Assembly: GCA_964016885.1 (NCBI GenBank)
Contig: OZ024740.1
Coordinates: forward strand, 181,040,001-181,104,000
DNA: 64,000 nucleotides
Source of the DNA: Eledone cirrhosa
Taxonomy: Eukaryota
Direction of reading: 5' to 3'
The notes beneath the pieces were generated by a model. It saw only the letters and a program-made list of their open reading frames with translations, had not been told where the DNA came from and did not search any database. Shown one piece after another: positions 1 through 64,000 of this stretch (position 1 is its first letter; every line of letters begins with the position of its first letter). Both the position numbers and the translations under genes were made by a program.

Positions 1-693
1 TGAGTATCAAAAATGTGGTTAAAGGAGTTTTACCCATAGCAGCCTTAAAATTATGATTAGAAAGCAAAATAAGTGATTACAAAGCAAAACATTCCCTCTG
101 GCTGATACTTACATATACAAAATTACACAAAGTGAAATATATTCAATAGGACTGGTTGAGGGAAATGTTGGGACAAAATAGACACTTCATGGCTGAATAT
201 ATTTGGCCTTTAAATTGGACATCGATGAATGCAAATCTTAGGCTAGTGTTACCTACTTAGTGAAACATTTGTTTTGTAACACTAAGACCATTGTGTAGCA
301 CGGATGCTTATTAATAACGCCTAAGAAAATTACAACAGATGAACATCATATATAATAAATAGAACATACGTGGATAGTCACAAAAATCATAGATCATCTG
401 AGATTATTCAAGCCATTAACAAAATAAGGCTTTCCAAGTGGTACGTAAAATTGAAACTAATCAAGAGAGATAAAACCGAAAGCATGACATGTGTTTATTT
501 AAATGCATGATTACTTACGCTACTAATTTTATGTGATAGTATATGTTCCTTATTTAAATCTATAGAAATACAATCTTGAAATGAATGCGAATAGATTTAA
601 CTATATCAGATGATTGATGCAGAATAAAGGTAGTATTCAACTGTAAATGGGAATTACAGAAAATTTCAGAGACGTGTGACAAAAGATTGTTAA

Positions 694-695
<2 letters not shown>

Positions 696-746
<51 letters not shown>
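696..746. repeat. (TA)n microsatellite
   Basis: Direct dinucleotide run. Confidence 0.95.
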
Positions 747-748
<2 letters not shown>

Positions 749-1700
749 AAATTAAATTAAGGTTGTCATGTCTGAGAGACATGCGCCATATTCACTGCAG
801 AATAAGCTCAAAGATTCCAATGAATAGATCTGAGCATTTTATATCAACTAGAAGTAGATTGACACATATATATATAAAATAAACACATGAAACAATCTCA
901 GGGAATAATTTGTAAAGTGTGTAAGCACACATAGCTAGGTAAGTAATTAATTAAAGTTTAACTAGAACTTCAAATTTAGATATCTTTTAAAATGATTAAT
1001 CTCCTTTGTATATATTTCTTTAAATAAAAAAATATATTTCACCAATTAACCAGTAAATCACAGCGGTCAAATCTTGGATGGTCACCAACTGAGAAGATCC
1101 AACCATCTGCGTTTACACATCAAATGCAAATCTGTGAATGACTCGAACCACATGCTGCATTTTATAAAAAAATACAAACATCGTACCGCGTCATCCCAGT
1201 GGCGTGAATAGGATCGACAGCTAGAAATAGCAGCGGAGTCCATTCAACTGAATTAGCTTTACAATCAAGGGGCCGTATATATATCCAAAATTAAATTAAG
1301 GTTATCATGTCTGAGAGACATGCCCCATTTAGAATAAGCTCAAAGATTCCAATCAATAGATCTGAGCATTTTATATCAACTAGAAGTAGATTGACATATA
1401 TATATATATATAAAATAAACACATGAAACAATCTCAGGGAATAATTTGTAAAGTGTGTACACACTTGTAGTTGATATAAAACGCTCAGATCTATTCATTG
1501 GAATCTTTGAGCTTATTCTGCAGTGAAAATGGCGCATGTCTTTCAGACATGATAACCTTAATATAATTTTGGATATATATACGGCCCCTTGATTGTAGAG
1601 CTAAATCAGTTGAATGGACTCGGCTGCTATTTCTAGCTGTCGATAATCCTATTCACGCCACTAGGATGACGCGGTACGATGTCTGTATTTTTTATAAAAT
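747..1700 (-). mobile_element. Non-coding PLE-pLTR-like element (partial tandem plus inverted arm) in (TA)n
   Basis: Direct repeat 747-~922 vs 1286-~1459 (period 539). 1463-1700 is the reverse complement of 1159-1387. Flanked by (TA)n on both sides. Only a degenerate HHR-like motif is visible on the minus strand (~1030-1090). Strand is inferred from the position of the inversion. Confidence 0.6.
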
Positions 1701-1749
1701 ATATATATATATATATATAGTTTTGCGAGGTTTTTGATATGAAATCGTG

Positions 1750-2678
1750 TGTTATACTTGGGGAGGGTCATATTGTTGTAATAATATTGCCAGAATTATT
1801 AACAGAACACACTCACTGTTTGGTTGGTTGGTTGATTGGTTGGTTTTTGCTTCTGTATCTTTTATATCAGTTAATTTATTCGGTCCTCAATGACTGACCA
1901 ACGGTCAAGAATACAGATATAATATAGACACAAACACATATATATAGTCTAACAAAGTTCTTTCCTTGCACATCTGCAACATCGTCAGTGGTGCTATTAT
2001 GTTTCCTCCTGTTGTATTGTATGTCTACGCCATCCTTATTTAATCTGTTTATTTATTTATTTATTTATTTATTTATTTTTGTCTTCTTTTCTGCGCATAC
2101 GTTTGCGTGTGTGTATACTGTTTGATGTGTGTTCGTGTTTGGGTGACTCTGTTTTGGTTATTGTATTCTATCTTAGTTTACTAGTGTGTTTTTATGTGTG
2201 TTTGTTGTTATTGTGCTTGTGTATGTATTTATTTATTTATTTATATTTCTCTTAAGTCGGTATTGTGTGTTTGGGTGTTGTTATTATTCCATTCAAACAC
2301 TATACACACACGCGAACGCATGCGCAGAGAAGAAGAGAAAACATAAATAAATAAATAAATAAATAAATAAACAGATTAAATAAAGATGGCGTAGACATAC
2401 AATGCAACAGGACGAAACATAATAGCACCACTGACAATGTTGCATGTTGCAGATAGATGTGCAACGAAAGAACTTTGTTAGACTATATATATGTGTTTGT
2501 ATCTATATTATATCTGTATTTTTGACCGTTGGTCAGTCAATGGTAAACATTGAGGACCGAGTAAAGTAACTGATATAAAAGATACAGAAGCGAAAACCAA
2601 CCAACCAAACAGTGAGTGTGTTCTGTTATTAATTCTGGCAATATTATTACAACAATATGACCCTCCCCAAGTATAACA
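1750..2678. mobile_element. Fold-back element with ~375-bp inverted arms and an HHR-like motif
   Basis: 1750-2125 is the reverse complement of 2292-2678. Arm consensus CTGACGA-T-GTTGCA-gatg-TGCAAC-GAAA (minus ~1960-1990, plus ~2431-2469). The terminal motif TGTTATACTTGGGGAGGGT recurs at ~63341 next to (TA)n. Confidence 0.7.
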
Positions 2679-2799
2679 ATATATATATCACCCACTTACA
2701 TCTATCTCTGCACCACCGGATCTTGTTACCCGGAGAGTTACCCATTTGCATTGTCGAGGCTTCCAAACGACTTAAAGAAATTTACCTTATCATTCCACA

Positions 2800-5428
2800 A
2801 TGCTTCAAGCAAACTTCAATACTCTTTTATCCTTACACCTGAGCCAGGAATTGTTTGCATCCGTAAGGGAACTGTTTAGACTGTTGGAGAAATGGGCCAA
2901 TGCTGGCTGTCAAATTATTTTCCTGAAACGCTGCCTAAAAAACGATGTCATCCCCAACACCATCAGGAACATTCGCTTAACAGTAAGCCTACGTACACCA
3001 GCTTTCCAAAACACCACTAACCGCATACATCGCACGTGTATTAAACAGATCCTGAGACATCTCAACCGCCAATTACACGTCCATAAGCGGACACTGTCAG
3101 AGCGGACACATCGGCTGTCAATACCACCCGGCGACTTGCTCCTGAAAATCACTAAAGCAATCGACCAGTGCTTCCACTCCAGAGTCCAATACGAAAAAAA
3201 AAAGGATGCAAGCGAAAATATGAGTGGATCTTGTCGAAACGCCACAACGAGAACATCGACACTAACGAACAGATGGACCAGAACCACGTGGAAAACAACA
3301 ACTTAACAACCGCCAGCGCAGCATCCACCAACACCGATCCACACCTCAAAGTTGCGACGCACCTGGTCACCGACCTAACCGACACTCTCACGAGCGACGA
3401 GCTGAAACTCCTACACCTCGGACCCAAGTTCATCGTCTCACAACGTCTCGACGACAGACTCAAACTCAACATCGAGGCCAACTTTTGTCGAGCCGCTTAT
3501 CAACTTAAATGGGTGACCGCCATCAACAGCGCCACAGAAAATAACGGCGCCCACGCAACCCACCGCAAGTTCCCCACTTACCACCCCGACAACCCACTCC
3601 ACCCCCCACCCACCAACCACGAACTCGACACGAAACTCATCAGGCTAAAAGACTCCATCTCGGATATACTTCACAAGCACACACACACATCCACAACGCA
3701 TAACCTCACCAAATCTCAACTCACCACTCTCTCCAACCTAAAATCGAAGAACCTCATCTATCTCCCCTCCGACAAAGGAAAAAGAATTCTGCGTCATCAG
3801 CAGAGAGGCTTACATCACCCTGGCCCTCCAACACCTTGACGATGACAACCTCTACTCCAAGGTCACGGGAATCACTCCCGCGCAGATAGAAGAGCGCATC
3901 AACGCCGCCTGGACCAACATCTGCGACCGGCGGAAGCTCCCGAAGAAGCTTAGATACAACCTCCTCACGAGGAACAGCAGACTACCCGCCTTCTACCACT
4001 TCGTGAAAACACACAAACAGGGACCCGACCTGAAGATCAGGCCCATTGTATCGAGCGTGGAAGGACCACTCTACAAAATTTCATGACTCCTAGCCAGAAT
4101 ACTCAAACCCATCTTAGATACCTTGCCGGGACATGTTAACAGCTCCGAGGAGGTGTTGAACCGCCTGCATCAAATAGATCCCGACACCAGAAAGAATAAC
4201 AGATATGCCTTCAGCCTTGATGTAGTCGCGCTCTACACCTCGGTCCCGGCACTCCCGGCCGTCAATATACTGATGGAACCCGTCCAATCCACCGACCTAC
4301 ACAGCTTCGGGCTCACCACCACTGACATCCACCAACTCCTATCCGTCGTCGTCGACAACACCTACTTCGGATTCCTTGACCAAACATACCAACAAACCTC
4401 GGGATTGCCCATGGGATCAAGCCTGTCGGGTGTGCTAGCGATCTCTTACATGGACAACCTCGAGCGCAAGGCACTCAACGCCTGCCACCCCAACGCCGTC
4501 GCCTTTTTCTCAAGGTACGTGGACGATATCCTCATCCTCACATCTTCCAAAGACACGGCGAACAGAATCTATGAGACGTTCAACAACACGGACGAGAACA
4601 TTGACTTCAGTGTTGAACACCCCAACGAAGACGGGTCACTTGTCCTCCTCGACTTCCGAATCAACATCACGAAACAGGGAAGGATCCACTGCAACTTCTA
4701 TCGAAAGGCAGCCTGCAGGGAGCTGTTCGTTCACTACACGTCCGCCCTCCCTAACAGTGCCAAAAGAGGATAAAATGACGAACGAGATCGCGCGAATCAA
4801 AAACAGATGCAGCGATCCCGCGAGTGGTGTCACTCATACCAAGCGATTCCTCGAGGTGCTGGAAACGAACGAGTAACATACCTCGCTCACAGACAGAGTA
4901 GGAGACACCATACACAAGGGACAGAGAGGCACCCAAGGCAAGTGCTTCCTTAAAATGCCACACCTGAGCAAGAATACCACCAACGCTATCCGCAAGGCTA
5001 TACGGAGGGAGGACATCGACATCCACCAGGCCCACTCGGGCCCCTCCCTGCGAAGATGCCTCTCCAGGAAACCCGGGAAATCAACTGACTCGTGCTCCCT
5101 CAGAGACTGCTCGATACGCCATGCGAACTGTTGCCTACGCACATACGTCGTGTAAAAGATAGAATGTAACAAGTGCAACCAATACTATATAGGTAGCACA
5201 ATCCGACCTTTGCACATCCGGATCAAGGAACACACTAAAACCAGGGCCTCGTCTTTCCGGAAACACATAGACAAATGCGGAAACAATGACGTAAGGCCCA
5301 TTGTCACAATTCTAGCGACTGAAAGAAACATCGGCACGTTAAGTATCAAGGAAGCACTTTTTATCAAACGCCTAGAGCCGCAAATAAGCAATCGATCCGA
5401 GAGAAGCGAAATGAGGTGGTTGGTTTAA
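2800..5428 (+). pseudogene. PLE RT + GIY-YIG endonuclease, disrupted
   Basis: Motifs LLHLGPKF, YLPSDKG, RPIVS, SLDVVALYTSVP, GLPMGSSLS, RYVDD, and IECNKCNQYYIGST..IRIKEH..IKEALFI. Frameshifts (~3195, ~3780, ~4770, ~4876) and in-frame stops (4084, ~5153). Confidence 0.9.
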
Positions 5429-5550
5429 GTTAACAAACGATGCAACAACACACGCACACACACAAGCGAGACAACAACACACACACACACACACAGTAGC
5501 ATTCCACCATATGAACATACTACACTGCCAATACAGAGGAACAAGGCACC

Positions 5551-5589
<39 letters not shown>

Positions 5590-5802
5590 ATTTAAGAAAC
5601 AGGCAGAGAATGGACTGACAGCTAGCGCCACCCCACTCCCACAACTGAAAGAACTACTTCGGCCGCTGACCTCTGCCCGACGGACCCCATTTCACGCGCA
5701 TGCGTGCTCTGCTGAATACCTCAGAATTTCAAAACAACGAACAGCGGAGGACGCGTTTCGCACCTTTCCGACAGACAACCTTTCTACCACCCCGGAAAAA
5801 AA

Positions 5803-5837
5803 CCCAGTTGATGGATGTGAATCCGAAATATATAGGG
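5803..5837 (+). ncRNA. Degenerate minimal type-I hammerhead ribozyme in PLE 3' region
   Basis: CC-CAGTTGA-T-GGAT-gtga-ATCC-GAAA-TATA-TA-GG. The core differs from CTGANGA at two positions. Confidence 0.6.
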
Positions 5838-6084
5838 ACAATTAAATCTCGCCCAAGGTAACTCTTTCTCGTGTTGTTATTTTTATTTTTATCCCTTATG
5901 CTCTTTCCTTCATTCCTCTACACGTCTTATACACGCCACGCATCTCAACGTTCACCCACTTACATCTCTCTCTCCACCACCGGATCTTGTTACCCGGAGA
6001 TTTACCCATTTGCATTGTCGAAGATTCCAAACGACTTAAAGAAATTTACCTTATCATTCCACAATGCTTCAAGCAAACTTCAAT

Positions 6085-6160
<76 letters not shown>

Positions 6161-6200
6161 GATATTAACAAATGGAAACTATATATATAAAACCATATTT

Positions 6201-6263
6201 ATTTCATTATACATATTTCAAGGACACCAAGTTAAATTATGGTGTGCTTTCATCAGATAAAAT
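6201..6263 (-). ncRNA. Type-I hammerhead ribozyme
   Basis: TTTTAT-CTGATGA-AAGCACACCA-loop-TGGTGTCCTT-GAAA-TATGTA-TA-ATGAAA on the minus strand. Confidence 0.85.
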
Positions 6264-6817
6264 ATAATATAGATCAGTTTTATAAATAAATATTGACGTA
6301 CCCTTCAAAAATGCAACCATTACTGTTGGAAGCTCCCGGATAGTGGGGTTGAAGCTTAATTATATTATTATTAGTATTGGATTTTTTTTTTTTTAAAATA
6401 AGCCGTTGGGTTACGGAGAAAGAGAAAGATTAAGAAGGAGAGAGAAAAAAGAGAGAGAGACCAAAACAACAGAGAGAGAAAGATATATATATCATCCCAA
6501 TTGTTAAGTTAACTCAACAAGATATGACTTAGAGTTTTTCGTTCTCTCCCCTTCTCTCTGTCTCCTCTCTCTCTATATATATCTTTCTCTCTCTGTTGTT
6601 TTGGTCTCTCTCTCTCTCTCTCTCTTTTTTTTCTCTCTCTCCTTCTTTATCTTTCTCTTTCTCCGTAACCCAACGGCTTATTTTAAAAATAAAAATATCC
6701 AATACTAATAATAATATAATTAAGCTTCAACTCCACTATCCGGGAGCTTCCAACAGTAATGGTGGCATTTGTTAAGGGTATGTCAATATTTATTTATAAC
6801 ACTGATCTATATTATAT

Positions 6818-6878
6818 TTTTATCTGATGAAAGCACAACATAATTTAACTTGGTGTCCTTGAAATATGTATAATAAAA
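6818..6878 (+). ncRNA. Type-I hammerhead ribozyme
   Basis: TTTTAT-CTGATGA-stem II-GAAA-TATGTA-TA^ATAAAA. Predicted cleavage after 6872. Confidence 0.85.
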
Positions 6879-7004
6879 TAAATATGGTTTTATAAATATA
6901 GTTTCCATTTGTTAATATCGTATTTTTACACCAATTTTTTGTTGAGTGCTTTATATCAGTTATAACAATATTTGCTTGTTGGATCCCAACAATTTAAATA
7001 GAAC

Positions 7005-7077
<73 letters not shown>

Positions 7078-7084
<7 letters not shown>

Positions 7085-8365
7085 TATTTTGCAATACACT
7101 GTATGCTTAATTAAAAGCATTTCGAAGACCTTATGCTATTGTTTTAGAGTAGTGACATACTCACTTACTTTAATTTCAGCAAACAGGGGGAGATAAAGCT
7201 GACAATGATTTTAATTAAGCATACAGTGTATTGCAAAATACACTATATATACATTCATATATATATAGCTATTTCAGAGCACCAATTCTAATTTTTTATT
7301 TCTGCTTGACCGGCAACCGCTCTGTATAATCAGTTCCTGATTATTTACTAGAATTCTATAAGAACCAAACATCCATGATTTCAGCAGACACCGGAGGAGT
7401 AGTTGGCCTTGATAAGCATCAATAAATGCAGAAACAAGGTCTTGTCAGCTTTATCTCCCCCTGTTTGCTGAAATTAAAGTAAGTGAGTCTGTCACTACTC
7501 TAAAACAATAGCATATGTTCTTCGAAATGCTTTTAATTAAGCATACAGTGTATTGCAAAATACACTATATATTCTAAGGCGGGTAAAATTTCCGAGATCC
7601 ATGGACAAGTTCTCTCCAGCGGTCTCTGTCCCTCATTATCGCTGCCATGCCCTGCGTCTCCAATAGGCCAGTGTCTGTCCTTAGGGCATCAACATACGTT
7701 AACCTTGGTCTTCCACTTCTAGTGTGTCCATGTAGGGGCTCCCAAAGGAGCACTGAGTGCAATGTCAACTCTCGATGTCAGTAAGCATGTCCAGCTAACC
7801 TCAGTATCCTCTGTGTGACTTTTGAGCTGACTTTTGGGATGCTCCCATACAGCTCTGAGTTTTTCATCTTCAGTGTATACTGATTAATGTTCAGAGCCAT
7901 CCTCAGCATTCTCGTGTAGCACCCATCCACCATCTGAGTGAGTTTCTTGGTCAGTGTCCAAGTCTCAGACCCATACAGCAGCACAGACTCCACTACAGCA
8001 ATGAAGAGGCGGATTTTCAGGTCTCTACGAAGGTCTGACTTCCACACCGATCTGAAGCTGTGGCACGCCGCCCAGGCCTTGCTCTTCCTCTCAACCACAT
8101 CATCTTCCATATTCCCAATCTTTGCTCCCAAATACAGGAAACCCTCAAGCAATTCTAGCGGCTTCCCGCTTGCATTAGTGATCCCCTCTGGCTTCTCAAC
8201 ATTCTCTACCAGATATTTTGTTTTAGTCTCATTCATTCTCAGCCCCACACTCATAGACACAGTCTCAACCTTCCTCATCAAATCCTCTGCCTTCTTCACT
8301 GTATTTGTCACCAAAACTATATATACATTCATATATATATAGCTATTTCAGAGCACCAATTCTAA
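7078..8365 (+). mobile_element. 322-bp-period partial tandem element with 5' inverted arm and degenerate HHR, interrupted by an RTE fragment
   Basis: 7078-7205 is the reverse complement of 7442-7571. 7209-7291 recurs at 7531-7572 + 8316-8365. GTTGGC-CTTGATAA-GCAT..ATGC-A-GAAA..GTCAGC at 7402-7449. Confidence 0.7.
7573..8315 (-). mobile_element. 5'-truncated RTE-clade LINE fragment
   Basis: GLRMNETKTKY, FLYLG, VESVLLYGSETWTLTK, LRLAGH, GRPRLTYVD, DRDRW. TSD ACTATATAT at 7564-7572 and 8316-8324. Confidence 0.9.
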
Positions 8366-8886
8366 TATATATATATATATATATATGCAATTGTGTACAG
8401 TCTCTGCTTAGAATTAGTCGCTTAATGATATTCGTCGATTCGATATTATGTCAGAAGGCACATTTTCGATTTACCAGATAGTGGTATTGTAAATACAGCG
8501 ATGAAATTGATATACTAATATAGATATTTGGGGAATTCCCTCATATGATCGGAATTAATCATTTGAATTGATATTTCCCTTCTATGTTCTCACTATAGAC
8601 ACACCATCCTTCCTGGAAATATTCCTCCTGAAGTATCAAGTTATTTTTCCACATTTAATCTAGTCTATATTGTCATTTTATCTCCTAAATTTAGCAGTGT
8701 AAAATCTCAGAAAACAGATCTCATTGTCTTAAATAAAGACTGAAAACATTGAATGACAATACTCCACATTACAGATAAAAACGCCATGGTATATGCAGCA
8801 CTAGATTTGATCATATTTCTGCTCAATGTAACATTTGATAATAATATTAGATCTGATCATAGCTCGGCTCAATAGAGGTTGACATG

Positions 8887-9375
8887 ATAGATTTCTTCAA
8901 CATATTTGTATAAATATATATTGTAATCTGAAATACCAGCTTTTACCACGACATTCCTAACTCAGTTATTTTGAGATTAAATTCAGCTTTCAAACTTAAA
9001 GAGAAACACACTGGTTTTGTATTGATGCAAAAACTATGTGATCATATGTGTTTCGATAATAAAACTGCAACAAAATACGCCAAATTTATTTGCAGTAAAT
9101 AATGACAATTATATGCCAATATTCAGATTGGAACTGTTGATTCTGTGGTCCGTAGTATGACATTCTATGTAATATTTCTTAAACAGAATGTTGAAATGAC
9201 CAGGGTTGTTTCCCATTATGTACATTAATGACATTAGTGATATAATTCCAACAGGAATGTTTAAAGATATCTGCCAATTCATGTCTGTTCAATATGTTCA
9301 TAGATTTCTTCAACGTATTTGTATAAATATATATTGTAATCTGAAATACCAGCTTTTACAACGAAATTCCTAACT
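8887..9375 (+). repeat. ~75-bp direct repeat pair (8887-8962 and 9300-9375)
   Basis: ATAGATTTCTTCAAC...TTCCTAACT occurs twice, ~413 bp apart. Confidence 0.8.
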
Positions 9376-11234
9376 GTTAAAATTGTTGCAATGTGCCAGT
9401 GACATTTTATTGCCGGACTAAATGCATTACAGCATCCAGTATCATTTATTTAATGATTTCATTTAAAATCATAACGCATCACTAGGGTTCATAAAATACC
9501 TACCAGAACTATACTAAATCCTATTCTATACAGTACAAATCTGATCTATTATTATTGTCTTTGCACTTGAATAGAGCAACATAATGGGTATATTGAAATT
9601 GAATATATTCACTGTAAGATACTGGTTAGATATAAAGCGATTTCGTATAATTCACTCTGCTGAAATGATACAAAATATCAAACGCTTCCCCGAATTGCAG
9701 ATGGATACAATTACTTCAGAAATATATAGCCGATTGAATCATCATTATTTCATTGCTGTCACAGGGAATTGAGTCGTACGTTACCAGATTCTACAAGGCC
9801 ACAGCTTTTAAATCCTTAACAGTAAAACTAAAATAGCATGGATGTATTTTGCTCTTTTCTTTTAGATGAATATTATAACGGATACTAACTAACACTCCAA
9901 AATGTTATACATTATTTGAACATATCTAAAATATAGGCTGGGATGTTTATTGGAGAAATTACTTAACAAACCTCTAATCAAATCAGAATTTAGTTCTTCA
10001 ACGATTTTCTAACACTATATTGAAAAAGACATAGAATATAATTGAATTTATAATTACAATTTTGATTATGATTTAATATAAGTACAGCAGACAGGGCGAT
10101 AAACGTTCTTGCTTTATTAATTTTAAATTAGATTATCGACTCATTATAAAGTATAAGACAATTGTAAGTCTGGAACAATTTCGTGGCAACTATAAATTCG
10201 TTCAAATGTCTATATAGAATACATTTAAAGTTGGAAGTATTAAATTAAAAGTTATTTCTGCTCATGAACCATTGTTTGTATATTTTTTCAAAATATTAAA
10301 CAATCAAAACACATATCAGTTTATATTTCTTTATTTGTTAATTCCAATGTGTTTATACCTAAGCAGAATATGTTAAGGAACAGCAGGTCAGTCACGGTCT
10401 CTAGTTCTAATGAATAATTTGAACATATAAAGGCGAAGGTAGTGTCTCTATATGTCTTGAAAGAAAAGAACACACTGCTAGGCATCACAGACTATACTTT
10501 GCAACTGTGATCAACATATATACTCATCGACTTGGACTCTATTTAGTTCTAAATTGGCGCACACATACGCACGTAACAACGAAATTGCACCCAAGCGTAA
10601 CTGGTTCTCACCGGACTGCTTAGCTCAGTTTGTAATCATGCTAATAAGATGATTATCGGACGAGGTAAAAGATCCGTCCTACAAAAAATATAATCAAACT
10701 GAGGGTTATAAGGATGCTTGCTCCCTTTTGCTCCTCACATATATTATAAAATGATTTCAATTACACAGCTGATTCAATAATCGCAGGCATTACATTGTAC
10801 TATATAAACATTCCTTGCTACAATAAAGATACGATTCACATTACATTATATAAAATCCGTGTTACTATAATATGAAATCTGATAAAAATGGAAGGAAGCA
10901 GTTTTCCAGGATTTCTATTATGAACGGTACATTTTCGCCTTTTTTCTATTTGATATTTTATACAAAATGTTTAAGTATTGTTTAAGGAATTTATTTTTCT
11001 GTTAAGTTGACATTCATTGAGTGAAGAACGAGTCTCTCATTCAGCTGATCTTGTCATCTCATTTATAATATATTTGCAAAAAGTGAGAAATAGTTGGTCA
11101 GATTTTTTGTACTAGTTATACGAAATTCAATTGAGATACTGACTAATTTAATTACGGCACTGGTGTAATTGGCATCTACCAAAACAATGTGTCAACTAGA
11201 AAAAGTAACAGGATATATGTTCCCATACATTAAG

Positions 11235-14200
11235 ATATATTTCTTTATTTGCCACATGGGCGTACAAAAATAGGACATTACAAGACGTGACGGCAGGGGT
11301 TTTACATAAAATCTGTAACAATGATAAATAACAATAAACTACATAAAAATAAAACAGTTGAGGGGGGGGGGGACGCTACTACGGGGTTCTTTTACACCCC
11401 GTGGATAGAACAACCCTCAACACTAGGAACACGTTTTTTAGGTGTTCCCGTCTTCCGTCTGTTTATCTTCCTCAACCTACAGGTTTATATACAGGGAAGG
11501 CCCATTCACCCGGGATATTTTCGCCACATTCACCCACCTTTCAGTGAATTGACTGGGGTGTAACCCCTCTCTCTCCACTCCCACCTTCCTTCTGAACTAG
11601 TAATTAAAGAAAGGGATAAGTTGTTGTCCAGAGAGAAAAGTGCTTGTCTCCGACCATTTAACCTCGTCCACCATATTACCTATTTCGCCACAGCCACCAG
11701 ACAGAGGATGACCGCCTCTCCTTTATTCTTAAATGAAGGCGGCGGGGTGATCCTCACGATGGACTCGGCTGACAACAGGACGTGTCCTACACGTTACAGT
11801 AGCTGTTCGACATAATTCCACAGGTCGGTCAATTTTGGGCACTGAACAATTGCGTGCAGAACGGTTTCGGTGTCCTGCTCGCATCTTCGACAGGTCCTTT
11901 TGGCAGGATCTCTGCCAGGGAGTCTGTGCCTGTAGAGTTCCTCGGTAGCACTGCCTGGCCAGAGACGGAAAGTCCTCTCGAACAGACTGGTCAGTTTGTC
12001 TTCCTCAATGCCTAGAGTTTCCCCGAGAACGTCGTCACACATATCCTCCCCTAATCCCCTATAGAATGTCTACGGTGAGTCTCCGCTGACTGCCGTTTCC
12101 GCATGGTAGAAGACTGTGAGCGCCTTAAGTCGAGGTGCCAGGCGCCCATTTTCGGTCTTCGCTTGACCCAGGACTGCAGGTCTGTTAGTGAGACGAGTTG
12201 TGGAAGAGCTCGTCTCACAAACGACAGCCACACCGGTTCGCCGTTCAGGAACTCCTGGAGAGGGCTTAGCCTCGGCGCGTGTTTGCGCATCATCACACAC
12301 GGCATGCCCAGCCCTCCGTTAGAAGGGTGTTGACAGCAGATGGATCTCCTCAACAATGGAGTCGGTTTCTTCCAGAGGAACTTGAAGAGTAGGCGTTCCA
12401 TTTTCGTGAGGTATTCGCGGGGACACGCCACGATTGTCAAGCGGTAGTAGATGACGGACGCTATGTCAGTCTTCGCCACCTCCGCTCGACCTTTCAAGAA
12501 GAGTTTACACACAGCCCACTTCTGGGTGAGTGCAAACCCCTTCGCCGTGACCGCGTTCCAGTTCTTGTCCACCCGGAGGTCTGGACGAAACCAGACCCCG
12601 AGCAATTTCACCGGTCCTTCCGTCCAGCGTCCAACGACACTGGCGGAAGGCATGGGTTTGCCTCACTATGTGCTGAGTTTCAAATCGACAGACTTGTTTG
12701 GGATTAGTCTTGCTCCTGTCAACATTTTGTATTCCTGTAATAGGTTGCCGATTACCTCGATGTCCGAGGTTTTCGACACCATTACGGTTATATCGTCGGC
12801 ATAAGCCGACGCAGCTTTCGCCAGTTCTGGTTCGATAGGGATGCCCTGCAACATCTCCAACTTCCGCAGTAATGGCTCGAGAGACAGTGCATACATAATG
12901 GAGAAGAGAGGGCACCCCTGACGGATGGAACGCATTATTTGGAATGGCTCCGATAGGAACTTTGACTGCCGAGTAGATGCTGGTGCGCAGGGCAGCGAAC
13001 CAGCCTCTGAAGACGGGACCGAAGCCAGCCGCCTTGAGAACCGCTTCCATGTTCAACCCTATCAAATGCTTTAGACTGATCTAAATTGATCACAGCCCCA
13101 TCGATGCCAGGTTTACACCCTACCCTCACTACGATGTATCGCATGAGGTGGAGTTTGTCGTGTATGGACCTGGTCTGGATTGCACACGTTTGCGCTTCCC
13201 CTACCACGTTCTCGACGACAAACGCCAGCCTCGCTGCTAACAACTTGGCCAAAATGTTAACTCTGTGTTGAGCAGAGTTATGGGCCTGAAAATGCTTATC
13301 TTATTCCTCTTGTTCTCATATTTCCTGATCAGCGTTACAACGTCTCTGCCTACAGAACTGGGAATCCTCCCGTTCTGCTGCCAGTTGCAGTATACCACTT
13401 CGAGGACGCCAGAGAACAAGTCTGACATGCCTATGTAAAATTCATAGGGTAGACCATCTAAACCGGGTGATTTGCGTTTCCCACAGCGGCCTAGGGCATC
13501 TTCCATTTCACCCGCTATGATCGGCCTTTCGCAGCTCTCTGCATCCATGCTCGAGAGCCGTGGTACGTCGTCGAGGTAGGCGCCGGAGTCCTTCACCTCC
13601 CTTGACGTAACACTTTGCCCGAACAGTTGTGCAACATTCTGCTGGAAGGCCGTGCACATTTGCTTGGATTCAAGTAGAATGCGTCCATCTTTGTCTTGCA
13701 AGGACAGAATTGTGGATTTGTTGCCACTTTTCGCCTCTGCCACTCGGGCCCAGCTAACAGTTTTGGTTCCTTCGTTTCTTAGAGCACGTGTTCTACTTCT
13801 GACAATACAAACTTCCTGTTTCACGTTGAAGAACTGGTCAAGTGCCGTTCCCGTCGCTAGCACGTCATCTGTACTGCCATTACTAAGTGCCTCTTCTACT
13901 TTAACTACCAGTTCCTTTTCGGTTTTGTTTTTTTCTAAAGCTACTTCCTTGCTGAAGGCTATCGATTCTATTCTAATTGCTCTCTTGAGAGAGCGCCACC
14001 ACCTGTTGTTGACGATCGCCCCCGTCAACTGGCACTTAACTAAGGTGATAATCCGTTTACTGTAGGCCATACGCGCCAGAAGCGACATGTTTAACTTCCA
14101 GTATCCGAGTCCCTGTCTATGTATCCTATCAAGGTTTACTATGCAGGTGACTAATTTGTGATCTGAATAGGCAACCATGTGCATTTGTGGTCAGCTTAAT

Positions 14201-14260
14201 GTTTCCTTATCGTTCTGTCTAATTAAGATAGATTAGATAACAGGTTCGAAGTAGGGATAT
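11235..14260 (-). mobile_element. L1/Tx1-clade LINE, 5'-truncated and frameshifted
   Basis: APE end SDHK, GYWKLN, KSPGLDGLPYEFY, FRPITLLNTE, LDQSKAFDRV, RQGCPL, AYADD, GGLGMP, zinc knuckle CRRC..ETVLHAIVQC. AATAAA near the 3' end (~11245-11250, minus). Confidence 0.9.
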
Positions 14261-14420
14261 TCGCAACAGAACAATTAATCACCATTCATCATCACCAGAC
14301 CTCAATGAAATCGGAAGAATTTGAAAACCTGTGAACGTTATGAGAAGCTAGATATTATGTTTATTACGTAGTTAAAATCTGATGATGATACTTCTAACAA
14401 AACCTTGTAAATAATATGTT

Positions 14421-14580
<160 letters not shown>

Positions 14581-17500
14581 TCCTTGAATCTCAGTCATTG
14601 ATGTTGGTTAACTGGAAAGTCCGTTGGATTGAATATCAAGCCATTACCTGCAGCCTCAGATATTCAGGACGTATCGGAGGGTTCTTGCTGTTCCAAGCAA
14701 GCATGCCTTTTGAAGCGTTCCAAAAAGCGTGAAGGGGCCGATTTTCTTTAACCATCCCTGGAAACCTTTGGAGATAGTCCCCAGTGCGCCTATGACAATC
14801 GGGATCACTTTGACTTCATGGCAGTTCCAAATCCTTTTCACCTCCCACTTTAGGTCCTGGTATCAGTTAATTTTCTCCCTCTCCTTCTCTTGCACTCTCG
14901 TGTCGAACGGGCAGGCCACATCCACAATCAGGCACGATCTTTTTTCTTTGTCCATAACCACCAGGTCAGGTCTATTGTGTTCCAGTTTTTTGTCCGTCTG
15001 TATCCTAAAATCCCACAGCACCTTCACCTGACTGTTCTCCATCACCGCCTCTGGCCTATGCTCATACCATTTCTCAGAATGTGGTAGATTGTTTACTTTG
15101 CACAGGTGCCAGTGGATCACCCTGCCCATCACATCGTGTCTCCAGCCCTTATAGTGGGTCTGGGCTAGGTGTTTACACTCGGACACAATGTGAGCCACAG
15201 TCTCCTCTCTCTCTCCACAGATCCTGCACAGTGGGCTAGCCTCCTCCTTGTAGATATGGTGCTTCAACCACTTCGTTTTGAGGGCCTGCTCCTGCGCAGC
15301 CATTAGCATTCCTTCTGTAGCCTTTTTGAGGTCTCCTCTTCTCAACCAGTTCCATGTCTGTGGATCTCTAAATTCAGTTTTCTCAAAGAAGGTACTATGA
15401 AGGGATTTTCCCTTAAGGCTGCTCTTCCTCCTTGATGTTATTTCCTCCTTGGACATCCCCTGGCCTACTGTCCCCTCCTTCAGTACAGTTCTGAGCATTG
15501 GCTCCTTACTATAGGTCACGTATTTGTATAGGTTGTTTTTCTCCATCTGAACACAGTCATCTATGCTGATAAGACCTCTTCCACCCTCAGATCTCCTTAG
15601 GTAGAGTCTATCGACATCACTCCTCTTGTGGAACATGTTGTAGATAGTCAATAGCTTCATAGTCTTCCTATCCATTTCTTTTTGTTCAGCAACATTCCAT
15701 CTCAGAATTCCCGCACTGTACCTAATAATAGACACAGCTCGGGAATTTACTGCGCTTATGGCATTTCTGCTGTTCAGATGTGACTTCAATACGCTCCTTA
15801 CTCTCCGAATGTATTCAGTTCTTAACAATTCCTTCATTTTTTTGTTCTTTATGCCATCAGCCTCCAGAACGCCCAAATACTTGTATCCTTCCTCATAGTC
15901 AATTTCCTTTATCATCTCACCTGTTGGTATCTGGATCCCGTTACTTCTGCTCAACCTACCCCTCTTCATCACAATGACTCCACATTTACCAATACCAAAC
16001 TGCATACATATATCACTGCTGAAAATACGGACAGTGTCAACAAGCACATCCAACTCCTTCTCACTTTTCCCAAAGAGCTTAAGATCGTCCATGAAGAGGA
16101 GGTGATTGATGGTAAGCTCTCCCCTTCCCAACTTGTATCCTGCTCTCACTTTTCGCAGCATAATGGTCAAGGGCATCAGGGCAAGGACAAACAACAGAGG
16201 GGACAGGCTATCTCCCTGGAAGATACCTCTCTTGATCTTCACGCTTCCCAAGGATACTCCAGTTGATGTCAACTCTGTCTCCCAGGACCCCATACTCCTG
16301 CCCAGCAACTGTCTGATGTTTTCTGCCACCCTGAAGACCTCCAGGCTTTTGGTGATCCAGGAATGAGGCACCATGTCAAATGCCTTTCTGTAGTCTATCC
16401 ATCCCATGGCAAGATCAGTGTGTCTCCTCCTGCAATTCCCCATTACCATCTTATCAATAAGCAACTGGTCCTTTGTACCACGTGACTTCTTTCGGCATCC
16501 TTTCTGTTCGTCCGGTAACAAGTTGTTTGTGTGGAGGTGATGGTAGATTTCCTCAGACACAATGCTCGTCAACAGTTTCCACATTACGGGCAGACATGTG
16601 ATAGGTCTATAGTTGGTAACATCATTACCCTTGATTCGGTCTTTCATTATCAGAACTGTGGTACCTTTTGTCAACCACTCTGGCACCTCACCCGACACCA
16701 AGCAGTCATTGAACATGGCCGTCAGCTTCGGGTGAAGGATGTTAAATGTTTAATCCAATACCCCTGCACACCATCTGGGCCTGGTGATTTCCAGTTGGTT
16801 AGTTTTTTGGCTTGCCCCTTAAGAGTTTCAACTGTGATACTCAAATCAGTCTGTTGTTGTGCCTTCTCACCGATCTCCCTCTGTACTGTCTCAATCCACC
16901 CTGCCTGGGCATTGTGTCTAACATCCTGCTCCCATATTCCTCTCCAGAATGTTTTAGCTTGTTCCGCCCCAGGGATCAAGTCGTTGCCTCTTTCTTTCCC
17001 CTCAAGCTGTCCAACCAGCATCTTCTGGTTGTTGTCGAACATGCGGTTCTGTTTATACTGACTGACTCTGTTCTCGTATCGCCTGATTCTGGCACTCTTT
17101 GCTACAATGCGTTGCTTCAATTACTCTATGATAATATTTAGCTTTTTACTCCTAGTTTTGTATTTTATTTCCAGTCTATTTTTAGTGCCTATGTTTTTTA
17201 GTGTCCCATTCAGTAGTGACTCAAGCTTTCCTATGTCATTTCTCATTTCCCCGATTTGCCCACTCAGTCGCTTCTTCCACCACGGCTCTGCTCTTTCTTG
17301 TCTGTTGTTTCCTCTCGCTTTTATACCAAGTAGTTTCCTCGCCGTATTTGCTGTTGCTTTGAGGATATTGTTGCACTGGTGAAGACTCCTCACCTCAAGG
17401 TATGGGATGACTTTGTTTACCTTAGCTGTTGTTTCTTTTAACTTTTTCCTGTCTACAAATCTTAGGTTCATAGGTCTCCCACTATCATTGTTCAATTCAT

Positions 17501-19126
17501 CTACCACTAAATTTAGGATGTCAACCGAATCTTGTCCTAGCCCGTCAGCATTCATCTCCTCAGAGGCCGTATCTCTGTTCCAGGTATTATTTATCTCAGT
17601 ATTCAGATCATTGTCTGCTTCGGGTGGTTCCTCCGTTCTCAGGACCTCCTCACCTTCATTTCCCACCGGCTCGCTTGTCTGGCATACTACACCCGCCATC
17701 TCCAAGCCATTCTCTCTGCTCAGTTCCTCCAGTTCCAGCTCGCTTATCCACCCATTAGTTCTTATTACCCGAGCCTGCCCGGCCAATTTTTGTTCATCTA
17801 ATTTAAATAAACCAATCTCGTTCCAGATGTTATGCATCCGTCTCCTGTAGCCCCTCTCCTTGGGGTTACTTTTCAGGTAGCATTGCATAACAGTTCTATT
17901 CAATTCTTTCGTCCAGTTGGTTCTGGCCCCTTTCCTTCTTCTTCTTCCTCCAACATCAGCAGTATTTGGTTGACAGTCAGGTTCCTGCTGCTGAGCCAGG
18001 GGGCACCTGTTGGGTGAGAGTCTGTCACATGACGTTCTAGTCTCCATTTCACCGTTATTCGAACTGTTTATGTTCGATATTTAAACACTCTTATCGAGGA
18101 TTGGCGAATGTATGTTTACATAGCCATCTGTGGATCCGCCATCCCACTTGGCCCTTGTGTGGCATTATCACCACGCTGTATACGAACACACATAAACAAA
18201 CAAACACACGGGCAGAAAGGGCCCCAAAAATGAATAAGCATAAGTTTCATTGTAATGTAGTATTCGAATGTCTGACTTAGTTTTTGTTTTTTAAGTTTTA
18301 CTTTTTCCCCCCTCTTCTCTGTCCGTCCGCCTGCTTCTCTCTTCATTCTTATTTTCTTTACGTTTTTGGGGTTTCTTTTTTTGTTTTTGTTTTTCTCTGT
18401 TTGTTTTTCTCGTTTTTTGCTGTTGTTGCTGTGCTGCTTTGGTTTTGTTGTTTGTTTTTTTCTTTTTTCTTTTGAGTCTATCTATATATTTTGATGCCTT
18501 CCTCTTTGTTAGTAGTAGGGATTCTATAATGTGGAAGTAGTAGCAGCCAGCAGGGAGAAGTGGGAGGCTGGCGGCGCTGGCGATACTGAGACAGTGGTGG
18601 TGGTGATGTCGATACCAAGGCAGTGGTGGCGGTGATGTGACCGTATTACTGTAGTGATGGTGCTGTAGCGGTGGCAGCAGCAGTGAAGGAGTCAAGGGGT
18701 GGTGGCGGCGGTGATGGGATAGTGGTGGTAATGATGGCCGTAGTGAGCGGTGGCGGTGAAGGTGAAAATGCTGTTGTGTTTAGTGTACACGGATGATGGG
18801 GTGGGTGGTGTATCTAGTTTCTGGTGTTGGTGAGTTTAGCTGTCCTATATAGTGTAGCCAGCGGAGAGGAGGGGGGGGGGGTTCTTCTTCTTCCATTTAT
18901 AGCCATTTTTTTTTTGGATATACAGTGTACAATACAAAGTTGAATATTTGAATATTTGAGCCTTATACCAATATATTTTGGGTCCGAATTTTTTGGGGCT
19001 CAAGCCGGGTGCTTTACGTAGCATTTGTACTAAGAGTTGTTATTTCACAAATGATTTAAATATGTTAAAAATTCAAAACTTACGGGAGCGATTTCATGAC
19101 CTCCGTCACCTCGTGCGTCTTCTTCC

Positions 19127-19130
<4 letters not shown>
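14581..19130 (-). mobile_element. R4/Dong-clade non-LTR retrotransposon, family A, apparently full-length
   Basis: Bounded by (TAA)n on both sides. ~1.08-kb 5' region, RLE-type ORF and ~75-nt 3' UTR. Confidence 0.9.
14656..18047 (-). pseudogene. Dong-type ORF (Myb-like N-terminus, RT, CCHC, RLE) with two nonsense changes and one frameshift
   Basis: WTKELNRTVMQCY, WKSPGPDGVQGYWIK, NYRPITCL, QGDSLSPLLF, LFMDD, CRICGEREETVAHIVSEC, RPDLVV..IVDVACP..K..YQDL. Lesions at ~17121, ~16735 and 14863. Confidence 0.92.
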
Positions 19131-19162
<32 letters not shown>

Positions 19163-19462
19163 GTTGCATTTATCTTGCTTTATGTTCATACGAGTTATCA
19201 CCAAGTCACAACCAGTGACCTCAAGAGACAACAAGATCCGCCATGTTCAAGAAAGAACATACATATTCACACATGCATCTTTAGTGTTTAGACTTGTGAT
19301 GTACTTATATTGACAGAATCTTCCTTAGTATATGGGCAGTTCCCATTAGTACTATCTTTTGTATTTCTCCTATACGCGGGTTTCCTGGGATTTGCGATAT
19401 GTAATCATTAGACCCCTTAGGTATCATTCCCAGAGCGCCTACAACCACTGGTATTGTTTTAG

Positions 19463-19464
<2 letters not shown>
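19163..19464 (-). mobile_element. Dong family B, 5'-truncated ~300-bp 3' end
   Basis: Near-identical to 19510-19810 and 24168-24468. (TAA)n on both sides. Confidence 0.9.
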
Positions 19465-19509
<45 letters not shown>

Positions 19510-19510
<1 letters not shown>

Positions 19511-22500
19511 TGCATTTATCTTGCTTTATGTTTATACGAGTTATCACCAAGTCACAACCAGTGGCCTCAAGAGACAACAAGGTCCGCCATGTTCAAGAAA
19601 GAACATACATATTCACACATGCATCCTTAGTGTTTAGACTTGTGATATACTTATATTGACAGGATCTTCCTTAGTATATGGGCAGTTCCCATTAGTACTA
19701 TCTTTTGTATTTCTCCTATACGCGGGTTTCCTGGGATTTGCGATAAGTAGTCGTTATACCCCTTAGGTATCATTCCCAGAGCGCCTACAACCACTGGTAT
19801 TGTTTTAGTTCTCAATTTCCACATTTTTCCAATTTCTATCTCCAGGTCCTTATACTTGCTCAATTTGTCAAATGTTTTTATAGATACATTCTTGTCTATT
19901 GGAAGAGACATATCAATTAGCAGGCATACCCTCCTTTGAAAGTCCTTCAATATTATATCAGGTCTATTTGCATCTATTTTTCGGTCTGTTTGGATGTTAA
20001 AGATCCACAAGATTGAGATGTGATCTTTTTCAAGTATTTGAGGTGGTTGATGTTCCCACCAATTCTTTTGATGGGGCAGGTCAAAATGCTTACACATTAT
20101 CCAATGTATGTATTGTGCAGCTCTGTCATGCCTGTTTAGGTATTCGGTTGGAGCTATAGGACTGCACATTGAAATTATATGGTCAATGGTCTCTGGTTGT
20201 TTTTTGCATACACGGCATAATGGGCTGCACCCATTTTTTATTATGTTGGCTTGGTAATTTTTTGTTGGCAGACACTGATCTTGTGCGGATATAATCAGTC
20301 CTTCAGTCTCCGATTTCAGTCCAGAGGATGCCAACCACTGATGGGTTAAAGTTTTGTCAACATCAGGATTGTTAGCTCGCTCTGGGTATTTTCCATACAG
20401 AGGCTTTTCTTGCCATTTCTTAGCCAGTTTCTGTAGCAGTTCTTTCTTTGCAGTTACTTTTACCTGCTTTGCTTTTTCTGTGTTTTCCATTTCAGCAGTA
20501 AATGGGACTTCTGAAATTTGTAGTCCATTACTGTATCTTTGTGCATCTTTTGTAATGGAATATGATCTTTTGGTGCTTTCGTGTTTCAAAACGAGTTTGA
20601 TCATCCAATCATGTGATTCCCTTAGATATGTGGATAATCCAATTGTTGCAGTTTTCAACGCAATGTCTAACTGGATTAACCCACGTCCTCCTTCTTTCCT
20701 AGGGAGATATATTCTATCTATGTCTGCCTTAGGGTGATGCATTCTGTGCATGGTTAAGAATTTTCGGATTTTTGTATCGAGCCTACGGATCTCTGTGCTT
20801 GACCAGTTGATGACATTGTAACTGTAGGTTACTACTGGTATGGCAAGCGTGTTTATGGCATCGATCCTATTCCTTGCATTCAATTCCGTTCTTAAGATTG
20901 CTCTGACTCTGCGGTAACATTCCTTCCTTATCCTTTCCCTCATTGTCGAGTGCTTGATTCCGTCTCCTTCACAAACACCTAGATATTTGTAAGTTTGTTC
21001 TTGATCAAGCTCACTTATCACGTTCCCCCGATCAAGATTAATGTCTGTACACTTCAGCAGCTTTCCTCTGGTGAACGTTGCTTTGGCGCATTTATCCAGT
21101 CCAAACTCCATTTTAATGTCATCACTGAACTGCTTCACAGTGGATAATAGCCCTAGCAATTGTTCATCATTTTTTGCAAATAGTTTCAGGTCATCCATGT
21201 AGAACAAGTGATTAATGGTTTTGTCATAGACTTTATATCCATGTTTTGTTTCATTGAGCATTTTACTTAATGGTATAAGTGCCATGCAGAATAAAAGCGT
21301 TGATAAAGAGTCACCCTGAAAAATTCCACAATTAATATTAACTTCTCCAGCTTCCAGTGATTTTGTTTCACTATTCAAAAGGAGTGTCGTTTTCCATGTC
21401 TTCATACTAAATGACAAAAACCTCCTGACAACGGGGGATATTTTGAAAATCCCTAAACATTTTTCAATCCAACTGTGCGGCAAACTATCGAATGCTTTTT
21501 TATAATCTATCCAAGCAATTGATAGATTTTTGTGTCTATTATGACAATCTTCCAGTATCATTTTGTTAACCAGAAGCTGACCCTTACAGCCATATGAGCC
21601 TCGTTTACACCCTTTCTGCTCAATAGGAAATAGGTCATTTGTTATCAGGTGGTCATATGTGTATTCAGTTACGACTGATGTTAAAATGTTATACATTGTG
21701 GTCAAGCAAGTTATGGGTCTGTAATTTTTGGGATTGTTTGTCTCATCATTCTACGGAAGCAGGAATGTAATGCCGTTAACTAGCCACGATGGTATCTTTT
21801 CTGGCTCCTTAACTATTTCATTGTAAAGTTGGGCTAACAGCTCATGAGCCTCTGTGAAGGCATTTATCCAAAAGTTTTGTATTTTGTCTTTTCCTGGGGA
21901 TTTCCATTTGCTGGTTTTTCTTAGAGCCAAGGGCAACTGTTCAACTGTTATATTTTCCCATGTTTGTTCCTCAAGGTGAGCTGTATCTTTCATTTGTCTG
22001 TCTATCCATGGGGCATGTATGTTATGAACTTTTTCTTCTTTAGTTTGTTTAACATATTCACCTACTTTATAGTTTGTTAAAATTTCTATGTCAGATGGGA
22101 GAAGGTTTATTTGGCGATTGATGTTCTCTTGCCAAGTAGATTTCTTGTGGGAATTCCTTTGTTTTTTCATCTTCACTCCACATAAGTGAGTGGTGACTTT
22201 AGCCGATGCATAATAGAGATAATTTAAATCAGTAATGTTTAGTTTGTTTGTGAATCTAATGTTTTTGAGAATTATGTTAGTCTTGTGTATTATCTTTTGG
22301 TTCTGTTTGGAGTTCTGGATCTTAGGGAGGGTGTCTCGTTCCCCCATGTCAGATTCTTTCATTTTCATCCATTCGATCATAATTTCATCCTTCAAGTTGT
22401 CAAGTTCATTCTCATTCATTTCTTTATCATTTACAATCTCATTGTTTTAATTTGGAGATTCATCTTGAGCATGCACTCCCTCCACTTTTTCGATCCTTTC

Positions 22501-24141
22501 TTTAATTTGTTCTGTTGTCAGTGATTCCGCCCCAACCCTGGGATTCGAAGTGTTACAATTTATCTCGTTTTCACTGACACATGTTTCATTTTCCCTTCGC
22601 TGACTTTGTGCTAATAGCTTGATCTGATCAATTTCTATATCAGTTAGTAACTTTTTTCTTACAATATTTCTTCGTATATTGGCTAGTTTGTTACTGTCAA
22701 TATAGCCTCTGTTTTCGGGATGTTTTTTTTTCCAGTTGATATATGTCTGTTCTGTATTCGATGTATTTGATGGGTAGTACATGGCAGTGTAGAAAGCCTC
22801 AAGGACTTCTTTATTATCTTCCCTTGACCATTTTTCTCTCTTTTTCTTTGGATTTCTTGGTGGTGAGCATGGAGGGCCAACAGTAGGAGTATTCCGATTA
22901 TGGGAGGTCTCCAGCTCCGAAGTGATGGGAAGGTTTGAACCATTAGCTGATTTTTCGACTCCAGTCTGGTTCCTCTCTGAGGGACGCGGCTCTTTTTTAC
23001 CCGGGTGACGGCCGATCCGGTATGAGATTTTATCATTAGACATTTACTTTATTTTGTCGCGTTTTATTCTTATCCGCCAAGGGGTAATCATTTCGTATTA
23101 CCACTTCTAGAATGAGTGTCAACCAAGACTAGAGGGGTCGTTCTCCCCTAGAGACACGGCTATTCCCCGCCGGCCGCCATCCCGGTATTTCTTGGTAACG
23201 GGGTTTTCTTATTGTTGTTGTTTTTTTAAATTGTTATTATCATGAGTGGTTCCTTAATGTGAGCATTGCTTGGCTTAAGAATGAAATTATTAATAATTGT
23301 CTCCACTCCAGGCACAAGGCCAGCAATCACCCAGTGCATTACAATAATATAATATACTTTTTGCTGTAGTTGCCTGTTATTGTTGTTGGCTATGTCGGTG
23401 GTGGTGCTGGGGCTTTTTATATTGTTGGTGAGGAAGGGGTGAGCCAGCAGTCCCAAAGTTGTTGATGTTGACGTTTGGCCGGTGGCCAGGTCACTAAGTC
23501 AATCTATTTATATCTTTTGCTAGCCTCTCCCTTGTCTAGTGATACCGCCACCTTCCCCTTTCTCTGTCAAGTTAACAGTGGAATAGTGGTGGTAGCAATG
23601 AAGGAGTGGTGACGGCGGCGATGGGATAGTGGTAGCAAGATGATGGATGGGGTGGTGGCGGCGGTGGCGTTGTGGTTCCTGGGTTTTGTGATATGTAGTA
23701 TCTATGAGTTTGTGTTCGTATGTTTAATATATATTGTGTTGACGTATTCCCGTAAAATTGGGATTAAACATTTTGTTAAAATTTGAGACAATAATAATAG
23801 TAATTATTATTACCATGCCGGGATTGATGGTGGTGGTGGTCAAATTGCCGTTATCTGGCTGTTATATTTAGTGTGATGGGATAGGTGGTGTATCAAGTTT
23901 CTGGTGTTGGTGAAATTGCTGTTATTTGGCTGTTCTATATAGTGTAGACAGAGGGTGTTTTCATCCATTTATAAACATTTTCTTTTTTGAATATAAAATG
24001 TATAATACAAAATTGAATATTTGAGCGATATAACAATATAATATGGATCCGAAATTTTATGGGACTTCATTCGGTGGTTTATGCAACATTTGTACTAAGA
24101 ATTGTTATTTCACAATTGATTTAAATATGTTAAAAATCAAA
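19510..24141 (-). mobile_element. Dong family B, near full-length defective copy
   Basis: Colinear with 24168-29036. Nonsense changes at ~22447 and ~21751, plus a 258-bp in-frame deletion at ~22039 (from the offset difference between the copies). Confidence 0.93.
19651..23043 (-). pseudogene. Dong family B ORF, disrupted
   Basis: ORF pieces 22447-23043, 21751-22419 and 19651-21705 match the 1216-aa protein. Confidence 0.92.
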
Positions 24142-24167
24142 ATTATTATTATTATTATTATTATTAT

Positions 24168-27100
24168 TTGCATTTATCTTGCTTTATGTTTATACGAGTT
24201 ATCACCAAGTCACAACCAGTGACCTCAAGAGACAACAAGGTCCGCCATGTTCAAGAAAGAACACACATATTCACACATGCATCCTTAGTGTTTAGACTTG
24301 TGATGTACTTATATTGACAGGATCTTCCTTAGTATATGGGCAGTTCCCATTAGTACTATCTTTTGTATTTCTCCTATGCGCGGGTTTCCTGGGATTTGCG
24401 ATAAGTAGTCGTTAGACCCCTTAGGTATCATTCCCAGAGCGCCTACAACCACTGGTATTGTTTTAGTTCTCAATTTCCACATTTTTCCAATTTCTATCTC
24501 CAGGTCCTTATAGTTGCTCAATTTTTCAAATGTTTTTATAGATACATTCTTGTCTATTGGAACAGACATATCAATTAGCAGGCATACCCTCCTTTGAAAG
24601 TCCTTCAATATTATATCAGGTCTATTTGCATCTATTTTTCGGTCTGTTTGGATGCTAAAGTTCCACAAGATTGAGATGTGATCTTTTTCAATTATGGGAG
24701 GTGGTTGATGCTCCCACCAATTCTTCTGATGGGGCAGGTCAAAATGCTTACACATTATCCAATGTATGTATTGTGCAGCTCTGTCATGCCTGTTTAGGTA
24801 TTCGGTTGGAGCTATAGGACTGCACATTGAAATTATATGGTCAATGGTCTCTGGTTGTTTTTTGCATACACGGCATAATGGGCTGCACCCATTTTTTATT
24901 ATGTTGGCTTGGTAATTTTTTGTTGGCAGACACTGATCTTGTGCGGATATAATCAGTCCTTCAGTCTCCGATTTCAGTCCAGAGGATGCCAACCACTGAT
25001 GGGTTAAAGTTTTGTCAACATCAGGATTGTTAGCTCGCTCTGGGTATTTTCCATACAGAGGCTTTTCTTGCCAATTCTTAGCCAGTTTCTGTAGCAGTTC
25101 TTTCTTTGCAGTTACTTTTACCTGCTTTGCTTTTTCTGTGTTTTCCATTTCAGCAGTAAATGGGACTTCTGAAATTTGTAGTCCATTACTGTATCTTTGT
25201 GCATCTTTTGTAATGGAATATGATCTTTTGGTGCTTTCGTGTTTCAAAACGAGTTTGATCATCCAATCATGTGATTCCCTTAGATATGTGGATAATCCAA
25301 TTGTTGCAGTATTCAACGCAATGTCTAACTGGATTAACCCACGTCCTCCTTCTTTCCTAGGGAGATATATTCTATCTATGTCTGCCTTAGGGTGATGCAT
25401 TCTGTGCATGGTTAAGAATTTTCGGATTTTTGTATCGAGCCTACGGATCTCTGTGCTTGACCAGTTGATGACATTGTAACTGTAGGTTACTACTGGTATG
25501 GCAAGCGTGTTTATGGCATCGATCCTATTCCTTGCATTCAATTCCGTTCTTAAGATTGCTCTGACTCTGCGGTAACATTCCTTCCTTATCCTTTCCCTCA
25601 TTGTCGAGTGCTTGATTCCGTCTCCTTCACAAACACCTAGATATTTGTAAGTTTGTTCTTGATCAAGCTCTCTTATCACGTTCCCCCGATCAAGATTAAT
25701 GTCTGAACTCTTCAGCAGCTTTCCTCTGGTGAACGTTGCTTTGGCGCATTTATCCAGTCCAAACTCCATTTTAATATCATCACTGAACTGCTTCACAGTG
25801 GATAATAGCCCTTGCAATTGTTCATCATTTTTTGCAAATAGTTTCAGGTCATCCATGTAGAACAGGTGATTAATGGTTTTGTCATAGACTCTATATCCAT
25901 GTTTTGTTTCATTGAGCATTTTACTTAATGGTATAAGTGCGATGCAGAATAAAAGCGTTGATAAAGAGTCACCCTGAAAAATTCCACAATTAATGTTAAC
26001 TTCTCCAGCTTCCAGTGATTTTGTTTCACTATTCAAAAGGAGTGTCGTTCTCCATGTCCTCATACTGAATGACAAAAACCTCCTGACAACGGGGGATATT
26101 TTGAAAATCTCTAAACATTTTTCAATCCAACTGTGTGGCAAACTATCAAATGCTTTTTTATAATCTATCCAAGCAATCGATAGATTTTTGTGTCTATTAT
26201 GACGATCTTCCAGTATCATTTTGTTAACCAGAAGCTGATCCTTACAGCCATATGAGCCTCGTTTACACCCTTTCTGCTCAATGGGAAATAGGTCATTTGT
26301 TATCAGGTGGTCATATGTGTATTCAGTTAGGACTGATGTTAAAATGTTATACATTGTGGTCAAGCAGGTTATCGGTCTGTAATTTTTGGGATTGTTTGTC
26401 TCATCATTCTTCGGTAGCAGGAATGTAATGCCGTTAACTAGCCATGATGGTATCTTTTCTGGCTCCTTAACTATTTCATTGTAAAGTTGGGCTAACAGCT
26501 CATGAGACTCTGTGAAGGCATTTATCCAAAAGTTTTGTATTTTGTCTTTTCCTGGGGATTTCCATTTGCTGTTTTTTCTTAGAGCCAAGCGCAGCTGTTC
26601 AACTGTTATATTTTCCCATGTTTGTTCTTCAAGGTGAGCTGTTTCTTTCATTTGTCTGTCTATCCATGGGGCATGTATGTTATGAACTTTTTCTTCGGCA
26701 CAGATCTTTTCCCAGAATTCTTGCACTTCCTCCTTGGGTGGTATTGATTTAGCAGTTATTGTTGACTTACCAATTTTTCTGTAGAAGTTTCTTTGGTTGT
26801 TTTTGAACATATTATTGTCCTTATAGAATCTAGATCGTTTTTCAAAGCGCCTTATACGAGCAGCTTTGGTCGACACTTTTTGCTTGATTGTTTCTATCAA
26901 CATGTCTATGTCACATGTTGATCTTATACTGTACTTTTTTTTCAATTTTCTAAGTTTAGTTTGTTTAACATGTTCACCTACTTTATAGTTTGTTAAAATT
27001 TCTATGTCAGATCGGAGAAGGTTTATTTGGCGATTGATGTTATCTTGCCAAGTAGATTTCTTGTGGGAATTCCTTTGTTTTTTCATCTTCACTCCACATA

Positions 27101-29035
27101 AGTGAGTGGTGACTTTAGCCGATGCATAATAGAGATGATTTAAGTCAGTAATGTTTAGTTTGTTTGTGAATCTAATGTTTTTGAGAATTATGTTAGTCTT
27201 GTGTATTATCTGTTGGTTCTGTTTGGAGTTCTGGATCTTAGGGAGGGTGTCTCGTTCCCCCATGTCAGATTCTTTCATTTTCATCCATTCGATCATAATT
27301 TCATCCTTCAAGTTGGCAAGTTCATTCTCATTCATTTCTTTATCATTTACGATCTCATTATTTTCATTTGGAGTTTCATCCTGAGCATGCACTCCCTCCA
27401 CCTTTTCGCTCCTTTCTTTAATTTGTTCTGTTGCCAGTGATTCCGCCCCAACTCTGGGATTCGAAGTGTTACAGTTTACCTCGTTTTCACTGACACATGC
27501 TTCATTTTCCCTTCGCTGACTTTGTGCTACTAGCTTGATCTGATCAATTTCTATATCAGTTAGTAACTTTTTTCTTACAATATTTCTTCGTATATTGGCT
27601 AGTTTGTTACTGTCAATATAGCCTCTGTTTTCGGGATGTTTCTTTTTCCAGTTGATATATGTTTGCTCTGTATTCGATGTATTTGATGGGTAGTACATGG
27701 CAGTGTAGAAAGCCTCAAGGACTTCTTTATTATCTTCCCTTGACCATTTTTCTCTCTTTTTCTTTGGATTTCTTGGTGGTGAGCATGGAGGGCCAACAGT
27801 AGGAGTATTCCGGTTATGGGAGGTCTCCAGCTCCGGAGTGATGGGAAGGTTTGAACCATTAGCTGATTTTTCGACCCCAGTCTGGTTCCTCTCTGAGGGA
27901 CGCGGCCCTTTTTTACCCGGGTGACGGCCGATCCGGTATGAGATTTCATCATTAGACATCTACTTTATTTTGTCGCGTTTTATCCTTATCCGCCAAGGGG
28001 TAATCTTTTCGTGTTACCACTTCTAGAACGAGTGTCAACCAAGACTAGAGGGGTCGTTCTCCCCTAGAGACATGGCTATTCCCCGCCGGCCGCCATCCCG
28101 GTATTTCTTGGTCACGGGGTTTTCTTTTTTTTTTTTTTTTTTTTTTTAAATTGTTATTATCATGAGTGGTTCCTTAATGTGAGCATTGCGTGGCTTAAGA
28201 ATGAAATTATTAATAATTGTCTCCACTCCAGGCACAAGGCCAGCAATCACCCAGTGCATTACAATAATATAATATACTTTTTGTTGTAGTTGGCTGTTAT
28301 TGCTGCTGGCTATGTCGGTGGTGGTGCCGGGGCTTTTTATATTGTTGGTGAGGAAGGGGTGAGCCAGCAGTCCCATAATTGTTGATGTAGACGTTTGTCC
28401 GTGGCAAGGTCACCAAGTCAATCTATTTATATCTTTTGCTAGCCTCTCTCTTGTCTAGTGCTACCACCACCTTCCCTTTTCTCTCTCAAGTTAACAGGGG
28501 AATAGTGTCAGTAGCATTGAATGAGTGGTGGCGGCGATGATGGATGTGGTGGGGTGGTGGCAGCGGTGGTGTTGTGGTTACTGATATAGTATCTATGAGT
28601 TTGTGTTCGTATGTTTAATATATATTTTCATTATATTTTGTGTTGACATATTCCCGTAAAATTTGAATTAAACATTTTTTAAAATTTGAGACAATAATAA
28701 TAGTAATTATTATTATGATGCCGGTGAAGTTGCCGTTATATTTAGTGTGATGGGATAGGTAGTGTATCAAGTTTCTGGTGTTGGTGAAATTGAAATTGCC
28801 GCTGTTCTATATAGTGTAGACAGAGGGTGTTTTGTTCCATTTATAACCATTTTCTTTTTTTGAATACAAAATATATAATACAAAATTGAATATTTGAGCG
28901 ATACAACAATATAATATGGATCCGAAACTTTATGGGACCTCATTCGGTGCCTTTATGCAACATTTGTGCTAAGAATTGTTCTTTCACAATTGATTTAAAT
29001 ATGTTAAAAATCAAAAAACTTACGGGAGCAATTTC

Positions 29036-29036
<1 letters not shown>
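24168..29036 (-). mobile_element. Dong family B, near full-length copy with intact ORF
   Basis: (TAA)n at 24142-24167 and 29037-29125. ~1.08-kb 5' region and 141-nt 3' UTR. Confidence 0.95.
24309..27959 (-). CDS. R4/Dong-type protein: Myb-like domain, reverse transcriptase, CCHC zinc knuckle, restriction-like endonuclease (1216 aa)
   Basis: REKWSREDNKEVLEAFY, KWKSPGKDKIQNFW, NYRPITCL, WIDYKKAFDS, GIFQGDSLS, LFYMDDLK, CRVCKKQPETIDHIISMC, NRPDIILKD..LIDMSVP..EKLSNYKDL. Confidence 0.95.
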   Translation of the reverse strand: MSNDEISYRIGRHPGKKGPRPSERNQTGVEKSANGSNLPITPELETSHNRNTPTVGPPCSPPRNPKKKREKWSREDNKEVLEAFYTAMYYPSNTSNTEQTYINWKKKHPENRGYIDSNKLANIRRNIVRKKLLTDIEIDQIKLVAQSQRRENEACVSENEVNCNTSNPRVGAESLATEQIKERSEKVEGVHAQDETPNENNEIVNDKEMNENELANLKDEIMIEWMKMKESDMGERDTLPKIQNSKQNQQIIHKTNIILKNIRFTNKLNITDLNHLYYASAKVTTHLCGVKMKKQRNSHKKSTWQDNINRQINLLRSDIEILTNYKVGEHVKQTKLRKLKKKYSIRSTCDIDMLIETIKQKVSTKAARIRRFEKRSRFYKDNNMFKNNQRNFYRKIGKSTITAKSIPPKEEVQEFWEKICAEEKVHNIHAPWIDRQMKETAHLEEQTWENITVEQLRLALRKNSKWKSPGKDKIQNFWINAFTESHELLAQLYNEIVKEPEKIPSWLVNGITFLLPKNDETNNPKNYRPITCLTTMYNILTSVLTEYTYDHLITNDLFPIEQKGCKRGSYGCKDQLLVNKMILEDRHNRHKNLSIAWIDYKKAFDSLPHSWIEKCLEIFKISPVVRRFLSFSMRTWRTTLLLNSETKSLEAGEVNINCGIFQGDSLSTLLFCIALIPLSKMLNETKHGYRVYDKTINHLFYMDDLKLFAKNDEQLQGLLSTVKQFSDDIKMEFGLDKCAKATFTRGKLLKSSDINLDRGNVIRELDQEQTYKYLGVCEGDGIKHSTMRERIRKECYRRVRAILRTELNARNRIDAINTLAIPVVTYSYNVINWSSTEIRRLDTKIRKFLTMHRMHHPKADIDRIYLPRKEGGRGLIQLDIALNTATIGLSTYLRESHDWMIKLVLKHESTKRSYSITKDAQRYSNGLQISEVPFTAEMENTEKAKQVKVTAKKELLQKLAKNWQEKPLYGKYPERANNPDVDKTLTHQWLASSGLKSETEGLIISAQDQCLPTKNYQANIIKNGCSPLCRVCKKQPETIDHIISMCSPIAPTEYLNRHDRAAQYIHWIMCKHFDLPHQKNWWEHQPPPIIEKDHISILWNFSIQTDRKIDANRPDIILKDFQRRVCLLIDMSVPIDKNVSIKTFEKLSNYKDLEIEIGKMWKLRTKTIPVVVGALGMIPKGSNDYLSQIPGNPRIGEIQKIVLMGTAHILRKILSI

Positions 29037-29125
<89 letters not shown>

Positions 29126-29126
<1 letters not shown>

Positions 29127-29215
29127 GCCAACTTATTCCCGAGAGGAATGTTGTGGCAGAGTCTTCAAACACTCCTTCCAGGAGGTCCTGTCATAAGCAT
29201 CTAGGTATCTTGCCT
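29126..29215 (-). mobile_element. Short RTE-like 3' end running into (TAA)n
   Basis: Minus strand reads DAYDRTSWKECLKTL..stop, resembling the RTE C-terminal A.DR..W motif, directly followed by (TAA)n. Confidence 0.4.
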
Positions 29216-29715
29216 TTTGGTTTTGCTCAAATATCTGTCCAGCGAATCTTTCCTGAGACATTCTAACCACATTCCCAGATTATCGGAGTTGTGATCTCTC
29301 AATTCGGAAAAGTTGCAACTTTACCCGGAGTGAATCTCTGACCTCCTTGCTACGAACTCTATTGAGTAACCTTACTCTAAAGACCCTTCGGGGAACTCTA
29401 TGTCGGACGCTTGTATTTGCGATAGTATTATCTCGGGCACTTTGAACTTGAACGTGCTTTTAACATGTACATTAAAGCCGGCTTGCGTCAACCGAGAAGG
29501 TTTGCAATAGCATTTTGACTAGGTATATTTGATTCGGTTATACATCTTTATGTTTTGAGAGTACGTAAGTAGGGAAGTATTTTTCTTTTACAATCTCTAC
29601 CATATTGTAGTCTGAATTACCGTAGAAAGGCACAAACTACGAGGGGAATCATTCTAATGTTTTCATTAAAACCCTTTTACTGCCTTATTTAAATGGTAAC
29701 ATTTACTTAAATAAT

Positions 29716-29905
29716 TTTTTTCTACTTTTGGCACAAGGCCAGCAATCATCCCAGTGTATTACTGGTACTTTATTTTATCGACCCCGTAAGGATGAAATAC
29801 AAAGTTAACCTCGGCGGGATTTCAATTCAGACCATAACTCAGACCGTAACTCTTTGCTGCAAAGCATGGCGTCTGACCCTTTACCGATACTGACAGACCA
29901 CCGCG
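29716..29905 (-). mobile_element. tRNA-head SINE with 16-bp TSD
   Basis: Same family as 60777-60958. TSD CATTTACTTAAATAAT at 29700-29715 and 29906-29921. Confidence 0.9.
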
Positions 29906-30272
29906 CATTTACTTAAATAATGTTTGTCAATACATTTTGTAAAGGAGAATTTTAGAGTGCGTGGTTATCACCAATCAATAGGCAATATACGACATAGAAG
30001 TCTGCATCAAAATATCATATAATAATAATCATTATTTAAATTGTGCATAATATATTTCTTTTTAACAATTTCACTTTTATTGATTTCTTTCAAACATGAT
30101 ATAACTGATCTTTGTGCAATGTTTGGATATTGCGTCAATTGTGTCAATTCTGTAAAATAAAATTTATAATTAAAATCGTTCTTGATAAAAATGTCTTTGT
30201 ACACACAAACATATACACTTATTTCAACAGACAACACACACACACATATATATATATATAAATATTTTTATA

Positions 30273-30315
<43 letters not shown>

Positions 30316-30317
30316 GA

Positions 30318-31845
30318 GGAACTATATACAGGGATCCCGGACGATGAACTATATACAGAGATCCCGGACATGACTGCAGCCCAGATCGAAAAACTCCATC
30401 TGGTTCGACATATGTAGGAGAAGACAACTCCCAAATAAAGTTAAGCTCAACTACACCACTAGAAATAGCAGACTCCCGACTTTCTACCACCTCATCAAGA
30501 CCCACAAGAATAGTACTAAGACACAAATAAGACCCATCGTCTCTAGAATAGAAGGACCCCATACAAAATTTCCTGGCTCCTCTCCCAGGTCCTCAAGCCT
30601 CTACTCTCCACCTTTCCCGGGCATGTCAGTAGCTCCGACGAAGTCATACGTAGACTACACCAAATCCAGCAGAACAACTTAAACTAAACAGATACGCCTT
30701 TAGCCTCGACGTTCTCTCCCTCTACACTACAGTCCTCGCTCATCCAGATGTCAATATATTGACGGACTGCGTGGTCGCAGAGGACATCCACTGCTACGGC
30801 CTCCATCCGACGGACATACACCAGCTTTTGTCCTTCACAGTGGACAACACGCACTTCACCTTCCACCACCACACATACAGACAGACAACAGGATTACCCA
30901 TGGGATCCAGCCTATCGGGCCTGCTGGCCATCACCTGGATGAACCAGCTAGAATGCCGAGCCCTCAACACCTGCCATTCCCATACTTTCTTCACCCGATA
31001 TGTAGATTACATACACATCCTTACATTATCCCGTGAGGAGGCGGATAAAATATACACTACATTCTCTAGCATGGACGTCAGTACACAGTTCTCCATGGAA
31101 CACCCCGATGACCGCGGATCCCTATCCCTACTGGACTTCCAACTCAGGGTAACAGAGGAAGGCAACTTCCACACCTACTTCTATAAAAAATCCGCCGGCA
31201 GGGACCTGTTCGTACATTTCAGATCGGCCCTCCCAGTCGGCGTTAAGTTCGGATACATAAGGAACGAACTACACGTATGCAGAACAAATGCACCAACGCT
31301 AGAGACCGAGACACACACACCACACATTTCCTGGAAGTACTCAAACTGAACGGATACACGACATCCACCACAAACCGTGCCAGAAAGAACAGAGGACACC
31401 ACACCTGAGGCACTAACACTTGCTTCCTGAAGCTCCCACACTTCAGTGACGAAACAACAACAGCCATCCGCAGAACTATCAAACGAGAGGGCCTAGATAT
31501 CCAACTGACCCACTCAGTTCCTTCTCTACGCGAACAGCTAACCAAAAGACACTCCACCAGACATGACAACTGTTGCAGGCTAGCCAACTGCCCCATCAAG
31601 GACACAGACCTATGCCACCAGGCTTATATCGTATACAGACTAGAGTGCGACAAATGCAGCAACTTCTACGTAGGTAGCACCACCAGACCACTCCACATAA
31701 GAATAAAAGAACACCTCAATACTAACGCTTCCTCATTTAAGAAACACCTAGTTAAAGGCAAAAACACCGACAAAACCATAACAGTTAGGATAGAGACTTA
31801 GGAAAAAAACCTCGGCAATCTTAGAATTAAGGAAGCACTAATTTC
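30318..31845 (+). mobile_element. 5'-truncated Penelope/Poseidon-like PLE related to 2688-6086
   Basis: YKISWLL, TDIHQLLS..DNT.F, GLPMGSSLSGLLAI, RYVD, LECDKCSNFYVGSTTRPLHIRIKEH, IKEAL. Starts just after (TA)n with a 27-nt-period duplication (30318-30369). Confidence 0.88.
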
Positions 31846-31939
31846 AGTTAGAATCGGAAGCACTGACATGTCAGTTAGAATCGTCGAACTTTACGAAATT
31901 TAGGGTAATGGAATAATTATATTGTGTTGTATATTACAC

Positions 31940-31995
<56 letters not shown>

Positions 31996-32466
31996 GTAGG
32001 CATAAACTTGTATTGAATTCATGGACGCATGGACACATGCTGACGCACTCCTAGCCCACCTATTTTCCGTGTATAGCACGATAATTACATATCACAAGTT
32101 GGTATATACGACTATTCCTAGGTGGATGCATAACGCTACTTGCCAGTTAATGAACAACTAACTAGCTGTAACACACCTCTTCGTGTTTACAAAGAGAATA
32201 AAGAGAGTAATTAAACATTTTCTCTTTACACAGCAAGGCCTTTAACTAAATATATAAGATTGTTTTTCTAACAGTTATAATATAATATGTTATATTACGT
32301 ATTTTGATGGCGATAAATACTCATCGCTTGATCAATGTAGTTACGAAGAAAAACTGCGAGTAACAACAATTAATTTAGGAGCTAATAACGAATACGTTAA
32401 TCCATATAATCAAATTGAGTATGAATTCTTACAAATATCAATATTAAGAATTATCACACACGCGCA

Positions 32467-32507
<41 letters not shown>

Positions 32508-32512
<5 letters not shown>

Positions 32513-34498
32513 AAAAGAGAAAACACAGGTAAGCATTAAAAAAAGGATTTTATCCATGTATTTACGACCGTTTCATTGGTAAGTGCAACCTTATATTGTT
32601 ATACTGCAACTAGCAGCCACTCAATAATAATTGTTGTTCACCTCCAAACTTTCAAAATAATGAATAAGTTACTCGTAAAAGGTTCTTAATATATAAAAAA
32701 ACATTTTTGGGGAATTGTATTTACTAGTATAGAGAGAGAGGAAGAGGAATTAGAAGGTGAGGGGACAAACGGAATAGTATAGAGAGAGAGGAAGGGGGAG
32801 AATAATTAGGAAGTAGAGTGACAAACGGAGTAGTATATAGAGAGAGGAAAAATTAGGAAGAGGAGTGACACATGGAATAGTATAGAGAGAGAGATGAAGG
32901 GAAGAAGTGTGACAAACGGAGATGGAGGGAAGGGTAAAGGTGGAAGGATTCTCGATCAGTTTTAATTCGTAGACTTAATGTCGTCAATTTACAGTGTAGG
33001 GACTTAAAGAGAATTAAATTGTTTATAGTCGGAGGGAGAGAGAGAGATAGAGAGAAATATATATATAAATAAAAATAAAGGAAGGGGGGGGGGGATAAAA
33101 AAGAAAAGAATAGTAAAGAAAGATAGCAAAAAAGGGAGAGAAGAAAAGAAGAAAACGAAAAAAGAAAAAAGAAATGAAGGAGGAGGGATGGACATAGGTA
33201 TTGGTTATTGTGGGTAATTAAAAGGGTTAGATTCAATAAGAGGGTAGAAAGTTTAAGTATATGCAGTTTGTCACGTGGTAGTAAGATGGTAAGGGTTCGA
33301 TTTGTACTTGTAGTGCGATCATTTTTCTTTGAATCTACGGTTACAATGAATTAATCTTTCGATTTTATTATTGAGTAACTTATTCTTCGAACTGAAAATG
33401 TGGAACAGTTCAAGGTCATATAACCGACAGCTTCTCAGACCACTCCGATATGGGGGCGCATCGATAATTGTTTCCACTTAAGAGTGTATTGATGGTTACT
33501 TTCCCTCAGTTGCCATGTCTTGTTCGCAAGGATAGTTACATAACGATGCTGTTTCATTGCGTAACGGTGTGTATACCAACGAGCTTTAAATGTATTCCCA
33601 GTTGTTCCGATGTAATACCATTTATGGTTGTCTGATTCTACTGTGCATTGGTAAACCAGGTTAGACAGCATACATTCATTATGCAATGGACAGGTTTCAG
33701 GTAGATGGCAATTACAATTCTTGTCATGGGCGACTTTGTCATTATTGGTGGGCTGCGATGCCCAAACAAGTGTGTTACATTTTGTTTGCCTTCTAGTGGG
33801 TGGTTGTGTATTAGATATTCTGTTGTGGTCGATGGTAATTGTATTGTTATAGTTATAAATGTGTATTCCGGTGTTGTTAGGTATCTTTTTAGCGTTAAGC
33901 ATCTTAATGTGTGCCTCTAAGTTTGTTGCAGTGGAGAATGATAGTCTAATAGATTTAGTGTTAAGGATTTTGCTGTATCTATGTGAATCTGGAAAGCGTT
34001 TATTTATTATTCTAAAGAAGTTAGAGGGTAGGTTGGTACTAATAGAGGTGTTAAATATGGGGTTATACGAAATATATTTTCTGCTGCGTGACCTGTTTGC
34101 TTTTGATGGTGTATTTCTATTTTCAGTATAATTTGTAGTTCTATGCGTAAATGCGTGTGTGCGTGTGTTTCTGGAGTTTGTGTTATGCCTGTTCGTGTGT
34201 GCTTTGCGGAGGCTTTCATCTATATATTCTACTCTATCTTTTTATATATTAAGAACCTTTTATGAGTAACTTATTCATTATTTTGAAAATTTGGAGGAGA
34301 ACAACAATTATTATTGAGCGATATAAGGTTGCACTTACCAATGAAACGGTCGTAAATACCTGGAGAACATCCTGTTTTTAATGCTTACCTGTGTTTTCTC
34401 TTTTATTCTTTATACCCCAGGATTGAAGGCGATTCTTACAAATTTGTGGAGTTACCCCTAACCGTACGTTGAATCCGTCAATGTTCTGCTTCCCTAAC
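32508..34498 (-). mobile_element. 5'-truncated PLE (Nematis-like GIY-YIG) with inverted pLTR
   Basis: CNCHLPETCPL..C..SNLVYQC..YYIGTTGNTFKARWYTH (33435-33902). 32508-32700 is the reverse complement of 34239-34409. (TA)n flanks. Clade assignment is from motif recall. Confidence 0.8.
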
Positions 34499-34639
34499 TA
34501 TATATATATATATATATATATGGCATAACAAATTATTGTTATAGGTAATCTAGTTAGAGTTTGTGAGTACTCTGTACTATGGATAGTTTCAATGTACGGC
34601 GTTGTTTGACTCAACAAGATGTTTCACAGTTAGGCAGCG

Positions 34640-36430
34640 AGTTCGCGTGAGAAATTGAAGAATAACCTAGTCAGCTGTACACAAAAAGGTTTTATTTACA
34701 GTATTAACAATTATTTATTTACAATTACAGTTCGCGTGAGAAATTGAAGAATAACCTGGTCAGCTGTACACAAAAGGTTTTATTTACAGTATTAACAATT
34801 ATTTATTTACAGTATTAACAATTGTTTATTTAAGCTAATTGAAAAATACTTCCCTAAACTACACAAATAGCATAACATTTTTAACAGAAAAACTATCAAA
34901 CTGTCTTAGTCTACTGCAGCCAACATAGAATCACACATACATAAAATCAACTATAGAAGAATCCCTAATGAAAATAACTTACCAACATACACCATAGCAC
35001 CAAATACAAAACGCAAACACATAACAACATCACAACCATAAACACTTCAGAACACATCACAACAAAACATCAACAAACCTAAATCTCAGCCCATACATAA
35101 CAACATACTAAAACCGCAAGGGAGAACCTGCACACAGGAAAGCATCCAAATGTAACTGCCACTTACCGGATAAGTACCACTACAAAATAAATGCCTGTAA
35201 TCAAGTATAGTGTACCTGTGTACTATCAATTCGGGCAATTTAGCATGGCACTACACAGGTTCTACAGCTGAGAAATTCAAAAAAGGATGGTATGTTCACA
35301 GACATTCTATGAAGAACTATAGACAAGGTAACACAACAACACTGGCCAATAAAATCTGGCAGCTTGAGGACACAAACCAAGAGTACGAGATTAGCTGGTC
35401 GAAATTGTCGAAAATATACGCCAGGTTCGATATGAAGTTAAATTATTTAGATAAAAGACGAGGAAATGTTTAGAACTGAATAAAACCTTTTTTTAAAATA
35501 AAAATACTAAATAGCTGAAAATTAACCAGGCCTACAGTAATTGAATTTCAACACTGCGGTCTTTACAATATGGAACTGTTCCATATATTAAAGTATGATA
35601 AAATGCTGCTTAATAGCAAAATAGAACGGTCAATTTTCTGTAGGCACAAATCAGCTACTAAATTCGCAAATTTCAAACCAACATGATTTGATCCAGCATT
35701 CCCATAATTCCAGCTGAACCACCCGGAGTCTATTATAACTGCACATCACCCCACTATTATTAGCTGTCAACTGACCAACTAATCACTTAATCAACATCAT
35801 AAATCTCCTAACCTTCCTCTCACTCTCTCTCCCTAAAGCTATTTCACCCCCACTTTCTGTATCCTATCCTATATCTCTCCCCTTTTCACTTAATTTCTAA
35901 TTTGTTATTTTTATCTTTTATCTGTTATTTGTTATTATATTCTTTCTTCCTATTCTAACCCTCTGAAATTTAACCACTAGATATGTATATATTTAATATT
36001 TATTTTCATATTAATAGTATTTATACCCTCATGATATCTTTATACTTACTCACCACTATAAATTTAACCATCACCATCACTATTATCAAAAATCGTATTA
36101 TGTTCATATTTTTTCACCTATATATTGTGTATACTTATTTTTATCATCTTCATTCTAACTTCTTTATTATAATATTTTTCTTTTTCTCTTTTTCTTTTAT
36201 TTTATTATTGATGTTGTTGTTCGGATTCTCCGTTGTATCAATAAATTCAAACATCGCGTGTAAGTTATTTAGTATTCCGATGATTTGATCAGGTAAACAC
36301 TGTATTTAAGGTCGAGTGGCACAACCACGAGTGATTAGCGGACTTTGGACATACCTAATCAATGAAACAATTGTTAATACTGTAAATAAATCCCTTTTTT
36401 TACAGCTGAACATGTTATTCTTCAAAATTT

Positions 36431-36432
<2 letters not shown>
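34640..36432 (+). mobile_element. Decayed PLE (Nematis-like GIY-YIG) with pLTR HHR and repeated inverted 5' arms
   Basis: CNCHLP, VYLCT..HYTGST..FKKGWYVH..TTLANKIWQL. 34640-34826 contains reverse complements of 36365-36432. Confidence 0.75.
36271..36381 (+). ncRNA. Type-I hammerhead ribozyme with long stem II (core variant CCGATGA)
   Basis: AGTATT-CCGATGA-T-TTGATCAGGTA..TACCTAATCAA-T-GAAA-CAATTG-TT^AATACT. Palindromic stem III ACAATTGT, then AATAAA. Confidence 0.75.
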
Positions 36433-36461
<29 letters not shown>

Positions 36462-36575
36462 CGTTTGTATATGTATAATAAAGCCAAAACAATGCAGGTA
36501 TGGACATAGAATAAAGAATGCAAATGCAAAAGATATTGTTGACAATTAGTCTTTTACCTAAGATTTATTTAAAAG

Positions 36576-36610
36576 TCCTTAATTTTCGAGATAATACCTC
36601 TTCTTCGGAG
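36576..36610 (-). ncRNA. Degenerate HHR-like motif
   Basis: Minus strand TCCGAAGA-A-GAGG-tatta-TCTC-GAAA-ATTA-AGGA, followed by AATAAA. Confidence 0.35.
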
Positions 36611-39409
36611 CGAAGTAAAGTGGTTAAACCAGTGTTCTAAATAGCTTGCCAAGTCATGCTGACAGGAAATGGTATAGAGTATCTGTTCTACCTCTAATTT
36701 CAAAGAGTTAAGGTTAGCTGGATAAAGAGTAGTCTCCATTTAAAAGGGGTTTTAATGTACATGCCTGTTTAAATGTGTGGGAGGTGTCAAGTATGTGTGT
36801 GAGTGTGAGAAGATATGTCTATACGTAAATGTGGGGGATAGATGTTACCTCCTGTTAGAACTGGTCTTTGTTATGTATGTGTGTGTGTGAGAGGGAATAA
36901 GTGGAGGTGTAAGCGTGTGTGTGTGTGTGTGCGTGTGTGTGGGAGAGGGGTGTAAATATGGGGCTAGATGCTCTATCAAGTTATTAATTGGGTGTTGAGT
37001 TCTAGTCTATTATTGATTGAAGGTTGTGTTTTGTCTATTCATCAGATGAAATATATTTATTATGGATAACATAATAAAGATATCCATAATAAAGTTATTT
37101 CATATGATGAGCGATATCAGACGTTTCTGTTTGAATCGTCTAACTTCGCGAAAACTTGGGCAATGCAATAATTATATCGTGTTATTTATTGCATAATTAA
37201 ATAGCTCTGTACTTAACATAGACCACTCTTCTTTCTTTTAACTTTTCTACGGAAATACTTAAATATATATATATATATATATGCGTGTGTGTCTGTATGT
37301 CTATGTGTGTGTGTTTGTGTGTGAGTATGTATCTATGTTTATATATACGTACGTCTGGGTGTGGGGCTGTGCGTGTGTGTCAATATGTATCAAACTGCAC
37401 AATATAACTACATTTATGAGAATATAATGTGCCTCGCTCTCTCTAAAACAATTCACAACATTAACCTTTCCAAACTCACAGCTTTTCTCCTCAATCCTAT
37501 GGACGTACTCAAGTAAATGTGAAGCACAAATACCTTATCTTCATTGGAACTGGAGAAATTTATTATTGATTATTTTTTCACACAAACTGATGTTATCGTA
37601 CCACCTCTGAAGTAACTGCCGCAGTTCTATAAGATAATTGCATCGTAATTAGAAGATATTTTAAATTTGCAAAGATTATATTTTTTAATCAATTTTTGGC
37701 ATAATGTCTTCTCTTTCTTTTCTACTTTCCCACTTACTTTCTTGCGTTTTCTTCCTTTCTCTTTAACTCTTTCAAATCTCCCACTCGCTTTCTCTATTTC
37801 ACCAAACGAAGAAGTAACACGGAGAAATATATCTATCTAAAGTCGACTACATTTAATTTTATTCATCGTTTGATGAATTTACAGTAATGAAAATGATGGG
37901 GTAGGATGAACATTATTTAGGTATATAAATTCGTCAGGTCTATGACATGGTCATCTGGAGTGGTTATATGTCGCATATTTCTAAAGTTGGAACATAAAAT
38001 TGAATATTTGTAACGATTGTTAATTTTCTTAAATTTATCAATGACGTAAAGAAGATAATATGCTTTCGATTTTAAACCAAAACGTCATCGATGTTCTATG
38101 AAAATAGGAGTATTAATTTCTGAATTATTGTGTCACAGATTAGAGAATTCGCATTCTTTCTTCTCAGTCTTTATTTGCTAAAGTATATCACACGATGCAG
38201 CTGTGTTTTTGTTTATGACATAACATTGAAATAATTCAAAACAGAAATCACAAAACATCTTGTCAATGAGGTAAAATGAAATTGTATTCATTCCGTCTGA
38301 TATGTTTCTGATTTTGTTCCTTTAACACTTGTAGTTGTATGGTATAATCACCACGAATTGATTGTGCCTAACAACATTAAGTTCGAAGAAAGGCTCTCAT
38401 GAAATACTCTATATAAAGTTTGCTTTTATCCTCAAATGCTTGAACATTTCGTTGCATTATCCATGTTGGAATATATTCAGTTGTAACATATTACTTCCAA
38501 TTCTCGCAGTGTAAGATTTTGCTTTTAGTGATGAAACAATAGAATTTAAGTAATATCGCCACTCAGTGCATGCTGACTTACAGTCTACTTGGAATCATTC
38601 ATTCCGTGCGTCGTAGATGGCTGCATTATCAATTCAGTAAGCTGTAAATTTCTTCATTATCATATAACAATGTAAGTAAAATCCTTCAAAATATATGCAC
38701 TATAACGCACGTAAAAAATTATATAAAAGTGGAGGTTTAGAATCTAAACAGAAAACATAATTTAAAAAAATAATAAATCATTGTTAATAATGTCCTTGGA
38801 TAAACCGATGTTGGAATATGCGTTCCAATCTATCCGTACAAGACACATGCAGCAGCTGGCAATGCGTCTTGTCTCACTGTAAATCAATATGAAATATTAC
38901 TAACACTTATCACTTTCAGAAACAAAATATTTGAATATGTCGCGAAGTTGATTTATATTCCACGGCGCAGTTCATTATAGTTATCTCGTAAGAATAACGT
39001 AGCTGAATGACGGGATATTTCTGTGTCTCAGTGAATTGTCATTATTCATCCGGGCATTGAAACACGTTTCCTTGCATATAACTGATGATATCTCTTCTAT
39101 GGAGGTGGCAGGACACATTTTTAAATACGAGTCATAATCTAGTTCTCAAGAAAGCAACGATAACGACTCAAGTGGCAATATTAAATCACCCGGCAACCAG
39201 TCCAAGTTATGTGGGATGGCATGGTCCGCAACATCCCAGGCAGTTATAAGGTATCATATTGGTATTGCGTTTCTTGGGCGTTTTTAAAATATGGTGGTGC
39301 TCACCTTTCTCCAGGTCTGAACATACCTTTTTTTTCTTCCAGAGAAGGAAAGAGAGTGATAAAGAGGAAATGAGAAAAAAGAGATATGGAGAAAGAATAG
39401 ACCTTAGTA

Positions 39410-39550
39410 TTGGACTAGTACTATTTTCATCGATATCAACGGAGAGTAGGCAAAGTTGACCTTCGAAGGATTTGAACTCCGAGTATAAATAGCCGAAAAG
39501 AGTACCGCTAATTATTCTATGCGACGTTAAAACAACTTTGCCAATTCACA
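39410..39550 (-). mobile_element. Old diverged SINE copy
   Basis: GTACTATTTTCATCGA..GGCAAAGTTGACCTTCGAAGGATTTGAACTC..TGCCAATTCAC matches the SINE core. Confidence 0.6.
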
Positions 39551-42500
39551 GCCCTCACCAAGCTGTATAGAAGGCTCAACATGAGCCATTACAATGACTT
39601 TCGATAGGTCAGAAATAGCAATACTATTACCTGCAAGAGTAGTTTAATGTCATAAAATAGAAGTATTTACACGGCTGGAATGTATTTGATCATGGGGTTA
39701 TTTAGGAAATAAAACATATATATCTTAGTTCAACTATATGAATATAGATTTAAAATATCTGGTTCGTACATAAAACTTAATCCACGTATATGATATTTGT
39801 AATTTTACTTTATCTCAAAAATGCATATTGATGGGTACGAGCCACCGATATCTAATTTTCAATCTTCAAGAATCTAAGATTAAGAGATTAATCATTGGCG
39901 CAAAACAACCAACAAAAATTATCTTTATTGTAACCTCATATGTGTAAAAAGAGTAATTGCTATATTCATGTGTTAAGCTGAAAAGAAGAAATATTTCTAG
40001 GCTGGAGAAAGTTTATATTTTGATAATAGCCCCGAAAAAAGAAGTAAATTATTTGAACATTCGAGAATAAACGGTGTTTGGAATGAGGCTTATATGTATT
40101 TTTGCATATATGTGTTTTTGCATGAGCCACCCATAATAAATGTGTTATAAAGTAGGATTTTTCATCCGATTTCTAGGGCATACTTTGTCACATATAAATT
40201 CATCCTTCCATCTAATGACAAGATGCAACAGGAAAATATAACACAATCAAGAAAAGAAAACGCAGGATATTTTGTTAAAACAGTAACATTCTCGGTCCCA
40301 TGAGTATAATAAATTATCATTGCTGATGGAATGTTGCTTGTGGAACAGATTACAAACACAGAGAACAATAGTCATACCCCTCATCTTCGCCTACAAGGTT
40401 TTCCTAGTTGACGACTGGTTTTGATATTGTTATAGTTTCTTTTTGTTTTTTTTCGGTTTGCTATTTTACAAATATTTCTCACTTCATAACGAAAAAATTA
40501 CGAGTGGAACAGCGACTGAATTAACATGGCATTCATTATCAGATTACTGATAAGAAAGTATATAGCATATACGACCGTGACACATCATTTCTCACGAGAA
40601 AACGAAGGGTTGTCTAAGTACATACCATGCACAGTCAGTACACAAACATAACAACAGCATCAATAATTCTACCATCACATCAGAGTGCACGGGAAACAAT
40701 CACTATGCAATTGACATATGGTAACCAGGTGACTGATACAAACAGCATGTGTTTATTAGCAACAAACTTGCATCACCGTCCTGAAATAACTCTGCAAACA
40801 TGCTGCATTGCGTTTGATCTAATGCACTGCTAATAATCTAAACAACAACGTAGCAATGTTTTATTCCACGTATTTACAAGGTTATACCATACTGCGCCAG
40901 TCTCTGTGCTGGACAAAACAAAGTGGATAAAGCAGCACATAAAGATTGATTCGGAAATCCTTCGCGCATTCATGAAGCTGACGGAGCAAGGTGGTCTGCA
41001 GGAAGCGATAACTTGTGAATTGGTAAACTTTTATGCCTATTGTACGTTGAAAAATAGATCGTTTTAAACAATTCTTTTATTTAAGATTTCGCCTTTTTTG
41101 AAGACATCTGATACACTGCATCAAGTTCCTTCCTATAGATTGAATATGTGCGCTTATTCAGCAGAATAAGGCACCAAGACACGGTAAAATGGTGGCCATG
41201 TTTGGTATGGGACTAAAAATGCTGAAATACTACATGCTTCTACAAAGCAATCATAGATTTTGTTATAATGCAATGTAATGTTCATTGTACAACACAAATG
41301 TATCGTGAGGAGTGTGTAGATGTGACCCCAACATTACGCGAGCTTTCATGATAAACTTTATTACTCGAAGAATATGCATATCATTTTTATAGTTAAGCTG
41401 GATAATTAACAGGCTGATTTATTGTTTTATACTATTTTCCGTAATCCTAAGCACTATTTTGAAACTTTTATTCGATTTCTGAATTAGTATACTTAATTCT
41501 CAAAGCGAACTGGTGTCTGAGATAAATTAACATGAAATATTGATGGTTAGAACTAAAATACATGTTTACTTACTGGATTTCAATATTATGGGAAAATAGA
41601 TTTCCTCAGATAAAATATTCTGTTTTCTCAAATCAGCAATACCAATTACTTATTAAATGTGCTACATCTTTTTGTTTCTTATATTATATTTTATAGAATT
41701 TCTTCTTTAAGTTAAAACATTTTTTACAACTAGAGTGTCAATATTGATCATACAAATATCTAATTTTACGCATTTTCCAGTGAATGTAGGAAACGAAATT
41801 CATATCAGTAATGTTATACTAACAACTTCTCTGTCTTCTTAATCTCGGATCTCAACACTCTGAAAGGAATTTCAGAATGTACAGATATATCGGAGGGCTA
41901 TGAAATCCTTCTCACACTTGATTAATTTCCCTTCAACATTTATTGAGATTCTCTTCGCTTCATAAAAAGTTGATGCTAAATAGGCTTTGAAAGAAAAATC
42001 TGTTTTAACCTGTTTGTAATCCCAAACAATGCTTTTACTATTGCTTAAATTAGACAAAAGACATTTTGGTTGTAAAGATATTATTTATGTGGTGCCTGAT
42101 TGAAATATTAATGTCTTTAGAAAAGAAACATTTAAAAAATACTATTTACAACGTAATTCCTTAAAGGAAATTTTTAAAATATATTTTTGAGACTTTTTTA
42201 CTATATGCTTTTGCGTTGAATTTTATCTCTAAAACATTTTTTGGATATATCTCCAAAAAGCAAATATATTTCAAAGTAATGTATCTTGTTGTAATAGATT
42301 TCATATTGAATCAATGGCGTGGAAAATGTTAGGCAGTAAACATTCGTTATGTATTCAAAGTTGAAGAAATTATTATGAATAAAAGTAAAGAAACAATAAA
42401 AAGGTTTTGTTTGGGTTAAATCTCTCCTTAAAAGAAATGCACGACTTAAAAACAAAAAATCGCACAACAAAAACCAAATATCCATATGAAATTACTTCAA

Positions 42501-43919
42501 ACAGCCACATCATGAAAGCGAATATTTTATATATTATTATAGAAATGTTAAGAAAGAATTGTGATAGAATTGTGAAGGGAACCAAATATAATGGATAAAT
42601 AAATTGATAATAACAATAACCAGAAAGCATTGCTTATACTTCTGTAAATCCTTTTTCTCACTTTAATATTATTACTGTCTAAAATTCAGTAGTTGCCAAA
42701 TGTTATAATATTGTTATGAATCTTTCTGACTCATATGAAAGGAATAAAATTAATTGAATCCCAAATACGTTCTTTATGTTTGAACATAAAGCCGAGTTTC
42801 ATTTTCTCATATATTGTTACAGAATATATCTCGAAATAATTAATATGTAAACATGACAATTACAATTTGATAACCTATGTCTTACATATTTGATGACTGT
42901 TGCAGTCCGTGTTCAGTTTGCCGTGTTTGGGAAGGTGGGTAATCCGCCTTCAATTTGCCGAATTTGGAAGGTCAGTTGCAAGTTGGTTTAGTAGGAGGCA
43001 TGCGTGTAGGTTCAGTTTAGAGTGTTTGCTCAGTATTTTGTGTGCTAATTGGAGCAAACAGCGGTCTTTTAAGGAATATAATGAGGACACTATGTAAACA
43101 CAAAATGTTTCTTTTATGAATATTTTAAAATATTTTGAACGTATCGAATTTTTATTTAACTACAAATAAAACGTACGAATTGAACAATGTTCTAAGTGAT
43201 GATTTGTTTATTGACTTTGAGAATTAATGCGAAAATTAATAGTTTAAAGTAAATACATATACGCTGATCATATATCATAAATGTAAGTGTAGTCTCCCTA
43301 CGAATTGGTCTCTTTGGATACATCATGTAGATTTTAGTGTGTAGAATGCAAAATTACCGACACGCCTGTTTTTTTTCTATTGTTGATTCGTTTCGAATCG
43401 TCTGACAAGCCTTTCAACAGCTGAAATGACGATGTATCGATAATAGCATGGAGTATGATTAAATATATTTAATTGGAAAAGTAATAAGCAGAAGCACAGC
43501 TGTTATTAAAACACCCACAAACGTATTAATATAGTGTTGCATCTTCATAATCAGCAAAAAGATTAGGATTATTTGACATATTGTACACTATTCCCTGATT
43601 TATTCAATGTTTATTGTATCCCACATTATTTTGGAATTGTATTGAATAATGCCCAATTAATTAGCGTTAGATTGTTTAGCTTACGATCATAATCCTGTGT
43701 TGTGCATTATACTGTGTTCTTGAGGAATTCACTTCATTCCAGGCTGTACCAGTACACTTAGCTGCAGTAACTAGGGGCTTAATCCTGCGATGCAGTGGTG
43801 TCCGAGTCTTGTAATCTCAGTCGGTTAATGCAGGGGAAGCCGGGATAAGCACTGTCAGGTTTGCGAGAGGATTTAGACTTAGAAATTCACAGCATTAAAT
43901 TACTGACACTTATGGGTGT

Positions 43920-44549
43920 AGGATTGGAAGCGTCGTTAGAGAATCGGACAACATGCGTTGTCGCCCATAGTTACATCCATTTATGTTCTGAATTCTTATC
44001 CCACCGAGGTTAGTTTTTCCTTTCATCCTTACTGGGTCGAACAAATAAAGTACCAGTAAGTGCATTACTGGTACTTTATTTCAATCTACCGGTAAAGATG
44101 AAAGGCAAAGTTAACATCGACGGGATTTGAACTCAGACCGTAAAGGGACGTAACTATGCGGGAAAGCATGATGTCCGACCCTCTACCAATACGGCCAATT
44201 CCCCTACGCCATCTGATACTAATAATTGTTTCTACTTTTTGGCACAAGGCCTCAAATTATACAGTGTATTACTGGTACTTTATTTTATCGACCCCGTAAG
44301 GACGAAAGGCAAATTTAACCTCGGTAGGCAAAGTTAAACAGATACTAGTAATTGTTTCTACTTTTGGCACAATACCAGCAATTAACCAGTACATTACTGG
44401 TACTTTATTTTATCGACCCCGTATGGATGAAAAGCAAAGTTAACCTCGGCGGGATTTGAACTCAGATCATAAAGGGACGTAACTATGCTGGAAAGCATTC
44501 CGACCCTCTAACGATACTGCCAATTCACCGCAAAACTGATACTAATAAT
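43920..44549. mobile_element. Cluster of four SINE copies (one plus, three minus)
   Basis: Plus ~43920-44059; minus 44064-44210, 44226-~44325 and 44353-44531. CTGATACTAATAAT-like sequence occurs three times (44212, ~44339, 44536). Confidence 0.85.
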
Positions 44550-44751
44550 ACTCGCCACTTAGCCATGATAAAATGCACATATATATTTATATATTTGGGA
44601 GGCCATCCGTCGTTGTCATCTTATCGCTGGAAAGGTCGATTCCGTATCTATCATTTGTTTATATTTTGCTGCAACCTAGAGGGGCTACTGAATTAAATAT
44701 TTGAAATATATATTCATTACACTTATTGATGTAGCCGATTGTCGTACGTAA

Positions 44752-46330
44752 TTCATTGATATGTCCAGCTCCTGGCTGTGTTGTTAATCCTAAAGGAACT
44801 GGAAGCATATGAGCAATGTTAGCGTCCAAAGGATATGCACCCATCATGGCGTCCAAAGGATATGCAGAGGCATGAAGGTTTGAATAGTGGACCCGGTACC
44901 GACCTGAGGAACTCCAACCGATCCAGGGAACCGGCACCTGGCTCAGGGATCACCCACCCCAAACTACGCAACTCGGACCCCACAATAGGTATTCAGGGGT
45001 CGACCACTCCATGCAACTGCAGAACCCCCATATTATACCCCCATTGGTAATGAATGCCTAATGAAGAAGTTAGTATACGGATGTAGAATTGCAACCCCCA
45101 ATTCTGAGCACATTTACATAGGAGTCACATCGACGAGCTTTAAAGACAGATGGTTTAACCATCGCTATTCCTTTAATAGGGAGGACAAGAGGAAATGTAC
45201 GGCTGTTTCCGAACTGATCTGGAAGCTCAAGCTGCACAGGACCCCATACTTTCTGGCCTGGTCCAAGATTAGAAAAGGGGGGGGGGGTCTGGCATCTGCA
45301 ACCTCTGTATTAGCGAGACTCTCGAGATACTCAGTGGTGGGAATATCCTAATCAACCGATTTCTTTGGTATTGGTACTTTTAGACACCATAGGGCGGGAA
45401 CTTCCATCAAGCTATATGGATAGCAACCCGTCATACCATGCCGAAGGTACACCAAACCCACCCCCTATACACGTCTCTATCCCCTCTCTCATACCGCCTC
45501 AATTAGCACAAATAACACCACACTTACCTAGCACCTCGAACCGTGCCTCACACCGCTTTTGTCCACCGTTCTCTCTCACTTCCTTAACCAGAACCCAAGT
45601 TAGCGCACAGTAGATAATTAGCGAGGCAAAGTACGTCGGCGGAGTGCTACCCTGTGTGCAACCAGGCACCCCACGTTTCCGAACACCGGACCTCAACACC
45701 CAACCAGGACTTGTGATCCGCGTATCTGGAGGATATCCTGCTTCGAATCTGACCCACTTTGCACGCAAATGTCAGTGTTAAATACCACAAGTAAATAGGA
45801 CACGCTGACCAGCTAACAATACTACCACTACCACTACAGTAAATTAGGTCAGCTGGACTTGAACCATGCTGATAAAAGCAACAATAACAGGCTGACCTGT
45901 TTCTGATGAATTTCAATAGACTTTCGACTGGGGTGGGTATGATAACTGATCAATGAGATGGGAGCATATCCTTTCGATGGTAACATTTCGTTTATTTTAG
46001 CACATATGATTCCAGTTCCTTTAAAGACTAACAACACACCCAGTAGCTGGACATATCAATGAATTAACAGCCTAGACCCCCATTACAACGTCATGTTTTC
46101 CTGTTTTTTCTGCCTAAATTCTTACTGCCTGATGGGGTCACAGCCAATAATGGCAGTAACTGAAATATGTATAGCAGCGAATTGGAATAAACGAAGCCAA
46201 CTTTAACATGTTTCACTTACATTTATTATTTTACCTTATTCCGGAGTGAACAAACCAATCTGTGTACTTCGTTGAGTGCTTATTCCTGCATACTCAGGTG
46301 TAGGTAAACAACAAGCACATACTCAAAACT
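44752..46330 (+). mobile_element. 5'-truncated PLE (Nematis-like GIY-YIG) with inverted pLTR piece and HHR
   Basis: PCNCR, KKLVYGC..IYIGVTSTSFKDRWFNHRYSF..SELIWKLK, CNLCISE. 44752-44846 is the reverse complement of ~45957-46063. Confidence 0.8.
46125..46177 (+). ncRNA. Type-I hammerhead ribozyme (core variant CTGATGG)
   Basis: CTGC-CTGATGG-GGTCACAGCCA-ataa-TGGCAGTAACT-GAAA-TATGTA-TA-GCAG. Confidence 0.7.
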
Positions 46331-46386
46331 TATATATGTACTAGCTGGCCCGTACGCCCGGCTACCATTGGCGTGTTCTACGGTAT

Positions 46387-46444
<58 letters not shown>

Positions 46445-46449
<5 letters not shown>

Positions 46450-46629
46450 TAAGAGGAATTCCAACTTTGTCTGATTTAATCGTTTTATTTACAATCCTTT
46501 AAAATTTATGATGGTATTATAATGAAATAGTATGATAGGATATTAAATGTTAAGTGTTAATTGAACAAGTACTTTCATGCTTTCGCAATCTTCAGGTTCA
46601 TAATGTGTGGTGACAGTCAAGTTTGCAAT

Positions 46630-46634
<5 letters not shown>
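46445..46634 (-). mobile_element. Solo pLTR fragment of the Neptune-like PLE in (TA)n, with HHR at 46562-46600
   Basis: Near-identical to 58168-58361. (TA)n on both sides. Confidence 0.85.
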
Positions 46635-46667
<33 letters not shown>

Positions 46668-46969
46668 TTCAAGAGTAACCAATCTTAAAGGGAGAGATGT
46701 AGATAGGAAAGGAGATAGGAGAGGAGAGATTGGTGAATTAGTTAGAAGCCAAATCGTAAAGGTATGTGCTCAATGTGCAATATGCAGTGAAAAGCAGCTA
46801 GGTGGCTGGGTTCATGCAGAAGTTAGGCGCACAGAGCTGGAAAAATTCATTAGTTATACAAAACAAGACCACAAATTTCACAAGGAAGACATTATTAAAA
46901 GATTGTCAACATATTTTAGTTTGATGTAAGGAATGTAGAGAATAATAATAATAATATTAATAATAATAA

Positions 46970-47103
46970 TTGTTTCTACCTTTGGCACAAGGCCAGCAAT
47001 TACCCAGTACATTACTGGTACTTTATTTTATCGACCCCGCAAGGATGAAAGGCAAAGTCAACCTCGGTGGGATTTGAACTCAGATCGTAAAGGGACGTAA
47101 CTA
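46970..47103 (-). mobile_element. 5'-truncated SINE in (AAT)n
   Basis: TGTTTCTACCTTTGGCACAAGGCCAGC..GGATTTGAACTCAGATCGTAAAGGGACG. Confidence 0.85.
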
Positions 47104-47755
47104 TAATAATAATAATGTCCGTTTACAATTGTTTCGCTACTCCATATAATATTTCTGGATCACATGACTATATATCATTATTGATCTGGTTCAGTTGAAA
47201 ATAATTAACACAGTTAAAGCTAGAGAGGCTCATCGGAACTTCAAAGGAATATATATTAAAATAAGGAGAGAATGCTACCTAAATGTAATTTTCCATATAT
47301 TGGTATTTCACTATGGTGTCCTGGGTGTATCAATTGTCATCCATAATCAAGCAATATTCTTCTGTCGAGGCTGCATGGTGTGAGATCTGCCTATGGGTAA
47401 CAAGATGGCCGCCAATGTACATATTTACCTTACTAATTAGAGGGTGGTTACAGGGGAAGTAACTCCTCGAGATATTAGAAATTGTGGGTAGTTTATAGTT
47501 AAGTGCTATTTTTTTATTTTTTTGTTGATAGACAATGTAAAGGAGGTAACTTATAATTATTAGCTACAAGTAAAAATGGGGCTAGATGACTATGTTGGTC
47601 AAATAGTCTGTTGGCGAAGGAATTAGCCCTTCGATTTTGACAGCTAATAGTTACCTCCGTTCTATCGTTAATCGGTAGAGGTCACGATAGAGTTATTTAA
47701 TAGAGAGTCACAAGAGTTTCTTCGTCCATTGAACGGTGGGGCCCTAGCTAAGATA

Positions 47756-47958
47756 GTATTTGTGTAAGTGTGTCTGTGTTTGCATGTTTATATTTATATA
47801 CTCATACATAAATGTATTCACATGCACATACACACACATACATAAACGCACAGTAATACAGAGTGTGTGTATGTATGTGTGTGTATGTGCATATGCATAC
47901 ATTTATGTATGAGTATATAAATATAAACATGCAAACACAGACACACTTACAAAAATAC
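47756..47958. repeat. ~85-bp inverted repeat (low complexity)
   Basis: 47756-~47843 is the reverse complement of ~47870-47958. Confidence 0.75.
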
Positions 47959-48009
47959 ATTCAAACGCACACATACTGGTAGGAGTGAAAAGGCCTTGGA
48001 TTGAATTGG

Positions 48010-48305
48010 ATTGATACAATATATGATGTATGATATGATGACATGATGATGATATATGTATGGTATGATATTATATATGATATGATATGATGATATATGT
48101 GATATATATGATATATGATGTCGTGTGGTATGGTGTGATGTGATGTGATATTTGATGTGATATATGTGATGTGATATATGGGATGCGATATATGGGATGC
48201 GATATATGGGATGCGATGTGATATCTGATATGTGACATGTGATGTGATATATATGTGTAAGATATGTGATGTGATATGATATAATATGATTATATATATC
48301 ATGAT
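48010..48305. repeat. GATAT/GATGT low-complexity repeat
   Basis: Degenerate pentamer array. Confidence 0.8.
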
Positions 48306-48621
48306 GTTGATCAAACTTTTTCTTTTTCTTTCCTTTTTCTGGTTCCAGTTCAGATGAATGCCTAACTTCCTACACAGAATTTGTGGTTCCGAAAATCTCA
48401 CCGCGGCACAATGATTGTGTACGACGAACCCTGTGTCTTACTGAAAACTGTTTGGTGGAACGAGATCCAGCCACGTATAATGTAGTCACTTGCAAGCCTC
48501 TCTGTGATGTAAGTACGAAACTACTCTCTTCTTTTGTTCATTGTCTATGGTGCTATATGTAGCATGTACGGCTGAGGAAGTCAGAATACAACTGAAAGAT
48601 GTCAAGAGTTGTCTCCCATTT

Positions 48622-48686
<65 letters not shown>

Positions 48687-48688
<2 letters not shown>

Positions 48689-49451
48689 CAACACTACTAA
48701 AAATAAGGGTAGAGGTCAGATGTACTTAACAATAGCAAAAACAAACACTACAGGGAGCCTCACCCCCCCAAAATGTCTATAGACTTTTGACTGAGGAATG
48801 CTCTCAAAACTGACCAATGGGAGGAGTGAACTTACACATTTTTATAACATTGAGATTGGGTATAACACACACACATTTTATTTTATTATTTTATTTTGTT
48901 CCTTTACCGTCTTATTCCTTCTACCACTTTATCATTTTTTTGAGCTGACTCCAACACCAACACCAATACCAACATAAGAGTAGAGGTCAGATGTACTTAA
49001 CAATAACAAGAACAACTACTACAGATTGCCTTGCCTCAAAAAGAATTTCTATAGACTTTTGACTCAGGAATGTTCTCACAACTGACCAATGAGAGGAGAA
49101 GATGTCCTTTGACGCTGAAATTCGTTTGTTTAAATTCATATGATTCCAGTTCCTCAGTAAAACAACAACCCAAACAGGAACTGGGCATATCAGAGTATTG
49201 ACAAAGTTGAACCCATCAGCAACATGTGTACTCGTCTCTACGACACTAATTCGGACTGCCTGAAGAGGTCACAGCCAAAGATGGCTGTCACCGAAATATA
49301 TATAGCAGTAATAAACGAAGCCAAATTTTAAACTTTGACTTATTTATTTTATTTTATTTTACATTATTCTTGAGTAACCAAACCAACCTGCGCACATCGT
49401 CGAGTGCTCCAATCTGCATACTGAGGTGTTGGTATACAACCAACATATACT

Positions 49452-49456
<5 letters not shown>
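48687..49456 (+). mobile_element. Non-coding pLTR-type element in (TA)n with internal ~120-bp direct repeat and intact HHR
   Basis: 48706-48826 vs 48978-49098. 49100-49456 is homologous to 45965-46330. Confidence 0.75.
49255..49309 (+). ncRNA. Type-I hammerhead ribozyme, canonical core
   Basis: ACTGC-CTGAAGA-GGTCACAGCCA-aaga-TGGCTGTCACC-GAAA-TATATA-TA^GCAGT, then AATAAA. Confidence 0.9.
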
Positions 49457-49497
<41 letters not shown>

Positions 49498-49504
49498 CTT
49501 TTAG

Positions 49505-49578
<74 letters not shown>

Positions 49579-50327
49579 TAGATAGATAGATAGATAGATA
49601 GAGAGAGAGAGTGAGAAAGCGAGGGAGAGAGAAAGAGAGGGGGAGGGAGAGGGAATCGAATTACGATTTCGCTTCAGGCATAGCTGCATAGCGATATGTA
49701 ATGAAATTTCGTCTTTCTAAAGATAGACACCATGTTTATAGATAAACATTTAGAAAGCCGTAGCTATACAAAACCCAAAGCGGCTAATATATATATGTCT
49801 ATCTGTGATTATGTGTGTGTGTGTCTGTATTTGTGTATAAAGTTGTCTTTCCGGCCCATATCTTATATCCCTGTGATTGTCTCTGGACTGTATGCCCCAT
49901 GGATAATTGTTTTGCTGGCCTATCACCATGATTAATTAATCTACACACCAGGCGGTAATATAAATTAAGGATGACAGCGACATCATAACTTTTATTCTTA
50001 TTTCTTACAGGACGCTATAAGGTATTATTAAATTTAATTGTAATAAATGTAAAAAAATAATTGTATTAAATTTGTACGGGCAAATGAAAAAAAAAATAAT
50101 TCATCAAATTACAGAATTATTATTCGTAGCCATCTTATTATATTTGAATATATACAGTAGTAAAATATATTTCTAAATAGTTTGTGTACTGTTTAGTCTT
50201 CAGGCACTCGTCAATTACACATCATATTTATAATATGATATTGATTTCTAAAGATATTTGGTAGACATGTATATATGCACTAATCTGAACTCACGCGCTC
50301 AAACATAGAGATAAACATAAATAAAGA

Positions 50328-50392
<65 letters not shown>

Positions 50393-50638
50393 ATCAAAAG
50401 ATGGTTAAATGAGTACCATTAACCATTTAACCATCTTTTGATCTTATATATTATGTATACTCCTGTCCTACAAACTGTAAAGTGCTTCTTATCCGATATC
50501 TGCATTCCTTTATTGTACTACATTAAAACTCACCTCCTACATATATATATATATATATATAATGAAAGAGGTGTGGCAAGGAACCAGATGGACCATAACG
50601 CACCAGAGTACTCAATACTTAGGGTAGTAGAGTGGGTA

Positions 50639-50758
50639 ATAGGAAAATGTTAATCCCGACGGCAGAGCTCAAGTTGTTTCGACGGCTATTTCTTCGTCCA
50701 GAAGAAATAGCCGTCGAAACGGCTTGAGCTCTGCCGTCGGGGTCTAAGATTTTCCTAT
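50639..50758. repeat. Long hairpin (5-nt loop) between (TA)n runs
   Basis: CCCGACGGCAGAGCTCAAG..GTTTCGACGGCTATTTCTTC-gtcca-GAAGAAATAGCCGTCGAAAC..CTTGAGCTCTGCCGTCGGG. Confidence 0.9.
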
Positions 50759-51706
50759 ATATATACATATATATATATAATATATGTCTGATATCCCACT
50801 GGGTTACTGATGCAGTGATTTTAAATTATTAATATAACTCCTTATTCTCCAGCATTTTTATTTCTTCAAATAAACTGAATCCTCATATATTTTTACAAGA
50901 ATCGCTCATCTTTTGCCAGAAATGTGCAAACACATTGGGCCTGATGTGCGGCCGTGGTTAATAATTTGATATTGCCTTGAAGTTCTGTATATCTAATGTT
51001 AGCTGATGACGTATTAAAGTGTTTACGGTTAATGAATAGATAGAAGCTATAATGATTGATATAGAGCATTCATTTTTCTCGTTGATCATTAATACACTGT
51101 TTGTGTGTAGCTTCTCCAACCTCGGATGTACCATAAAGAGACTACAAATATGTTTCAAGTGCACGTGACAGTTTGGGCATCTTTAGTTAAAATCAACTTG
51201 ACAGATGCCGCATCCAATATATTTAAGTCAATAGAGGAATCACTGAATGGAATATAAGCCATTCAAAGATTAACGAGGCCATTTCTATCAGCTGAATAAA
51301 CCGAGGGATTAATTGTAGGTCAGAAATATATGAGATAATATGGTTATTGTAGGAGCCCCACACATAGGATTTTAAAACACATAGTCCAATTAGGGAGGAT
51401 AACTCCCATTACGTGTTTTGTATAGCCTTGAACAATTTCAGCTGTGAATCTAGAAAGAAAGTTATATATCTGAAATATCATGATAAATTACACTGTGTAA
51501 AGCATTACTTTGTTTTGAATTGTTCCATTTGGCATCATTTGCTCCTCGTAGTTGTATACCGCATTGCTCCTGTTTTATAGTAAATTATCTGTTTTTACTA
51601 CATGTCTCACAATGCTTCTTATTAAATGCACTATTCCCTATAAGAAACCAAATATATAAGAAACCATTCACTACACAACCCTCTCTCTCTCTATGTATAT
51701 ATACAT

Positions 51707-52593
51707 AATAAATAAATTATAGAATTATCAAAGTTTTGTTCAAATCATTTAATAGCTGACAATCATTTCTTCCAAACTCTCGTTTCGAGTCATCGGGGCA
51801 TTATCAATGTTTGCACGTATAATTAATCTCCTATTCAACTGACCAATAATATAGATACATATCAATTGATGTTGTAAGCAACAGGGTCGAATGGATGTGA
51901 CATATATTTTACGAGAATTGTACAATAATTGTACAAACATTCAAGTTCAAATTCAAAATAAATCAAATTAAAATCAAAAGCACGGAGTGGAATACATGCA
52001 ACAGATAAAACAAGAGAATAGTCCAATCATTAAAGAGGCATTGAGAAAGTAGTTTTGAGAAAGGTAGTGTACATTAACAATTCATATGCAAGCGTGTGGA
52101 GAGTGAAACTGCGTCAGTCATATACATGAGAAGGAGATAAGCAAAGCTATTATGCAATATAGATGAATAAAGACTGCACTTTAAGCAAATATGTTAATGT
52201 ATTAGAATCTATGGTAGATGCTGTATGCTGACAGTGTTCGAATTTCTGTTTGTTGAGAAACATACAGTTTTTGCAGACTTTTCCATGACATATGTTGAAT
52301 TAAAATGTTAAATATTTTAAGTTAGAGCAATGGATTGTAAATTAGTCTTAATGTATTCATATTCATAAACTATATTTGATCAAGCGGTAAATTTTCCAAT
52401 CGTTAATTTCCGGAAGTGAAAAAGGGGAGCTAATGCGTAAGGGGAGTTAATTATTGTTCAGTTGAATAGGAGGTTAATTATATGTGCAAACATTGATAAT
52501 GCTCCGATGACTCCAAACGAGAGTTTGGAAGAAACCATTGTCAGCTCTTAAATGATTTGAACACAACTTTGATAATTGTATAATTTATTTATT
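51707..52593 (+). mobile_element. Fold-back element with ~144-bp inverted arms and an HHR-like motif
   Basis: 51707-51850 is the reverse complement of 52450-52593. CCGATGA-C-TCCAAAC-GAGA-GTTTGGA-A-GAAA at 52504-52534. Confidence 0.65.
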
Positions 52594-52769
52594 TTCCTGC
52601 TCTGTAAAACAACTGATGTTCATACATTGAGCTATTTCTCTTACTGGTAATAAGGTAATAAGATATTATTGACTCTCCTGTTTATAGTTGTTTATACTAT
52701 ATATATAACTATAAATAGCATTATTATATATATACATTATTATATATATATATATATATATATATACAT

Positions 52770-52870
<101 letters not shown>

Positions 52871-52892
52871 ATGATATATATATATATATATA

Positions 52893-53850
52893 AAATATAA
52901 AGATTTACATATACATAAAGTCACAGATATATATGTGGCAACCGGTCACGTTGTGGCTCAATGAAGAATTAATAAATTAAAAAATGAGAGCAATATATCA
53001 TATATCTTGTCCTTAGAATTATTAGATAAAATATATACCATTTCCTCTCCCAATTAGCATAATTAACCATATACAAATTCAATTAGACCAGACTATAAGA
53101 ATAAAGGCTCCTATGAAGAAATATTTGATAAATAACCGAAAGTGGCCTCTTCGCTGTGACCCCAATAGAGTATTTACCCAACATTTCAACAGCATGTAGA
53201 AACTGACGAAATATACCTTCAACCATACACAATTAGGTGTAAATTTAAACTTAGAAGAAACGTGTCCATACCGTAATTACATCTCTACCATAGTTTCGCC
53301 GTATTTTTAGATATCCTACTGTTAGGATAAACCTAGAGTAACAGACTCATCAGGAGACAAACTCAGTTGGACAGTTAATTTTTCCAAAGTGATCGCGCAA
53401 AAAATAGATTCAAAAATGGCAAAGAATCGTGACGTGGCAGTGGACAAGTTAGAAAGAATATGATTAGTTGCTTACGGCGGGTAGGCTGGTTGCTAGAAAG
53501 CGCAGCCCAATATCGCCCAATTGTATCTCAACCCAACGGGAGATTATTAAATATAAAGATTTACATATACATAAAATCACAGATATATATGTGGCAACCG
53601 GTCACGTTGTGGCTCAATGAAGAATTAATAAATTAAATAATCAGAGCAATATATCATAAATCATGTCCTTAGAATTATTAGATAAAATATATACCATTTC
53701 CTCTCCCAATTAGCATAATTAACCATATAAAAAATCAATTAGACCAGGCTATAAGAATAAAGGCTCCTATGAAGAAATATTTGATAAATAACCGAAACGA
53801 AAATGGTATATATCTTATCTAATAATTCTAAGGACATGATTTATGATATA
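52893..53850 (-). mobile_element. Non-coding 656-bp-period partial tandem element with HHR and short inverted arm
   Basis: Direct repeats 52893-53140 and 53549-53796. 53801-53850 is the reverse complement of 53651-53699. (TA)n flanks. Confidence 0.8.
53281..53358 (-). ncRNA. Type-I hammerhead ribozyme
   Basis: GTCTC-CTGATGA-GTCTGT..TATCCTA-acag-TAGGATA..ACGGC-GAAA-CTATGG-TA^GAGAT. Confidence 0.85.
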
Positions 53851-53906
53851 TATATATATATACAATGATATTAAATAAATGTAAACTATATTTATAAATC
53901 CATATT

Positions 53907-53968
53907 TATTCTATTATATATTTTTCACGGGTACCAACAACTTTGGTACGCTCTCATCAGATAAAATA
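53907..53968 (-). ncRNA. Type-I hammerhead ribozyme
   Basis: TATTTTAT-CTGATGA-GAGCGTACCAA..TTGGTACCCGT-GAAA-AATATA-TA-ATAGAATA. Confidence 0.75.
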
Positions 53969-54370
53969 CAAAGAGTGTTTTATAAATGTTGACATAGACA
54001 AGGAAAAACATACCTGATCAGTTAAATATTCCTTGGGTAGTGAGTGAGAATATAGAACGGATTTTTCAAACTTATGGATATTATACCTAAATATATATAA
54101 ATATTATACCTAACTCCGTTATTATAATTTAAAACATTCTCAATTTTAACTACATATTTATTTATATAAAATACAAAATCAATTTCCCTCGTAACTCATT
54201 TTAGAGCAACCACCTAAAACTTGAACTACCTTTTTATTTATTTATTTATCTATCTACTTAAAACACAAAATCAACAATCCCTCGTAACTCATATTATAAA
54301 CAACTAATAATTGTAAAGTATCCCTTTAATAAAATAAATATGCAATAAAAAAAAATATATATATATATAT

Positions 54371-54489
54371 GAAGGCGTGTGGCTGATTGGTTAGAGTATT
54401 GGATTCGCAATCGTAAGGTTGTGAGTTCGATTCCTGAACCAGGCGATGCGTTATGTCCTTGAGCAAGACACTTTATTTCACATTGCTCC
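54371..54489 (+). mobile_element. tRNA-derived SINE head (second family)
   Basis: A-box TGGCTGATTGG, B-box GAGTTCGATTCC, then GTCCTTGAGCAAGACACTTTATTTCAC. No tRNA 3' acceptor stem. Confidence 0.8.
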
Positions 54490-54989
54490 TTCTACCTGGA
54501 GTTGCGACCGATAGATAGTTTTAGCAATTGGAAAGACCAACGGAAACATTGTTTCCTCGGTCCGATTTGACGAAAGTCGATCGTTTAAAATATATATATA
54601 TATATATATATATTTAACCCACTACAATATAATAAGCTACACACTTGCAAACATAACTCTCCATATCAATATATACATAGATAAATGTTCGAATATATTT
54701 CCCCGAAATTAACGTTATATGTGGTCTTCCTTGTCCTTTTCCTTCTTCTTATTTTTCCTTTTCTTTTTTCCTTCTTCTTTCTTTCTCTCTTATTATTATA
54801 TATCTAAACTTTCCATAGTGTTTAAAATAACCGTTTTTCAATCATAAAAATCAACCTTATTTACATATTCATTTGCATATTCATCCATAAGTTTGAAAAA
54901 TCAGTTCTATATTCTCACTACCCAAGGAATATTCAACTGAGAAGGTATGTTTTTCCTTGGCTATGTCAACATTTATAAAACACTCTTTG

Positions 54990-55051
54990 TATTTTATCTG
55001 ATGAAAGCATACCAATGTTTTTGGTACCCTTGAAATATATATAGTAGAATA
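54990..55051 (+). ncRNA. Type-I hammerhead ribozyme
   Basis: TATTTTAT-CTGATGA-AAGCATACCAA-tgttt-TTGGTACCCTT-GAAA-TATATA-TA^GTAGAATA. Confidence 0.85.
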
Positions 55052-55183
55052 AATATTGTTTTATAAATATAGTTTCCATTTATTTAATATCATTGAATAT
55101 TTACTCCAGAAATTGTCGCGTGCTCTGAATCAGTTATAAACATTTATACTTGTTGAATTTCCAACAAATTAAATATCCTTCTA

Positions 55184-55233
<50 letters not shown>

Positions 55234-55273
55234 CTTGTTGTATCCCAACCAACAATTTAAATAGAACTTTTGC

Positions 55274-55326
<53 letters not shown>

Positions 55327-55780
55327 CATATAGGAAGCGGGACGAAAGTATCAATATAGCATTAATAGTATTTGTACTGACACGTGGCGCCCGTTTCCAA
55401 TAGATCAGCTCAAAATACGGTCATTAGTGATCGTAGCCGACTCTCGAATTGATAGCTTATCAAACATCTATTTACAAACTAAACCCTGAATGTTGTTCCG
55501 GGTTTATTAACTTTTACAGGCATTGAAAATGACTAATGTACTATTATGAAAACTGTGCTTCCTAGTTCAGGCTAAGACAGAAAATTATTTTTAAATAACG
55601 GAATTACTGTAAAATATTTTCACACTAGGACGTATGTTATACGTTATGTTTACTCCAGAATGAAAGTAGACTATTTTCACTTCGCTGGTATTTGAACTCT
55701 GAACATAATGTTTGTGCAACTCTGAAGATACTACTTATCCACTAGAATTAAGACACTAAATACTCAAATACTTATAATAT

Positions 55781-55807
55781 TACTGCTGCTGCTGCTGCTG
55801 CTGCTGT

Positions 55808-55863
<56 letters not shown>

Positions 55864-55899
55864 TTACTACTACTACTGTTGTTACTGCTGCTGCTGCTG

Positions 55900-55960
<61 letters not shown>
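55781..55960. repeat. (CTG)n/(CTA)n compound microsatellite
   Basis: Direct trinucleotide runs. Confidence 0.95.
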
Positions 55961-57110
55961 CCTGAAGACAATTGGGATGCATATTCTGTTTAACAAGGAA
56001 TTTGACATGAAACCTGAAGCGCCGAATCTTAAACATATAGATATTGTGTGTATCACTGTGTGTTTGCCTGCGTGTGTATGTACCTGTACGCCTGTGCGAG
56101 TACAAGAAATTGATTTTCCTTAAATGGAATTAATGAAGGATGAACTAAGATATTTTCCCCAAAAATAACTTTTAAGTCACTATCGTGTCGCTTGTTTTGT
56201 TTTCCCCAATCCCCGTTAAATAATCCAAAGACACTGAAATACTACAAGATATAAAGATGAAGAAACGGAACCCTTTTGTTCAAAAGACTCTTAAATGAAA
56301 TTATGCCCAACCAATCTGTGTACTGATGCAAAATGCAGAGGATGAAGGACTTTTTAATTGCATTTGCACAACTAAACTTGAGATACATGCCTTTTAGCGA
56401 AAATGTATTATATCATTAAAGCTATTTTGTTTCCCTTTCTGTTTTATTCTTTTCCCCTGTGTCTCTATACATATAGAAGAAACGATTTAATTGAATTTGT
56501 TTTGAATTTCCTTTTCCCAAAATTATCTGTTCTTTAGAGAATTTATATTTGCAGTTTTTCAGTGATTTATCTTCTTAAATTAATATATTGTTAACTCTTC
56601 CTTCCAATTCTAGTTGTTTAAGAAGGGTATTTCTCAATTCCCATGCATAACTAATAAAGATGATTAATTGCAATAAAAGCTGAACATCATTCAAGTTACA
56701 GAATTTTCTCTTGTTGCCTCCAGTCATTTTACTTTAACTCAACTTTCTTCTATTGAGTATATTTTTATAACATATATAATTTTACTTCGCTCTTTTCGTT
56801 TTTCTTACATTATCTTTGTTTCTTTCATTCTTTTTTTTTATTCATTTAACCAATTATGCATTTATTTTCAGCCTTGGTATGTGTTAACTATCTCATTTTC
56901 ATATTTGCTACAGTATTTCAAAGTTTCATCTATATATTTCTATACGTTGGAAATTACATTATTCATACTTACTTGTTTTATGGTCGTATTTGAGACCTGG
57001 TCAGGCTGAATTGCTAATCGTTTCTACAACCACAGAAATGGGTTACCACTTCTATCTCGCTGCTAACACTTATTAGTCTCAAAAGGAATATATATATATA
57101 TATATATATA

Positions 57111-57197
<87 letters not shown>

Positions 57198-57214
57198 CAC
57201 ACACATATATATAT

Positions 57215-57298
<84 letters not shown>

Positions 57299-57303
<5 letters not shown>

Positions 57304-57534
57304 TAAGAGGAATTCCAACTTTGTTTGATTTACTCGTTTTATTTACAATCCTTTAAAATATATATAATGGTATTATAATGAAATACTATGATAGAATATT
57401 AAATTCTAAGTGTCAATTAACACTTAGAATTTAATATTCTATCATACTATTTCATTATAATACCATTATATATATTTTAAAGGATTGTAAATAAAACGAG
57501 TAAATCAGACAAAGTTGGAATTCCTTTTATTAAT
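57299..57534. repeat. ~115-bp-arm hairpin made of Neptune-like pLTR sequence
   Basis: 57299-57413 is the reverse complement of 57420-57534, with loop CAATTA. The arm matches 58168-58285. Confidence 0.92.
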
Positions 57535-57680
57535 ATAATCTTCTATACACAATCATACACACCCGTGTATATTTACCTATCTATATATATATATAGTAAT
57601 AATAATAAAATTGAAGACTAAAATCCAGAGAGGGCTCGATAAGGAAAATATATATCAAATATATAAGAACCGAAGAGCAA

Positions 57681-58155
57681 ATATTTATTAAAATAACAGA
57701 TTAAAGTTTAAGCATTCGGTCTCCTAGTTAGAATTTTAGTCTACGACTTCTGCTATACCATTTACGTGGTTTTGTCTTTGCACGCTATTGTTCACCACGT
57801 TCCACATATGACTTATTATCTTCGTTTTTTCGTTCATTGCCAGAGAACGTCTCTATGCACCACTTAGAGAACATTAGTCTACGACCTCTTTTATACCATA
57901 AACGTGGTTCTGTCCTTGCACGTTTTTGTTTTTCACCGCTCCTATTAATGACGTATTATTCGTTTTTTCCCGTTCTTTGCCAGCGAACGTCACCATGAAC
58001 CAAAGTATCGTCTTCCTGTCTTCCTCCGGTTGCAACGTTTTTTGAAATATCCAGTTCTGCGTTTACAGATTGACTTTGTTAGTTTCAGAAGATCCCGTTA
58101 AGGGTGAAAGCAGCGATTCTTTGCTTAAACTTTAATCTGTTATTTTAATAAATAT
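57681..58155 (+). mobile_element. Small element with 34-bp inverted arm, internal ~139-bp dimer and degenerate HHR
   Basis: 57681-57714 is the reverse complement of 58122-58155. Dimer 57736-57862 / 57875-58002. CAGAAGA-T-CCC-gttaa-GGG-T-GAAA at 58086-58109. Confidence 0.55.
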
Positions 58156-58288
58156 ATATATATATATATTAATAAGAGGAATTCCAACTTTGTCTGATTT
58201 ACTCGTTTTATTTACAATCCTTTAAAATATATATAATATGGTATTATAATGAAATAGTATGATAGAATATTAAATTCTAAGTGTTAAT

Positions 58289-58327
58289 TGAACAAGTACT
58301 TTCATGCTTTCGCAATCTTCAGGTTCA
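58289..58327 (-). ncRNA. Minimal type-I hammerhead ribozyme
   Basis: TGAAC-CTGAAGA-T-TGC-gaaa-GCA-T-GAAA-GTAC-TT^GTTCA. Palindromic stem III AGTACT. Identical copy at 46562-46600. Confidence 0.85.
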
Positions 58328-58709
58328 TGATATGTGGTGACAGTCGAGTTTGCAATTTTCAACTGTAATGAGATGGGTAAATTTACTACCTTTTATACAT
58401 TTTATACAGAGAAAAGTGGCTCCAGAATGCAAAGCCCTGTAAACTGTATTTCGACCAATCAGTGTGTAGTTTCACTGAATTACTACAGCTGATTGGTTTA
58501 AGCGTCACGGCTGGTTGAGCATGCTAACGACCAATAGTCATACCCAACGTATCAATTGTTTTGCTTTTTGAAATGATGAAAATAGCATGTTCTATTAATC
58601 ATCACCATCAACATCACTTTATTATTATTATTATTGTTGTTGTTGTTGTTGTTGTTGTTGTTAGTGGTCGTGGTCATAGTGGTAGTAGAAGTAATACCCC
58701 TAGGCGTTA

Positions 58710-61213
58710 TTATTGTTCATTTAGCTTGGGTTTGAATTTATCAATAAAATTCTTTTCTTTGATTTTTCTCTTGATTTCACTTGGGCTGTGTAATTTGTAG
58801 AATGGGAATATTATAAATATTCCCTGACCACATGTTGCCAGGTGGCCGCTTAGGGGTATCTGACGGACATTTGGGTCTCTGATTTGTTGACGGTGTACCC
58901 GTGCACGTTCCGATAGTGCATTTCCAGTTTGACCGACATATAGTTCTTCACAATTCGGGCATTTAATGCAGTAAATTAGATTTCTGCTTTTGCAGTTCAT
59001 ATTTGCATTTGGGAATATTTTTCCAGTTTTTGTTTTCATATATTGACCGGCGTGTATGGATTGACATGTGCCGCATCGATTATCATTGCATTTAGATACA
59101 GTGAATGAGTGGTCTTTGTTGTTAAGGTCAAACTTTGCTTTTGTTAGCAATTGCTTCAAATATTTTGGCTGTCTTTTACTAAGAGTCAAAGATCGATCTG
59201 TGATTAAGCCTTTTAATTCATTACTTTGAGCAATGATCGGTAGGTTTTCTTTGGCAGTGTTGAATATATTCTGGTGACATGGGTTGTGTGTCATTATAAA
59301 TGGTATGACCAGTTCTTGGTTTCTTCTTCCTTGGGTTGTTCTAAGTTGTTGTATAGGTATTTTTATAGCCCGCTGTATGCCATTTTCTATAAGTAGAGAT
59401 GGGTATTTTTGTTTGAGCAAAAATTCTCTTAGTTCTGTTAGGCGTTTGTACCTGGTATTCGTATCTTCTACAATGGTACAAATTCTTCTGGCTAGGCAGT
59501 ATGGGATGTTGCGTTTTGTATGAGGTGGATGGCACGACTTAAAATTCAGATATTGATGGGTGTCTGTGTGTTTATAATATATATCCGTGGTAATGGTGGT
59601 GTCGTTTTTGATTATCATTATATCTAGGAATGGTAATTTGGTCCTACTCATTTCTTTTGTGAATTGGAGAGATGGGTGTAGGTTATTCAGGAGGATATTG
59701 AACTCATCCAGAGTATCTAGAGATTCTGTCCAGATGATGAAACAGTCGTCAAGGTATCTCTTCCAAGATTTTTCAATGTACTTACTAAAGTCAGTACTAT
59801 ATTTTTCCTCTATTTCTTGGTAGAGTTGTTGTTCTAATTATCCCATTACAGAGTTCGCGTAAACGGGAGCAAACTTCGTTCCCATCGCTGTGCCTCTAAT
59901 TTGGATGTAATTCTTTCCATTGAAGAAGAAAGTGTTGTTTTCCAGAATAAGTTTAACTGCGTCTAATATAAATGGCGCTGTGAATCTAATGGGAATCACT
60001 TCTCTATGTTTTTCCACCCAGTATTTAACCGCCTTTATTCCTAAATCATGTGTAATGTTGGTGTAAAGGCTTACCACATCAAAACTGAGTAGAAGTGAAT
60101 TCGTTTCCGTGGTTTTGGGAAGATGGGACAGGAAGTCGATATCATCCCGGATGAAACTGGGTATGTGAATACATAGTGGTTTCAAAATAATGTCAACAAA
60201 ATTGCTTAGACGGTGAGTGGGGCATGTTGGACCAGCTATAATAGGTCTAAGTTTTAAGTCTTTTGGGTGTAATAATTTAATGTACTCACTGTTTTGTTCT
60301 CTTACTGCCAGTTGTATTTCTTTTGACTTGTGAACTTTCGGTAGGCCATACAGGTTGCTGGGTTTCGGCTCAAAATTGGTGATGTAGTCTCTTTCCTTAT
60401 CAGTAAATGAGTTGTGGTATTTTGAAGCCAGGTTGTTGATCTTCTTCATGATGTTGTGGTCTATATTTGACGGTATTTCATGATAGAATGTTGTGTCTTT
60501 CAGTTGTTCCTCAACCAAATCCTTGTAGTATTCAGTATCCATTATAACAACTGCACCCCCTTTATCTGCTTGTTTAATTATTTTTGTTTTATCATTTTGT
60601 ATACGTTTAAGTGCAGACATTTCTGATTTGTTAATGTTTGGCCTAACATTAGTATTATGTCTAAGAGGAAATTTAGACAGGATGTCAATGTATTGGTCGA
60701 GATAAATATTTCTTCCTTTTGGCGGAGTGAAATTTGATTTATTCTTTACTAGTGATTCATCACTCTCATTATTTTTGGTGGATTGGCAGTATCGGTAGAG
60801 GGTCAGACACCATGCTTTCCAGCATAGTTACGTCCCTTTACGATCTGAGTTCAAATCCCGCCGAGGTTGACTTTGCCTTTCATCCTTACGAGGTCGATAA
60901 AATAAAGTACCAGTAATGCACTGGAATAATTGATGGCCTTGTGCCAAAAGTAGAAACAATTATTTTTATCAGCGAATAATTCTACAAGACGTAATTTTCG
61001 ACAGAATTCTTGGGTATCCTCCTTCAGTTCTTGGTGGTTGACTGTTGGAGTCGGTGTAAATGTCAGTCCTTTTGACAGAATTTGCATTTCATCATTGTCA
61101 AGATCTCTTTTAGATAAATTAATTATTTTAGGATCTACGTGTACAGCTGTTTTGGGTATGTTTCCTCCTGGAGTTTTTCTTTTTCCAGTTTTTGTTGTCC
61201 TGACGTTAAAAAA
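58710..61213 (-). pseudogene. PLE RT + GIY-YIG ORF2, broken by one stop (59838) and a SINE insertion
   Basis: Removing the SINE plus one TSD restores ..FADKNNESDESLVKNKSNFTPPKG..EMSALKR. The TAA at 59838-59840 is in frame with downstream RYLDD. Confidence 0.9.
60777..60958 (+). mobile_element. Full-length SINE with 9-bp TSD
   Basis: TGGCAGTATCGG (A-box-like), GAGTTCAAATCC (B-box), core GACTTTGCCTTTCATCCTTACGAGGTCGATAAAATAAAGTACCAG (resembles the Meta-type SINE domain, from recall). TSD ATTATTTTT at 60768-60776 and 60959-60967. Confidence 0.92.
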
Positions 61214-62254
61214 TGAATTTTTCTCTGTTCAGGATTTATATCCCTGTTGGTGTTCGCTTGATGAACTTTTGGTCGTGATATTATATTTGGTTTCGTTATG
61301 TATTTTGTCCTATTTTTGGTATTCTGTATATTATTTTTCCTCCTGTTAGCATTATTTTTAACATTCTGGGAAAATGACCTAGGTTTGCTTTCAGGTTTAG
61401 ATCGTTTTTTCGTCCAGTTTCTTGTGGGCAATCTCTGTTGAGATCTTGAGAGTGATCTGGTTATACTACGTTTTGTTTCCACATTCCTTGTTGGTAGTCT
61501 CTGTTGAGATCTTGAGAATGATCTCCTGGTTTTACTACTTCTCATGGTCTGGTCAAAGGAATACCTATCGTGTTTGTGCTTTTTGTTCATGTTGTGTGCG
61601 ATAGGGTGTTTTTGTAGAAAAAGCGAAGAGTTATTACCGTAGTTCTTCTTTGATTCAAGGTAAGGTGAGTGTTTGTGTTGGCATGTGTTCTGGCGTATGT
61701 TGTGTTGATGAGATTGTCCACTTTTAATGCTTTTTCTCAGGGTTCCAGAGTCTTTACCGTAATTTGCAGCATATTCATCGAGAAATAATTGTTTCTGCTG
61801 CCATACCTTTCTTGATTTGTTTTCTTCTTTTGAGATATCTCCGATCCATAGTTCTCGTAGTTTTTCAGCTATAATACCAGTCGTTATCTTTGAAATTTCA
61901 ACTTCAATTTGGTCATCAATAGCTTCATATTTGGCTTTACATTCAGAAATGGAGATGTCGGTCCTGGATTTTGTCAATGTAAGTTCCCATCGGAGTTTTG
62001 TTTCTTCTTCTGGTTCTCCTGCAATTTCTGTAATTAGGTATTTACGAGGGAGTATGGGTGCCGTTAGAGAGAGCCATTTCGAATGTGTTTCGACATATTT
62101 TTCGCATCTGTACGCTTTCCAGAAATTTTCTTTTCTTATGTTAAGGAATTTTTTCCATGTCTTCCACATTTCTTTTCTTATTCGATGTGTTTTGTTTTCC
62201 AAATTTCTTTCGTTTATTTCTGACATCCAAGGGGGTTGTGGTAGGCTTTCTCTG
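61135..62254 (-). CDS. PLE upstream ORF1, 5'-truncated: helical/charged N-half and basic RS-rich C-half
   Basis: Open for ~370 codons after the (TA)n. Contains the repeat RS(F/L)[11 protein letters not shown] twice (60-nt period). Overlaps the RT frame at -1. Confidence 0.7.
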
Positions 62255-62506
<252 letters not shown>

Positions 62507-63460
62507 CGCCACCACACACACTCCTTCCAAACCCTCAGAGTTTTAAAGTGTGAAGTTTTGATTATATACCTCACCGCTCAAACAGTATTGAAATAAGTGA
62601 GGTATTCAATTTCCTACAATCTGGAGGTGACTTGCATTTTGCATTTGTTTCTGCTTTGGAAAGGAGGATAGTTGTTTGGCTATGGCAGGCACAGACCCTC
62701 AAATATAGGGAGATCAGTGTTGTGATTGGGTTCAGGGGGTCAAGAATGTATTCTCTCTACCTCTCGAGGATGCAAATCTCTGAAGAGATGTAAAACACAG
62801 AGGCCATTCTGATATCAGGTGTGGAGGAAACGTCTTATCACGAAGTTAGCGTATGGTCTGCAAGTTCACTTAAATTATTCCTGAAGAAACCAATTGACTA
62901 TTGATTCTACTCACATGATGAAATATAATAATCTTTCTTGATATTTATAATCACTATTTATATTTTTTTCGGTTTAAGGAACAAGCTTTTTTGGAGCCAA
63001 ATGCAGCTTGTTTTGAAGATCACTTTTTCTCAAGGTAATGTAGATGTAACATGGTGTCTTGCATATATGTTGATGAAGCTTCAGTACTCAAAATTAATCG
63101 TAGTCGTTAATACAATTGAGAGATGTAGATCATTGATGTATAAAAGAAAAATCATTTTAGAAGAAAAGTAAAAGTGGAGTATATGAGACCAGGAGAGTGT
63201 ATGTATGTATCTATGAATGTATGAATGTAAGTATACATATCAATATATGTGTGTATGTATGCTTTTGAGTGTGTGTCTATATATACATATATATATACAT
63301 ACACACACACGCACACACACACACATATATATATATATATTGTTATACTTGGGGAGGGTGTGTATGTGTGGGTGTGGATGTGTGTGTGTGTGTTTGTGTG
63401 TGAGTGAGTAATAAAATGAAGATGTGTGAATGCGAATAAAACCGTATCTCTCATTCATTA

Positions 63461-63531
<71 letters not shown>

Positions 63532-64000
63532 AAATGAGCATTCATATTCAAACCCTTCGGTGTTATGTGTTGAGCCAAGCTCATTTCTCTCTATCCTAAT
63601 ATGAAACCTGACTGTAGGTTACTATGCACAGGCCGATATTGTATCGAATACATAGGTACCAAAACCTTTAATCATATAACTGCATTAATATTGATATGCC
63701 GTAAGAATTGGACGAAATGATCAGGGGTTTTCAATTGTAGATAAATATATATTACAACAGAGTGTTTAAGGTATAACTTAATATAGGCAGTAATTTATAG
63801 TTAATATTAAATGCTTGCTGCACACGATAATTAATTCTAATATTATTTTTTTGTTATTTGTTCTTCCCAGGAAAATTTCTATTTCTTGAAGTTTACCAAT
63901 AATGTACAACTATCAAACACATTTATTCTAAAACTAATTCTAAGGCGTAAAACAAATTTTAGAATAAACCATTTTTAAAAGTGACAGAAATTTTAAAATT

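Follow-up and report, generated by a model that had tools for sequence, protein, structure and literature searches.

Evidence for exchange of 5' untranslated regions between two diverged families of Dong-type elements in Eledone cirrhosa

Dong of Bombyx mori and the TAA-specific elements of the R4 clade were reportedly described by Xiong and Eickbush in 1993. Exchange of 5' untranslated regions (5' UTRs) explains the renewal of promoters in LINE lineages, and most of what is understood about it comes from mammalian L1. According to the account of such exchange given by Sookdeo et al. (2013, PMC3600994), 5' termini of mouse L1 pass between co-active families, and the candidate mechanisms named there are DNA recombination, an RNA/DNA heteroduplex and strand switching by reverse transcriptase. 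The part of Law and Burns (2026, PMC13174262) that deals with chimeric insertions of L1 contains speculation on 5' UTR 'swaps' with cellular RNAs. For Dong of Bombyx and R4 of Ascaris, the pertinent part of another report (PMC3774820) demonstrates that the 5' end contains a self-cleaving ribozyme of the HDV-like type, and states that the Bombyx Dong RNA cleaves itself exactly at the junction between TAA and the element. No earlier report of 5' UTR exchange between Dong families was found in the openly accessible literature searched.

A head-to-tail array of Dong-type elements in (TAA)n

The window analysed here is a stretch of 64,000 nucleotides of E. cirrhosa DNA (contig OZ024740.1, positions 181,040,001 to 181,104,000). 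On its minus strand, copies of two element families, A and B, stand head to tail in (TAA)n, in the order B2 (29036-24169), B1 (24141-19511), a 3' stub of a B copy (19463-19162) and A (19129-14582). TAA tracts in element sense flank all four copies, which share one insertion orientation. Tandem Repeats Finder placed these tracts upstream of B2 (29037-29125, read in the sequence as TTA on the plus strand), between B2 and B1 (24142-24168, (TAA)9), at 19464-19510, upstream of A (19130-19161) and at the 3' end of A (14421-14581, where (GAA)n follows). Most of the 18 5' junctions that were inspected are likewise preceded by (TAA)n.

The B2 copy is near full length, and its open reading frame (24309-27959, one frame of 1216 aa) is intact, with a reverse transcriptase domain (RVT_1, E=8.6e-26) at aa 516-776; among proteins of solved structure it is closest to those of R2 (E=3e-25, with aa 449-1065 in the alignment). 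B1, assigned to a sublineage of its own, has a broken frame and lacks about 55 nt at the 5' end as well as a stretch matching 26697-26954, and the stub is the 302-nt 3' end of a B copy with extreme 5' truncation. The A copy is full length and belongs to a young sublineage; its coding region (14863-18080, ATG at 18047) is interrupted between 16749 and 17121, which leaves one open stretch at 17121-18080 and another at 14863-16749; RVT_1 (E=1.2e-23) falls in the second. No Pfam match to Exo_endo_phos, the APE endonuclease, was obtained in the window elements. C-terminal to the reverse transcriptase, the motifs C-x2-C...H-x4-C and RPD...D are visible by eye in the alignment of the A and B proteins, and we take them to be the CCHC and restriction-like endonuclease motifs.

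Judged by ORF layout, endonuclease type and (TAA)n target, A and B appear to be elements of the Dong/R4-clade kind. A protein search brought up 14 homologues, all of them unnamed, which were set aside. They resemble Dong of Bombyx mori and the TAA-specific R4-clade elements in having a single ORF, in which the reverse transcriptase is followed by a CCHC/PD..D-type endonuclease region and no APE domain was found, and in inserting into (TAA)n in one orientation, with formation of tandem arrays. They differ from Bombyx Dong in the length of the 5' UTR, which reaches about 1 kb in Eledone.

A common 5' module on strongly diverged cores

A preliminary description of this DNA held that the A and B proteins align only at the amino-acid level, and that a 5' module is nevertheless common to A and to both B copies at the DNA level. 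Both statements were borne out. Over 623 aligned codons the cores show 43.3% amino-acid identity and 31.5% identity at third positions, and fourfold sites are saturated (25.7% identical, n=74, versus 24.3% expected at random). By BLASTP, identity was 40% in the reverse transcriptase-endonuclease part and, along an N-terminal stretch of 84 aa, 26%; in DNA the families are about 42% identical over the 600-nt leader plus ORF start. The module, on the other hand, is readily aligned by BLASTN: A 18761-19161 matches 28723-29091 at 71% (415 nt), and A 18770-19464 matches 23858-24468 at 78%, the latter match taking in the B 3' stub too; A 18694-18758 and 23601-23666 are 79% identical. Ungapped identity over 300 nt of the module is 79-83% between the young A sublineage (A-young) and the B sublineages, and elsewhere in the window BLASTN detected no match between the two families at the DNA level. 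Three module motifs quoted in the preliminary description were recovered exactly in their places, two of them occurring three times and one twice, against none expected (100 shuffles).

Homology starts at the very 5' end of A, at 19129, beyond the earlier limit of 19096, and the B2 copy of the window lacks the first ~33 nt that are present in other B copies. By sequence comparison, the B-derived part of the A copy is 19129-18675 (A positions 1-455; k-mer profile, alignments and tree), and the remainder, including the A-rich tract, belongs to family A itself. Between the module and this tract lie about 200 nt of family-A-specific UTR (18674-18476), which family A has passed down and which contains a TATA-like block and repeats rich in CACC. 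The module of B2 occupies 28510-29036; the part that aligns with A is 29036-28723, and an AT-rich insert and CACC-rich repeats follow. An A-rich or poly(A) tract had been described between module and leader in both families, and such tracts do exist, at 18475-18280 in A and at 28146-28125 in B2. However, the latter, a run of A23, is peculiar to the B2 copy of the window (in 28 of 28 other B2 copies inspected its place is taken by 22 nt of A-rich sequence), and the former is not the joint, since it was inherited vertically in family A and older A subfamilies with a different module already possess it.

Also located in the B 5' UTR is a 55-nt fragment (28208-28262), in sense orientation, which resembles the 3' tail of the tRNA-type SINE of the window. 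An ORF at 18291-18779 (162 aa), spanning the CACC and A-rich region of A, gave only sub-threshold Pfam matches and was taken as non-coding low complexity.

In the genome the module is present in about 2,200 copies (some 2,236 matches to an anchor at the 5' terminus); copy numbers are lower bounds, as the best 40 candidates were scored per genome search. In a positional sample, 30 of 30 modules belonged to Dong elements of family A or B, with no solitary copy and none on another kind of element. In 29 of 29 other A loci examined, module, tract and leader follow one another unbroken, and at least 39 other B2 copies, among the matches listed, match all 1077 nt at 98-99%. Modules of the type found in the older A subfamilies (A-old) lead into an A core in 29 of 30 cases and into a B core in none. 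Both families thus possess the module as a constant component: all family A copies carry one, which disposes of the notion that the A copy of the window is a one-off chimera in a family devoid of it. Three further loci have 3' ends with 71-77% likeness to A and might represent a third Dong family; they yielded only short pieces, in which no 5' end was found.

Mosaic lineages, conflicting trees and the origin of the joints

Two lineages, X and B-c, combine parts of both families. Elements of X begin with about 700 nt of the B-old 5' UTR, which is followed, after ~10 nt, by the A-old UTR from position ~172 and by an A core at 90-92% identity. They make up 4 of 30 sampled loci, their module is 91.5-91.8% identical to those of B-old and B-int over 300 nt, and their joint (121 nt) is found in at least 40 dispersed copies, with all 40 of the listed matches at least 98% identical and distributed on six contigs. 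B-c elements have the A-mid UTR from position 1 to ~615, inclusive of the A-specific CACC repeats, then B from position 329, and their B core shows 94-98% identity. Of 12 loci examined, 10 have 200 nt or more of the A-type sequence, and the B-c and A-mid modules are 97.3% identical over 300 nt. The B-c joint sits at a short AATT.CTA.T similarity and is spanned by at least 33 copies (33 of the 40 matches listed). Both joints fall at non-homologous positions, with duplicated homologous segments in each lineage; in the A copy of the window the joint is at ~455. The mosaic elements are amplified families, not single loci. The identity of the X and B-old modules (91.5%) and that of the A-mid and B-c modules suggest, as a rough estimate, that donors were near the recipients in age. 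Sublineages were named after inspection of BLAST results, and full-length collinearity with A or B was established by BLAST for X, A-mid, B-old and B-int, and for one copy only of B-c.

Phylogenies of the module and of the body, built on a small, partly hand-picked set of copies (33 rows) and with the core represented by the 600-nt leader plus ORF start and not by the RT domain, turned out to be incongruent. The core tree contains an A clade and a B clade, each with 100/100 support. The module tree separates A-old from all others (100/100), and the group of A-mid, B-c and A-young (100/100) is nested among B-old and X. The AU test on the module alignment rejects a single group of A-core elements (lnL difference 118, p=1.6e-9). 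Older A subfamilies have a core 85-87% identical to that of A-young, yet their module is only 62-64% identical (300 nt). Between the A-old and B-type modules themselves there is a remote resemblance (60-66%; over the first ~80 nt, 80-88% by BLAST), which points to a degree of common constraint or to an exchange of even greater age.

The conflict between module and core trees, together with two amplified chimeric lineages whose junctions were sequenced, supports the swapping of 5' UTRs between A and B that had been proposed at the outset. With a probability of roughly 85%, in our estimate, the 5' module moved sideways from B to A and later from A to a lineage of B, likely by template switching or by deletion between neighbours, and likely as a bearer of promoter or 5'-end function. 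The first transfer would have brought a B-derived front piece into family A, and the later one an A front piece into a B lineage. A single capture from B by A, in an X-like ancestor, could have been followed by two internal deletions that gave rise to the 5' UTRs of A-mid and A-young. The joining step may have involved switching of reverse transcriptase between RNA templates of co-active families, or else a deletion between adjoining head-to-tail copies. The 5' UTR swapping by template switching that was originally suggested is supported as regards the swap, while template switching is a plausible mechanism for it. It is likely that the module carries a promoter or another 5'-end function, as we predict, and it may have been retained because it drives or defines transcription.

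A serious competitor, to which we would give somewhat less than even odds, is that the chimeras were made at the DNA level, through illegitimate deletion or unequal exchange between head-to-tail neighbours and not through reverse transcription. In the window, as at many loci, copies of A and B are immediate neighbours that point the same way, and a single deletion running from the UTR of the upstream copy into that of the downstream copy would leave exactly a donor 5' end on a recipient body; X and B-c could equally come from such a deletion of ~4-5 kb between adjacent copies. The short similarity at the B-c joint is consistent with this origin. The mouse L1 literature, in the part of PMC3600994 concerned with mechanisms, holds chance DNA recombination of two competent copies to be unlikely, an objection that is weaker for young copies in tandem. 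The ~10 unmatched nucleotides at the X joint are compatible with both the DNA-level and the reverse transcription models.

A broader generalization of the exchange between A and B, which we regard as doubtful, would be that the Dong families here form one recombining population at their 5' ends, and that, since all of them insert head to tail into shared TAA tracts, the arrays are arenas in which promoter-bearing front cassettes are repeatedly passed between families. If this were true, promoters would evolve in concert across families whose genes can no longer be aligned, and by taking over the front end of its neighbour a family could evade decay or silencing.

A separate problem is the possibility that a self-cleaving ribozyme of the HDV-like type makes up the conserved 5' end. 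It would cut unit-length RNA from read-through transcripts of the array, and what is exchanged would then be a cassette for RNA processing and not a promoter. Despite the precedent of Bombyx Dong, where self-cleavage at the TAA/element junction is described in the relevant part of PMC3774820, and despite the head-to-tail arrangement of elements with a common 5' terminus, we find this improbable. Rfam gave no ribozyme match (15 kb; 5' ends of A and B, E up to 10), the matches to a permissive double-pseudoknot descriptor were all AT-rich and inconsistent between lineages, and RNAalifold on the first 150 nt of 11 5' ends returned -2.9 kcal/mol and 0 compensatory pairs. HDV-like ribozymes may slip past Rfam, descriptor and fold methods, because J1/2 can reach hundreds of nucleotides. 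In this respect too Bombyx Dong, with its ribozyme of demonstrated cleavage (PMC3774820, same part), may differ from A and B, in whose 5' ends none could be found.

Vertical descent alone would require an ancestral Dong 5' UTR under strong purifying selection on the promoter, and older A subfamilies that diverged fast. All sublineages do have a common 5' terminus, conservation over the first ~110 nt is good, and the A-old and B-type UTRs are alike in layout (module, CACC repeats, TATA-like block); but the AU test rejects monophyly of the A-core elements on the module, and X and B-c are physical chimeras joined at non-homologous positions, with homologous segments duplicated. Inside each lineage the core is the slower to change and the 5' UTR the faster, and strong constraint on the UTR is therefore unlikely. 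Cross-family module identity of 79-97% is unexpected given saturated synonymous sites and a module that evolves faster than the core, and divergence of the module lies far below the saturated synonymous level, instead of being proportional to it. Descent of this kind is very unlikely, and we consider it largely refuted.

Very unlikely as well is the other early proposal, a separate polyadenylated non-coding retroposon or RNA fused to Dong cores, with the A-rich tract as a remnant of its tail: R2-type reverse transcriptases, on reaching the end of an RNA, are able to continue on a different one, and an A-rich stretch lies directly upstream of the family-specific leader in both families, but none of the 30 positionally sampled modules was alone or on a non-Dong element, the observed joints lie away from the A-rich tract, A-old elements have that tract with the other module type, the poly(A) run occurs in a single copy, and two Tx1-type, APE-bearing elements in one array are without the module (three arrays, 70 kb, four module versions as query).

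Comparison with known systems

Assignment of Dong copies to families by 5' UTR similarity is not valid in annotation. The Dong arrays offer a natural system in which to ask whether joints form while RNA is being reverse transcribed or within tandem arrays at the DNA level, and a route to the functional cassette within the ~1-kb 5' UTR of an invertebrate LINE.

The 'swaps' discussed for L1 in the part of Law and Burns cited above (PMC13174262) share with the exchange between A and B the idea of a LINE promoter renewed through joining of the 5' part of another RNA to the element's own body. They differ in that the donor here is the UTR of another LINE family, and in that the intermediates are amplified lineages.

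Transfer of 5' UTRs between families is known from mouse L1, and the exchange between A and B is probably another instance of it, in the R2-like site-specific class. In both systems, as far as the treatment of exchange in PMC3600994 goes, the history of the 5' UTR differs from that of the ORFs, mosaic families then amplify, and the same three candidate mechanisms come into consideration. In contrast to mouse L1, both partners in Eledone are Dong-like, site-specific elements of the R2-like (RLE) type, and they are far more diverged, with 43% amino-acid identity and saturated synonymous sites. Moreover, both directions of transfer are seen in Eledone Dong and composite intermediates are preserved, and the partners physically share one microsatellite target, in a fixed orientation.

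Families A and B and their common 5' module

The genome searched comprises 3.0 Gb, and the window corresponds to C1:181040001-181104000. On its minus strand, four retrotransposon copies are arranged head to tail (14421-29125), separated by TAA tracts alone: B2 (29036-24169, intact frame of 1216 aa) and B1 (24141-19511, frame broken), both of family B, a 302-nt 3' stub of B (19463-19162), and a copy of the diverged family A (19129-14582, frame broken). Both families bear RVT_1 and are devoid of an APE domain, R2 proteins are the best solved-structure relatives of B2, and CCHC and PD..D motifs C-terminal to the reverse transcriptase were read by eye in the protein alignment of both. Because of these features and the TAA target, the elements fit Dong-type members of the R4 clade, a placement derived from domain content and target.

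B1 (19484-24168) and B2 (24142-29059) are 98% alike over the 3' 2.5 kb and 91% over the 5' 2.1 kb, and the stretch 26697-26954 of B2 is missing from B1. The 5' part may evolve faster, or there may be a mosaic inside family B. A contig from a run that carries another organism's label (X5) spans 24597-28351; across 3750 nt it departs from B2 by 67 differences and 5 gaps, and thus a close relative has nearly the same B family. The window also contains frames of Penelope-like elements with RVT_1 and GIY-YIG domains at 4087-4770 (plus), 30457-31800 (plus) and 58713-62577 (minus), the regions 3966-4751 and 30457-31234 being 65% alike. Three GC-rich open frames (203, 191 and 317 aa; 12054-14190, minus), directly downstream of the TAA tract of A, gave no Pfam match.

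Over 19129-18761, the A copy can be aligned to both B1 and B2 at their 5' ends, and a second patch, 18758-18694, aligns with 23666-23601 of B1. Within the window, no other DNA-level similarity between the two elements was found, and outside this module A and B are alike as protein alone, as the preliminary description had claimed; the three motifs it quoted occur exactly at every place it gave. BLASTP identity was 40% in the RT-endonuclease part and 26% across 84 residues of the N-terminus. Over 623 aligned codons, amino-acid identity amounted to 43.3% and third-position identity to 31.5%, and fourfold sites under identical residues were 25.7% identical (n=74; random expectation 24.3%). The module is much more alike between A and B than are the neutral sites of their genes, and simple vertical descent, with module divergence proportional to synonymous divergence, is therefore very unlikely.

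Each family carries the module as a constant component. A 630-nt A query gave 1571 first-look candidates, the best 40 scored matches being 97-100% identical. For each of the 29 other A loci fetched, alignment with the window's copy was unbroken through TAA tract, module, A-rich tract and leader (reaching the locus end in 28 and stopping after 1.7 kb in one), so this copy is not a one-off chimera in a family lacking the module. A 1077-nt query from the B2 5' UTR found at least 39 further copies at 98-99% from 1977 candidates; other B copies extend ~33 nt further in the 5' direction than the window's B2 and begin with the sequence that opens A. A 15-nt module anchor occurs 2236 times in the genome, and its backwards-read version 0 times. 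As a positional sample, the 30 anchor hits encountered first on C1 were classified; all lie on Dong A-type or B-type elements (A-young 9, A-mid 2, X 4, A-old 6; B-c 1, B1-type 3, B-int 2, B-old 1, B2 2), with neither a solo module nor one fused to another element kind among the 30. In an A-young sub-variant (L114, L125 and L141; 3/30 sampled loci), A positions 164-489 are duplicated internally, and further 5' UTR duplications or internal deletions were seen in L129, L134, L130 and L124.

Evidence for exchange of 5' UTRs between the families

In three older A copies, located upstream of other loci, the core is 85-88% identical to A. The order of parts (module, CACC repeats, TATA-like block, A-rich tract) is unchanged in them, and the module itself is clearly different. 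This A-old module is abundant (1610 candidates; best 40 matches at 90-100%) and is followed by an A-type core in 29 of 30 loci, the remaining one being interrupted, and by a B core in none. Over 300 nt of module, the A-young sublineage, to which the window's A belongs, is 62-64% identical to A-old and 79-83% to B, whereas over 600 nt of leader and ORF start the values are 85-87% and ~42%. The 11-mers of the window's A are shared with B at first and with A-old beyond about position 350-500; alignments put the change near position 455 (18675), so the module end proposed previously is right.

Two chimeric lineages preserve such joints. X (L113, L119, L120 and L128 in the positional sample) starts with ~700 nt of B-old-type 5' UTR, stopping right before the TATA-like block of B, followed by ~10 unmatched nt, A-old UTR from position ~172 and an A core that matches A at 90-92% as far as the 3' end. 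For its 121-nt joint, the best 40 matches in the genome are all at least 98% identical and spread over six contigs. From this composite structure, the transfer is read as running from B to A. Conversely, B-c (L115 and L151-L162) begins with positions 1 to ~615 of a 5' UTR of A-mid type, joined at the short similarity AATT.CTA.T onto B position 329, after which comes a B core (94-98%). Its joint is spanned by 33 of the 40 best matches, the other 7 matching the B half alone, and the A-type part is at least 200 nt long in 10 of 12 fetched loci. The inclusion of A-specific CACC repeats indicates that the transfer here ran from A to B.

Phylogenies were built from 33 rows, partly hand-picked, with groups named after the BLAST tables had been seen and A-old rows on a long branch. 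The core tree separates A from B (100/100 each), with the order A-old, X, A-mid, A-young within A. In the module tree, A-old stands against all other rows (100/100), X groups with B-old, and {A-mid, B-c, A-young} (100/100) is nested among B-old and X. On the module alignment, one clade uniting every A-core element was rejected by the AU test at p=1.6e-9, as was a clade of X, A-mid and A-young that leaves B-c out (p=9e-7); A-mid+A-young to the exclusion of B-c was rejected weakly (p=0.037). This conflict, together with the two chimeric joints, bears out the suggested swapping of 5' UTRs between A and B. The position of X_L113, in both trees the copy closest to A-mid and A-young, would fit a single capture with subsequent descent and two internal deletions.

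Function of the 5' terminus

The 5' terminus and the well conserved first ~110 nt are common to all sublineages. The 5' junctions vary (L127, L122, L119, L084, L138): in some copies the element starts with CGCAC right behind (TAA)n; in others, (GAA)n takes the place of GGGAAGAAGA. Variable 5' junctions have been described for R2, which these Dong copies resemble in this respect.

An HDV-like ribozyme that cleaves exactly at the TAA/element junction is proven for the Dong of Bombyx (PMC3774820), and such a cassette would be attractive for head-to-tail arrays. In contrast, an Rfam search (15 kb of the window; A and B 5' ends at E up to 10) gave no ribozyme match here, a loose HDV-like descriptor gave inconsistent hits alone on the 5' ends, and their alignment fold revealed neither conserved structure nor compensatory changes. 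Because none of these approaches indicated a ribozyme, we favour a role of the module at the DNA level, as a putative internal promoter. Three TATA-like motifs are kept in A-young and B.

Possible mechanisms of the transfer

In X and B-c alike, the 5' end is precisely that of the donor, and the body belongs entirely to the recipient. This could result from template switching, in which the reverse transcriptase would quit the recipient RNA within its 5' UTR and complete synthesis on the donor RNA. A 4-5 kb deletion between a donor copy and a recipient copy directly downstream in the same TAA array fits this structure equally well, and such adjacent arrangements were found repeatedly. Template switching nevertheless appears somewhat likelier, given the behaviour of R2-type enzymes. 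An argument put forward for mouse L1 (PMC3600994) points the same way.

A separate polyadenylated element fused to different Dong cores, the other origin proposed for the module, finds no support: the A-rich tract is vertical in A, the poly(A) run belongs to a single B2 copy, and none of the 30 sampled modules stood alone. The tract, previously regarded as the joint between module and core, lies between TATA-like block and leader in every A-core lineage (A-old, X, A-mid and A-young); it is therefore older than the capture and is not the joint, being present in A-old with another module. In one A-old sublineage it holds a SINE, placed antisense, as well as a stretch of (CAG)n, and thus tolerates insertions; the SINE is whole in L061 (2845-3040) and partly deleted in L067. 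Its B counterpart is 22 nt long in all B sublineages read, and the A23 run (28146-28125) is private to the window's B2, 28/28 other B2 copies having A8CAACA5GA4. Just upstream, every B UTR read carries a 55-nt sense fragment resembling a tRNA-type SINE 3' tail (28262-28208 in B2, 23342-23288 in B1). In the window, tRNA-type SINE copies ending in (ATT)n occur at 29710-29902, 44059-44549, 46960-47104 and 60777-60972, several being clustered at 44 kb.

Our searches of the literature, with subscription journals outside their scope, found no report of 5' UTR exchange in Dong or R4-clade elements. Swaps of L1 5' UTRs by recombination with other RNAs are mentioned as speculation in a recent paper (PMC13174262). 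The closest parallel is mouse L1, where 5' termini were transferred between co-active families, giving rise to mosaic families, and where three candidate mechanisms that apply here too (DNA recombination, an RNA/DNA heteroduplex and RT strand switching) were set out (PMC3600994). The Dong elements described here share with mouse L1 both the transfer of the 5' terminus between families and the resulting mosaics; they are distinguished by the deep divergence of the partners, transfer in both directions and the preservation of intermediates.

Follow-up and report, generated by a model that had tools for sequence, protein, structure and literature searches.

In the EN+ Penelope-like elements (PLEs) of Adineta vaga, inverted pLTRs, a one-sided tail, TATA/Inr signals and palindromic junctions have been described, and the available text of the report proposes self-priming (PMC3846280). 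For the Poseidon PLE of Anolis carolinensis it was found in vitro that both target strands are nicked and extended and that reverse transcription starts at two sites flanking the tail; according to the accessible part of that report, the hammerhead ribozyme (HHR) was dispensable in vitro and RNA reads ending at the HHR cut site were absent (PMC11167929). The minimal type-I hammerheads of metazoan PLEs are of low activity, and in vivo evidence is stated as lacking in the accessible part of PMC4209133, while the accessible text of PMC8557442 calls the function of the HHR in PLEs unclear. Two questions stand open in the available portions of PMC8557442, PMC4209133 and PMC11167929, namely how inverted pLTRs with a one-sided tail are formed and whether the hammerhead cuts in vivo. 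The thousands of young junctions of the family described here make both questions countable.

The window, i.e. the whole stretch of 64,000 nt analysed here from Eledone cirrhosa, contains, on its minus strand, an EN+ Penelope-like retrotransposon and, 3' of this element, a hairpin insertion. The C-terminal part of the reverse transcriptase (RYLDD), a CX4CX2C linker and a GIY-YIG endonuclease (PF01541, E 1.2e-6) are encoded at 58710-59837 (minus); the N-terminal region and the rest of the reverse transcriptase (DKG, GTAMGT) follow at 59838-62250 (minus), with a stop at 59838-59840, an insertion at ~60777-60958 and a 5' truncation into (TA)n. The DKG, GTAMGT and RYLDD motifs were recognised by eye; the reverse transcriptase pieces gave no matches in Pfam and PDB searches, and a phage tblastn search gave none either. 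A reverse transcriptase and, C-terminal to it, a GIY-YIG endonuclease in one ORF (broken in the window copy), together with pLTRs in direct or inverted orientation and an optional tail at one end, is the organisation by which EN+ PLEs are recognised, and the present family shows it. The insertion in the ORF, which is ~180 nt long and possibly SINE-like, is absent from L168/L169 and frequent at other loci. At L169 (290-620) and L153 the full-length element reaches an ATG, past the tail, by way of a short (TA) run, after which the sequence joins that at window position 62250, which supplies the 5' part missing from the window. The linker CNDNRCGTC before the GIY-YIG domain and the (TA)n flanks fit the definition of Neptune in the available text of PMC8557442. 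A CX2-5CxxC linker is common to Neptune and Nematis, and the element can probably be called Neptune-like from its linker combined with microsatellite targeting.

Positions in the pLTR are counted from +1, window position 58293 on the minus strand, which is the first base past the predicted ribozyme cut (-1 is 58294, zero is skipped). The neighbour's 3' pLTR carries a type-I minimal hammerhead-like motif at 58289-58327 (minus) with a predicted cut at 58294^58293 (CUU^G). It consists of stem I (UGAAC/GUUCA), CUGAAGA, a 3-bp stem II with a GAAA loop, GAAA, the palindrome AGUACU and CUU^G. The part beyond the cut, +1 to +129, occupies 58165-58293 (minus), is tail-less and ends in (TA)n. The core (CUGANGA, GAAA and NUH with stems I and II) is conserved across 78 aligned arms, in which the subfamily-diagnostic sites (-53, -40..-36, +17/18, +32 and +47) all fall outside the ribozyme; a further subfamily indel of the pLTR is found at +66. 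Cofolding pairs two copies through AGUACU, as expected of a palindromic stem III. As far as the available text of PMC4209133 goes, the motif resembles the metazoan PLE hammerheads in CUGANGA, GAAA, NUH, the short stem I, the palindromic dimerisable stem III and the low activity expected, but differs from them in stem II, which is short and has U.U at both positions of the conserved closing pair G10.1-C11.1. The motif is a non-canonical variant, and a search of Rfam at gathering and E-value thresholds returned no hammerhead match, only three chance matches with E ~7. The cleaved RNA would begin with GUUCAAUU and carry a 5'-OH.

Upstream of the motif, a TATAAAA (58391-58397, minus) lies 31 nt above a sharp boundary at -73, the A at 58366, which opens a short 5' hairpin (58340-58366, minus) and is the dominant 5' boundary of the family; this position is likely the transcription start. 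A solo tail-less pLTR of the same family at 46444-46633 (minus), which follows (TA)n, starts at -67. We also asked whether -73 carries an additional, cap-templated C; with C in 5 and G in 9 of 100 listed rows (by eye), the sequences are not diagnostic.

The hairpin 57299-57534 is a palindrome whose arms adjoin with no spacer (locus L036). Its tail-less arm (57299-57412, minus) runs from pLTR position +11 to the 3' end and then into the (TA)n microsatellite target, which flanks it at 57089-57298, and its tailed arm (57413-57536, plus) runs from +3 to the 3' end and holds the loop. A PLE tail of ~45 nt and constant sequence follows the right arm only (57537-57582, plus). The initial annotation had described the hairpin as it is found here but had overlooked the tail. 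It had also noted that the junction is one A short of a predicted fold-back, and this is confirmed: the minus strand at 57427-57406 reads CTAAGTGTTAATTGACACTTAG, with the apex CTAAGTG-TTAATTGA-CACTTAG. The arms differ from each other at 3 stem positions and in the loop, and both lack a 2-nt indel of the neighbouring element. Since the hairpin also lies 3' of the neighbour, it represents a young Neptune-like Penelope element that was inserted separately, and not a 5' inversion of the neighbour copy. The identical junction is present at 10 of the 49 typed young-subfamily loci and in 5 of the 46 older-subfamily matches, and with this form among the recurring junctions the window junction is a member of a recurrent class rather than a later mutation. 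The junction is microhomology-mediated and taken alone cannot place the cDNA end at +1.

A 25-nt pLTR anchor has 7,245 exact matches in the 3.0-Gb assembly, and the pattern counts given here are exact-match lower bounds. As an unselected sample we used the first 100 anchor matches (first 56 Mb of C1), with no structural selection. A separate initial set of 30 loci, for which sequence upstream of the cut was required, was excluded from the end frequencies but is included in the -73 hairpin set and in the list of pairs. The 5' ends of 59 of the 100 unselected arms are at -74..-62, and 18 arms extend beyond -238. Another 8 arms (7 loci) end at -5..+9 where 1.4 are expected (P 7e-4 for 7 loci). 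The remaining ends are scattered at ~0.1 per base, which puts the cut zone at about fivefold over background.

Apexes of hairpins were compared by patterns with an equal 30-nt gap range. At the predicted cut there are 58 matches (57 loci) in the young subfamily and 46 in the older one, ~103 in total, and the reversed control patterns for both subfamilies gave no match genome-wide. A downstream window (+43..+58), which contains a perfect 8-bp palindrome, has 32 apexes, 3 of them seemingly unrelated, an upstream window (-25..-40) has 4, and the window at -73 has 1,228. The enrichment at the cut that the initial annotation had anticipated among genomic copies is thus present, but the main peak is elsewhere; its further claim that PLE inversions depend on the ribozyme is not supported, given the apexes at -73 and the 59 unselected arms with ends in the same region. 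Inversions arise generally where the RNA 5' end is reached, and most of them need no ribozyme cut.

Junctions could be typed at 49 of the 57 young cut loci. The predicted fold-back junction does exist and was found at 14 of them, the form that is one A short at 10, the perfect TTAATTAA at 7 and TTAATTGAACAATTAA at 5, while 13 have other junctions. Among the latter are 5 blunt stops at +1, and one locus, L141, is a perfect palindrome in which both arms end at +1. In the older subfamily 7 of 46 apexes (by eye) are at AGTACT, past the cut, which shows that palindromes do capture longer cDNAs, and these apexes count against a pure cleavage reading. At another locus (L031/L168-169) two ~4 kb elements, 98% identical, are arranged head-to-head with the apex at the cut and a tail at one outer end, a structure that would be expected if the 5' ribozyme of a transcript, and no other, had cut.

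As a rule, the hairpins have exactly one tailed arm. This holds for 76 of 82 hairpins (46 of 49 young cut hairpins, 12 of 13 older ones and 18 of 20 at the start site; in the older subfamily 15 of the 46 were fetched and 2 of these were incomplete), and only 5 of 82 have no tail on either arm. A single tail is found in 40 of an overlapping set of 42 inverted pairs, including pairs with an apex as deep as 400-1,100 nt into the element. The loop has no preferred side: of 33 simple junctions, 17 carry it on the tailed and 16 on the tail-less arm. In 14 strongly asymmetric pairs the longer arm is the tailed one in 10 and the tail-less one in 4; the 4 favour two separately primed cDNAs, and the 10 count against them. 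The commonest junctions at -73, AAC-A-GTT (8) and AAC-T-GTT (2), have 1-nt centres that are impossible by fold-back and would fit annealing of two ACTGT ends with a T.T mismatch between them. The combination of the one-tail rule, loops on either arm and 1-nt centres favours two first-strand cDNAs joined 3' to 3', and we judge it likely that inversions in this family arise by such twin priming rather than by self-priming.

Self-priming was suggested by the initial annotation. Spelled out, it would mean that a single tailed cDNA is extended as far as the cut, folds back to serve as its own template up to +130 and is then joined to the target, while the loops on tail-less arms would be due to later inversion between the repeats. 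The predicted junction is indeed the commonest class, MFE folding of a cDNA that ends at +1 does form the GTT/AAC fold-back, and the window copy has its loop on the tailed arm. Short templated insertions after the cDNA end are seen at ~9 of 95 junctions (by eye; e.g. L039, L134, L153, L160 and L215), so a minority of junctions do show snap-back synthesis as one step of their formation. A snap-back at full-length cDNA ends is also known for R2, where a cDNA that has reached the RNA 5' end goes on to prime further synthesis, as described in the available part of PMC11371274. The two arms share a common subfamily haplotype in 41 of 45 cases, against 11.3 in shuffled pairs; a match so far above chance indicates that both arms come from one RNA or one source locus, but it is also expected under fold-back and alone separates neither model. 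Snap-back requires, however, that the arm with the loop always bears the 3' extension, which holds for the window copy taken by itself but not for the family, with the loop on the tail-less arm in 16 of 33 simple junctions. With 48 of the 100 unselected arms tail-less and 52 tailed, self-priming predicts many hairpins with no tail, yet these are the 5 of 82 mentioned above. The even distribution of loops (17:16) is found in young copies, 26 of 58 of which have identical arms, and long loops (20-310 nt) are on the tail-less arm in 4 pairs. Neither the 1-nt centres nor the blunt palindrome of L141 can be fold-backs. Only an inversion of loops between the repeats after insertion would reconcile fold-back with these counts, and we consider self-priming unlikely as the general mechanism.

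Our main reading is that the head-to-head insertion was made by two cDNAs primed at opposite (TA)n strands and joined at the RNA 5' end, which at this locus was likely produced by the hammerhead; we assign it a probability of about 0.57. At a nicked (TA)n target the two cDNAs would be primed on opposite strands, at the two ends of the tail, and both would extend to the RNA 5' end and then be joined by microhomology. The majority of transcripts would be uncut and give the equivalent structure at -73, while a minority would be cut at +1. Because the two cDNA 3' ends are identical in sequence they could pair only at a local near-palindrome, for which AATT (+5..+8) is a candidate, and trimming and mismatch repair could then lead to the three common junctions, i.e. 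the predicted one, the one that is an A short and the perfect palindrome. An exonuclease that removes dinucleotides from a 5'-OH end was considered as a possible source of the +3 ends and is not needed. In all this the anatomy, the breakpoint counts, the one-tail rule, the loops on either arm and the common haplotype are observations from genomic DNA, from which cleavage, the start site, twin priming and the joining step are inferred. In a more specific form of this proposal, a coordinated double TPRT, a dimeric protein would prime one cDNA per tail boundary on one transcript and the cDNAs would be sealed head-to-head at the RNA 5' end; the inverted pLTRs would then be a fossil 5'-RACE, in which it is recorded that a non-canonical minimal hammerhead cuts a few percent of the templates in vivo. 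For this complete form we regard the odds as even.

The proposal can be set beside what is known of related systems. L1 twin priming likewise yields two cDNAs, one from each target strand, but these are copied from different parts of the RNA; here both would be copies of one and the same part, with their 3' ends meeting. With the EN+ PLEs, so far as the available texts of PMC3846280 and PMC8557442 describe them, the family shares head-to-head pLTRs, a palindromic junction, a tail at one end, TATA/Inr and microsatellite targets; the difference is that there self-priming on an antisense template is proposed and apexes are unmapped to start or cut, whereas here two sense-templated cDNAs are favoured. 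The likeness to Poseidon lies in internal initiation of reverse transcription flanking the tail, extension of both strands, an AT-rich target and an HHR in the pLTR, but in the accessible part of PMC11167929 cleavage is unneeded and inverted insertions are not treated, whereas here the genomic ends suggest a minor cleaved class. The portions available of bioRxiv 10.64898/2026.07.22.740005 and PMC6431247 contain nothing on PLE apexes, and a search of the openly accessible literature listed no paper that maps PLE apexes to start or cut or that proposes double priming. The junctions of the present family point to a single mechanism for inversion and tail, and to a real but minor role of the ribozyme. 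With such a read-out of apexes and ends, an assembly is enough to locate start sites and ribozyme activity in any PLE family.

The cut can be tested independently of the hairpin on arms whose flanks consist of A and T only. The first AT-flank pattern gave 27 rows, against 7 for the reversed control. Within these 27 rows (by eye) 14 arms end at -2..+1, 4 at -5..-3 and 1 at -9..-6, and the other 8 are hairpins, more 3' ends or likely chance. Five of the 14 ends are blunt at +1 (4 without the doubtful L180), and with the doubtful L180 and L188 removed the comparison stands at 12 vs 5 (P 7e-4). Elsewhere AT-flanked ends number 8 rows at -19..-10, 9 at +2..+4 (control 7) and 27 at +5..+11, and the start-site class has 709. 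Across the cut, 50 rows at 13 positions face 13 rows at 17 positions, i.e. 3.8 vs 0.8 per base, or approximately fivefold. The profile is a step at the cut rather than a spike, as per position +1 has no excess of ends over +2..+11 (P 0.40), and the spread of the ends at the cut resembles the 10-nt spread below -73. On the basis of the cut-site apexes and of this step in the non-inverted ends we consider it likely that the ribozyme cuts in vivo, in keeping with the initial annotation, and it is fairly likely that the window hairpin was copied from a cut RNA. Points against cleavage are the U.U at 10.1-11.1, the 3-bp stem II and the CUU triplet of the motif with its lack of an Rfam match, the step-like profile, the 7 rows of each of the two reversed controls and the dispensable HHR of Poseidon in vitro. 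The cut probably makes a minor class of template 5' ends, which relative to the start-site class amounts to ~2% in solos and ~8% in hairpins. The ends of RAD reads at 58286 and 57519-57522 coincide with AATT/GAATTC motifs, point to library cuts and were discounted as evidence. Internal deletions that remove the ribozyme were also observed, at L104, where the deletion ends exactly at +1, and as a joint 58288-58338 in runs X1 and X3; a deletion of the L104 type is possibly a template jump from cut RNA.

The same ends could be explained with no cleavage at all if cDNAs of uncut RNA end at random points, through stops or trimming, and are then caught by the near-palindromes AATT and AGTACT and by AT-rich homology to (TA)n. 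The window junction fits any cDNA end at or beyond +3, the AGTACT apexes of the older subfamily are of this kind, the AT-rich downstream window has more hairpins than the GC-richer upstream one (32 vs 4), and the step at the cut may partly track base composition. Nevertheless, the downstream window with its perfect 8-bp palindrome has one third of the hairpins found at the cut, and the palindrome-free, non-inverted ends prefer -2..+1 over -5..-3 (14 vs 4) despite the better TA homology at -5..-3. Blunt +1 ends, moreover, occur in solos as well as in 5 of 49 hairpins. We find an origin without cleavage distinctly unlikely.

It is also conceivable that the +1 boundary is a second start site, the end of a splice donor or the point where the reverse transcriptase stalls on the folded ribozyme. 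Stem I and the dimeric stem III flank +1, and positions +1 and +2 are GT. On the other hand, stronger hairpins (the 5' stem and stem II) show no peak and a stall at stem I is expected at ~+6, a TATA is absent 31 nt above +1, GTTCAA is a poor match to the donor consensus, and L031 extends from +1 through the ORF; we regard this group of explanations as very improbable. Finally, no contig or RAD-seq read among those searched spans the locus, but a sequencing or assembly fold-back chimera, which the initial annotation had named as a refuting outcome, can be dismissed, since the arms differ at 3 sites and in their flanks, a single arm is tailed, the same kinds of junction are found again at dozens of loci, with the one-tail rule strictly kept, and the form that is one A short occurs at at least 15 loci; the hairpin is genuine.

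Other repeats in the window have a comparable layout. A second family at 57593-58158 is of similar anatomy, with a short arm with a ~90-nt extension inverted relative to a longer arm terminating in (TA)n; several copies of this family start near 57710-57715, and a CAGAAGA...GAAA motif is present at 58086-58109 without a fitting stem I. A third family forms head-to-head pairs (53855-54044 / 54914-55103 and ~6256 / ~6824) with hammerhead-like CTGATGA...GAAA motifs. In the pair 53855-54044 / 54914-55103 one arm terminates in (TA)n, while the other continues for ~90 nt up to (TA)n, and this pair is a possible independent case of the one-tail rule. Long open frames of 699, 231, 198 and 1216 aa at 19651-27959 (minus) belong to what is probably another retroelement. 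Beside (TA)n there are also an inverted pair at 51707-51850 / 52450-52593 (93%) and a direct pair at 52889-53141 / 53545-53797 (96%).
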